DNA of 64,000 nucleotides from Octopus sinensis (Eukaryota), in contig NC_043007.1 of the NCBI RefSeq assembly GCF_006345805.1, forward strand, positions 61,938,001 through 62,002,000, written 5' to 3'. Below the pieces are notes generated by a model. The model searched no databases and had not been told where the DNA came from. It saw only the letters and a program-made list of their open reading frames with translations. Positions 1 to 64,000 of the stretch are shown piece after piece. Position 1 is the first letter of the stretch, and the number at the start of each line of letters is the position of its first letter. Position numbers and translations under genes: made by a program.

Positions 1-28
1 AGAGTAGAAAAGAATATATGTATAGTAC

Positions 29-243
29 AAGGCGGCGAGCTAACAGAATCGTTAGCACGTCGAGCAAAATGCTTAGCAGCATTTCACCTGTCTTTACGTT
101 CTGAGTTCAAATTCCGCCTAAGGTCTACTTTGTTTTTCATCCTTTCAGGGTCGATAAAATAAGTACCAGTTGAGTACTAGGGTAAATGTAATCGACTTAG
201 CTCTTCTCCCGAAATTGCTGGCCTTGTGCCAAAATTTGAAACG
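29..243 (+). mobile_element. tRNA-derived SINE, family B (further copies ~2362-2568(-), 6180-6355(-), 12130-12260, 38855-39078, 39330-39475)
   Basis: ggcggcgagct..cagaatcgttagcac...gagttcaaattccgcc...cctttcatcctttc.gggtcgataaaataagtaccag. Confidence 0.85.
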
Positions 244-429
244 AATATATGAATAGTGTTGCACTAAATTTTAATAAAAATCAAGCATCCATCCTTTTAT
301 TTTCATAGTAAAAATAGAATTGCATTTTAACCTTGAAAATCCCTATAAAAATTTTTAATAAAGAAATTTAATACCAATTATTTTCCAGGAAAGTGAAATG
401 CTGGAGCTGACATAATATCGGTTAAAATA

Positions 430-789
430 TCTCTCTATATATAAACGGCAGTTTGTCTGTGTGTGTTTCTGTGTGTCTGTGTGTCACCCTGACCACGGCT
501 TTCAACCGATTCTGATGAAACTTGACACACACATAGCCCAATGTCATAATTCAAAACTAACGCAGCGAAAATTTTGAAAAGTTCCCCCAGTTCTGAAAAA
601 AATCGATAAATTCGACATGGGGTCGAGAATCAGAAACACAAACCACAGACTGTCTAGGGGACGCAACTCGACCTTTTTAACTAAAAAAATTTACCATAAT
701 TTTTTTTCCATTTTTTGGCTATAACTCTCTAAAAATGCTTTATAGTTATTTCCCTTACAAACCCGAGCAACGCCGGGTGATACCGCTAG
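430..789 (+). mobile_element. Non-autonomous Helitron
   Basis: 5' A|TCTCTCTATATATAAA; subterminal hairpin cccgagcaacgccggg (762-777); 3' CTAG|T; inserted at an AT dinucleotide. Confidence 0.8.
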
Positions 790-2706
790 TCATCCTATAA
801 TTTTTAATGAAAATAATTTTTCAATTAATTGTAATCTATCGTAGCTAATTTACCATATCTTAGATTCAACAGTTTGCCTTACGTTTGACAACGAGAAACT
901 ATAGTAAAATAGATGAAAAATATTTTCCTGGGAATAATCTGTAATAGTCCTTCATTATGGTCTATTACAAATTATTCCCATTCTATTACAGTATTATGAT
1001 GGGTCAGTAGTTGATCAGTATTATGATAGATCAGTATAAGGTAGATCAGTATTATGGTAGATTCGCATTATGACAGGCCAACATAATGCCTTTCTAATAT
1101 AGATTAATGCAACAATTATATACCCAAGTATACTATTTCTGAGAAACAATAACAAATAGAGTTAGTTATTGAACAAAAAAAAAAAGAAGTATTACATGTA
1201 ATATGATTTAAATCTATGATCAAATCTTGCGATTGGTTGTGTTTCGACGTTGTTACACGAACTGCTAAAAGTGACTGCCACATTTCTTTCAAATCAAATT
1301 TTACTTTCCTGCAACTATAAGAATTCACTAAGTAATGTTGTCCAAGATATTGTATGTAGGAATATAAATCAAAATGGTCACTAATGGAACGCTTTTGATC
1401 ATAGATCAGTGGCATCCAAATGATTCAGTGACGTAAGACGAGAAACAAACTTAATGGTTATGTTGTCAATGAAGTTTAAAATTATTACTATTTTTCTCAA
1501 GCTCTGCTATTAATCACACTTCTACATTATCTCAGTACTTCATATTTGCTACGCTGTATAGAAACAGACTGTAGTGTCATTTAAACATATATATAACCAG
1601 AGATACGTTTTGAATTGTCCAATACTGTACACGTATTCGTGTCTAAATTTTTTGTATGTTTGGTGATAGTTTTCTTTTATTTGTGTGTGGTGTGTGTATA
1701 TGTTTGTGTGTGTGGGGGGGGGGGGGGTTGTGAGTGTGTGTGTGCTGTTCTGTGCAAGTATAAGCATTTGTTTTCCTGTATATTGTCTTAAATGTTTGGG
1801 TATGTCTGTTCGCATCAGTGCTATCAACACTGTAGTGAGTGCTGCTTCCTGTTCCTCCCTAACAATGCTTACAAAATATAAAGATGCACAAAAGAAAAAT
1901 CTTCCTTTTTTTTAAATCTATGGAGCGGAGACAAAGATATTCCTGCTACTTCCCGAATAGCAACAACAGGAGGCGCAATGGCCCAGTGGTTAGGGCAGCG
2001 GACTCGCGGTCGGAGGATCAAAGTTTCGATTTCAAAGTGTGTGTTTATTGAGCGAAAACACCTAAAGCTCCACGAGGCTCCGGCAGGGGGTGGTGGCGAC
2101 CCCTGTTGTACTCTTTCACTCCAACTTTCTCTCACTCTTTCTTCCTGTTTCTTGTCTCCGACTTCCTACGCAACCGCTGAGCCTGGATGCGCATTCATCC
2201 ACCCGTTGATGCTCTCGGTGTCGGGAGTTGACCTGCTTTCTCTTCTGCGGGTCTCACGAATAGCAAAGGACCACGTTTCGGACTTCTCCCACTACAGACA
2301 ATCCTGAGGCGCGATCTTGCGAGCTTAACAAACAACAGCAGCACCAATAATCATTATAGTTTTAAATTCTGACACAAGGCCAGCAACTTCGGAGAAGGGG
2401 ATAAGTCGATTACATCGACCCCAGTACTCAACTGGTACTTATTTTTATGGACTCCGAAAGGATGAATAGGAAACCGACCTTGTCGGAATTTGAACTCAAA
2501 ACGTAAAGACGGACGAAATACCGCTATCCATTTTGTCCAGCGTACTAACGATTCTGCCAGGTCGCTTTATAAATAGATATACATGTGTGTGTGTGTGTGT
2601 GTGTGTGGTCAAGCAATATAGTACTGGTTTTGACATGTATATAGTCAGAATGTAAGCATCGAATTCGAGCAGATTTTTACCACAAAACTCTTCAGTATTG
2701 TGGTAA

Positions 2707-2766
<60 letters not shown>

Positions 2767-2795
2767 ACACGACGCACGCACGCACATACACACAC

Positions 2796-2906
2796 CCATA
2801 TCACATTGAAAGCACCGGTTCTCGTCCGATCACCGAAGTTAAGCAACGACGAGCCTAGTGAGTACTTAGGTGGGTGACCGCTTGGGGAACCTAGGTGCTG
2901 TAAGCG
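2796..2906 (+). pseudogene. 5S rRNA pseudogene or dispersed copy, lacking about 8 nt at the 5' end
   Basis: ccatatcacattgaaagcaccggttctcgtccgatcaccgaagttaagcaacgacgagcctagtgagtacttaggtgggtgaccgcttggggaacctaggtgctgtaagc matches the metazoan 5S consensus, including box A and box C regions. The 5' end is replaced by a (CA)n tract. Confidence 0.9.
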
Positions 2907-2920
2907 TCTCACACTTTTAT

Positions 2921-3034
2921 AGGCGCAGGAGTGGCTTGCTTACCAACCACTTTGTTCAGTCCCATTGCGTAGCAACTTGGGCAAGTGTCTTCTCGTGAGT
3001 TGATTTGATAGACGGAAACTGAAAGAAATCTGTC

Positions 3035-3076
<42 letters not shown>

Positions 3077-3310
3077 TATATATATGTATGTGTGTGTGAG
3101 TGTGTGTGTGTGTGTCTGTTTGTTCCCCCCACCATCGCTTAACAACCGATGTTGGTGTGTTTACGCCCCCGTAACTCAGCGGTTTGACCAAAGGGACCGA
3201 TAGAACAAGTACTAGGCTTACAAATAATAAGTCCTGGGGTAGATTTGCTCGACTAAAGGCGGTGCTCCAACATGGCTGCAATCAAATGACTGAAACAAAT
3301 AAAAAAATAA
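2921..3310 (+). mobile_element. tRNA-derived SINE, family A, directly after the 5S copy
   Basis: aggcgcaggagtggc...gggcaagtgtcttct...gacggaaactgaaagaa-(TA)n(TG)n-...gatagaacaagtactagg...atgactgaaaca. Confidence 0.85.
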
Positions 3311-3343
3311 AAGAATATATATATATACATACATAAACATGTA

Positions 3344-3382
<39 letters not shown>

Positions 3383-3603
3383 TGTGTGTATCTTTTAGTT
3401 TGCGTTTGTTCCTCGCAAGACTGTTTGACATCTGGTGACGGTTCGCTTACGTCCCCTAATTTAGTTGTTCGTAAAAAAAATGCCCTATATAGAGAGAACC
3501 ATGTTTTAGAAAAATGATAAGTACTTCGGTTAATATGTTGGATTAAACTATTCAAGGCGATGTCCCAGCATGGCCGCAATCTAATGACTGAAACAAGTAA
3601 ATG

Positions 3604-3653
<50 letters not shown>

Positions 3654-6600
3654 AAAAGATCCAAGGATCGAGGTGTAGGAAGAAAGTTAGCTTCAAGCAA
3701 TCCGTAGTAAATATGAAAAGCAACTTTCAGGGGCAATACTGGTTTATTGAGAATTTTTTTTTGTATCGAAGTATGATAAACTGAAAAAAGTTGTTTTTAT
3801 ATTTTACGGTAGGCGACCAGGGTTGCCAGGTATGCGAATAAGAATATAGGAGTTAAGGAATGGAGTAGATAAGATATATACATACACGCATATGTAGGAC
3901 TATTATACATGAATATATATACGTGTGTATGTATGTATATATGTCTATATATGTATATATGTATGTCTATTTTATTTATATATCATCTCGTATTGGCCAA
4001 TTGATCATAGAATTATCACGATGTGTTGTATCAAGAACGATTACAGCATGACCCATTGCTATCTAAACTGCTTCTCACAAAGTGTAAATGAAATGACTCA
4101 AATGAACATCAAATCTGCGTCGAAGATTTCTTTCTATGAATATTTATCACTAGTTTCATCATGGTGCATTCCCATTCCCCGTTCGCGTACGCATGTTTGT
4201 GCGTGCTCGACACCCGTACATGGCTGTATATCCGAGTCATGCTACTGATAAAACTTCTGCTGTGCCATTTTACATTTGCTTCCTGTTTCTAAATAAAGTT
4301 TATATATTCCTATTGAAACACATTTCACATTTATTTTATATACCAAACATTCAAATTGACTTATAGTGAGTAATGTTCAAGAATATCACTACTTGCTTTC
4401 TTACTAAGTCAGCCTAGTACTAATCTAACTAATCCACGCACTCCTCGCTGCCAACCTTTCCTTAGCAATGATAAATCGGGAAGTAGTAAAACAGTTTTGT
4501 ATATGTATTGCTTAAACACATGTGTTTGGTTTTAGAACAAACAGGTAGAAGAAGGTAGACGAGATGATGTCGATGTTACATGGAAGTCAAATATGTATGC
4601 TATTCGGGCAAGCGATTTTAGTTATAAATATTAGCTTTCTTTTCTTCATTTCTTCAAAACATGTAAGCTACTTACTTAATTATAAAAGAATCACACACAA
4701 AAAAAATAACACTGACACATAGATATACAAACAAATTCACTCTGTTTTTCTCCCTCTCCCTCTCTCTTTCACACACAGGTACAGGCGCAGACACCTCATG
4801 TGGTGATGTTAATACAATTACATGTGCATGTAGCTATCTGCGCATCACCAATGCGGAAGTATTTCAGCGTGATGTAACCGTGCAACTGAGCTCTTTGTTT
4901 CGCACGCTCGCGTATGTGCGGTGATGAGGAATAGTTAGTCATTTGTGTTGAGCACCATCTGTCAAAGAGAAACTGAAAATATCCCATTGTATGTGATTGT
5001 ACAAATAATGACGGAAATACAGAAATACCAATTGCTACAACCAGTCTCATGAGAAAACAACAGAGCCTCTACATAATCGTTTTGCCTGGTAAAAATAGCG
5101 ACTAAAGTTCCTCAAAATCACACTTCTACAGTCTTAAATAAGGAAAAGATACATTAGACCAGCGTTTTCCTATAATTTTATTTACTCTTGGAGAACTTTT
5201 GAAAATTATTTCATGTCTCGAGGAACTTCTACATAGAAATTATCATATATTTTTTATTAATATTCTTTCTTTCTCTTTTGTAAAGTTAAATTTCATACGT
5301 CAACAAAGAAAGTTTAAGAAATTGTCTTGACGGAGACCTTGTTTAAACAAATTCCCTGTTAGGGGATCGTTTTCCCTTAGGGTTGCCTTATTGTCAGCAG
5401 ACACGTTTGGGAATATACTGAGTGTATATAAATAAATTACGACTGTAAAATTATATACAGAAAAATTCCTTTGCATGGAATTAGCCAATTTATTTATCAG
5501 GGTTTTTCTCGCAAAACCTTTGGATTCCAAGGAAACTCGATTAAAGCCATTGCATTAGATAATGTAGTCTTAGATAACTGTAAATAAAACAGGCAAAGTA
5601 GCGAAGGCTGGAGAGCCGTTGATCATATGTCTATTTGTTTGTCAGTTCCATCACAGATGGCTTGGAGCTAAACAATAACAGAAACAGCTTAAATTTACTT
5701 GTTAAAAATTATATGGACAACTAGCGCTCAGGTGGTTTCTTCATAAGTTGTTGAAACTGCTTTGATGAGGAGGAGAAGAGGGAGGAGGGGGAAGAGGAAG
5801 ATAATGTCGTAGACGACGACGATGATGATGAAGATCGTTGTCGTTATGCTCTACTGGTTTAGTATTATCAACTTACAAAATTATTCATTACAATAAACTT
5901 GGGAAAACTATCTCAGATTTAAATATATTCTCTATTCTTTTATTGTTTTACTTATTTCAGTCATTGGACTGCATTGGACACTACCTCGATGGATTTATTC
6001 GACCTCAGTTTTTCATTTTAATCTTGCACATCCTATCGGCGGCTTTTTGTTGAACCACTATATTATGGTGACGTTAACAAACCAAAACCAGTTGTCAAGA
6101 GGATGTGGACAAGCAAAGAGGAAGACGCATATACGCACATATACATATCCATACACGTAGTGTGTATGGCCGACAATTTTAATGGAGGAGTCGATTATAT
6201 TGACCTCCACTGCTCAACTGATACTTCTTTTATCGATTCTGAAAAAAATAAATGGTAAAGTCGACCTCGATGTCATTTGAACTTAGAACGTAAATGCTTG
6301 AACGAATGCCGCAAAGCATTTTTCGACTTTTAACGTTTCTGGCAGCTCGCCAAATAAATGTTTTTAGCTTAGGCAGAAAAGTTCTGGGAAAAAAATGATG
6401 CAAAAAGCTCTGAGTAAAGTTATGTTGGTCAGAAAGGTGAAAGTGAAAAAGGTTACTTACTTTATTCTAGCCGAAGAACAAGTCATCCGGTCCTCCAGCT
6501 TATCGTTGCTTCCCCATTCAAGTCTTTGCATAGTCTTTTGTTTACTGTATCTCAGAAAGCCCCTAAGTCTTTGGGCAATTTTGTTTTGTGATCGCTTAAG

Positions 6601-7339
6601 TAGTTTCTATAATGAATATACAGGATGGTATATTGTAACAACGTTTTGTGAAGGGTTTGTCTGTCTGTCTGTTGGTTTAAATTATCCGTTCCGTTGCTAT
6701 TTTGTTTACGGCTGTGAAGTTTGTGATATTTTCTCTAAAACATATTGTTGTGAGCTTCTTGTTGATTTTGCTGTTTGTTGTAGTGTCGAGTGTGTCAGTG
6801 TTGATGGAGGTGGAATGGGTGTGTGACCGGTTTGTGGAAACTCTGCTTCCTCTCGAACACCCCGGCCATCTGTGTTGGCTGGGTATTTTTTTACCTTCTT
6901 CATTTTCTTCTCTTGACTGCTTTATTTCCCCCTCGTTACGCAACATGTCACAGCGGTCGTATATGGGGAAGGTATACTTTTACGGGTCTTGATTATTTGT
7001 TCTTTTATATCTAATTTTATCTATTTATTATTTCTTTTGTTTTTATTTTTGTGAAACGCTTGTTGATGTTACTTGTGTTGTGATTGTTACTGTTGTCGCT
7101 GCAGATTTCTGTTACTGGTGTTCTGGTAGCTACTGTTGCTTCTGCTGATGTTTTTGCTGGTGATAATGAAGTTGCTGCTGCTGTTCCTACTGTCGTTTTT
7201 ATTGCCGTTGTTGTTCTTACAGTTGTTTTTATTATTGCTGCCGCTAACATCTCTGTTGAGATATCTACTACTGCTTCTGTTGTTGTAGTTGCTGTTGCAG
7301 CTAGCCTTGTTAATGTTGTTTTTGCATGTTGAGTGTCGG

Positions 7340-7900
7340 CAACAGTGCTTTTCTTCCAAGTAGTCTTGGACAGAATATCCTTAGATGGTTGCTGTCTCTA
7401 CAAACTTGGCACTTAGGTCTTCCACTCTCTCCACCATGTACAGTTGTATGCCATTTGATAAACTAATTAAGTCATGGATGATTTCCTAGTTCTTACGTTC
7501 GGTTTGAATCAGAAGGTCCATTTCTATCCCAGACCAATTTTCCTCGCACAGCTTGTGAACTTCGAAGATGGCTGTTTTGGACTCGATGCCCAGCAGATAT
7601 TGATTTTTTGGTAGGGTATCGATTATTCTTAATCTAGTCACTCACCGATCTTGGTAATGCAGTATGAGACCAAACTCTTCACGATTAGGGTGGTTATGGA
7701 GTGCTTTTTATCGTTTTGTTGCTTCACTCGGAAACTGAGCCGAACATTTTGTCCCTCGTTTTGTAGATTTGGAGGCACCAAACTGACCTCAGGCATCTTT
7801 CCGTTTTTCGCTCAATTCGCTCGCTCCCCTCACCTAGTCTGCATGCCAATGCATTTACATATAATCATTTTACTGTTGATTTCTTACAGAACTGATTCAA
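7340..7900 (-). mobile_element. LINE ORF1 remnant (L1/Tx1-like) with gag-type zinc knuckle
   Basis: Minus strand VHGGESGRPK-CQVCRDSNHLRIFC-P is CX2CX4HX4C at 7370-7411, followed by a low-complexity (AAC/AGC)-rich tail. Confidence 0.5.
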
Positions 7901-8066
7901 ACTCATACAAGGACACTTCTCGCCTAGACCTTTTTCCCACAAGTGTTCCTGCTTGTGTTATACTTTCGTCTGGTAGATCGATTTGCGTTTATGAAAGACC
8001 CAGGCTTTCAGTTGGAAATGCCTTTATTTTTGCTGGCAGTTAAGCTAGTAGTGATGATGAAAATAT

Positions 8067-8468
8067 AGGAGTGGCAGTGTGGTAAGTAGCTTGCTTACGA
8101 ACCACATGGTTCCTGGTTCAGCCCCACTGCGTGGCACCTTGAGAAAGTGACTTCTACTATAGCCTCGGGCCGACCAAAGCCTTGTGAGTGGATTTGGTTG
8201 ACGGAAACTGAAAGAAGCCCGTCGTATATATGTATATATATAAATGTATGTGTGTGTATGTTTGTATGTCTGTGTTTGTCCCCGCAACATCACTTCACAA
8301 CCGATGCTGGTTTGTTTACGTCCCCGTAACTTAGCGGTTCGGCAAAAGAGACCGATAGAATAAGTACTAGGCTTACAAAGAATAGGTCCTGGGATCGATT
8401 TGCTCGACTAAAGGCGGTGTTCCAGCATGGCCACAGTCACATGACTGAAACAAGTTAAAGAATTAAAG
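8067..8468 (+). mobile_element. tRNA-derived SINE, family A (others: 15300-15510 partial, 21970-22150(-), 23280-23700(-), 37793-38315, 39540-39760)
   Basis: Well-preserved head with A/B-box-like gtgtggtaag...ggttcagcccc and a conserved tail. Confidence 0.88.
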
Positions 8469-9369
8469 AGGTTGTTCCTGACAAGTGGTAGCAGTGACGG
8501 TAGCGGTGGTGGCGGCGATGATGGTACTTACATTATTATCATAAACTGTTTTACTTGACTTGTCATTACAATTGTTGTTATTGCTACTGTCACCACTAAC
8601 TGTACTGGCGGTGGCAGTGGTGGTGGCAGTGGTGGTGGTGGTGGTATCTCAGTGTTGTTTTTCTTGTTGCTGTTGCTGTTATTGCCGCCACTGAGACTAA
8701 CTACGGTAGTGGTGCTGTGTTTGACAGTTTGCTGTTTTTCTTTCCGTTTGGCATGTTGTTACTATGATTATTGTTGTTACTGTTTGATGCTGAGGCGATG
8801 GTAGTGATAGTATAACTTTTAAAAATTTTGGACTCTCAGAAAGGGAGTCCCCGTTTATAGACAGAATTAAGGGGGAATATTTAGAGGCAAGTTCTACTCT
8901 CCTCACGAAATCACTCCTCACTCCTCCTATAAGCTGATTGTGACAGACGATTCCATATTTCAAATTAATGCTTTTCCAAAATATTTTTTCTAATTTTTGG
9001 CGTCAAAGGATGGAGAAACAAAGGAACCACCACCTCAGCGAAGTTTTCATTAGTTTCTCAACAAAATATATAACAATAATTGACAATAAAAACCTCTTCA
9101 TGAGGTAGTGAGTTCGATTCCCGGACCGGACTCCTCTGTATTGTGTTCTTGAACAAGACACTTTATTTCACAAAATATACAGCCCAGTTTGGATAATTAA
9201 AGCCAGCCAGAAGACTGGGTTAGGTCAATATTCGTATCCATCCCCCCAAAACGATATAATTATTGCACTGATAAGCCAATGGAACAAAATTCAACTCAAA
9301 ATTATCTCAAGCAGAACCAAATAAGCTAGAAGAAATTAGTGAAGAACAGGCAGATTTTAGACCCGGAAG

Positions 9370-10480
9370 AAGAACCATAATCCAGATACTGAACCTTAAA
9401 ATGGTGACTGAAAAGAATCACGAATATAATAGAAACATCCTATTATGTCTCCTTGATTACACAAAAGTAGTCGATAACGTCTCATATGAAGTCCTATGGA
9501 TCAATGTGATCAAAACGTGACTCTCTTCTCATATAGTAGATCATATAAAGTCTACTATATGAGAAGAGAAACTTATAACCCAAACAAAGAACAGCAGTTC
9601 AAGCAACCCATGGACTAACAAACTGGTTTGAAATTGAACAAGGTGTCCACCAGTGTTGCATCCTTCCTCTGCACCTCTTTAATATGTATTTCGAGGCAAT
9701 AATGAGAGACGCGCTGTATGGTTTTACTGGAAGCATCAAAATTAATGGCAAGATCACACAAATCTGAGGTATGCAGACAATGTAATCCTCGGAACTGGCA
9801 GCATGCGAGAACTGTAAGATTTAGTTAATAGATTAAAAAATTCAAAGTTAGGCTTCATCCAAATTTTAAAAAAAACGTAACAATAAGTAATGAAAATAAC
9901 AAACAATGAACAAGATTACATAAAAATGAATAATGAAAATATCGAAAACGTAAAAGAATTTGTGTACGTTGGCACTCTTATTACCAATGACTACAATGAC
10001 ACCCATGCGAAGACTCGGATTAGCCAAGAATGCTATTATATCACTGAACAAAAATTTTAATAATTTCTCAATTCATTGATAGTCACCTATGAAACTGAAA
10101 ACTGGAATATAAAGAAAATTGAAAATGGAAAATAGAAGCATTTAAACAATGGTGTTTTAGACGCATTCTCAGAACTAGCTGAACGGATAAAAGAACTAAT
10201 GAGCGGGTTCTTCGCAAGATAAGGTGCCAGAAAAGACGGTTAGATACTATCATAAAGAGAGAATGACCATCACCAGTTATATAACTAGAAGACAAGACAT
10301 TGACAAATTTCTGTTAACAGGTGCGGCATATGACAAAAGAACAAGAGGAAGACATAAAACCAGATTTAGTGTTATCAAAACAGCTAGTGGCAGAAGTTTT
10401 TCAGAACTGTGTCAACTAGTAAAGGACAGACATGAATAGAGGGCCGAGGTGACTCAATTATTTGAACCTTCCCTCTAGAG
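9370..10480 (+). mobile_element. Degraded RTE-clade LINE reverse transcriptase and 3' region
   Basis: EYNRNILLCLLDYTKVVDNVSYEVLW; QGVHQCCILPLHLFNMYFEAIMRDAL; NLRYADNV; many stops and frameshifts. Confidence 0.8.
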
Positions 10481-12898
10481 AGAGAAAGAGAGAGATCAAT
10501 GTATATCTATCAAAATACAATATAGATCAGTTTGGTTTCTTTATATTGGGCGTAGTTCTTCTGTAGGAAGGTAAGAAACGGGAAGGCTTTTTACATAGTA
10601 GTTCTCCCACATATTGAGCTGTTCTGGTCATTCCGCAACGTTACTCGGACACAACTGTAGATCTAAGCGAGTATTTTCAAAGAATTGAACAATAAAATAC
10701 AAACGAAGATCAAATTATACAGGACTGTTGTAATCACGGTAATTCACCGCTATATGATTCAAATATATGACAGAGAGCTCGATCAAGTGATATTCAAGGA
10801 AGGATCCAATGTTGATAAATCAGTTGAAGTCTATAGTTTAGATAACGGTACTCAATTCAAAAACAGAGTTTAATTATTGTAAATTTGTGTGTGTGAGAGA
10901 GAGAGAGAGAGATGGAGAGGGAGAGAGAGGTAAGTAGATAGATAGATACATACATACATACGTACGTACTAGCATACATACAAATATACGAATATAAATC
11001 TACCAATACATCATACAAAACGTTAATATTGTTTGTTCAACATTCCAGCCTAATAGATGTTTTACTTCGTCAGGTGGTAAACTGTACCCACATGTTCAAT
11101 TTTCAACTGAATTTAATTGGTGAGCAATTAAAGAAGAAAGTGAGCGAGCGAAAGAGAGTGAAGGAGAGGGAGAGACAGAGAGAAGAGACAGATAGACAAT
11201 CTTACAACACAGACCACAAGATTCCTAAACTGGTGCTCTTCCAGTGAGCCAAGCGTCTGGGTGTAAAGAATTCTTAAAATGTGAAAAGCGGAGGTGTTGT
11301 GTTAGGCTGACACAGAATATCTCCTACGCCCAACAAATCGCCTTTATATTATTTATATTTTTTTATATTGTACTACGTTGAGCCAAACGATTTCTCTTCA
11401 ACGAAAATTACAAACGCGTTCTTTTATCCATTTATTCATATACTGACATGTTTCAGTTGGAAATTTGCCATTCTATGAATGTATAAATGTATAATATAAA
11501 TTGCGCATATGAGTCTCTCTCGATCTCTCACCGTGTATCTCTCCCTCTCTTTCTCTCTCTCTCTCGTTCCTTTCTTTGTTTCAGTCATTAGAGTGCGGCC
11601 ATGCTGGGGCACGGCTTTGAAGAATTTTAGTCGAATGTATGTGTGTGTGTATGTGTGTGTGTGGGTGAATATTATTACTATATTCTTAAGTCCACCATTT
11701 CGTCAATCGCAGCAGTTTCCAAGCTTCACCACTAATTCAATTCTCAACCAAATTGCAAAGTGTTAATAGTTTTAAAGAGGACATCTCCTCAGCTACACTT
11801 TGGCATAAATAGTTTGAGATTTGGTTCAGTAGAAGAAAAGTTACGTCAAAATATCTGCAACCTCAAGTGGAGCAGTAAGGCACCTATTCACCTTCAATTA
11901 ACATAAACTTTTTAATTTTAAAATAAAAGTATACTTTTCTTAGGCTTAAATGATAGAAAAAGATATGAGGAATTCAGAGTCGTTAGTCGTATTGAACAAA
12001 AGTTAGTAGAAGAAAAGTTATGGGGTGAAATGCCACGAAATTTCGTGTCAGTAAGTAAGAGAGTAAGGAAGTAACACTTAGCAATAAGAATAAAGAATAT
12101 ATTGCTAACATGAAAGTTTCCGTCATGAAGCGGCGTGCTGCCAGAAACGTTACCACGCCGGGTGAAATTCTTAGCGGTATTTCACCTGTGTTTAAATATT
12201 TGAATTCAAATTCCGCCGAGTTCGACTTTTCCTTTTATCCATTTTGGATCTATTCAATTTGACGTACAGATTATTTAATTTTTTTTTTTAACGGAACACT
12301 TTGAAACTTCCGATACTGGTACAATGTGTCACATACAACTGTGTCTTAACGTTTTTGACAAAATTTTGTATTTTAGAAATTATTTCCTCACAAGTTACAG
12401 AGTGACAATGGACAAATTCGTGTTTGATAAGTGCCAATACACGAAACTCTCAGCTTTTGACTTACTCTCTAACTTCTGCCAATGATATATATGCATATTA
12501 TACATATATGTGTAAAAGAAATCTCATCACGCAATCAAACCAAGGAAAGAGCCTCTACCTGGTTGCTCGACATGCTAAAAATAGCAGCCAATGTATCCCG
12601 TCGTGGCACTCCGTCGGCTGCGACGACGAGGGTCCACGTGTACTCTTAATGTAGTTCTCGGGGAGTTTCAGCGTGGCACAGAGTGTGACAAGGCTGGCCC
12701 TTTGAAATACAGGTACAGCAGAAACAGGAAGAAAGAGTGAGAGAAAGTAGTGGTGAAAGAATATAGCTGGGTTCGCCACCAACCCCTGCCGGATCCTCGT
12801 GGAGATTTAAGTGGTTTCGCTGAATAAACACTCACAGTGCCTGATCTGGGAATCGAAACAGCGAGTCCGCTGACCTAACCACTGGGCCATTGCGCTCC

Positions 12899-12929
<31 letters not shown>

Positions 12930-13631
12930 TATAATATGTGTATATATGTATATATATATATACATACATACATACATACATACATACATACATACATACA
13001 TACATACATACATACAATCACTCGCATATATAATTCAGTTATATTTTCCTAAATCAGTTGAAATTATCAGCCACAATGTCGATGCGCAGAATGATTTATA
13101 ACATGTATTCGCTCCTTTCTACAGTTTTCTTAGTTCCGTCAGACAGCGGCATCAAGCTTTCTCTCTCTCAAATTGTGCAGATTAATCCCACAATACGCTT
13201 AATTCGTATCGTATGTTTCAATTAACACATACTAACATGTAGCTTGGGTGGTTAATATTTAAGATATTTGCTGCGGTTGTATTTGTAGTGTGTGTGTATG
13301 TGTTTTTTATATCTCTTCAATTATGTTTTGTGTTTGCCAGATGGCTTATTATAAGTGGAATCAGTGTGTGTTGCTTGGAACAAAATCTACTCTGAACAAC
13401 ATCTGTCTTCTAAAACGTTACAAGACTGAAATGACGACGTGCGTATGTTATAGTCCTCCTAGCTGAGAGTATGCTTGAGAACCTTATGTAAATTAGTCGC
13501 GTCTATATATGGTTTGGCCGATTGAGCTACGATAACAGTTAAGTTTCTATGTCGAAGACTCAGAGGAAACGGTGCAGTGTGACTAATGAGATACGACTGT
13601 CATTCATCTCTCGATTTTTTGTTATTTAATT

Positions 13632-15298
13632 CAGGGGTCACCAAACTTTTTTGATAGTGAGCCAGATATAGCTAAAAGAATGCCAAGCGCGGGCCGAATA
13701 AATATTTTGTTCAATTCAGTACAATATAGAATACACTGAATGTACGCAAATAATAAAGACAGTCATCCTATTTATTTATCAATACATAAAATACACAAAA
13801 TAATAAAAATAATAAACATATTTTAATAATACCAAAATATTGCCAAGTTAGGATTTTTAGAATAAGTGCGCACATAGCTGAATTGCATAAAAAGTAAGCA
13901 GCACAAAAGTTAATGAGATTTGTGAAACTGGCGTTTTGCTTCCAAAATATCATCAACATTTGCTTTATGATAGCTGCAGCCAACTATAAGAATTACTTTC
14001 AAATCGTTCCTCAGTGAGCCTTGTTCGATGTATTGACTTCACACACTTCAGTTTTGAAAAAGTTTGCTCACAGACATAAGTTGTTCCAAACACTGATGCC
14101 ATATCTGAGGCAATTTTTTTTTCAATTTTGAAAACTCATCAGCAGGTAAGCAGCGATAAAATTCAATGAGTTTTCCTTCTCTGTGCTTCTCTATCAACAA
14201 GGTATTAGCTTGCATGTCAATAAGCTCCAGCTGTAGTTCAGTCGGCATGTTATCAGCATGTTATCAGCAAGATAACAGCCAAAGGGATTCTCAAACAAAA
14301 GAATTTCATTCTCAATTCTGTCAAGCTCTGAAAATCTTTGAGAAAAATGCTTATTTAAGACCCGAATAATTTTTTTCTAAAACTCGAGGTTAACATGTTC
14401 CAGATTTTCTGTGCAAAACCCTTGAAAACATTGAAAATAAAAGTAGTTTCCTCCTTCAAGTTGTGCTTCAAACAATGATAGCTTTCCCCGAAAAGCTGTA
14501 ATAAGTCTGTATTAGAGAGATCCATTGCAAGAGAATACCACAAAAATTTCTTAGCTTTCTCACGTACCTATAACGGTATATTCTCTCCAATTTCTTCTAT
14601 TGTCCGCACAAGTGAACTTGCTGAAAGGCTGATACAGCCAAACATGTTAGCTTTTTCACGGCACAAGTCATTTGCTGCTTCCATCATGCACTTTTTTATA
14701 AAGTTTACGTCAGTAAATGGTTTTCATCGCTCTGCCAACTTATTCACTACTTTGCAACTTACACGAGTGATAGATTCATTTTCAACAAACTTTTTTGTAA
14801 ATAAATTCCTTTGAGATTCCAAACTACGTTTCGTAGATTCAAATTTCTCGGACCGCAATTTTTCAGAATATTTAGAATGTGTTGAGATGATGTTTTGCTT
14901 CGTAGTGACGACGAATATTGTACTCTTTCATAACAACAACACTTTCGTTGCATATCAGGCAACTAGCTTTCTGGTCGTTTGTTTCCACAAAGAAGTACTT
15001 TTCTCCCCCATTCTTTATTGAAAATGCGATATTCATCATCAACCTTTCTCTTCTTTGTAGCCATAACGATAGTTGAAGAAAAAACAAAAACAGATATTCT
15101 CGTTTTAATTGTAATCACTAATAACTGACTAGCCCGAGACACACGTGATGTACTGTAGTAATTATCATGGCGCGTGAAATACATAGCGCGTGACGTGACT
15201 GACTCGGTATACATACGACATGCATAATCTAAGAAGTATAAGAAGCAGTATAAAAGCATGTTTATTTTTTCAGCATACGTCGGCGGGCCGGACAAATT
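13632..15298 (-). mobile_element. hAT DNA transposon remnant (SPIN/OC1/GTF2IRD2-like transposase)
   Basis: MATKKRKVDDEYRIFNKEW/EKYFFVETNDQKASCLICNESVVVMKEYNIRRHYEAKH (BED-type finger) and ...PTELQLELIDMQ... (dimerisation region). One terminus caggggtcaccaaactttt at 13632; the other end is lost next to a SINE fragment. Confidence 0.82.
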
Positions 15299-17331
15299 GT
15301 CTGTGTCTGTTTGTTCCCCATACCACTACTTAGCAACCGGGGTTGGTGTGTTTACGTTCCCATTATTTAGCGGTTTGGCAAAAGAGACCGATAGAATAAG
15401 TATCACGCTTTAAAAATGTAAGTACTGGGGTCAATCAACTAAAAATATAAGTAATGGCGGTCCCCTGCATAGCTGCAGTGTAATGACTGAAAAAAGTAAA
15501 AGATAAAAGATATATCTTCAGTGGACGTTTGTTTATTTTCCCTTTTTTCCCCTTTTACTGTTATGGAAACTGGCTTATTCCGAAGATTCTACTATTGCAA
15601 TTTGTTTCTTTACTCTACTGAATCTTAATTCCGAACTAATATTTCCGTCAGACCAATAATTTAACCCTCTAGAGCTGTTCCTATTATGTTTGCGTTCGAA
15701 GTCAAGATTTCAGAGAGTAATATTGCAAGCTGTGAAGCTCATGTCTACACCAAAGAGACATAAACATCCTCATGCAGAACGAAGTGATGGCTTCTTTTTT
15801 CCTCATACACCTCTTCCTCCTCTGTTTTCTTCCTCATCTTCGTCTTTCTTGAAGTCTTCCTTCTATTCTTCCTCTTCTTCTTGCACCCTCTCCTTTATAC
15901 CATCAATTTCCATCTCTTCTCCTGTTTTCCTATAACTTTACTTCCTTCATTTCTTTTTACTTCTACTTTTCTTTTTTTCCTATTTTCCTTTTCCCCTCAG
16001 TTACGTACCTTCACTTTCAATAATTTCTTTTCACTTTCCCTTGGTCTATAAAATAAAAACCACTAAAATAGAGAATGATATTTCTCAAAGATATGTAACC
16101 TACTACAAACGTTGGAAATCAATATTTAGATATATTTCAATATGAAAGAGGTAATTACTAATATGTATGATATATAATTGTTTATAATTGTATTTTATAT
16201 CTACTTTCTCCTTCCACGTTACGAGCTAACGGATAAAGCACTATAGAATCTCTAAAGATGCTAGAAATAATGATCAAATGTCCTCAAATCATGCACTCTC
16301 AGCAAATAAAAAAGAAGGATGCATTGGATACAGTTCTAGATAAATAAAAAGGGGATGATCAATGGTTGAACACTTTTCATCGTAGGCCTACTCCATCAGC
16401 GCTGACTTGGTTGTGAAGAGCAACATCAACGTTGAGATTCTTCTCATAAGTTCAGGTATGGTCGTATAATTAAGAAACACTCGATCAAGGTTGTAAAGAT
16501 ATGAAATGCGCTATATTTCACCTTCTACTCCACTGTACAGCACCTTGAGAAAGTGTCTTCTTCCGTGGTCGTGGATCGTCAAAAGCATTGTGAGTGGATT
16601 TCGGTAGACGGAAACTGCGTAGAAATCCGTCCAAGAGACTGCATTCTTGTTCGGTTTAACCTCTCCATATGGGCCATAGATGCTATTAGAGGAGTTCGTT
16701 CTTTTGCAAGCATTTTAACCAAGTCTCTGATTTGGCTCTAGCTCACTTCTTTCTTTTTACCAATGACGGAGGCCCTGAAAATTATCAAAGTTCTCTAAAT
16801 CATTAAAACTAACTTCTGACTGTTAGTAACTAAAAAGCCGTAATGTACTTGATTGGCTAATTAATCGGGTTATTGCAGTCTTTCTTGAAAGAGGTAGCTT
16901 TGCGTGAAATAGTTTCGCTCACAGTCGTTTTGATGTAGTTTTACTGTCCCTAAATATCCGTAATGTACGAATATACAGTCTGAACTTTAAAAGTACTAAG
17001 TCAAAGATGAAAATGTTTTGTCTTCTCTTTACTCGTTATCTCCTACTTCTGGGTGTAGCGTTCAGATGAGTGGGTGGAAAGGGTGGATGGATAAGTGGTT
17101 ATTAGCTTATGGATGAATGAAAATACATTTTCGTTTCAGCAGTCAGTACGAAGCCCAATTAACACGAATTAGACACAACATGCTTTTCCAGAAAAAAAAG
17201 TAAATCTAAATATATACAGGCTTAATAACTTGCTAGCATAATCAGTAGTCTACATGGTTTCTCAGAGAAGCGTGACGCCTCAGATTTTCAGAAAAGACAT
17301 GCATTTATATGTTCTTCTCCAACCCCAAAAG

Positions 17332-17374
<43 letters not shown>

Positions 17375-17484
17375 ATTGGGGGACGGTCATGTTGCCAGTT
17401 TGGCCAATGAACTCCCCAAATACAACTATATATGTTTCAACACACGAATTCACACCAAGAATCTTGCAAAATGAAAGTGTGTGT

Positions 17485-17544
<60 letters not shown>

Positions 17545-17649
17545 ATATGTATGTATGGATGGATGCGCCGCGTTGTTTATGTATTTCATGTTATTTGCAC
17601 CGTTGGTGACGTCCTATACCCGTATATGCATAATTATATATATTTGTGC

Positions 17650-17705
<56 letters not shown>

Positions 17706-18116
17706 TATGTGTGTGTGTTACGTGTGTGCGTGAATGTGTGTGTATATGTGTGAGTGCATGCATGTGTGAGTATGTGTGTGTGTGTGAAATTGTTGTAAAT
17801 ATTATTTACGATAAAAATGTGTACAGCGATTTTAGAGTAAAACTTCTCACAACAGTTCACCCACATTTAGTGTCTCTGACTGTCACTCACTCTCACTCTG
17901 TTTGTTTTACTTTTCCTCCAACAGCAGAACCGACAGGTCACATCTTGCGTTTAATTATATAAGAGTATACTCTTTACTTTTCCAATCACACTACTTTTCA
18001 CCTCGATGTTCTATACAGTATTAAGCTTCTCGTATTATACACGAGCAAGTAAGCTACATACACACATAAATACAATCATATCTAGGAATAAATACACACA
18101 CCACACACACACAACA

Positions 18117-18161
<45 letters not shown>

Positions 18162-18166
18162 ATATA

Positions 18167-18195
<29 letters not shown>

Positions 18196-18199
<4 letters not shown>

Positions 18200-18456
18200 A
18201 CTAAGAGGGATCAGCCATCTGAATGTGGCTAGGGTCAGGGCGGGGTGGTGGGGGTGTTACTGATGCATTTAGCCCCAGGCGAACATCGACGTCACCAGAA
18301 GAGCTGACACCATCTCGGTGTCCTTGCCAGCCAACCGAGATGGTCAGCTCTTCTGGTGACGTCGATGTTCGCCTGGGGCTAAATGCATCAGTAACACCCC
18401 CACCACTCCGCCCTGACCCTAGCCACATTCAGATGGCTGCTTCCTCTTATGTTATA
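18196..18456. repeat. GC-rich near-perfect ~260-bp palindrome (fold-back/MITE-like)
   Basis: Arms of ~120 bp around the loop tccttgccagcca. ORFs 18201-18428(-) and 18223(+) translate almost identically, which confirms the palindrome. Confidence 0.92.
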
Positions 18457-18497
18457 GAGCAGTTACTGTTTATATCTCGCCCAGAGATTTATTATTG

Positions 18498-18593
<96 letters not shown>

Positions 18594-19641
18594 GTACATA
18601 TACATATTACACTGTTGACGTTATGAGAAGTCTATACACGAGAGAACGTGAAATAATTCATTTTTGGAATAACATACCTTGAAGCAAACATATATGCGTG
18701 CAAACATACTTGCATATAGATACATATACATATACGCGCGCATACACACATTTAGATATATATCTACATTCATAAATATCTATAGACACGGGCACACACA
18801 CACACACACACACGTATATTTACATATATTTATATACATATATGAAAACAAGAGCCAGATCCATTCTTCTTTTATATTTCGTTATCTTTTCTAGCTGACC
18901 CATCGAAAACTTTGAGAGAGTGGTGCTTTCCTCCTACTCTACTTCCTCTTCTTCTACTTGTCTTTTCTACAACTAAACGGCAATTATATTTAGCCACAGC
19001 AATGTCCGGTCCGACGTACAAGCATATTACGGTAAAGCGCCATTTCTTACGTGTGCCGTGTTATGCCACTGTTTTCCACCCACACGACCTAATACTTGTT
19101 TATAATTAATATTAAATAGCACAGTTTCTTTCGCTGTTCGTTGTTATTGTTGTTGCTCAGTTGTATTCGTTAACTTATGAACTAAACGAGCCAGTCTTCT
19201 TTTTTTCTTTATTTGCTCTTGCCTTGCTAGGCAAACACAAAGCTATGCCTTAAAGTTACTTGCTCTGAGTATCTACTTCGAAGCATGCGCTATTCTTTTT
19301 TTTTCAATCACTGTAACTCTTTTCATTGTGTATATATGTATGTGCGCGTGTGTGTGTGTGTGTGTGTATACATACATATATACACATATATATATTCACA
19401 CATATATATATACATACATATATACACATATATATATGCATATGTATATTTATATATCTATATATATTTATATATATACATATATATATATGTATATATA
19501 CATATGTATATACACATATATGTATATATATATAGATATATATATGCATATATATGCATATATATATATATATATGTCCACACTCATACATATGTGCGGC
19601 GTTTATATACATACATATATATAATATATGTGTGTGTGTGC

Positions 19642-19676
<35 letters not shown>

Positions 19677-20313
19677 CATACATACATACATATATATATA
19701 TATACAACATATATATTATATATGTATATATATGTATGTACATATATATATAAATATATATATACACATATATATAAATATATGTATATGCATAAATATA
19801 GATAGATAGACATATCTATATGAATATACATATGTATGTATATATGTGTATATATATGCATATGTATATACATATATACATATATAATAAGAAGTAAAAC
19901 GGATTAAAAATCCATGCAAATATCTATAAAGCCCTCAGTGATAAACGAATTTGGTTATCTATATGGATCAATCAGACACCAATAAATGCAAGTAGAATAA
20001 ACATCCAAGGTAATTCCTCATGTAAATCCAAATATCGTTTAGAAGAATTTTAAGAAATTCGGAGTGTATGACAAGAATAAGAATGGAGAAAATCCCATCT
20101 CTAATTAGTGATTAAACCATACAATACCGACGGTCGTTTCTGTTGTATCAACACTTTTAGATACCGAAAATATCAGTCAAATTAATGGGACTGAAAATAT
20201 ATGTTAACACACGTTATCAAAGCAATGCGAAATTGGTTCAATTCAAAGTGGACTAAGAAAACATCTTCAGTACACAAAGGCATGAAGAAAGAACGTTAAG
20301 AAGAACTATAATA

Positions 20314-20699
20314 TCTCTATATATATAACGCTGAAGTTGTCTGTGTATGGTAGGTTTGATAGCCTTCAACTAACACTATCTCCTCCGAGACCCTGCGGCG
20401 CAAGTTGACCAAAATTGAGAGTATGATAGAAGGCTTTCTCTTCTTTCCGTAGAAGAAAAAAATTCAAATCGAACCATGTTAACACCAAAAAGTATTTACA
20501 TCAAAAAGATGCTTCTTTTCTATGAAAATCCCTATTTTTTACAATTTTTTGACTGCGTCGCCATTTTTCGGTGTATTTCAACCAGAAAAATGTTCACTTA
20601 AAGAGAATAACAAGCTACATAATGCAAAATTTTTACTTTTCAAAAATTCCAATTCTAAAGGGTCAAACAAACCCGAGCAACGCCGGGCGATACTGCTAG
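20314..20699 (+). mobile_element. Non-autonomous Helitron
   Basis: 5' A|TCTCTATATATATAA; acaaacccgagcaacgccgggcgatactgCTAG|T at the 3' end. Confidence 0.8.
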
Positions 20700-21009
20700 T
20701 TCTAAGATAAGCTAGTTTAGTATTTAACATTCGATGACGTCAGTGGATAACAAAAGAATAAGAAATAAACATGAATTTTATGTTACGACAATGAGACACA
20801 GATGTTTTACGTCACGACAATGAGTTATCTACCAATTAAATATGCTAAACATTTCTAGAAAAATTATGCATATTATATCATATAAAAAGCAATTATAATT
20901 AATGAGTTATTTAGAATTGGAATATCTAAATACTATTCTATATTTGTGAGAATATTTCAATGTAAAATTACCTTTATGATTTAATAATATTAATTTAGAA
21001 GTAATTATA

Positions 21010-21811
21010 TAATACATTTCCTTAAGGTAGAATTACCAGAATTGTACTATAGTGTGTAACCAATAATGGACCAATTTAAATCATACTAAATTTCTTATCT
21101 TTTTACTCCCAAACGCATTTACTGAGAATTACCTTTACTTCTCTATTTAAATGAATGAAAATGATTGTGACATCTAGATTTCCAAATTGTAGCAGACGAA
21201 TCTACGTAATAATACTTACCTGTTATTACCTTACAACTGATACACTATAATCTTCCGTAAACACTGATTTTCTAAAAAACAGATAAATTCATTTTTACAA
21301 TTACACAGGCATTTATTCACTTGTATGTGATACTCATGGTTAAAAGAATTAGTACTCATATATAAAATGAGACAACAAAGCCAAGGGTGTGTGGAATCTT
21401 CAGGACATTTATAAGGAGAAAGTTAGTCTTACAGCTGTTTCTAGGACATTAGGGATATCCCTTCATCAAAGATGATGTAAGATGGTTAAATAGAAGGAAA
21501 TAGTATAGTTCAATATAAGGAGTTATTTTGGAAAAGGATGGAAATAAGAAGTATAAAGGGAAATAAGAGAATAAAAGTAAAAATAAAAATATATGTAGAA
21601 TGTTATAGTTGCAGTTCCATTATCCAAGGGAAGTGGTGTGTAGAAGTGGTAGAAATGCTTCTTGTCTATGGTATGTAAATTCCGATAGGAGTTCGCATTT
21701 TGTCATTACAAATGGAAAGTGTGGAGACGTGGAGACAGCTGTAAGACTAACTTTCTCCTTATAGATGTCCTGAAAATTCCATACAATTTTGGCTTTGTTG
21801 TCACATTTTAT
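21010..21811 (-). mobile_element. Degenerate PLE derivative: HHR, then GIY-YIG remnant, with ~80-bp inverted arms (21362-21441 / 21733-21811)
   Basis: Minus strand IVYQ/CKVITGKYYYVDSSATIWKSRCHNHFHSFK...LNWSIIGY with stops and frameshifts. Mutated HHR tct-TTGATGA-agggatat...atgtccta-GAAA-cagctg-TA-aga at 21427-21473. Confidence 0.7.
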
Positions 21812-22444
21812 TTAACATATACATGCTCTTACAAGATTTGCATTACAATCCTCACTCGCATTATTATCAAACTGAGAGTTTAACTACGGTCCTTCCATAG
21901 CACTTACATAGCTTTACCTGCCTCCTTGGGTCTTCTGGATACCAGCACCTCTCATGTATGTATATATATATTTACGACTGGCTTCTTTCAGTTTACGTCT
22001 ATCAAATTCATTCACAGGGCTTTGGTCGGCCCGAGGCTATAGTAGAAGACACTTTCCCTAAGTGTCTTCTACTATAGCCTCTGTGAGAATGAACCTGGCA
22101 CCATGTGGTTGGGAAGTAAGCTTCTTACCACACAGCCACGCCTGCGCAAAAATTGTTTAAGTGTTATACCTTCCTTATTTCCAACCTTCTACACTTAATA
22201 GCCTCACCCTCCCACCCACAATGATTTTATACTTCTTACCACACCTTTTTATCCGGCACGCGATACGGGAAACTTCACATACTCATATGTGATGGTTATT
22301 TTAGTAGTAGTTAGAAATTTGTCCTTTGATGATTGTTTAGTATTAATATACACGAAACATGTGGTTACTGTGAACTATCGATAACAGGTTATATCATATA
22401 ATACACACATATGTGTGCGTGTCTGCATATATATATATATATAT

Positions 22445-22514
<70 letters not shown>

Positions 22515-22819
22515 GTGTGCGTGTGTGTATGTATGTATGTATGTATATATAAGAAAAATAAGACAAGGTAGAAAATGCTAAAATAACTTTACCATGGAGA
22601 ACATTTTAGTACCGGTTTCAGTTTTTGCGACTTTTTCAACTTAGAGTAAAGTAAGAAAAACAATTAAATTGTAGAAAAATTAAATGAAATGTAGTTTCAA
22701 AATATTTCCATAGTCTTCAAATACAAGGGACATTTGCTTTTTTCTGCTCTGTCTCTCTCTTTTACCTACTCTTGTACTTACATACTCTTGTAGATATATA
22801 TAGTGTGTGTGTGTGGTGT

Positions 22820-22864
<45 letters not shown>

Positions 22865-22921
22865 CATATGTATAATATATATAATGTAGATATAGATATA
22901 TACATATGTATATATATAATA

Positions 22922-22991
<70 letters not shown>

Positions 22992-23135
22992 AGCTATGTG
23001 GTTAAGAAGCCCGCTTCATGTGTTTCCAGGTTCAATTCCACTGCATAGCATCTGGTATATATGTATACATACGTATACATATGTATGCACACATTCATAA
23101 ATACATGTATGTGTGTGTGTGTGTGCGTGTGTGTG

Positions 23136-23190
<55 letters not shown>

Positions 23191-24343
23191 CGTGTGTGTA
23201 TGCGTGTACGTTTACATGTATTTATAACTTGTGTGCCAGCAGCTTTTTGTTCCAAAGCTACACTGTCCTACTCTAATCTTTCATGTTTTTACTTATTTCA
23301 GTCATTGAACTGTGGCCATGCTTTGGCGTCACCTTAAAGGATTTTAGCCAAAGAAATCCACCCCAGTTGTTATTTTTAAACTCTGGCTGTTATTCAGTCG
23401 TTGTCATTGGCCGAACCGCTAAGTTAAGAGGTATAAAGAAACCAACTCCAATTGCCAACCAACACTGGTTGTCTGGTGGAAGACAGACGCTAACTCAGAC
23501 ACCTACATACCTACCTACCTACATACATACATACATACATACATACATACATACATACATACATACATACATTCACATGCAATAAACTTCTTTCGGTTTC
23601 TGTCTACCAAATCCACTTACAAAACTTTGATCAGTTCGGGACCTTAGTAGAAGGTACTTATCAAAGGAGCCGAACTCGAAACCATGTTGTTGTGAATCAA
23701 TCCTCCTGCTACACAGCCATACATACATTTTCAACCCAACACTGTATGTATAGACAGCTATAAATACCCTGCGTTTATATACCACAAATTCGTGGGGAAA
23801 GAAAGAGGAAGAAGCCGGATTCTCCTTCCTGTCATTTTCTAAATGGCCATTTCTGGAAGACAGAATGGCAGGGTATGACAAAGCTAAAATTTCATTTTAA
23901 ATAGTTATTTATATCAAGGGAACTAGTTACTAGGATTCGGTTCGTAAATTAACAGAATTTGCTGGATATGTGTGACAGTCGTAAACGCCTCTCAAGTTTG
24001 TTATACAACGACATATTGAAGAGGAAATGAGGAACCGACTGGACGCCGTTGATTATAGATTATACATATATTTTCATCATCAATCAGATATACATTTTAA
24101 AACAACTGTAAAAAATTATCTTTATAGCTACCTCTGTTACGCTTATAACTAAATCAAGCAGACTGTTTGGAATATTGGACACTGTAGTTTTATCAATATG
24201 TCTACCTATCAGTAAGCATGTACAATTTGTATGTATGTATGTGTGTATGTATGTATGGTATATATGTATATATGTATATGTGTATGTGTGTGTGTGTGCG
24301 TGTAAGTGCGCGTGTGTAACCATATGTATCTATGTATATATAG

Positions 24344-24378
<35 letters not shown>

Positions 24379-25232
24379 AGTCCAAGAATGAAAGTGGTGA
24401 TATTCAATTTATTCTTTCGATAGGACCCTCTCGGCCATACACGGTTCAAGCAAATCATGAATATAATTGACTTTATATTACAACATATTACATGTGACCG
24501 AAGTATTACTTCTTTTACCTTCGTCTGACGGGATGAACATGGATCACATATATGTTGTAATATTACACAATCATTTAAATTCCTGATGTATCTGAACCCG
24601 TGTTGAAACTATTGTAATGAAAGAATAACATTAATACCGTTACCTCTATTCTTCGACTTGTGGTATTATACTTCATAAATAATCAACTACCTGTGGGATT
24701 TCAGTTTGTGTGGAACAGTTCTCTATAAGGGGAACTGTTCTATGCATTCTATTAGATGGCATTCGCGAGGATGCTGACTGAGAAAATCGCCCGCAGTTAA
24801 TCTGGCTTCCCATGATGTGCCTACATTACACGTGTTACACAGATAGTTATTTTATGAGAGTAGACATACGCATATATACACACGTTTTTTTTTTGTGTCT
24901 ATACGTGTGTGTTGTGTATGTGTGTATGTATGTATATGTGTATGACCATATCCTTATGTGTTAAGTGTATACGTTTTTTTATCACTTGTAAATTTATAAT
25001 AATTTTATCCTTCATATAATCGTTATTGTTCCTATTTTTTCTGATTGTCTCTCCTACCCCGGGCTATTTTTTGAGTAAGGTAGCTCTCTTGACACACCGG
25101 CCGGTCTTGTCAGTGATCGAAGTTTTTTCCTTGTTAAATTCTTTCTCGTTTTTCTCTGCTTGTATGTACATTTTTACTTAAATATTGTAATTCTTTTCAA
25201 ACATAACCTTGCCTATCACTTTTAGCCTCGTG

Positions 25233-25294
<62 letters not shown>

Positions 25295-25678
25295 TTTTTC
25301 AATATTAATAAGCATATGTATAACTCTCTATGCTTTTTTCTGATATTACACTTGTTACGTTATATTCTATTATGCACATGTTGCCCTGTTTACATTATAC
25401 TTCGTCTCGACTTGTTATAACTTTTTAAACATGTCCGTTAAATTTTTATTCTTATTTTTATGTTACAGTTTACTGCACATATAGACGTGCATACACATTG
25501 ATATGTCTGTCTTTTTTCCCTTTCGTCTCTCTCACTATTATTATTACTGTTATTTTTCCCTTTTACAACTTGCTTGTAAATACCCGATTTTTCCTATTAT
25601 CTCTTTTGTATTCTCCCTTATTGTATCTTATTTTAATTTACCTTATTTTATTAAACCTTTTTTGATGTCCTTCCAAAA

Positions 25679-25783
25679 ATTCTTCACACTGATGAGAATG
25701 ACAATGCATAAATTTAATTATAATTCCTAATTTCTTTTCTTACATATTTGTATTGTCCTTTGAAACGCGCGTATGTAATGAAT
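25679..25783 (+). ncRNA. Type I hammerhead ribozyme with long stem II
   Basis: attc-ttc-aca-CTGATGA(25689-25695)-gaat-gacaatgca...tgtattgtc-cttt-GAAA(25762-25765)-cgcgcg-TA-tgt-aat-gaat; palindromic stem III. Confidence 0.65.
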
Positions 25784-26035
25784 CTAAATTTGTATTAAAT
25801 TTAATTTTGATACAACATCTTTTTCTCCATTTTTATATAATTGTTTATGGTATATTTATACCTATAACAGTATTTTTCAACTACTATTTTCTCTTTCTTA
25901 TTACTTGCGCTGAATGTTTTTATGAATATGATGAATTTTAATTTGAAATCATATTTTCTCTTCTCTTTTTGGACCTCTCAAAAAGTTAGAATTGTTCTTT
26001 TTTAACTTATTTCTTCCTATATATATATGTGTGTA

Positions 26036-26070
<35 letters not shown>

Positions 26071-26080
26071 GGGTTGGTGT

Positions 26081-26133
<53 letters not shown>

Positions 26134-26805
26134 GAAAATTTGTAGTTGAAAATGCGTTTTTTGGAATCCGGTGTATTTATAAATTTTTCTGCGAACGAAT
26201 CTGATTTTTAATTCGTTAAAGTACTGGTGACGTCTTATTTTTCTGGTGGTCATGTTTGTCGTTCTGCCTGGTTGACTTCCCTATGGGGAACGGTCATCAG
26301 CTGTTCCAGTTGCCTGATTCTCTTAAAGGGTCATTTTGTTGTATTTGCTGCAGTTCGATTTTGATCGGAGGTAAAGAGCTTCATTGGTCTAGAGTTAGGT
26401 GACGTCAGCAACTGGTGTTTGTATGGTGTTATCGTATGGTGATTTGGAGCTACGGTTTCAAAACCCGCATGGAAGATTGTTACTACAGTTTTTTTAATTA
26501 TGTGTGTTGCATTGGTGTAGGTGTTTGCTTACGGAAATTTTCGGTGAAAAGGTCACAGGTGTGTGACGAAAAATTTCAGAATAGTTGACATGAGATAAAA
26601 TAAGAACAATAATAAGCGAATGAGGAACAAATAAATAGTGAGTGTGCTTATTTGGCAAGAAAAAAAATTGACCATCCCGAAATATAACAAAATCTATTTC
26701 AACACACGATTTCACATCAGGAATCTTGCAAAACAAATGCATAAACTTATATATGTGTCCGTGCGTGTGTGTGTGTGTGTATGTGTGGTGTGTGTGTGTA
26801 TGTAC

Positions 26806-26906
<101 letters not shown>

Positions 26907-26988
26907 TATATGTATATATATGTAGGTCCCGGGTTGATTCGGGGTTAACCACAGTAAATAAGGTACTCAATACATAGCAGAGTAAAAT

Positions 26989-27375
26989 TAATTTATTATA
27001 TAGAAGGAGCTTCTACAGGACTAGAACTGTTTCATTCAAGAGAAATCTTCAGGAAGCTAGTTAACAAGAATTGTATTGGCATTTATACATTTAGGCAGAT
27101 TTATAGGGGTGGTGGTGGGGGACTTTTTGGGGGTAGGCATAGCGCAAAAAAATCATACTTGGGGGAGTGGTCAAGGAGTCAGTGGTAAATTAGATAGAAG
27201 AATAAATAAAAGAATAAAAAAAGAATAAAAACAAAAATATATAGAAGAATAGAGTTTTAGTAAATAAGGAAATTCAACACACACCACATATACATACACA
27301 CATACATACACACACACCCCTATATATATATATATATATATACACCACACACACATACATACATATATCTACATA

Positions 27376-27421
<46 letters not shown>

Positions 27422-28157
27422 GATACACATACATACACATACACACAATACAGGAATATACATATACACACACACATACACATACATACATCACACACAT
27501 ATCCACATACACCACATGCACACACAACACACAAGTCCCTATATACTCATATATACATATACACATATATGTATGTACACACACACGCACATATATATAT
27601 ATATATATATATATATAGATATACATACATATGTGTACCTATTCATACACATATATGTACGTATACACACACATATACACATACATACACACACATACAT
27701 ACATATGTGTACCTATTCACATACCTACACTACACACATATATACATACAATTACAAACCCATTCCCTAATTTTAATTTTATTATCTTCATTTATTACTT
27801 TTGTTATCTTTGACCGCTGGTCACAAACATTGGCTAGTCCCTTTTATCTTTCTACTTGAGCACAAGCACATCACTCACGCACACTCATTAGCACGCACAC
27901 ACACTCTCATTCGTACACTCATACACATACACGCACGCACGCGTTATATTCATACATACATACATCTACATACATACACGTATATACACATACGTACGCG
28001 TACCTACAGATTCATGTCTACAATCTAGAAGACTAGTCTATACACTACACCAAATATATATACCAACATACATATACACCTACATACAAATACATACATA
28101 CATATATTACACACATATATATATACATACACACATACACTACACATATATATATAT

Positions 28158-28191
<34 letters not shown>

Positions 28192-28293
28192 CACATATAT
28201 ACATATATATACATATACATATATAACACATATCCGCATACATACATACATACATACATATATACACACATACACACACCCACACGTATACAT

Positions 28294-28330
<37 letters not shown>

Positions 28331-28418
28331 CATACATACATATACATACATACATATACATATTACAACACACACATACATACACATATACACATACACG
28401 CACATACATATACATGCA

Positions 28419-28455
<37 letters not shown>

Positions 28456-29084
28456 TATATACATATACATACACACATACACATACAACACATACAATGT
28501 ACACATACACACACATATTCACATATATATATATCCATTATTATATTATATATACATATATATACACACACATATATACATACACACACATTATACATAC
28601 ACACACATACATATATAATACATACACACACATATATATATACCCACACCTACACATACACACATATATATACATATATACATACATATACACACATACA
28701 CACACACACATATATGACATACATACACATACACATACATTACATATACATATACATATACACATGCACACTACGTATAACTCTACATACCCACATAATA
28801 TATTATATATATTATATATATATACATACACATATATATACACATATATATGTGTATATATAACACACATATATATAAGCCATCTACAATCTGTATATAC
28901 ACACACATACATGCACATACACATAACTCTACATACCTACATATACATCGACATACTCGCGTACACTCATATATATATATCATATATATATAAATAGATA
29001 TATATATATATACACACGCACATATATACATATATATATACACACACACACACCATACACATACATATACATATATCATATATA

Positions 29085-29115
<31 letters not shown>

Positions 29116-29472
29116 ATATATTAGCTATATATTATATATATATATATCAACAATTGAGGGTAAAGTTAATTAGTTATTAATCAATTTCACCAAGTATTCA
29201 GTATGTAAAAGGACCATTATTTTTTTGAGTAAACATTGTCTGAGAGAAAATTTTCTTTAAGTAGTGGAAAAGGCTAAAAAACTTATTTGGCTGCTATTTC
29301 TAGAAAGTTCAGTATGTGGCAAAGTAATTTATTTTACTAAGCCCTAATTATATAATTTATTTTACTAAGCCCTAATTATATAATATAATGTTTACTCAAA
29401 AAAATAATGGTCCTTTTACATACTGAATACTTGGTGAAATTGATTAATTAATTAACTTTACCCTCAATTGTT

Positions 29473-29549
<77 letters not shown>

Positions 29550-29676
29550 ATATGTATATGTATGTGTATGTGTGTGTGTGTGTGTATATATATGTATATA
29601 TGTGCGTGTGTGTATATATATATATCTATTTATATATATGTATATATATATATATGTATATGTGTATATGTATGTG

Positions 29677-29717
<41 letters not shown>

Positions 29718-29882
29718 GATTGTACGCGAGTATGTCGATGTATATGTAGGTATGTAGAGTTACGTGTATGTGCATGTATGTGTGTGTATATACAGATTGT
29801 AGATGGGTATATATATGTGTGTGTAATATACACATATATATGTGTAATATATGTGTATGTATATATATATATATAATATATC

Positions 29883-29915
<33 letters not shown>

Positions 29916-30304
29916 GTGGGTCTGTAGAGTTATACGTATGTGCATGTGTATATGTATATTGTATATGTATATGTATGTGTATGTGTAGTATGTACATTTT
30001 ATATGTGGTTGTGTGTGTGTGTATGTGTGTATATGTATGTATATATGTATATATATGTGTGTATGTGTAGGTGTGGGTATATATATGTGTGTGTGTGTGG
30101 TAATGTATAATATATATGTTGTGTGTGTATGTATATATGTGTGTGTATGTATATATGTGTGTGTATATATATATATATATATTATATATATATATATATA
30201 TATATGTATATGCATGTATATGTGTATGTGCGTGTATGTGTATATGTGTGTGTATGTGTGTGTGTATATATGCATATGTATGTATGTATATGTATGTATG
30301 TGTA

Positions 30305-30352
<48 letters not shown>

Positions 30353-30527
30353 ATGTATATGTGTATGTGTATGTATTTGTATGTGTATGCATGCGCGTAT
30401 ATGTATGTATATGTATACGTGTGGGTGTGTGTATGTGTGTATATATGTATGTATGTATGGGTGTATGTATGTATGTATGTATGCGGATATGTGTATATAT
30501 ATGTATATGTATATATATGTATATATG

Positions 30528-30563
<36 letters not shown>

Positions 30564-31108
30564 TGTGTATGTGTATGTGTGTATGTATATATATATGTGT
30601 GTATATATATGTATGTATGTATTTGTATGTAGGTGTATATGTATGTGTGTATATATATTTGGTGTATATGTATAGACTAGTCTTCTAAGATTGTAGACAT
30701 GAATCTGTAGGTACGCGTACGTATGTGTATATACGTGTATGTATGTAGATGTATGTATGTATGAATATAACGCGTGCGTGCGTGTACGTGTATGAGTGTA
30801 CGAATGAAGTGTGTGTGTGCGTGCTAATGAGTGTGCGTGCTAATGAGTGTGCGTGCGTGAGTGAGTGCTTGTGCTCAAGTAGAAAGATAAAAGGGACTAG
30901 CCAAGATGTTTGTGACCAGCGGTCAAAGATAACAAAAGTAATAAATGAAGATAATAAAATTAAAATTAGGGAATGGGTTTGTAATTGTATGTATATATGT
31001 GTGTATGTGTAGGTATGAATAGGTACACATATGTATGTATGTTGTGTATGTATGTGTATATGTTGTTGTGTATACGTACATATATGTGTATGAATAGGTA
31101 CACATATG

Positions 31109-31142
<34 letters not shown>

Positions 31143-31374
31143 ATATATATATATGTGCGTGTGTGTGTACATAATATATGTGTATATGTATATATGAGTA
31201 TATAGGGACTTGTGTGTTGTGTGTGCATGTGTGTATGTGGATAGTGTGTGTATGTATGTACGTGTATGTGTGTGTATGTATATATTTTTTTGTGTGTATG
31301 TGTATGTGTGGTCGTGTGTGTGTATATATACATGTGTGTGTGTATATGTATATGCATGTATATGTGTATGTATG

Positions 31375-31407
<33 letters not shown>

Positions 31408-31437
31408 GTAGATATGTATGTATATGTGTGTGTGTGT

Positions 31438-31472
<35 letters not shown>

Positions 31473-31828
31473 ATATATATATAATATATATATGGGTGTG
31501 TGTGTATGTATGTGTGTAATGTATATGTGTGTGTGTTGAGAATTTCCTTATTTACCTAAAACTCTATTCTTCTATATATTTTTGTATTTTATTTTTTTTT
31601 TATTCTTTTATTTATTCTTCTATCGAATTTACCACTGACTCCTTGACCACTCCCCCAAGTATGATTTTTTTGCGCTATGCCTACCCCCAAAAAGTCCCCC
31701 ACCACCACCCCTATAAACCTGCCTAAATGTATAAATGCCAATACAATTCTTGTTAACTATCTTCCTGTAGATTTCTCTTGAATGAAACAGTTCTAGTCCT
31801 GTAGAAGCTCCTTCTATATAATAAATTA
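26989..31828. repeat. ~4.8-kb inverted duplication (arms 26989-29237 and 29387-31828, 149-bp spacer)
   Basis: Unique islands mirror each other: 27000-27290/31530-31820, 27750-27900/30860-30990, 28010-28050/30660-30710 and 29151-29237/29387-29470. Confidence 0.92.
27008..27058 (-). ncRNA. Compact type I hammerhead ribozyme (mirror copy at 31759-31809 (+) has a core mutation)
   Basis: agcttc-CTGAAGA-t-ttc-tctt-gaa-t-GAAA-cag-ttctagtc-ctg-TA-gaagct. 6-bp stem I, 4-bp stem III, GUA triplet. The mirror copy reads CTGTAGA. Confidence 0.75.
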
Positions 31829-31968
31829 TATATATATATATGTACAAGTATGTATGTATGCATGTATGTATGTATGTATGTATGCATGTATATGTGTGTA
31901 CATGCAAAGTTATAAAAATCAAGAGACATAAGTTTATTAGTTTGTGTACGTGTATATATGTGTGTAGT

Positions 31969-32325
31969 GGAGGCGCAATGGCCTAGTGGTTAGGGCAGCT
32001 GACTCGTGGTCGTAGGATCGCGGTTTCGATTTCCAGACCGGGCGTTGTGAGTGATTATTCAACGAAAACACCTAAAGTTCTACGAAGCTCCGGCAGGGGT
32101 GGGGGACGAATCCTGCTGTACTCTTTCACCACAATTTCTCTCACTCTTTCTTCCTTTTTCTGTTGTACATGTATTTCATATGGCCAGCCTTGTCAGACTC
32201 TGAACTACGTTAAGGGTACACGTGTCTGTGGAGTGCTCAGCCACTTGCACGTTAATTTCACGAGCAGGGTGTTCCGTTGATCAGATCACCTGGAACCCTC
32301 GTCGTCGTAACCGACGGAGTGCCAC
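31969..32325 (+). mobile_element. tRNA-derived SINE, family C (others: 12601-12899(-); 1969-2340(+) with a different 3' tail)
   Basis: ggaggcgcaatggcctagtggttagggcag...ggtttcgatt...gaactacgttaagggtacacgtg...ccgacggagtgcca. Confidence 0.85.
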
Positions 32326-33180
32326 AAAAATATAAGTGCGTGTGTGGGTGTATGTATATATGTATGTACATGTATGCATTTATGTATACATATATATATA
32401 TATATGTGTGTGTGTGTGTCTGTGTGTGTGTTATCAAAGCGATATGATGTGAGTTGAGGGAATATAGGAACTTTATCAAATGGAGATGAATCTAAAAATT
32501 CAAGAATATTAGGGTGCACTTTGCGTAAAAGTATAACAAAAAAAACTATTGAGGGAAGGTAATGATATATTTTAGCATAATTTTATTATTTTCATGTCCC
32601 CAGAATGTGGCAAATTGGTAGAGTCGTTTGAGTAATGCTTTGTTGTAGTTCCAACTCTTTACATCCTGTCTTCAAATCTTGTCGCAATAAACGAGTGTAT
32701 ATATGCGTGTGTATATATACGTGTGTCTATATGCGTCTATATGTGTGTCTATATGTGTGTCTATATGTGTGTATATATGCGTATGTCTACTCTCATCAAA
32801 TATGCTTCGAGAAATAGCTAGATTTATTACCAAAATAATAAAATATTTTTTTTTAAATATGAAAAATTCAAGTTGATAATCTAATTATAATGTCTTGATA
32901 ATTATGTTTCATTAATTGAATAAAAGGTGTATATCAACTCATATATAGGCTAAAATATATATAATTATATGTTTTTAAGAAATTACTATCCATAGCATTG
33001 TTGACGGTTTTGTTAATTTTATAAATCTTCAACGTTTACTTTAGCCGTAAATATTGTTATTAACTGTGAACACTTTCGTGAATGTTTTACAAAGTGTACT
33101 TAATTTTTGTTTTTTTAATATATTTCTAAAACTTCGATTTACCCAAAAAATTGATAGCAACAGTATATTTTGAACGTTTT

Positions 33181-33196
33181 TATTTTATATTTGCAG
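33181..33196 (+). promoter_or_regulatory. Probable 3' splice acceptor of the sHSP coding exon
   Basis: tattttatatttgcag|G, 45 nt upstream of the ATG. The upstream exon was not identified. Confidence 0.6.
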
Positions 33197-33241
33197 GTAT
33201 TCAGGGAGGTACCAACAGCCAGAGACGAAAACAGAAGCGCC

Positions 33242-34201
33242 ATGGCTCACTATCGCACTGAAGTTCATATTCCAGTAAAAAAAGATAGTTTAACTTTTGA
33301 GGACCGCCAAAGGAAAGCGTGGAATAGTATAGAAACCCAGGTAACCGAAAAACGCTCTCAATGGGAGAAAGATTTTCAGAAAATGAAAGAAGACTTCTTC
33401 ACCTTAACTCCGACTGATGCGACAAGCGTAGATAAGTTCTCCAAGGTTGAAGGATTCAGGAGTCTGTACGAAGTCGACAGTCAAGGTATCAGGAAACTGA
33501 AAATTTGCTTTGACGTCTCTGACTTCAGTCCTGAGGAAATACAAGTCAAAATTCAAGACAACAGAATTGTAATTCATGGAAAAAATGAAGAAAAGAAAGG
33601 TAATTCCACATTCAGTCGTGAATACAGTCGACAGATAGATATTCCTTGGGATGTTGATCAAGATAAAATAACCTGCGTCGTCAGTAAAGACGGTATTCTT
33701 ACAGTGGAAGGACCGACACATCAGCAATCTCCTTTTAAGGAAGCAACGTTTCTACCAATAAAATGTGAAAATGTTCCCAGCATATCGCACAAGACATCCG
33801 TGCAGAACCCAATAATTACAGAACCAGACGGTTCCAGGAAACTGCAGCTTCAAGTAGACATTGGCGAATTCAAACCAGAAGAGGTAGTTGTTAAAACCAT
33901 GGACCGGAAATTAGTCGTTTCAGCTCGTCATGAAGAGAAGAGAGAAGGAAGGACCATGCATAAAGAATTCAACAAAGAATACGAACTACCAGAATCTGTG
34001 GATCCAATGAGTGTTAATGCTTTTCTGGCTGAAGATGGCAAACTCACGATAGAAGCACCACTAAAACCCTTACCCCGCCAATCCTACGCCGTAACACAAA
34101 GTTCTGATGTTAAGAAAGTTGTTGTGACCAAAGAATCTCAGTTTACCATAACTGACAGTGCCAACCGTCCAATGGTTACCATTAGTGTACATCCACGTTG
34201 A
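33242..34201 (+). CDS. Small heat-shock protein (HSP20/alpha-crystallin family) with two tandem alpha-crystallin domains, p40/major-egg-antigen-like; 319 aa in one coding exon
   Basis: ORF MAHYRTEVHIPVKK...ISVHPR*. ACD1 (~33491-33715): RKLKICFDVSDFSPEEIQVK...FSREYSRQIDIP...VSKDGILTVEGP. ACD2 (~33836-34060): RKLQLQVDIGEFKPEEVVVK...MHKEFNKEYELP...FLAEDGKLTIEAP. A pyrimidine-rich acceptor (ttttatatttgcag, AG at 33195-33196) precedes ATG 33242, so the track's TTG start at 33170 is probably intronic. AATAAA at 34215-34220. Confidence 0.93.
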   Translation: MAHYRTEVHIPVKKDSLTFEDRQRKAWNSIETQVTEKRSQWEKDFQKMKEDFFTLTPTDATSVDKFSKVEGFRSLYEVDSQGIRKLKICFDVSDFSPEEIQVKIQDNRIVIHGKNEEKKGNSTFSREYSRQIDIPWDVDQDKITCVVSKDGILTVEGPTHQQSPFKEATFLPIKCENVPSISHKTSVQNPIITEPDGSRKLQLQVDIGEFKPEEVVVKTMDRKLVVSARHEEKREGRTMHKEFNKEYELPESVDPMSVNAFLAEDGKLTIEAPLKPLPRQSYAVTQSSDVKKVVVTKESQFTITDSANRPMVTISVHPR

Positions 34202-35799
34202 GAAAGTAATCCGAAATAAAACGTGCAAGAACATTTTTTTGTTTTTTTTTTTCCGTGGAATATATTATTTTAAAAACTGAAGGTTGAAGGACGAATAATG
34301 TAAAAGAAGAGCTGTATAGTAAATTTATTTTTAAAAATACAATGATAAAAAAAATACAATGATAAAATTATAAGCTATTAAACAAACAGTTATAGGTTAG
34401 AATTTCTTGGCGTTCCTAATTCTTCTTCGTTGACAAAAACAATTTTTCCGATTGTAGCATTTTCTTAAATAGAAAACTATAGAAATAGAAGGGAAAGAAA
34501 GAAAACCAATATTTGAAACTGAACGGAAAACATATAACTACCACCAATGCAACTACTACTATCATAACGACAACAACAATAGCGATATAAACAGCAATAA
34601 TGTTTATGTTAATATTATTATTTTACAATTAGTACAAATTTTGTAGAGTTGCATATAACGTTGAGTATGTATGTGTGTATTGCATGTATGCATTATAAAT
34701 GTATGTATTACATGAAGATAATACACACATATATACTCAACATTTAATGCAACTCAGCGAAATTTATACTAATTAAGTACTAATGAAGATAGTATGTAAT
34801 GTAATGTAAGGTATGTCTCCATATTGTGAAGAACAAGGGTAAAAGTACTCTACACATAATATAGAGTATGGCTGTATTTCTATATTTATCCAGCTGAGCC
34901 GTGTGCCGTGACTTGTGTTTTGTGCTTGCACTATCGTTCAGATGGCAGCTTGATCTACAGGGTACACATACACACAGATCAAATTGTTGTATCAACGAGC
35001 GTGTAACAGAAACTTAATTATAGGCATTCAGCTCATCAAAACACACACACACACAAAGACATATACATTTGGTTAATCTGTTCTCGTATGTGCCTAAAGC
35101 AGCGCTATCTCATAATCTTTATTTTCTTAAAAAAAACCTCGCCCTAAACCTTCCGTCGATAAAAATAGTAAGCTACAATGATTACAGAACAATAGAGAAA
35201 GAAAAAAGAGAGAAAGAAAAGAACGAAAGCATGAACGACAGTTAAAAAATGCTGAAATTTATTTATTTATTTCACTATGTTTTGTCCTTTTTTTTTCCTC
35301 CTCACCCTAGGATTGTTACCAATCAATCTGAACTGTTATCAAATCTGATAAATATGGCTTCTAGATGAGACAAGTATTTTGGAAATGAGTTTTGTGCGTG
35401 AGAATTGACAGAAGTTAGATAAGCTGTTATATAAAAAAAATATAACAAAATGTTCCCTATTTTTGCTTTTTTTCATTTGATTGAGTATTATTCTGATAAT
35501 ATAATTTTGTTTTAGTTTCTGTAAAACTTTGGTCTATTCACTCGACATCTCAGCTTTCCGTCGCACAAGAGAGCGATCAGCAACTGTAAGAGATAAATAA
35601 AAAGAAAACAATAAAAAAATGCACATGAAACTTAATGACTATAAAATCTCTACATACGTTCCTTGTTGTTGTCTCTTTCTTATCTTAACTTTTCTAGTTT
35701 TTTTTTGTTTCTTTTTTTCATCTTCGTGTTGCATCTATTTGTGGGGATAGAGGAACAAAATTCGAAAAGGGCGACAAATACTTGAATGAAACGAAAAAT

Positions 35800-36243
35800 G
35801 AAATCTGCCTTCATGGCAGAATTAATAGTCAAGACTATTTTATCTGATCAAATTCACCTTATGTTTGCGGAACTGTTTCCGGAGGGAAAGACAGTCTTTC
35901 AGGATGATAATGCACCAATTCAAAGCATGAGGAACATTCTAGTGATGTTGATCAACTTATCTGGCCACCACAGTCTCCGGATCTCAATATTAGTGAACAT
36001 TTATGGTGCATTTTAGAAAAAACAAGTAAGGAGTCGATATCCTCCATCATGAACACTACAAGAACTGGAGACTGTTTTAGCTGAAGAATAGACAAAAATT
36101 CCTTTGGAAACAATTCAAACTTTGTACAAGTTCATACCTCGTTGAATTCAAGCTGTAATTACTGCCAAAGACGGTCCCACCCAATATTAAAATAAATTTG
36201 CTTGAAATTTTTAAGGTGTTTCCATTATTTTGTCCAATACCTG
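35800..36243 (+). mobile_element. Tc1/mariner transposase 3' remnant with right TIR
   Basis: VFQDDNAPI; SPDLNI-EHLWCILEKQVR; terminal aaggtgtttccattattttgtccaatacctg. Confidence 0.8.
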
Positions 36244-36267
36244 CATATATATGTATGTACGTGTGTA

Positions 36268-37258
36268 TATATATGAATAAATAAATGAATGGAGTTGAAC
36301 GAAGATGTTAACAAAATTCCTTTACTCTCGACATATGTTTCGAAGACAACATGGTTTCATTCCAAAGGAATAAACGGTGCAAGATGCAATCTTCTCATCA
36401 GGAAAGAAATGGGGCCTCTCTCAACAACAAGACAAACAAAAATTGCGATCTCGGAGGACAACCCCAACAGAATTAAATTTTTGTCTAGTAATTCTAAGAT
36501 TAAGAATTCTATTTACCAGTGTAGAATTTCTTCCGGTACCGATGTCTTCTTCTATATAGGAGCGTCCACTTCCCGGTTATCCAAGATAATTTCAAACCAT
36601 TATTCAATATTCAGAGATAGTAAAAAACGCCATAGTACAGGGCTAAGTAAATTAGTTTGGCGTCTTAAAGACAATAATATAGATTTTAAGTTAAATTGGT
36701 TCATACTGTCTGTATACTTTCCCTTTGATAAGGGCAGAAGATTTTGTAACATTTGCAACTCTGAACTCTTCCATATTCTCTTCTCTAAGGTTCCCCTTGT
36801 AAACACACTCATAGAGAAATCGTACAAATGTAAACACTGGCAGAAACATACATTTTACTCATATAAATGATTTCGATAGTCATTGTGGTTTGAACAATTT
36901 GCTTAACGTGCACTCCACTTCAATAGCGAAATTCTTTCCTAAGCCTTTGAACATTCTTTTCATTCCCTACCTATTATTCCTTTAACCCTTCTCTTCCTAC
37001 TATCTAACTTTGACGTCAATTCTACTAACGGTTTTTTTTAAACACTTATTATCGTTTTGTTTACCATGTAGGCAGTCATCGCAATTTTTGTTTGTCTTGT
37101 TGTTGAGAGAGGCCCCCTTTCTTTCTTGATGAGAAGATTGCATCTTGCACCGTTTATTCCTTTGGAATGAAACCATGTTGTCTTCAAAACATATGTCGAG
37201 AGTAAAGAAATTTTGTTAACATCTTCGTTCAACTCCATTCATTTATTTATTCATATAT
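36268..37258. repeat. ~180-bp inverted repeat arms (36268-36449 / 37078-37258) enclosing the GIY-YIG ORF
   Basis: ORF 37038-37238(-) reproduces the first ~55 aa of ORF 36289(+) almost exactly. Confidence 0.9.
36289..36870 (+). mobile_element. PLE-type GIY-YIG endonuclease ORF (193 aa) with no RT nearby
   Basis: NSIYQCRISSG...FYIGASTS...NH...STGLSKLVWRLK...LNWFIL...FCNICNSE...LVN...CKH. The conserved Arg position appears as Ile (SKIISNH). Confidence 0.8.
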
Positions 37259-37487
37259 AACACACAAATTTCTGCACATGAACCCGGAGTTTCTACCCTT
37301 GGACAGGTAGCTTCAACCGTGTTTCTGACGAGAATTTGCTACCCTGGTATCGGTTCATCGAATTTTCCATGTAGACGATAAACATAGGATAATTCATTCT
37401 TCTATCGATGTATATACATATATATATATATATATACATACATATACATACGAACATACACACACACACATATATACATACACACAT

Positions 37488-37520
<33 letters not shown>

Positions 37521-37545
37521 CTTACGTACATATATACACATGTAC

Positions 37546-37576
<31 letters not shown>

Positions 37577-37944
37577 TGTATGTATGTATGCATCTCAAAA
37601 GTAGACACCAGTCGTTCTAGTGATATTTTTGTACGAATACTATCTGGTGCTTTCTTCGAATTTGTTAATCCATTAGTATTTTCATTCCAGCATCGACGTT
37701 GATGGAGACGCCTCGCAGAAATACTCCGACTCATTTGGAATTGTCTTGCAATATCAGCTGCCTTACAACGGGGATTATTTTCAACAACAGGTGTAGGCGT
37801 GGTAAGAAGCTTGCTTCTCAACCACATGGTTCCGGGTTCAATCCCACTGTGTGGCACATTGGGCAAGTGTCTTCTACAATAGCCTCGGGCTGACCAAAGC
37901 ATTATGAGTGGATTTGGTAGACAGAAACTGAAAGAAGCCCGCCC

Positions 37945-38001
<57 letters not shown>

Positions 38002-38064
38002 TATTATATATATATATATAATATATATATACATATATATACATATATACATACATATATACAT

Positions 38065-38097
<33 letters not shown>

Positions 38098-39510
38098 CAT
38101 ACATAACATATATGTATATATTTGTGTGTCTGTGTTTGTTCTCCCAACATCGCTTGACAACCGACGTTGGTGTGTTTACGTCCCCGTAACTTAGTGGTTC
38201 GGCAAAAGAGAATGATAGAATAAGTACTAGGTTTGCAAAGAATAAGTCCTGGGGTCGATTTGTTCGACTAAAGGCGGTGTTCCAGTCACATGACTGAAAC
38301 AAATATAAGAATAGAAGATGAAAGTAAAATGAAAATTCCGTTGACAGCATGAAGGTCCTGTAAGAAAACTTAGGACGATCTGAGTAGAATGCTGTTGATT
38401 CCATTGCTATGCCAGCAATTGTACAATTACTGTATTGACTCTAGCAAGAGGAATCCTAAGGCTTTGTGCAACCTTACGCTGGCTAAGTTCGCCCCCAACT
38501 CTCCAGATTAACCCACAATAAGCCCTCTTTGAAAATCAGACCTCTTTTGCTTCTGTTGTTCGCGACATAGCTATTTGTTGTATACAATTAATATATTAGA
38601 AGCTGAAAAGTGGAGGCACGCGGTTTTATGTTTAGAGGAGTTGTTCTGAAGAACGTAAGACTGTGGTTTTGGATTCCTGAAGTAGGCGACGTGTTGTACT
38701 CTTGAGTAAAACTCAGCTGACAAAAATTAGTAATCCGGCAACCCGTCCAGTGAAGGTAGGGCGAAATATATGCGTCACGAAAACAGGGAAACCGGCCGTA
38801 CGACTCGGAAATGATCTTTATGCATTTTCTTTTCTTTTTTAAAATTATATTTAAGGTGGTCAGCTGACAGAATCATTAGCACACCGAAAGGCATTTCGTC
38901 CGATTTTACGTTCTGAGTTCAAACTCCACCAAGGTCGACATTGCCTTTCATCCTTTCGAGCTCGATAAAATAAGTGCTTATTTTATCGAGCCCGAAAGGA
39001 TGAAAGGCACTGGGATCGATGTAATTGATTTACCCCATCCCCCGAACTTTCTGGCATTGTGCCAAAATTTGAAACCAATACATTATGACCTGAAAAGTGG
39101 AGACCCGAGGCTTAATGGTTAGGGTGTTGGGCTTATGATTGCAAGATTGTGATTTCAATTCCGGGACCGGGCGATGTGCTGTGTTCTTAAGCAAAACAAT
39201 TTATTTGCATTGTTCCAGTCCACTCATCTGATAAAAAGTTTGTAATCCTCCGATGGATCAGCGTCCCATCTAACGGGAAATACACACGCCGGAAGGACTC
39301 TTTATCTTTATCTTTATTTTTTTTCTTTAGGTGAGCTGGCAGAATAGTTAGCATGCCGAGCGAAATGCTTAGCGGCATTTCGTCCGTTTTAGTTCAAATT
39401 TCGCCGGGGATAACTTTGCCTTTCATCCTGTCGAGGTCGATAAAATAAAGTACCAGTCGAGCACTGGGATCGATGGTGGTGGTGGGACAAACACAGACAA
39501 AAAGACACAT

Positions 39511-39542
<32 letters not shown>

Positions 39543-42454
39543 CTGGCTATCACTTTCCGTCTACCAAAATGTTTTGGTCTGCCCGAAGTTATAGCAGAAA
39601 ACACTTGCCATGGTGTCACGGAGTAGAACAGAACCTGGAAACATATGGCTGGGAAGCAAGCTTCTTGTCACACGGCCACACCTGAGAAGCCCAGGTGTGA
39701 CTCAGTGTGCTAATGAAGCTTGTTTCCTAACCATGTGCTCTTGAGTTCAGTCCTAAAATGTGACATCTTGGGCAAGAACCTTAAGAATATTATTTCTCTT
39801 GCTCTCATTTTTCCATGTAATCCATGTTTTTTTCCAGGCTATGCTATTATGCTAATTAATAATATGTCAAATGTGTTAATTAGCGGTGTCGTTGATATGT
39901 TTTTCCTTACCTCAATGATACCGGTGACATATATCAAAAGTGCCCTAGAACTATATTCATAATAAAGTATAAATATAAATATATTTTGCTTCTAAAATAA
40001 AGTTATTTAGATCTAAACTTGATTGGTGGCGTTTCTTACTCACCTATAACGTCGCTACAAATTTTGATGTAAACTTTTTTTCTGCTAAACCAAATCTCAA
40101 TTATTTTATGCCAAAACGTAGCTAGGGGCCAGTCCTCTTCAAAAATGTTAACGGTTTTCCATTTGGTTAAGAATTGAATTAGCGACAAGCTCTGAAATAT
40201 GTTGTGTGTGAGTAAATTGCGGCCTTAAGAATATCATTCAACTACAGTAGTAGTTACACATTCATCACCTCTTCAAACTTGGGAGTTGTTATCTAATAAT
40301 TTTAATGAATTAAATTTTTTAGATAGAAATAAAACTTCTGTAATGTATTATTAATTACAGCAATTATTAATCATTTTTAACACTAGAATGAAGCTAAATC
40401 CATTTCTTCGTTGGAATTCGCATCCATCAGGATTTGAACGTAGAATTTAGAGAAACGAAACTAAATACTCGAAGGCATTAGACTTCTTGTTCTACAATTC
40501 ACTGTTTCTGGTAACCAAACACTTCTCAGAATATTAATAAAATAAGACGTCACATGAGAATTACAATCGCGTGATTCGGCATGCTAACAGGTTTTGTGGA
40601 AGAGCAAGGTTACCTCGTCCTGCTAACTTTTACAGGGCGTATCGGTAAGAAATTAGAATGCATAAATCTCTTTCGTTGATATGCCTATGCGTAAAGCTAT
40701 AAATAGCACGCGTACAAATGTTGACATCATTAATAATTATCAAGTCACTACAATAGCAGTAAAGAAGAAAACTGATGGAGATGCTTAGGAGGCGAACCGG
40801 CTTCGAATCCCCAAGGAAATCGTTTTATTTCAACTGCACACAGATAACAAATTATCTCCACAGCTTGCATTTGCTGTTTATTGTTGTCTAGTCAAAATAT
40901 ATGAAAACGGATCTAAGCAATACGTGTGTTGATTGCTTCGCACTTACTTTTAAAGAAACACGTTATTTTAATTGCCTGCGAGATTATTCGATTTTATTCC
41001 TGTTAAAAACCCGAGTATTTGATTAGAGAAATGGATGTTGTTAACAAAATATATTAGCAACAAAAGTGAAGTGAAAAAGTTTCAAACAAGAATTGAAAAC
41101 GTATGACTGACTTAGAATACTGAAAGATTACTTCTTGCTCTACAAAAATATCCAATCATTTCCAACAGTTATCTAATTGTTGATACTGCCCTTTGGTGAC
41201 AGCTTAGCTACTTAAGGAGAAAGCTTATGGCATCTCAGCTACCACAGAAGCAAAATTACCGAATCTATAAGATAGTGGAATATCTGGTGAAAGCTTGTGG
41301 GCTGAAACTCACTGTCTGAGTAGAACACATAATTCTAAAGATCCTCTGCTCACCGAAGGAATTCATTCTGCTTCTCCAGTGTGTTTTAAATACTAAACAT
41401 ATACACATTATTATTTTTCGGTCAGGAGAACGCCAATGCCCATGACCCTTTACCAGGCCCCCAAAACTTGCGGGAAGGAAGGTGGAATAACAAAATGGAT
41501 CCAATAAAGGCACCAAGGTACCAGGTGTGGGGAGGGCAGTTTAAGCCGGAGCCGTATTAAGCCTGCCACCCAAGAAAAGCATAGGAGTATTTCAAGTTAG
41601 AATGCAAAAGAGCCGGAACAAACACAACAAGGCATATGCCGTCCAGGATTGGGTGTTTTTCAATTTTTTTATACGGACCCCGAAAGGATAAAAGACCAAG
41701 TTGACCACAGTGTACGATAAGAGTATAGAAACAGAAAAAATACTGCGAAGCATTTTACTCAATGCTCTAACGACTCTGCCAATTTGCTTGTGCAATATGT
41801 TTGTGTGTGTGTGTGCATATGCATGTGTATGCGTACGTATGTATATATATATATATATATATATATAAATATACATATAAGCATATATTTATATGTGTGT
41901 ATATGTATATGTGATTGAGTGTTTGTGTATGTGTGAGTGTTTATGCGCACGCAAGTTATGAGTGGATAAAGATAGAAAGGTAGAATGGTGATACACTAAG
42001 AAGACACTAAAACAAATATATACACGTACCCAACTCTCACGTCTTTTCCCAAAATCTTTGTTAAGCTGATTAAAGGAAATTATATACACTGAGTTGTTTG
42101 ACACATCACTATCAAATGGCATCTATTTAAGACTGTGCTTCTTTGAAACTAAGTATTCTTAGGTGTTAATAGATTAGTGTGTTAAAGGGCTGACGAACGT
42201 ACCAAGATGTGTGAATGAAAAGAAACACCTTAGTCGGTTGCAGTATGTAATTCTAGTGCGTTTACTGTCAACGTTTGGAACAAATGGAACAGGTTTACAA
42301 AAATGCAATTCTAAATTAAGCATATACATATAAATAAAATGATGCGTTTCTCTGTGTGTGCGTGTATGTATGTATGTATGTATGTATGTATGTATGTATG
42401 TATGTATGTATGTATGTATGTATGTATGTATGCATGTATATATGTATACGCGTA

Positions 42455-42495
<41 letters not shown>

Positions 42496-42497
42496 TA

Positions 42498-42783
42498 TAT
42501 ATAAATTAGAGAAAAACCACTATTATGCAATTCAAACAATGATAGACATGAACCAAATCATAAATAAATATAAAATATATTTTAAAACATATAACTAGAT
42601 CACTAAAAGTACAAAAATGAAAAAACAATTAACGAATACTTATTATATATTGTTTATTCATTTTTTGTACTTTCAGTGATCTAGTTATATGTTTTAAAAT
42701 ATATTTTATTTTTTATTTATGATTTGGTTTATGTTTATCATTGCTTGAATTGCATAATAGTGGTTTTTCTCTAATTTATATAT
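42498..42783. repeat. AT-rich fold-back, ~132-bp arms with ~19-nt loop
   Basis: ataaattagagaaaaaccactattatgcaattc... mirrored by ...gaattgcataatagtggtttttctctaatttat, with roughly 10% mismatches. Confidence 0.88.
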
Positions 42784-42861
42784 TTTATATATTTATATTG
42801 TGAAATTTGATTTAATTCTAAATTGAATTTTTCATTGTAAGTTTGGAGATATACTCCCTAA

Positions 42862-42914
<53 letters not shown>

Positions 42915-42972
42915 TATTATTATTATATAGCAGATGAAAGACAGAAATGGAACATACGAAAATTTATTATTA

Positions 42973-43078
42973 ATCACGACAATTGTTTCGACACATCTAG
43001 CATCGATTTCTCTTGGGTGGAACACTCAACAACTAGATCAGAAGCATCCGGTGGTGCAGATGTATCTCGTCGGGTGAT
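42973..43078 (-). ncRNA. Type I hammerhead ribozyme with long stem II and a U4C core substitution
   Basis: atcac-CCGACGA-gatacatct...agatgtgtc-GAAA-caattg-TC-gtgat; 5-bp stem I and 9-bp basal stem II. Confidence 0.7.
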
Positions 43079-43439
43079 AAATAAATACAACTGTTCCGCA
43101 ATGTAACTTTCCGTTTTGTAGAATAAAATGCAGTCAGACGGAGGAAATATCTTCATTTATATAGAAGATCAAAAATAAAATCACAGATGGCAAAAAGAGA
43201 AACGAATACGCAATCCAGTGAGAAATGTATTAAAAATAACCGTTAAGAGATATGGATGTATAAACGCTCTTGGGCAAGCTGCATTCACAAAAATGTGAGC
43301 ATAAGCACACGTGAGGTTTGGTGCACTCATGATCACCGAGCCAGTGATCATCTTGGTATGTATAAGAATGGAGAGGTTAAAAGCAAACTTAAGTCATCCA
43401 TACCTTAAAGTAAATTAAGTTAAGTTAACGATTACTCAA

Positions 43440-44062
43440 AATTCATTCTCACTGCATTGTGCGAAAGTACATTTATATGCACGTAAGCATCTCGAGAGTC
43501 GTTCAGAAAATTCTATTAATTATCTTCTCGTTAGTCCACAGAATAGACTGGGATTCCTCGGAGCAACATCTCCTGGAAATTATATTCCCCAACATCTCCT
43601 GGAAATTTTATTGTATGGTTTCGCATATGGTTACTATAACGATTCTTAAATGAATCAGCCGTCTGCTCAATGTAAACATAGGGCCCTCCCTTTGTGTACA
43701 CGGTACATTTATATACAAGATTTGTACTCATACAGAGATTAATAAAAGGACATTTTGATTTTTCTCTGCATGAGCATTTATCGTATTTATTTGTATACAA
43801 GGCAGTCCCGACTCCATTTACCGGCGTTGTTACTGTGCTAGCTGTATCGTAAGTATTTCTACTACAACAAATTGGTCGTAGTTGGTGTTTATCAATGCGG
43901 TTTAGATCTCCTTGGTTGGTATTTATATATACATATAAAATTAGATAAGGTCGGTTTAAGGGATTACTCTGGGTTTCACGTCCATAAAGAGTTTAGCTTT
44001 ACGGTGTATCATCAGATCTCAAAACCTGTTGGCTTAGGCCTCTCTAGAATTTTATTACCATA
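43440..44062 (-). mobile_element. Inverted PLE segment: pLTR/HHR followed by a GIY-YIG endonuclease remnant
   Basis: ORF 43531-43800(-): CSCREKSKCPFINLCMSTNLVYKCTV...YVYIEQTADSFKNRYSNH, a PLE-type GIY-YIG motif. Confidence 0.8.
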
Positions 44063-46172
44063 TAAGATCATAAACCGAACTTTGCTTCAAACCCTAAATG
44101 CCGCCTGCTTAATTCGGCCAAATCCGACATCGGTCTAGCTAGCAAGCATATATTGAGAAACATCAATAACGACATAAGGAGAGACGCCAACCTTTCATTA
44201 TGGCGTGGCACAAGTGAGGTGACTGCTTGTTTAATACCAACAAGGGGAGAAGCAGAGTAAGTTTCACCCGTCTATATCAAAAGGATTATTGGTCAAGGCG
44301 CTTTCCTTTGTTAGGGGTTTCACTGACGTTAGCGACAGGGATATAGATGTCATTATGCACGCCAGAAAAACAGTGCTGTTCAATAAAGGTTCGACCTGGG
44401 TAAAGCAATCCAACTCCACGGGTTCCTTTGATGTAGCGATGGGGGCCTACGATAGCGCTGATGTATGTGACCTCATCGGGTTGTGTATCCTTGATACCCT
44501 AAAACAAAAAAATCCATTTTGTCCTCTTTGGTCACTACAGAGATGACGCCCTGGCCATCCCTAGAAGAAAAAACGAGCACACCCTAGACAGGTTTAGAAA
44601 AGATCTAATTAGCACACTTGGCAACATGGGACTGAAATTAACAATCGAGATCAATCTTTCCACCGCGAACTTATTAGATATCACGCTTGACTTGGGTTCC
44701 AGTACATACAGGCCCTACCGCAAGCCAAATGAGAGGCTAACGTACACTAACACAGCCTCCTGTCACCAACCCATCGTGTTCAAAAACCTGGTGAAGGGTG
44801 TCACCAAGAGGATCACGAACTTTTCCTCCATTCAAGAGATTTTTAGTGCAGTAGCCCCCTACTATAACGAAGCTCTAGCTGCTAGCGGATTTAGGGACCA
44901 CATCTCCTACATGTCATGCCCCAATAGGGCCCTCCCTTTGTGTACACGGTACATTTATATACAAGATTTGTACTCATACAGAGATTAATAAAAGGACATT
45001 TTGATTTTTCTCTGCATGAGCATTTATCGTATTTATTTGTATACAAGGCAGTCCCGACTCCATTTACCGGCGTTGTTACTGTGCTAGCTGTATCGTAAGT
45101 ATTTCTACTACAACAAATTGGTCGTAGTTGGTGTTTATCAATGCGGTTTAGATCTCCTTGGTTGGTATTTATATATACATATAAAATTAGATAAGGTCGG
45201 TTTAAGGGATTACTCTGGGTTTCACGTCCATAAAGAGTTTAGCTTTACGGTGTATCATCAGATCTCAAAACCTGTTGGCTTAAGGCCTCTCTAGAATTTT
45301 ATTACCATATAAGATCATAAACCGAACTTTGCTTCAAACCCTAAATGCCGCCTGCTTAATTCGGCCAAATCCGACATCGGTCTAGCTAGCAAGCATATAT
45401 TGAGAAACATCAATAACGACATAAGGAGAGACGCCAACCTTTCATTATGGCGTGGCACAAGTGAGGTGACTGCTTGGTTTAATACCAACAAGGGGAGAAG
45501 CAGAGTAAGTTTCACCCGTCTATATCAAAAGGATTATTGGTCAAGGCGCTTTCCTTTGTTAGGGGTTTCACTGACGTTAGCGACAGGGATATAGATGTCA
45601 TTATGCACGCCAGAAAAACAGTGCTGTTCAATAAAGGTTCGACCTGGGTAAAGCAATCCAACTCCACGGGTTCCTTTGATGTAGCGATGGGGGCCTACGA
45701 TAGCGCTGATGTATGTGACCTCATCGGGTTGTGTATCCTTGATACCCTAAAACAAAAAAATCCATTTTGTCCTCTTTGGTCACTACAGAGATGACGCCCT
45801 GGCCATCCCTAGAAGAAAAAACGAGCACACCCTAGACAGGTTTAGAAAAGATCTAATTAGCACACTTGGCAACATGGGACTGAAATTAACAATCGAGATC
45901 AATCTTTCCACCGCGAACTTATTAGATATCACGCTTGACTTGGGTCCAGTACATACAGCCCTACCGCAAGCCAAATGAGAGGCTAACGTACACTAACACA
46001 GCCTCCTGTCACCAACCCATCGTGTTCAAAAACCTGGTGAAGGGTGTCACCAAGAGGATCACGAACTTTTCCTCCATTCAAGAGATTTTTAGTGCAGTAG
46101 CCCCCTACTATAACGAAGCTCTAGCTGCTAGCGGATTTAGGGACCACATCTCCTACATGTCATGCCCCAATA
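43678..46172 (+). repeat. Direct tandem duplication of 1246 bp (43678-44926 / 44924-46172)
   Basis: gggccctccctttg begins at 43681 and 44927; ccccaata ends at 44926 and 46172. The identical 85-aa ORF appears twice (44289, 45537). Confidence 0.93.
43960..44020 (-). ncRNA. Hammerhead ribozyme in an inverted pLTR (duplicate copy at 45206-45266)
   Basis: Minus strand gagat-CTGATGA-tacaccgtaaag-ctaaact-ctttatggacgt-GAAA-cccagaG-TA-atccc; diverged homolog of 47348-47408. Confidence 0.65.
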
Positions 46173-47440
46173 TCCGTAGAAGGAAGCGTCGCAGAAATAT
46201 CATTTGGTTTGAACCACACACATACACACACACACACCTTCTCTCAACGTAAAAACGTTTGTAGGTAGGATATTCCTGAAGTTAATAGATAAACATTTCA
46301 CACGTTCACATAAGTACGGACGCATTTTCAACAAGCACAACCTAAGGATCTCTTTTAGCAGTTCCCCCAATATTGAGAGCATTCTAGTTAGCTCCCCAAG
46401 ACCACAAGTGGAGGCAGGATACTCATACAGAAACCACAACAGAGAGAGGCCACTAAGAAACCAAGGGAGTCGTCTATGTAGCTGAGGTACTGGCTGACCC
46501 TAAAAGCAGCAACGTCAACAGCTCTCCAACGATTACTGCAGTAGTAGGGATGACAGTACCAATAGAAGCAGCAGATACACGAACAGAACCAGCGACAGCA
46601 CCATCACCATCGCCAGCGATACCAACAATAACAGCAACAACAGCAATGGCAGTATCTCTAACGGAAATAGCAGCAGAGCCATCTTCAATGTTATCTATAA
46701 CAGCAGTGACAGCACCTCCATCAATGACAATGGCCATAATAACAACATTAACAACAACAACAACAACAACAGCACCATTACCAACACCGGCAGTGACAGA
46801 ACCAACAGCGCCAGTACCAAAAACATCAGTACCAACAAGAGCGGTAGCAGCAACGCCAACACCAACAGGCACAGCACTGCCAACACCCGACCACAGAGAT
46901 ACATCGGTTGCTCCGGGAACACGTTCAAACAACGACTCTCCGACCACAGATCCTCCTTCAGGATACCGAAAAGGAGATACGTTACGTCATTAGCCAGTCA
47001 TATATGGCGGTTTATAGACGACAGGATTCTATACAGAATATCGTGGAGAATCCTAGGAAATCTAGACCCCTACATAAACGGGACCAAGTGCTGTAAACAA
47101 TGCATAGCGGAACAGGCGAGGAATTTAAAGGACTCTCTCGACCCGGGGAACATCCTTAACTCGAGAACGGAGGTCTTCGGACCGTGCTTACATTTCAGAA
47201 TATTCCTGCACGCCTATTGGAACCCACAGGTTATCAGGGTCACTGGTGATCGATAGCTAAAGAGAGAGACAATCCCTTGTTGTTGACATTGAGTAACGAA
47301 GTCTTTCCTCCTTCATATTCTAGAGCCCTTAATAGCCAACAGGTTTTGGGATCTGATGATACGCCGTAAAACCAAACGCTTTATGGACGTGAAACCCGGG
47401 GTAATCCCATAAACCGGCCTTATCTAACTTCATGTATATC
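44063..47440 (+). mobile_element. Penelope-like retroelement: 5'-truncated and frameshifted, RT partly duplicated, core of the GIY-YIG domain deleted, 3' pLTR with HHR
   Basis: KDHKPNFASNPKCRLLNSAKSDIG...; FDVAMGAYDSADVCDLIG; GHYRDD; LDITLDL...YRPYRKPNERLTY...; RRRNIIWFEP; C-terminal tail RISWRILGNLDPYINGTKCCKQC...LNSRTEVFGPCLH (~47030-47200). Confidence 0.85.
47348..47408 (+). ncRNA. Type I hammerhead ribozyme in the 3' pLTR of a Penelope-like element
   Basis: gggat-CTGATGA-t-acg-ccgtaaa...tttatgg-a-cgt-GAAA-cccgggG-TA-atccc. Perfect 5-bp stem I; GUA triplet at 47401-47403; one extra U after the core. Confidence 0.75.
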
Positions 47441-47641
47441 ATATACTGCTCCATAACTTTTATATATATATATATATATGAACATCTGATGAGATGGACA
47501 AGTCCTACGCCCTGTCATTAAGTGCAAGCAACTCTAACCAAATGTGTTGAGTGCTACGTTTTTCGTTTGTTTAATCACTCGTACACACACAAACACACAA
47601 ATACATGCATATATACATACCTATATATATAATGTGTGTAT

Positions 47642-47672
<31 letters not shown>

Positions 47673-48149
47673 GGGTGAGAGAGATGGAGAGAGGGAAAGA
47701 GATGAGGAGAGATAGACAAGATATAACTGTTTTGTTCATTAATTTTAGGTCCAGAGACAACTAATACCACATTACTCGAAAACCTTCCTTATCCTAGAAT
47801 ATCGTTTTCTGAGCACTCTGGAGGTGAGCAAGAATATGGGACTTTGTGTTTCTCCAAGAGGTTTTGCATTCTGACACAACTGCCTAAATCGTTGAATAGG
47901 GGATCCAATATTCCATAGGCATGTCTCAATCCTTATGACACACACCTTCACTCACTCACTCACTCACTCACTCACTCACTCTACCTCTCTTTCTCACCCT
48001 ATTTCTCTCACATGCGCACGTGCAAGCACGCACGTATGCATACAAACACACACACACGTCCATTTCATATAGACGTACATACATCTTTCACTTTCTTCCT
48101 CTGTTCTTTTCGCTTTCACTTCTTTCAATTTCTGCTCTCTTCAAATAAA

Positions 48150-49196
48150 ATGTTTACGGATACAACTGCTTACAAAGATATGGATTAACGTATAATTTCT
48201 TTCTATGTTCATAATTTTTTGTTTACAATATTGTGAAAAATATGTCACCAAAGAAAAGACGTAATCTCTCCAGAAACAAGTATAAAGCAAGGAGGATTGT
48301 AGAAAACTGAAGGCGAGAGACTGAAGAGAGACGCTAGAAGAGATCTTTTCAAGATCAGCAAATGCATGTTGCAGCACTTAATGCTGGATCCATTAAATCA
48401 ATATTTTAATGATTAGACAGAGGTCCAATAGAATAGCTCTCAGAAACAGACTAGGTACAAATTCATTCTTCACAACTCCTGAAGCTGTTTTCAGATATGA
48501 TCCATCCCATTCTTATAAAAATAATAACTCTGTCCAAATTGGTGTGCTAAACACAAATTGTCTTTTCCGTAGAGCTTTAAAATTTTCAAATGAAACAAAT
48601 GGTATGTGCTGCTCAGGCGGGCAGGTAACATTGCCAGCCCTACCGGCCCCTTCTCAACATCTTATGGATCTTCTAGAAGGCATTTCCATCCAGTTAAAGG
48701 ATTTTCTGAACAATACAACTCTGCAAATGACATCGTTTGGTGCATCTAAGAAGATAGATAAACATGAATTTACGACGACATCAAAATTCAAGGGCAAGTC
48801 TCTCACCTCATTGGTTCCCAGTTACCCGCATATGAACAACCACAGTTCCTCCAAATTTACTTTATGAGTGAGGTAGGACAACAAACCAGAAGGAGGTGTC
48901 AACATTTTCAGATGATGGGTCGTGACAGACACAGCGCCGACTCCTGCAAAAGAGAGTATATCCACTGACAGCTTCTCGGTGCGTTCAAAACTCACATAAC
49001 CCCCACAGGCTAGAACCTGAAATACTCTAAACGGACGCATAGCATGTTGCTTAGTCAAATTAGCCCATCATTTGCTCCACAAATGTTTTGTTGTCAATGC
49101 TGCACTTTACCATATCACCTGTTTCAACATAACTGTAATATATTATATACAAACTATGCCATTTTAACCCCGAGCAACGTCAGGTGTCTCTGCTAG
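48150..49196 (+). mobile_element. Internally deleted Helitron with a Rep/helicase N-terminal fragment (5' end approximate)
   Basis: ORF 48409-48867 contains MCCSGGQVTLPALPAP...LL...FLNN..LQMTSFGA; 3' end cccgagcaacgtcaggtgtctctgCTAG|T. Confidence 0.72.
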
Positions 49197-51639
49197 TATG
49201 TATATATATTGCAAATATACTACACATATAATTTTAAAATAAACACCCTGTAGAATGTAGTAGTCAATAAAACAGAAATAAGATCTAAAAATGAATTTTT
49301 TTCTATGTGGCTCGGTACCAAATGATCCACGGTCCAGTTGTTTGGGACCCCTAATCTAGAGGTAAGCAAGAACGTTACCGCGTCTCCATTTTACTTTTCT
49401 TTATGTCAAATTCCACGCCCATGGGAGAAACTATATATCTTTCTAATACTCATTCCCATACCGCTTTATTGCCACCACCACTGCCTCCGCCCCCACCAGG
49501 AAGCCTCTATGTAGTTTATCGAGCGGCTAGGAATAGTTAATAAATTTTGACCCAAATCTACGAGACAGACATCATTTTACAGTTGCCTTACCTGAGATAC
49601 AGGTGTTAATGCTTTCGACCGGCTTACCTTGAAGTAACAGGTATATTACCAACAACAATAAAAATAATCCAGCCAACCACCAGCCATTTCTCAGAGATAC
49701 GCATGAATGGCAAGCAACCCGTATCTGTGTGTCGAATGTATTTTAATTAGATGAATATAATGTACACACGTTTATCAGCTGGCAAGACCTAAGATATATA
49801 AAAAAGAAAACTGATGATGGAGTATTAACTATATACATCCAACATAGCTCATTGCCACTGATGCAAGATGATGCCATGTATATATTGTTTATACAGAAGC
49901 ATGAGATGCTTTTCTTTTGCAGTAATTTTTTTTCTTTTTATCAAGAACACGGGTTATATGCCCAACCATCTAGCCTACACCTTCAAACTCCTCGCAAACA
50001 TAAATACGCACGCGCACGCACTTCACACACAAACACACACCACACATACATACACACACACAAACACACAAACACACATACACACACACACACACACACT
50101 CACACACGCGTCTAACTCTAGCAACCATTCCTAACTAAAGAAACATCGTTGATAAGATTCTATCTGTAAAAAAGGTGACATTAACAAGTAAATTAAGAAT
50201 GAAAAAATTCAGTTATCTCCTTCAACGAGCTACAAAGTGGAAGAACTTAGCACAGCTGAAGTGGTTTGAAAAGAACAGGGAGTAGGTATTGGTGAGGAGG
50301 AAAATAAATGTAATGATGATTTTAGGATAATGAACGAAACAGATGTATATCTTTTAACAGTAATTTCCCCTACACTCTTAAAGCTGGGTGTGTATTTTAT
50401 GCCACTTCACACGTCATCCACCTTGCACATACACACGCAGACTTCATTGTATGCATGTGTACACAAGGTGTCCCATAAAGCAGCATTTAATTGTTTTTAT
50501 CCTTGAAAATCTAAGATGTGTATGGGATATATGGTATGTATATATTTGAAGGTATAAAAAAAAAAAGAAAAAGAGATTGCGCGCGTGTGTGTGTGTGCAT
50601 GCGCGTCGTGTTTGCTCATTACTTGCACGCTCGTATATTTGCCAAGATATGTATATACGTATATTGATATTATAGGAGTATATTCATACACAGTGGCAGA
50701 TGCCAAAATTGAGGAAGCTTCTAACAAAACTGTTTGTGGCATTTAATTTTGTTTCTTTACGTTCAGGGTTCAAATTCGACTTTTTCTTTCATCGTGAACC
50801 TACACTTCTCACCAAATACGTATGACTCGAGTTCAAGCTAAATCATCATCTATACATATGTATATATATCACTACCGCAGTACTTTAACGGAGGACTATG
50901 TAAAGTAGTGGCGATTTTTCAAAATATGCGTCTGTACATGGCGTTTACTCTTTCCATCAACAAAATACTTCTATGAGGTACTGTAGATCAGTTAAATTGA
51001 CTCCTATATAAATGTGAGGCTTTGTGCCAATGTTAAAGATAAGTATTATTTAGATGAATATTAAAAAAAAAACAGTCATTTATTGTGATTTTTGTTATTA
51101 TTGTTGTTTGGTCCCAGGTCAGGTTTGGTCGAGCTGGCCTTTTATAAAAGGCATTCCACTTGTGACGAGTGCTATTTCAGAACTTCGAGTTACAATACAA
51201 AAAATAGGCAGAAACTTACATGTCCGAACCTGAATTCTACAACTTGGGCAATGCCCAATTCGGATAAAGTACCTGTGCCAAAATTATGATGCGCTTCTTC
51301 CATTTAAAGACAGAAGTGGGATTTTTGAACATGATTTTGACATGAATTTTGAAGAACGGCGTTCAACCACGAGATGTCAGTATTTCATCGGAGCGTAAAA
51401 GAAATAGCGTTTATCTGTAACATGTGAAAAAGATCGAACGATATTTTAGAGCTGATATACAATGGGTGTGACTCTATATAGCCCCAAAAAGTGACGATTG
51501 TTTTTAAATAGTTCAAAGTGTGTTACTCCATAATGAAAATTTAAACAGTACAATTTCTATTGGCTACTCAGTACATCTCAAAGAGGTACATCTCATTGAA
51601 TTACTCCAATGTGATGAAACAGAGGTGGATCATTTGAGT

Positions 51640-54600
51640 GGTTCTTAAAATGTTAGCTATTTATTTGGTTAATAACGAGTTTATGTAAAATGTCCATGTT
51701 ACTTGTGAAAGTCAGATATTCATTCGAGCTAAGGAAACGTTTTGTACTCAGAAGAACTGGTCGATGAGAAAAAGTTGGTTGTTGGAGAAAGTAATACCAT
51801 TGTTGTGAAATTGCATAGTCACCAACGTCGTGAGGGTACTTGTCCATCGATGTTGTGGTGGTTGCTTGTTGGTGTGTGTTGTATTTGTTGAAGACCACTG
51901 TCGTGTGATCAAGCTGATTGCGTGTATAATAAATGAAGCAAAACAAAACCTTCTACCTTTTAATATATTTATTACTGGACATGATTTACTATTTACGAAA
52001 GAAAGATGCTGATAATAAAACTGCCGAATGGGAAGAGAGAACCGCACCGTGTCATGTAGAAGGTTAGTTGTGGTACATGTTGTGTGAGTATCCGAAATCG
52101 TTTCTTGCTCGAGCTGGTCTGTCTGAATGTCCAAGATGATCTGGTCTCAGTGATCTGCCTTCTGTGAGTGCCCAGGTGGCCTACGCGAATTCCCGAGGCC
52201 GTCTGCCTTGTTCAGTTGCCCGAAGCCATCTGCCTTGCTCGCTTGCCTGGGGTTGTCTGCTTTGTGACTTAGGCGCCAAACTGTTTTGAAGGGTGAAAAG
52301 GGGGTGAAGTTTAAATCATCCGAGGAGCCATACCGCACACAGCTTAACGCTGATTGGTCAATGTATAGATGAATCACGTGAAACTGTGATGGCTCACTCG
52401 TGATCCCTACCTAGCATCTGTAGTTCGAATACCTACAGGAGTCTTCTTCCAGTGATTTACTGTGTAAACAGAAAGAACGAATCAACTAAATAGCGAAATT
52501 ACATAGAAATACAATATGCCAACACAAGCGAAAAAGAACATGCATTGAATACAGAATAAATGCTGAGATAAAGTTCATTTGACAATGATTAAGCAATAAG
52601 TTTGTAATGTATACAAATAGTATCCTCAGTTTGCAACACATTGATATAAATAAGGGATAGTGCGTCTGCTGCATAATTTTCAGTACCTTTAATATGACGT
52701 ATCTCCAACGTAAACTGTGAAATACAAGGTGTCTAATGTCTCTTGGGGAATATTTAACCGTTTTGGGTTAATGGTTTATAATTAGTACAGATGGTGAAAG
52801 TTCTTCCTTCAAAGAAATAGCAAAAGTGTTTTACTGACAATTAACTTAAGGTCAATAATTTTCGTCCGAAAGTAGAACTTGCCAGTAATTTTGAACAAAC
52901 TGTTGAGTATTCCTCCGATTCCAACGTCAGATGCATTTACCATTAGTGATAGGGGTGCATTTGGTATCGGATGGGCTAGCAATTTAACTCTAGTTCTTTA
53001 ATGTCGTTAAAAAACTGTAATTCTGTCGGAGCTAAATAGTTTCATTTTTCCGTTTACTATTACGTAGTGATTTTGTTAGTCGATATATTGTTTCTGTACA
53101 GTACGTGATAAATCGCCAGTAGAAGTTAATAAGCCCGAGAAACTCTCGTAACTTCCTCAATGATGTAGGAACAGGAATATTTGTAACCGTATCTACTTTT
53201 TCCTTCGACGGCTGGATTCCTTCTATCAATAATATGTCCTAAAAATGAGATTGAAGAAACACCAAAAAGACATTTGCTTAAGTTAATTACGACGCCATAT
53301 GTGATAACCTAGTAAAACGTTGTTTCAAACGCTGTTCTTGCTGATCTTCGGTAGGCTTAGCAATCGACAAGTCAACGATACAGGCGAACACAAAGTCTAA
53401 ACAAAGAGTAACTTCGTCAATAAACCGCTGGAAAGTATTTGCAGCACATCTAAGACCAAAATATAATTTTTAAGAAATTCGGCAAGGCCAAAAGGAAAAG
53501 TTATCGCTGTTTTGAGAACACCAGCAGGTTCTGTGGGAATCTGATTATGAGTGTGTGCTGATTATCGAAAAAACAGTACAAACATTAAAAAAAAGCTGAG
53601 AAATCATGAATATAAGGAACAGATAAAAACATTCAAACGTCTGTTGTCTCCACATGGATGCCTATCTCCCTCAGCTTTCTTCGGAACTATAAACAGCGAA
53701 GACCAATTACTAGGAAGGTCGAATTATTCCGAGGTCCAACAAGTGGTCAAATTCATTCCTTTGCTATTTTTAATTTGGCAGCAGTGACTCGTCTGTTCAC
53801 GATGAAACAAGAGGTCCTTCATTGATATGATGCGTAATTGAGTGTACTGGATTCCTGTTTTAAAAACGGTACGAGTGATGTCTGGAAATGTTTGAAGAAT
53901 CGTGTGATAACGATTAGATGTAGAGGGCACAAAGAAAAGAGAATCAACAGCAGCAGATTTAATGCGCGTACCTTGTTCTGATAAATTCTTTTCAGAGTAT
54001 ATCAGTCTTTTGTGTTTCCAATCTATAAGAAGACCAAAGTCAAATAGGAAATCAGCACGATGATAGAATATGCAAGATCCGATACCAGAAAAATCCACTT
54101 GAATTGACATCACAAATTAAGATTTAAGGTCACAGATTTCTCACTGTAAGTGAGAATAAGAGAATGGTTAACAGCTTGCAAGGTTATTACTGTCGATTTT
54201 CGCGATTCGCTTAAGAAGGTCACTGGCCAAATTCTATAAGCTGCTCCCGTACCTACCAGGAACCGATATTTGGAAATAGTGTCGTACATATAAAAGACGT
54301 GCCTTATTGAAGGTACACCAAGAGATGTAATCACGCTTATTTCCCTAGCGCTGCCGTTTTTCTCGCGGTTGAGTAGCTAATTTCAAAGAACATGGCTAAG
54401 TGCAACTGTGTGCGCTAGCACCAAAACTGTTCTGATACCTTAAAAATGTCGTAGATCTCGCACGGAGACTAAATGAGCAATCTCTTGAAGTCCTCCGGCA
54501 ACGAGAATTCGAGCACGGAGAATATCGAGGTAACTTACAATTTCATGAGCCATTTTAACGCCTACAAGAGAGCAGAGCTCTACTACTCAGTTGGCTGATT

Positions 54601-54660
54601 TGACATATTATGGATAGACCACCTCAGGCAAACGAACAAGACAGACGGAAAACGATAGAC
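51640..54660 (-). mobile_element. Degraded Ty3/Gypsy LTR retrotransposon internal region
   Basis: Gag WYQNSFGASAHSCT*PC; protease RFLVGTGA; RT TAITFPFG...CAANTFQRFIDEV...FAYIVDLLIA; PSKEKVDTVTNIPVPTSLRKLREFLGLINFYWRFI; RNase H TDASDVGIGG; probable integrase tail CTTTNLLHDTVRFSLP. No LTRs identified. Confidence 0.82.
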
Positions 54661-54882
54661 AACCGAGAGTTACGTCAAGCTCGTGTATGCGAGTAGCTAC
54701 ATATATGTGTGTGTGTACATATGTATACACACACGCACACATACATACATACATACATACATACATACATACATACAGATATATACTTTATTAATAAATC
54801 ATAATTCTATCTCCCGTTTTCGAGTACTATTTTTCCACCTTGTTTCACATTTATGCGCTTATTCTGGTATACACACACACAC

Positions 54883-54930
<48 letters not shown>

Positions 54931-55657
54931 GCCTATATATACATATATGTTCACGTTCATATATATACATATATATACATACATATACACACATACATAT
55001 ACAGAAACATACATACACACATATTTGTGTATTAAAAATACATACATACATAGGTGCATACGTACGCACACATACATACATACAGACAGACAGACACACA
55101 TGCACTCACACACACACACACACATACTGACAGATAGACAGACTGATCAGACAGACAGGCAGACCAAACAGACAGATAGACAAACAGATGTATACATACT
55201 AAAAAATAAAACCTGGCGTAGCCATATTTAGCTGAGACTTGAGTACAATTCTTGGAGAATAAGTTTTGAAAAAGTGATGTAGGTAGAGAAATATTTGCTC
55301 CAACAATTTGTTAGGAACGTGAAAATGGTTCGGAATGGCTGACTCATTTCACTCACTGTGAAGTGGTTGTCTACAATGAAGCATATTTCCACTGACTTTG
55401 CTATCATTATTTCTGTTCAACGAAGTAATAATTACCAAGTGCGTACGTGCGTGAGTGCGTGAGTGGGTGCGTGTGTGTTTGAAGCAGCCTACATACGCTC
55501 AGGCGAGAAACTTACAGGTGAGACACACATTCACTAATGTACATACATACCTTATGACTGTGTGGATGCACACACTCACACATACGCACACAGACACATA
55601 CACATTTCTGTGTAGGCGTACGTATGTGTGTCTGTATATATATATATATACATATAA

Positions 55658-55697
<40 letters not shown>

Positions 55698-55839
55698 GGA
55701 GGAAGAAATGCACAAATACATGTACACACATTCATATACGTGCATACATAAATACACATATATACATATATATATATATATTATATATATATATATATAC
55801 ATACACATACGTACACACACATACGTACACACACACACA

Positions 55840-55886
<47 letters not shown>

Positions 55887-56058
55887 TGGGACAATAAAAC
55901 ATCCAGATAGACGATACAAAGAAAACAAGGACGGGTCATTCGAAGTTTTCTTTCCTCAGTCGAGTACCAGATTATATTCCGCAATTTCAGCTGATACATA
56001 CATACATACATACATACATACATACATACATACATACATACATACATACATACATACA

Positions 56059-56089
<31 letters not shown>

Positions 56090-56411
56090 GTATGTATGTA
56101 TGTATGTACATATATATAAATTTAAATAATAACAGTGAAAAATTGAATATTAATTCGATTAATATCAATTTAAAACCAGTGACCTAGCATATTGAAAAAA
56201 TCTGTATCTAAATTTGTATCTTTTCATTTGCCTTGCGCGCTTACGTTCTGGCGTTTGCTGAATTTTCTTGAGAACAATCTTTTCTTAGTGGTCAGACCAT
56301 ATGGGTCTACATCTAGCATATTGGATGTCCACTTAGCGGTCATCCCTCTTATATGTGTATATATATATATATTATATATATATATGTATGTATGTATGTG
56401 TATATATATAT

Positions 56412-56449
<38 letters not shown>

Positions 56450-56467
56450 GATATATATATGTATGTA

Positions 56468-56595
56468 TATAATTAATTAATAAGGGTGAGAGAATTAGAT
56501 ACTAATTTAATAGTATATTTATTCCACACCAAGTGGCCTAGTGCTACGAGAAACCTGGATTATTATAATATTTTATAACATATTATAATATTTTC
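56468..56595 (-). repeat. Inverted partial copy of the array unit at the 5' end of the array
   Basis: tataattaattaataagggtgagag...ccaagtggcctagtgctacgagaaacctggattattataatattttataacatattataatattttc is the reverse complement of the unit segment gaaaatattataat...cccttattaattaattata. Confidence 0.92.
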
Positions 56596-59500
56596 AGCAC
56601 TAGGCCACTTGGTGTGGAATAAATATACTATTAAATTAGTATCTAATTCTCTCACCCTTATTAATTAATTATAATTATGCTGCATTTATTTCTAAATGCT
56701 GTTTTGTTTCCGTGAGAGTTTTGGCGCGCTGTTGGTTGGGGCATTTGAATTATAACGTCGGTTGTAATCAATTGAACCACACGCGTATTTATCGTTATGG
56801 TAAAATCTGGCGTGTGATTGAGTGGATTTCATCCAGATAGTCTTGGCTGACGAGCTACAAATGGATTATTGTAAGTAATATTACATTTAATTCATTAATA
56901 GCGAAACAATTGTCCCAAAATAATCTGTATTTTGTTATTTTTATTTGCCCTGTCCGTGTGAGCTAACAGTCGTACTTGGCTTTCATGGGAAACATGTATT
57001 TTCGTGGTTGAAACCTTTTGGATTAACTGGTGCTAGAGTGATCAATATAGTGACCACTCTCTATATTTATTTTGTGAAAATATTATAATATGTTATAAAA
57101 TATTATAATAATCCAGGTTTCTCGTAGCACTAGGCCACTTGGTGTGGAATAAATATACTATTAAATTAGTATCTAATTCTCTCACCCTTATAATTAATTA
57201 TAATTATGCTGCATTTATTTCTAAATGCTGTATTTGTTTCCGTGAGAGTTTTGGCGCGCTGTTGGTTGGGGCATTTGAATTATAACGTCGGTTGTAATCA
57301 ATTGAACCACACGCGTATTTATCGTTATGGTAAAATCTGGCGTGTGATTGAGTGGATTTCATCCAGATAGTCTTGGCTGACGAGCTACAAATGGATTATT
57401 GTAAGTAATATTACATTTAATTCATTAATAGCGAAACAATTGTCCCAAAATAATCGTATTTTGTTATTTTTATTTGCCCTGTCGTGTGAGCTAACAGTCG
57501 TACTTGGCTTTCATGGGAAACATGTATTTTCGTGGTTGAAACCTTTTGGATTAACTGGTGCTAGAGTGATCAATATAGTGACCACTCTCTTATATTTATT
57601 TTGTGAAAATATTATAATATGTTATAAAATATTATAATAATCCAGGTTTCTCGTAGCACTAGGCCACTTGGTGTGGAATAAATATACTATTAAATTAGTA
57701 TCTAATTCTCTCACCCTTATTAATAATTATAATTATGCTGCATTTATTTCTAAATGCTGTATTGTTTCCGTGAGAGTTTTGGCGCGCTGTTGGTTGGGGC
57801 ATTTGAATTATAACGTCGGTTGTAATCAATTGAACCACACGCGTATTTATCGTTATGGTAAAATCTGGCGTGTGATGAGTGGATTTCATCCAGATAGTCT
57901 GGCTGACGAGCTACAAATGGATTATTGTAAGTAATATTACATTAATTCATTAATAGCGAAACAATTGTCCCAAAATAATCTGTATTTTGTTATTTTTATT
58001 TGCCCTGTCCGTGTGAGCTAACAGTCGTACTTGGCTTCATGGGAAACATGTATTTTCGTGGTTGAAACCTTTTGGATTAACTGGTGCTAGAGTGATCATA
58101 TAGTGACCACTCTCTTATATTTATTTTGTGAAAATATTATATATGTTATAAAATATTATAATAATCCAGGTTTCTCGTAGCACTAGGCCACTTGGTGTGG
58201 AATAAATATACTATTAAATTAGTATCTAATTCTCTCACCCTTATAATTAATTATAATTATGCTGCATTTATTTCTAAATGCTGTATTGTTTCCGTGAGAG
58301 TTTTGCGCGCTGTTGGTTGGGGCATTTGAATTATAACGTCGGTTGTAATCAATTGAACCACACGCGTATTTATCGTTATGGTAAAATCTGGCGTGTGATT
58401 GAGTGGATTTCATCCAGATAGTCTTGGCTGACGAGCTACAAATGGATTATTGTAAGTAATATTACATTTAATTCATTAATAGCGAAACAATTGTCCCAAA
58501 ATAATCTGTATTTTGTTATTTTTATTTGCCCTGTCGTGTGAGCTAACAGTCGTACTTGGCTTTCATGGGAAACATGTATTTTCGTGGTTGAAACCTTTTG
58601 GATTAACTGGTGCTAGAGTGATCAATATAGTGACCACTCTCTTATATTTATTTTGTGAAAATATTATAATATGTTATAAAATATTATAATAATCCAGGTT
58701 TCTCGTAGCACTAGGCCACTTGGTGTGGAATAAATATACTATTAATTAGTATCTAATCTCTCACCCTTATTAATTAATTATAATTATGCTGCATTTATTT
58801 CTAAATGCTGTATTTGTTTCCGTGAGAGTTTTGGCGCGCTGTTGGTTGGGGCATTTGAATTATAACGTCGGTTGTAATCAATTGAACCACACGCGTATTT
58901 ATCGTTATGGTAAAATCTGGCGTGTGATTGAGTGGATTTCATCCAGATAGTCTTGGCTGACGAGCTACAAATGGATTATTGTAAGTAATATTACATTTAA
59001 TTCATTAATAGCGAAACAATTGTCCCAAAATAATCTGTATTTTGTTATTTTTATTTGCCTGTCCGTGTGAGCTAACAGTCGTACTTGGCTTTCATGGGAA
59101 ACATGTATTTTCGTGGTTGAAACCTTTTGGATTAACTGGTGCTAGAGTGATCAATATAGTGACCACTCTCTTATATTTATTTTGTGAAAATATTATATAT
59201 GTTATAAAATATTATAATAATCCAGGTTTCTCGTAGCACTAGGCCACTTGGTGTGGAATAAATATACTATTAAATTAGTATCTAATTCTCTCACCCTTAT
59301 TAATTAATTATAATTATGCTGCATTTATTTCTAAATGCTGTATTTGTTTCCGTGAGAGTTTTGGCGCGCTGTTGGTTGGGGCATTTGAATTATAACGTCG
59401 GTTGTAATCAATTGAACCACACGCGTATTATCGTTATGGTAAAATCTGGCGTGTGATTGAGTGGATTTCATCCAGATAGTCTTGGCTGACGAGCTACAAA

Positions 59501-62359
59501 TGGATTATTGTAAGTAATATTACATTTAATTCATTAATAGCGAAACAATTGTCCAAAATAATCTGTATTTTGTTATTTTTATTTGCCCTGTCCGTGTGAG
59601 CTAACAGTCGTACTTGGCTTTCATGGGAAACATGTATTTTCGTGGTTGAAACCTTTTGGATTAACTGGTGCTAGAGTGATCAATATAGTGACCACTCTCT
59701 TATATTTTGTGAAAATATTATAATATGTTATAAAATATTATAATAATCCAGGTTTCTCGTAGCACTAGGCCACTTGGTGTGGAATAAATATACTATTAAA
59801 TTAGTATCTAATTCTCTCACCCTTATTAATTAATTATAATTATGCTGCATTTATTTCTAAATGCTGTATTTGTTTCCGTGAGAGTTTTGGCGCGCTGTGG
59901 TTGGGGGCATTTGAATTATAACGTCGGTTGTAATCAATTGAACCACACGCGTATTTATCGTTATGGTAAAATCTGGCGTGTGATTGAGTGGATTCATCCA
60001 GATAGTCTTGGCTGACGAGCTACAAATGGATTATTGTAAGTAATATTACATTTAATTCATTAATAGCGAAACAATTGTCCCAAAATAATCTGTATTTTGT
60101 TATTTTTATTTGCCCTGTCCGTGTGAGCTAACAGTCGTACTTGGCTTTCATGGGAAACATGTATTTTCGTGGTTGAAACCTTTTGGATTAACTGGTGCTA
60201 GAGTGATCAATATAGTGACCACTCTCTTATATTTATTTTGTGAAAATATTATAATATGTTATAAAATTATAATAATCCAGGTTTCTCGTAGCACTAGGCC
60301 ACTTGGGTGGAATAAATATACTATTAATTAGTATCTAATTCTCTCACCCACCCTTATTAATTAATTATAATTATGCTGCATTTATTTCTAAATGCTGTAT
60401 TTGTTTCCGTGAGAGTTTTGGCGCGCTGTTGGTTGGGGCATTTGAATTATAACGTCGGTTGTAATCATTGAACCACACGCGTATTTATCGTTATGGTAAA
60501 ATCTGGCGTGTGATTGAGTGGATTTCATCCAGATAGTCTTGGCTGACGAGCTACAAATGGATTATTGTAAGTATATTACATTTAATTCATTAATAGCGAA
60601 ACAATTGTCCCAAAATAATCTGTATTTTGTTATTTTTATTTGCCCTGTCCGTGTGAGCTAACAGTCGTACTTGGCTTTCATGGGAAACATGTATTTTCGT
60701 GGTTGAAACCTTTTGGATTAACTGGTGCTAGAGTGATCAATATAGTGACCACTCTCTTATATTTATTTTGTGAAAATATTATAATATGTTATAAAATATT
60801 ATAATAATCCAGGTTTCTCGTAGCACTAGGCCACTTGGTGTGGAATAAATATACTATTAATTAGTATCTAATTCTCTCACCCTTATTAATTAATTATAAT
60901 TATGCTGCATTTATTTCTAAATGCTGTATTTGTTTCCGTGAGAGTTTTGGCGCGCTGTTGGTTGGGGCATTTGAATTATAACGTCGGTTGTAATCAATTG
61001 AACCACACGCGTATTATCGTTATGGTAAAATCTGGCGTGTGATTGAGTGGATTTCATCCAGATAGTCTTGGCTGACGAGCTACAAATGGATTATTGTAAG
61101 TAATATTACATTTAATTCATTAATAGCGAAACAATTGTCCCAAAATAATCTGTATTTTGTTATTTTTATTTGCCCTGTCCGTGTGAGCTAACAGTCGTAC
61201 TTGGCTTTCATGGGAACATGTATTTTCGTGGTTGAAACCTTTTGGATTACTGGTGCTAGAGTGATCAATATAGTGACCACTCTCTTATATTTATTTTGTG
61301 AAAATATTATAATATGTTATAAAATATTATAATAATCCAGGTTTCTCGTAGCACTAGCCACTTGGTGTGGAATAAATATACTATTAAATTAGTATCTAAT
61401 TCTCTCACCCTTATTAATTAATTATAATTATGCTGCATTTATTTCTAAATGCTGTATTTGTTTCCGTGAGAGTTTTGGCGCGCTGTTGGTTGGGGCATTT
61501 GAATTATAACGTCGGTTGTAATCAATTGAACCACACGCGTATTTATCGTTATGGTAAAATCTGGCGTGTGATTGAGTGGATTTCATCCAGATAGTCTTGG
61601 CTGACGAGCTACAAATGGATTATTGTAAGTAATATTACATTTAATTCATTAATAGCGAAACAATTGTCCCAAAATAATCTGTATTTTGTTATTTTTATTT
61701 GCCCTGTCCGTGTGAGCTAACAGTCGTACTTGGCTTTCATGGGAAACATGTATTTTCGTGGTTGAAACCTTTTGGATTAACTGGTGCTAGAGTGATCAAT
61801 ATAGTGACCACTCTCTTATATTTATTTTGTGAAAATATTATAATATGTTATAAAATATTATAATAATCCAGGTTTCTCGTAGCACTAGGCCACTTGGTGT
61901 GGAATAATATACTATTAAATTAGTATCTAATTCTCTCACCCTTATTAATTAATTATAATTATGCTGCATTTATTTCTAAATGCTGTATTTGTTTCCGTGA
62001 GAGTTTTGGCGCGCTGTTGGTTGGGGCATTTGAATTATAACGTCGGTTGTAATCAATTGAACCACACGCGTATTTATCGTTATGGTAAAATCTGGCGTGT
62101 GATTGAGTGGATTTCATCCAGATAGTCTTGGCTGACGAGCTACAAATGGATTATTGTAAGTAATATTACATTTAATTCATTAATAGCGAAACAATTGTCC
62201 CAAAATAATCTGTATTTTGTTATTTTTATTTGCCCTGTCCGTGTGAGCTAACAGTCGTACTTGGCTTTCATGGGAAACATGTATTTTCGTGGTTGAAACC
62301 TTTTGGATTAACTGGTGCTAGAGTGATCAATATAGTGACCACTCTCTTATATTTATTTT
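56596..62359 (+). repeat. Tandem array of ~10.9 units of ~531 bp, each with a hammerhead ribozyme (retrozyme-like)
   Basis: Marker CTGACGAGCTAC starts at 56847, 57377, 57903, 58428, 58957, 59486, 60012, 60543, 61072, 61601 and 62132 (spacing 525-531). Units differ mostly by 1-nt indels. Confidence 0.95.
56843..56918 (+). ncRNA. Type I hammerhead ribozyme, first of 11 array copies
   Basis: Stem I ttgg/ccaa (extended by cagat/atctg); core CUGACGA 56847-56853; stem II gcta...tagc enclosing a 49-nt hairpinned insert; GAAA 56903-56906; palindromic stem III CAAUUG; cleavage triplet GUC 56912-56914. Confidence 0.9.
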
Positions 62360-62417
62360 ATGTATGTATAATATATATATATATATAATATATATATATA
62401 TATATACATATATATAC

Positions 62418-62450
<33 letters not shown>

Positions 62451-62463
62451 CATATATATATAC

Positions 62464-62496
<33 letters not shown>

Positions 62497-63182
62497 ACAT
62501 ATATATATATATATATAATATATATATATATATATTATATATATATATTATATATATATAATATAATATATATATGCGCACATATTACTAGAGCGTATAC
62601 AAATCTTTGCATTTATATATATCCATGAAGTAGGGTGGGCTTCTCATGTCCTTGATAAATCTTATATAGGTTTTATCCTTATATTTTATTTATAAATTAA
62701 ACCGGAATATATTCAGTGCTGAATTGTTCCGATTATACACGTGCGGCCGAGATGAACTTGAGATGCCCACCTTTCATTGATATATAAGTGTGAATATTTG
62801 TATATGCTCTGCTGGATGCGTTGTTGTTCGCTTAGTATCCGGAGATGTTTATATTTATATTTTCTGGTTATGTTGTGCCGATGACTGGAGAGCATATTAT
62901 ACCTGCTGACCATGAAATCATTAACGATATACGCCTAAACCTTTTTAAAGGATCTTCTATGTTTATTCCCCCGATTTCGGTGCCTGTGTATATTTATTGA
63001 AGTAGTTTGACTTTAGAGTTCCATTACAGCGTGAGGCGTTAATTATAGTAATAGCCTTTGGTATAATAAAGTTTTGTATACTTAAGGAAAAAAATTATAT
63101 ACTTTGTATTAATTTTTTCCTCAATTGGCTTTCCACGCTGGCTACTTGATAAATCCTTTACAGATTTTATCCTTATATTTCA

Positions 63183-63213
<31 letters not shown>

Positions 63214-63333
63214 CATACATACATACATACATACATACATACATACATACATACATACATACATAGTTACATATATATATATATATCGAAAAAGTCAAGG
63301 TACAAAATGCTAGAATAATTTTATAAAAAACAT

Positions 63334-63372
63334 TTCAGTACCGGTTTCAGTCATTGAGACTTTTTCAGCTGT
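63334..63372 (-). ncRNA. Minimal hammerhead-like motif with G8A substitution (related relic at ~22605-22645)
   Basis: cag-CTGAAAA-agtc-tcaat-gact-GAAA-ccgg-TA-ctg. Confidence 0.5.
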
Positions 63373-63478
63373 AAGTATGGAAAACAATTAAATTTTGGAA
63401 AAGTTTTCCTTGTTTCTGCCTGCCTCTGTCTCCCTTGTTTACTCTTGTGGGTTCGAGGTCGTTGTGAATTCTTGGCAG

Positions 63479-63570
63479 GGAAGAAGAAGAAGAAGAAGAA
63501 GAAGAAGAAGAAGAAGAAGAAGAAGAAGAAGAAGAAGAAGAAGAAGAAGGAGGAGGAGGAGGAGGAGGAG
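63479..63570 (+). repeat. (AAG)n(GAG)n microsatellite, representative of dozens of (TA)n, (CA)n, (TACA)n and (TAT)n tracts in the window
   Basis: Read directly from the sequence. Confidence 0.95.
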
Positions 63571-64000
63571 AATGCGGGAGTGCCATGATAGTAGTAGGAT
63601 GTTAAATGGTCAAGTGTCCTGAAAGTGACTTGTTGTGGATGATAGTAGTGATTGAATTTTTGAGACATCTCTTTTGAGTCTATTGTTAATAGAATTTGCG
63701 TAGGTGTTATTCTAAACAGCAATAGTGGTGTAGTTAGGAAGGAGGTAGCGGAAAGGAAGAAGTCGAAGAAGAAGGAGAAAGAGAAGAGATAATAAGAAGA
63801 AATGTAGGTGGTATGATAGTAGTAGGATGTTAAATGGTCAAGTGACCTAAAAGTGATGTGGTTCGTTATGGATTATAGCAGTGACTGGAACTGCTTTTAA
63901 TGAATTCTTGAGAATCTCTTGAGTGTATCATTTTTAATATTTGCGTGTGTGTTTGTGTTATTCTTAGGCCGTGATGGATGTCATTTGTTGTAGAAGCGTT

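What the first reader, a model, noticed from the sequence alone, without database searches (positions are those of the whole stretch)
56596..62359. Tandem array of 11 hammerhead-ribozyme units (~531 nt): candidate large retrozyme / self-processing circular RNA system
Seen: about 10.9 near-identical head-to-tail units. Each contains ttgg-CUGACGA-gcua[...]uagc-GAAA-CAAUUG-UC-ccaa, a type I hammerhead with every catalytic core position intact, a short palindromic stem III and a GUC cleavage triplet (first at 56912-56914). One copy (57903) lacks a T in stem I, likely a read error. No credible ORF is present. Established: metazoan non-LTR retrozymes are tandem repeats carrying type I HHRs with minimal palindromic stem III that cleave as dimers, give monomeric and circular RNAs, and are thought to be mobilised by Penelope-like elements; described units are usually shorter (a few hundred nt or less). 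Inference: a transcript through the array would be cut every ~531 nt into monomers that could circularise. This would be an unusually large, young, apparently active cephalopod retrozyme.
Basis: partly seen in the sequence, partly recalled or inferred. Interest (0 to 1): 0.95.

Follow-up and report, generated by a model that had tools for sequence, protein, structure and literature searches.

The report
Hammerhead-ribozyme tandem repeat (retrozyme) in octopus
An octopus chromosome segment carries about 11 near-identical 532-base repeats, each with an intact self-cutting hammerhead RNA motif, inserted as one block into a TA microsatellite; it is a very young example, apparently the first noted in a cephalopod, of a known class of mobile element (animal "retrozymes"), not a new kind of system.

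Summary
There are 11 hammerhead (HHR) motifs at a 525-531 nt period in a 10.9-unit direct array (56597-62359, + strand, consensus 532 nt). There are no base substitutions between units, only homopolymer indels that look like long-read errors. All HHR core positions and helices I and II are present. Helix III is 2 bp plus an AAUU loop, inside an 8-nt palindrome that can pair between two copies. No such motif appeared in 150 shuffles of the window, although no Rfam hammerhead model matches it even at E<=10.

New points:
- The host is Octopus.
- The array sits in a (TA)n microsatellite, is flanked by an 11-nt direct repeat (ATGTATGTATA), and is preceded by a 129-nt inverted piece of the unit. AT-rich/microsatellite targets and an inverted 5' copy are published Penelope-like element (PLE) traits; a flanking duplication of more than 4 bp fits published retrozyme insertions.
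- The window also holds two decayed PLEs with their own HHRs. One has the same architecture as the array's HHR but different, compensating helix sequences.
- The monomer RNA is predicted to be unusually self-paired (z = -6.6).

Best reading: a young non-LTR retrozyme. The "unusually large" claim fails, because published units reach 972 bp. Cleavage, circular RNA and current activity are untested.

The parts
56350..56469 (.). Left flank: (TA)n microsatellite. Its last 11 nt (56459-56469, ATGTATGTATA) are the left copy of the putative target-site duplication.
   Evidence: TRF row 56350-56471; sequence; the 11-mer occurs within about 600 nt of the array only at 56459 and 62360.
56466..56596 (-). 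Inverted partial unit: the reverse complement of unit positions ~162-292. With the first direct unit it forms a 78-bp perfect foldback (56468-56545 / 56596-56673). The foldback centre lies within about 5 nt of the centre of the unit's own AT-rich near-palindrome.
   Evidence: Inverted repeats I1 and I10, 100% complementary; blastn q162-290 on the minus strand; sequence. The first 4 nt (TATA) are shared with the flanking duplication, so the boundary is ambiguous by 4 nt.
56597..62359 (+). Direct head-to-tail array of 10.9 units (consensus 532 nt, 33% GC). It starts at unit position ~215 and ends at unit position 160, just 5' of the unit's AT-rich near-palindrome (unit 168-197).
56843..56918 (+). 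HHR copy 1: helix I UUGG/CCAA (extendable to 56836-56925), core CUGACGA, helix II GCUA...UAGC carrying a 42-nt imperfect hairpin, GAAA, helix III C-AAUU-G, cleavage triplet GUC 56912-56914.
   Evidence: Sequence; fold; descriptor hit.
57373..57448 (+). HHR copy 2, intact.
57899..57973 (+). HHR copy 3: 1-nt T deletion in the 5' strand of helix I and 1-nt T deletion in the helix II hairpin. Both are in homopolymers and are probably sequencing errors.
58424..58499 (+). HHR copy 4, intact.
58953..59028 (+). HHR copy 5, intact.
59482..59557 (+). HHR copy 6: lacks one C in the 3' strand of helix I (GUC-CAAAA instead of GUC-CCAAAA), in a homopolymer.
60008..60083 (+). HHR copy 7, intact.
60539..60613 (+). 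HHR copy 8: 1-nt A deletion inside the helix II hairpin; core and helix bases intact.
   Evidence: (D8).
61068..61143 (+). HHR copy 9, intact.
61597..61672 (+). HHR copy 10, intact.
62128..62203 (+). HHR copy 11, intact; followed by the terminal 160-nt partial unit.
62360..62575 (.). Right flank: the right copy of the putative target-site duplication (62360-62370, ATGTATGTATA), then (TA)n microsatellite.
   Evidence: Sequence; TRF row 62348-62575.

Best explanation
This is a non-LTR retrozyme: a non-coding, AT-rich, 532-nt retroelement unit carrying one type I hammerhead ribozyme, present as a 10.9-unit head-to-tail array in an Octopus genome.

Shown by the sequence:
- The array, its intact HHR cores and helices, and the absence of substitutions between units.
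- Insertion into a (TA)n microsatellite.
- An 11-nt direct repeat flanking the whole block.
- A 129-nt inverted piece of the unit at the 5' side.

Inferred mechanism:
1. A transcript running through the array folds one HHR per unit. The monomeric helix III is only 2 bp plus a tetraloop, so two HHRs probably pair through the 8-nt palindrome ACAAUUGU to form a double hammerhead.
2. Each HHR cuts after GUC, releasing 532-nt monomers with 5'-OH and 2',3'-cyclic phosphate ends.
3. In the monomer the two ends are held together by helix I within a highly base-paired fold. A host tRNA ligase of the RtcB type could therefore circularise it, as shown for other animal retrozymes.
4. New genomic copies arise when a Penelope-like element's RT/GIY-YIG endonuclease nicks AT-rich DNA and reverse-transcribes a multimeric or circular (rolling-circle) template. 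This gives a ready-made tandem array of identical units, a flanking duplication and an inverted 5' piece.
5. Both array ends lie at the unit's AU-rich near-palindrome (unit ~160-197), which I take as the likely site of cDNA initiation or strand switching.
For: Array and motif statistics:
- 11 matches against 0.07 expected.
- The descriptor gave 0 hits in 150 shuffles.

HHR anatomy:
- C3-A9 is CUGACGA, with a G10.1-C11.1 pair, G12A13A14, an A15.1-U16.1 pair, and C17.

Independent instance:
- A second HHR of the same architecture lies at 36326-36405 (-): UUUC-CUGAUGA-GAAG...CUUC-GAAA-CAUAUG-UC-GAGA.
- It has compensating changes in 2 helix I pairs and 3 helix II pairs.
- Its helix III is different but still palindromic.
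- It lies in the terminal repeat of a PLE fragment.

Dimer reading:
- The monomeric helix III adds no stability.
- The ACAAUUGU self-duplex is -7.8 kcal/mol.
- The double-HHR fold (-41.2 kcal/mol) equals twice the monomer MFE.

Self-pairing:
- Circular monomer MFE is -145.8 kcal/mol against -108.7 +/- 5.6 for shuffles (z = -6.6), with 68% of bases paired.

Insertion signature:
- The flanking 11-mer occurs only at the two junctions.
- The inverted piece is 100% complementary.
- (TA)n lies on both sides.

Youth:
- 0 substitutions in about 5.3 kb of full units.

Literature:
- Class definition and RtcB circularisation: PMC7229834.
- PLE insertions with an inverted 5'-truncated copy and microsatellite bias: PMC8557442.
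- A PLE enzyme that nicks AT-rich DNA and extends both strands: PMC11167929.
- Retrozymes as non-autonomous PLE derivatives: 10.64898/2026.07.22.740005.
- Young PLE families in O. vulgaris: PMC13282606.
Against: - No Rfam hammerhead model matches, even at E<=10.
- There is no evidence of transcription, cleavage or circles.
- There is only one locus and no relatives. None were found elsewhere in the window, in 5.8 billion proteins via unit ORFs, or in JGI metagenomes. Mobility therefore rests on one insertion signature.
- The units are identical, so there is no covariation or purifying-selection signal within the family.
- Helix II is very long and no loop-loop tertiary contacts are recognisable, which in published PLE-type HHRs goes with weak activity in vitro (PMC4209133).
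- The unit shows no sequence similarity to the 3' regions of the two PLEs in the window, so no autonomous partner is identified.
- The inverted piece starts at unit ~292, not at the same terminal position as the array's 3' end (unit 160). This differs from the PLE fragment at 36.3-37.3 kb, whose two arms end at the same base.
- The flanking repeat lies in low-complexity DNA.
Confidence: 0.72

Rival explanations
1. It is an ordinary satellite or tandem duplication that carries a hammerhead motif as a silent fossil. On this view copy number grew by unequal crossing-over or replication slippage at the DNA level, and no RNA cycle operates today.
For: - No expression data.
- Single locus in the window.
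- HHRs of this minimal, long-helix-II type cleave poorly in vitro (PMC4209133).
- HHR cleavage was dispensable for PLE insertion in vitro (PMC11167929).
- The neighbouring PLE copy HHR2' has already lost C3 and G12, so such motifs decay freely once inserted.
Against: - The whole block is bounded by an 11-nt duplication and begins with an inverted piece. This marks an insertion event rather than in-situ growth from unique DNA.
- All 11 cores are intact.
- The monomer is far more self-paired than chance.
- DNA-level change of copy number after insertion is not excluded and is compatible with the main explanation.
Confidence: 0.17
2. It is partly or wholly an assembly artefact. On this view a long-read assembler misjudged the copy number, or a chimeric foldback read created the inverted piece.
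For: - The units differ only by homopolymer deletions typical of poorly polished nanopore consensus in repeats.
- The O. vulgaris reference is ONT R9.4.1 polished with Hypo (PMC10700109).
- PLE-type tandem/inverted structures are known to trouble assemblies (PMC8557442).
Against: - The foldback is short (129 nt) and abuts a flanking duplication, unlike a read-through palindrome.
- The array is 5.8 kb, well within single nanopore reads.
- A similar inverted-arm structure with 4 real substitutions between its arms exists at 36268-37259, so such structures are genuine in this genome.
- The exact copy number and the single-base indels should still not be trusted.
Confidence: 0.06
3. It is a DNA copy (a rolling-circle reverse-transcription product) of an autonomously replicating viroid-like or satellite-like circular RNA, rather than of a genome-born retroelement.
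For: - A 532-nt, non-coding, highly self-paired unit with a hammerhead resembles viroid-like RNAs.
- Identical multimeric units fit rolling-circle copying.
Against: - A hammerhead is present in one polarity only; there is no motif or Rfam ribozyme hit on the minus strand.
- The helix III/dimer design and the insertion signature match PLE-associated elements of animal genomes.
- No related RNA or DNA was found in any collection searched.
Confidence: 0.03

Closest known systems
Metazoan non-LTR retrozymes (Cervera & de la Pena 2020, PMC7229834; Li, Clavereau & Pollet 2026 preprint, 10.64898/2026.07.22.740005)
   Same: - Head-to-tail repeats of a few hundred bp, each with one type I HHR.
- Low GC (33% here; <45-50% in the class).
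- No ORF, and no LTR-like direct repeats flank the block.
- A flanking duplication longer than 4 bp.
- A strongly self-paired monomer.
- Co-occurrence with PLEs in the same genome.
   Different: - The host group (cephalopod) is not in the papers found.
- The unit (532 nt) is above the 170-400 nt of the 2020 paper but inside the 51-972 bp range of the 2026 survey.
- The HHR has a very long helix II (50 nt between the core halves) and no recognisable loop-loop contacts. It therefore resembles PLE-type and amphibian dimer-dependent HHRs rather than the efficient canonical HHRs of most invertebrate retrozymes.
- Expression and circles are not shown here.
Hammerheads in the pseudo-LTRs of Penelope-like elements (Cervera & de la Pena 2014, PMC4209133; Luense et al. 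2017, recalled from memory)
   Same: - Short helix I, long helix II and a conserved G10.1-C11.1 pair.
- A minimal helix III with a palindromic sequence, implying action as dimers.
- An HHR of identical architecture sits in a PLE terminal repeat 20 kb away in this window (36326-36405).
   Different: - The array has no RT/EN ORF. No PLE coding sequence lies between 47.3 kb (about 9 kb from the array) and the window end.
- The unit has no sequence similarity to the two PLE 3' regions in the window.
- It lacks the unpaired nucleotide between A9 and G10.1 that is typical of PLE min-HHRs.
Classical HHR satellites: newt satellite 2 (~330 bp), Schistosoma Sm-alpha, Dolichopoda pDo500 (~500 bp). Recalled from memory; now grouped with retrozymes.
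   Same: Tandem genomic repeats transcribed into self-cleaving multimers; the newt HHR needs a double-hammerhead; pDo500 has a similar unit length.
   Different: Those are high-copy, diverged satellite families. Here there is one short array with no substitutions and clear insertion boundaries.
Plant LTR retrozymes (Cervera et al. 2016, PMC4918200)
   Same: Non-autonomous retroelements that use HHRs to make circular RNA intermediates of 600-1000 nt.
   Different: The plant elements have type III HHRs inside LTRs, PBS/PPT motifs, 4-bp duplications, >55% GC and Ty3-type mobilisation. No LTR-like repeats are present here; PBS/PPT motifs were not searched for.

Membership tests
Hammerhead ribozyme (type I) | Conserved core: C3 U4 G5 A6 N7 G8 A9, G12 A13 A14, A15.1-U16.1 pair, H17 (not G) at the cleavage site | tested here: met
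   CUGACGA ... GAAA ... GUC is present in all 11 copies.
Hammerhead ribozyme (type I) | Three helices around the core, with helix I open (5'/3' ends) and G10.1-C11.1 at the base of helix II | tested here: met
   - Helix I is UUGG/CCAA plus an extension.
- Helix II is GCUA/UAGC plus 9+5 further bp.
- Helix III is A-U and C-G plus an AAUU loop.
- Helix III is not stable as a monomer but forms an 8-bp palindrome in a dimer.
- Compensating pairs are seen against HHR2 at 36326-36405.
Hammerhead ribozyme (type I) | Match to a curated covariance model (Rfam Hammerhead_1, HH9, HH10, Hammerhead_II, Hammerhead_3) | tested here: not met
   There is no hammerhead hit at gathering score or at E<=10. The PLE-borne HHR2 and HHR3 are missed too, so the models do not cover this variant class.
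Hammerhead ribozyme (type I) | Site-specific self-cleavage giving 2',3'-cyclic phosphate and 5'-OH ends | not testable with these tools
   Needs in vitro transcription or RNA end mapping.
Hammerhead ribozyme (type I) | Loop 1 / loop 2 tertiary contacts of canonical metazoan type I HHRs (6-bp helix I, 4-bp helix II) | tested here: not met
   Helix II continues into a long hairpin with no capping loop at 4 bp. Helix I has only 1x1 mismatches. The published canonical architecture is described in PMC4209133.
Metazoan non-LTR retrozyme | [quoted passage not shown] | tested here: met
   10.9 units of 532 nt. The published range is 51-972 bp.
Metazoan non-LTR retrozyme | Low GC, non-coding, no LTR/PBS/PPT | tested here: met
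   - GC is 33%.
- The longest open stretch is 63 codons, with no homologue.
- No LTR-like direct repeats flank the block.
- PBS/PPT motifs were not searched for specifically.
Metazoan non-LTR retrozyme | Target-site duplication longer than 4 bp, when present | tested here: met
   ATGTATGTATA lies at 56459-56469 and 62360-62370. It is 7-12 nt depending on how the TATA/T overlap is assigned. Caveat: the context is low-complexity.
Metazoan non-LTR retrozyme | Highly self-paired monomer RNA | tested here: met
   Circular MFE z = -6.6, with 68% of bases paired.
Metazoan non-LTR retrozyme | Expressed as linear and circular unit-length RNA | not testable with these tools
   No RNA data are reachable. 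The unit-ORF search of assemblies, including transcriptomes, gave nothing, but such short ORFs are unlikely to be called as genes.
Metazoan non-LTR retrozyme | Dispersed at several genomic loci (evidence of mobility) | not testable with these tools
   Only this window is available. There is no second locus in it, and no cephalopod genome collection is on hand.
Penelope-like element (autonomous) or its pseudo-LTR | RT plus GIY-YIG endonuclease ORF flanked by the repeat | tested here: not met
   tblastn with PLE-type proteins hits 36391-36867 and 43540-47244 only. Nothing is found in or next to the array.
Penelope-like element (autonomous) or its pseudo-LTR | Sequence relatedness of the unit to a PLE terminal region | tested here: inconclusive
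   There is no similarity to the two PLE 3' regions in the window. The 31 young PLE families of O. vulgaris (PMC13282606) could not be compared.
Penelope-like element (autonomous) or its pseudo-LTR | Insertion signature: AT-rich or microsatellite target, and an inverted 5'-truncated copy at the 5' end | tested here: met
   (TA)n lies on both sides and a 129-nt inverted piece lies at the 5' side, as described in PMC8557442 and PMC11167929. No 30-40 bp 'tail' was identified.

The most novel reading that the evidence does not exclude
This may be a currently active octopus retrozyme caught almost at birth. On this reading a multimeric cDNA, made by rolling-circle reverse transcription of a 532-nt circular RNA, was inserted in one step by a Penelope-like enzyme into a (TA)n site. 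The undecayed junctions (flanking duplication, inverted piece, and both ends at the unit's AU-rich hairpin) would then record where that enzyme starts and switches strands. That would make the locus a natural, directly testable record of how animal retrozymes are mobilised, in a new phylum-level host group.
Probability: 0.3. Interest if true: 0.6.

Novelty: new member of a known kind. Interest (0 to 1): 0.45.

Why it matters
Animal retrozymes are thought to move through circular RNA and to borrow Penelope-like enzymes, but that link rests mostly on co-occurrence and on sequence relatedness in frogs. This locus adds a different kind of evidence: an undecayed insertion whose boundaries carry PLE-type marks, next to PLE remnants whose own hammerheads share the same unusual design.

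It also extends the class to cephalopods. Cephalopod repeat annotations list Penelope-like elements but mention neither ribozymes nor retrozymes.

Practically, the 532-nt unit and its palindromic helix III give a clean construct for testing dimer-dependent cleavage and circularisation. The consensus can be used to annotate similar arrays that Rfam-based pipelines would miss.

Tried and rejected
1. Rfam, whole window at gathering score and 56300-62700 at E<=10: no hammerhead. The only hits are sub-threshold miRNA-like matches to the foldback and the TA repeats, which I regard as chance hairpin matches. The same holds for 36000-47600.
2. TRF cannot see the array because its longest period is 500.
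3. Relatives via proteins: a chimera of all six-frame open stretches of the unit against 5.8 billion proteins gave no hit.
4. Relatives via DNA: two metagenome scans, one with the exact HHR and one with a degenerate HHR pattern, gave 0 hits. No cephalopod genome collection is available, so copy number, other loci and empty sites could not be examined. The nearest annotated gene (HSP20, 22 kb away) is too far for the 10-kb flank of the look-up of encoding contigs.
5. Pfam on window ORFs, including pseudo-proteins of concatenated open stretches: only HSP20 and a weak zinc finger. PLE RT/EN pieces are invisible to Pfam here and have no PDB sequence relative. They were recognised instead through homologues with an RT-CxxC-GIY-YIG layout.
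6. Similarity between the unit and the PLE 3' regions in the window: none above shuffles.
7. Chance motif: rejected.
8. Ribozyme on the minus strand of the array: none.
9. Twin-priming geometry: the inverted piece (unit 292 to 162) overlaps the start of the direct array (unit 215) by about 76 nt. It also does not start at the array's 3'-terminal position, so a simple 'both strands primed at the same RNA site' model does not fit. This is left unexplained.

Full report
**1. What is there**

- The + strand of 56597-62359 is a head-to-tail array of a 532-nt unit.
- The hammerhead 5' half (TTGGCTGACGAGCTA) occurs 11 times against 0.07 expected. The 3' half (GAAACAATTGTC) occurs 11 times with spacings of 525-531 nt.
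- blastn of the consensus shows 10 full units, a 318-nt leading partial and a 160-nt trailing partial. There is no other copy in the 64-kb window.
- Tandem Repeats Finder does not list the array because its longest period is 500.
- The units carry no genuine substitutions. The three apparent substitutions in unit 6 are a T deletion plus a G insertion in homopolymers.
- 31 of 33 single-base deletions lie in homopolymer runs, where about half would be expected.
- If the window comes from the O. vulgaris reference, that assembly is nanopore R9.4.1 polished with Hypo (PMC10700109). This indel pattern is what poorly polished repeats look like in such an assembly (inference).
- Three multi-base indels may be real: unit 6 lacks TATT, and unit 7 has +CACC and lacks AT.
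- The unit is 33% GC. Its longest open stretch in any frame is 63 codons, and a chimera of all open stretches has no relative among 5.8 billion proteins.

**2. The hammerhead**

Each unit reads UUGG-CUGACGA-GCUA[42 nt]UAGC-GAAA-C-AAUU-G-UC|CCAA.
- All core positions are present: C3-A9, G12-A14, A15.1-U16.1 and C17. The G10.1-C11.1 pair is present too.
- Helix I is 4 bp. It can extend to about 9 bp with two 1x1 mismatches.
- Helix II is 4 bp followed by a 9+5-bp imperfect hairpin (the fold's z-score is -3.7).
- Helix III is only A-U and C-G closed by AAUU, and constrained folding shows it adds no stability.
- ACAAUUGU is an 8-nt palindrome with a self-duplex energy of -7.8 kcal/mol. A double hammerhead built on it has the same predicted energy (-41.2 kcal/mol) as two separately folded monomers.
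- A short palindromic helix III that forces two copies to cooperate is what the literature describes for most metazoan type I HHRs. The long helix II and short helix I are traits of PLE-borne HHRs in particular (PMC4209133).
- The motif is open at helix I, so it is type I.
Both are in homopolymers.

**3. Is it more than chance?**

- A full descriptor found nothing in 150 dinucleotide shuffles of the window, both strands.
- In the real window it found 9 array copies and one more site, 36326-36405 on the minus strand (HHR2): UUUC-CUGAUGA-GAAG[45 nt]CUUC-GAAA-C-AUAU-G-UC|GAGA.
- HHR2 has the same layout as the array's HHR: a 4-bp helix II base carrying a long hairpin (53 against 50 nt between the core halves) and a 6-nt palindromic helix III.
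- Its helix sequences differ and compensate. In helix I, G-C becomes C-G and G-C becomes U-A. In helix II, C-G becomes A-U, U-A becomes A-U and A-U becomes G-C. G10.1-C11.1 is kept. AAUU becomes AUAU, which is still self-complementary.
- This is the only comparative support I could obtain, and it favours a real structural class.
- Against this, no Rfam hammerhead model matches the array even at E<=10. The same models also miss HHR2 and a third, compact PLE-type hammerhead in the window. The negative therefore reflects model coverage.

**4. Boundaries**

- The block sits inside a (TA)n microsatellite (56350-56471 and 62348-62575).
- Immediately left of the block and immediately right of it lies the same 11-mer, ATGTATGTATA (56459-56469 and 62360-62370). 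Within about 600 nt it occurs nowhere else. I read it as a target-site duplication of 7-12 nt; the range reflects a TATA/T overlap with the element ends. The caveat is the low-complexity context.
- At the left end, before the direct array, lies a 129-131-nt piece that is the exact reverse complement of unit positions ~162-292 (I1).
- With the first direct unit, which starts at unit ~215, this piece forms a 78-bp perfect foldback. The foldback centre lies within about 5 nt of the centre of the unit's own AT-rich near-palindrome (unit 168-197).
- The right end of the array is at unit 160, just 5' of that same segment.
- So both ends and the inversion point cluster at one AU-rich hairpin of the unit.

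**5. Context**

- The host is Octopus. The intronless HSP20-family ORF at 33170-34201 is 99% identical to an O. vulgaris protein.
- The window also holds Penelope-like element remnants. Pfam does not recognise them, but their homologues have the RT - CxxC linker - C-terminal GIY-YIG layout.
- First remnant: a GIY-YIG ORF at 36481-36867 (+), bracketed by 182-nt inverted arms (36268-36449 and 37078-37259, 98% identical).
  - Each arm carries HHR2 about 60 nt from its outer end.
  - The right-arm copy has lost C3 (to U) and G12 (to A).
  - This is the published PLE picture of a 5'-truncated copy with an inverted terminal copy (PMC8557442).
- Second remnant: frameshifted RT pieces inside a 1246-bp tandem duplication, plus EN pieces on both strands (43540-47244).
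  - Its hammerhead lies just 3' of the EN domain (47348-47408 +): GGGAU-CUGAUGA-U-ACGCCGUAAA...UUUAUGGaCGU-GAAA-CCCGGGG-UA|AUCCC.
  - It has the extra nucleotide after A9 and the bulged long helix II that define PLE min-HHRs (PMC4209133).
- The array unit shows no sequence similarity to either PLE 3' region, so neither is its parent.
- O. vulgaris is reported to have 31 young PLE families with 336 insertions (PMC13282606).

**6. Most likely mechanism**

The sequence shows an insertion of a non-coding, HHR-bearing multimer into AT-rich microsatellite DNA, with a flanking duplication and an inverted 5' piece. The following steps are inferred.
- Read-through transcription gives a multimer.
- HHRs of neighbouring units pair through the helix III palindrome and cut after each GUC.
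- The 532-nt monomer folds into a strongly paired structure. Its circular MFE is -145.8 kcal/mol against -108.7 +/- 5.6 for shuffles (z = -6.6, 68% paired).
- Helix I holds the two ends of the monomer together, so a host RtcB-type ligase could circularise it, as shown for coral, mussel and axolotl retrozymes (PMC7229834).
- A PLE enzyme nicks AT-rich DNA and extends both strands (PMC11167929). It would copy a multimeric or circular template, giving a tandem array whose units are identical at birth.
- Later DNA-level changes of copy number cannot be excluded.
- Assume the rate implied by the O. vulgaris repeat paper (a JC distance of 0.09 corresponds to about 25 My). Zero substitutions in about 5.8 kb then puts the insertion at roughly 0.15 My or less. 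This is my inference; homogenisation or consensus collapse would weaken it.

**7. Comparison with what is known**

- The element meets every testable criterion of the metazoan non-LTR retrozyme class: tandem type I HHR units, low GC, no ORF and no LTR-like flanking repeats, a duplication longer than 4 bp, and a self-paired monomer.
- Its HHR is of the PLE/dimer-dependent kind rather than the efficient canonical kind reported for most invertebrate retrozymes.
- The size claim does not hold. The 2020 paper gives 170-400 nt, but the 2026 survey gives 51-972 bp. From memory, the cricket pDo500 satellite is also about 500 bp.
- The literature searches found no paper linking cephalopods or octopus with retrozymes or genomic hammerheads. 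The O. vulgaris repeat paper mentions neither ribozymes nor retrozymes.

**8. Verdict**

- The added value lies in the undecayed PLE-type insertion signature and in the neighbouring PLE hammerhead of the same design.
- What remains open is everything that needs RNA or other genomes: cleavage, circles, activity, copy number, the empty site and the autonomous partner.

Noticed in passing
window 36268-37259: A 5'-truncated Penelope-like element. A GIY-YIG endonuclease ORF (36481-36867, +) is bracketed by 182-nt inverted arms that are 98% identical, each carrying a hammerhead. The left-arm copy (36326-36405, -) has an intact core. The right-arm copy (37122-37201, +) has C3>U and G12>A. Both arms end at the same base next to microsatellite-like DNA.
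   Followed up: yes
window 43534-47440: A second, decayed Penelope-like element. RT pieces with a YRDD motif lie on the + strand (44048-46464) inside a 1246-bp tandem duplication (43678-46172). EN pieces lie on both strands (43540-43866 -, 46834-47244 +). A compact PLE-type hammerhead sits at 47348-47408 (+), with weaker variants at 43962-44015 and 45208-45261 (-). Pfam and Rfam recognise none of these.
   Followed up: partly
window 2788-2906 (+): A 5S rRNA match at 86.6 bits, well above the gathering score, but with several non-canonical pairs in the closing helix. It could be a 5S gene, a pseudogene or a 5S-derived SINE.
   Followed up: no
window 33170-34201 (+): An intronless 343-aa ORF with two HSP20/alpha-crystallin domains, 99% identical to an Octopus vulgaris protein. 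It is related to the molluscan 'major egg antigen / small heat shock protein p36' family. This ORF identifies the host.
   Followed up: partly
window 56468-56673: The foldback at the array's left end is a 78-bp perfect hairpin. It draws sub-threshold Rfam miRNA-precursor matches (MIR2599 at 54.8 bits against a gathering score of 120; mir-9256). These are generic long-hairpin matches, not evidence of a miRNA gene. If transcribed, such a hairpin could still feed small-RNA pathways.
   Followed up: partly
window 54113-54376 (-): An open stretch containing RFLVGTGAAYRIWP, which resembles the D(T/S)G aspartic-protease motif of LTR retrotransposons. It is probably another transposon remnant.
   Followed up: no
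window 50000-56470 and many other places: Very dense AC/AT/ATAC/ACAG microsatellites, which produce long spurious ORFs rich in His, Thr, Tyr, Ile and Cys. These dominate any six-frame ORF list of this window.
   Followed up: no
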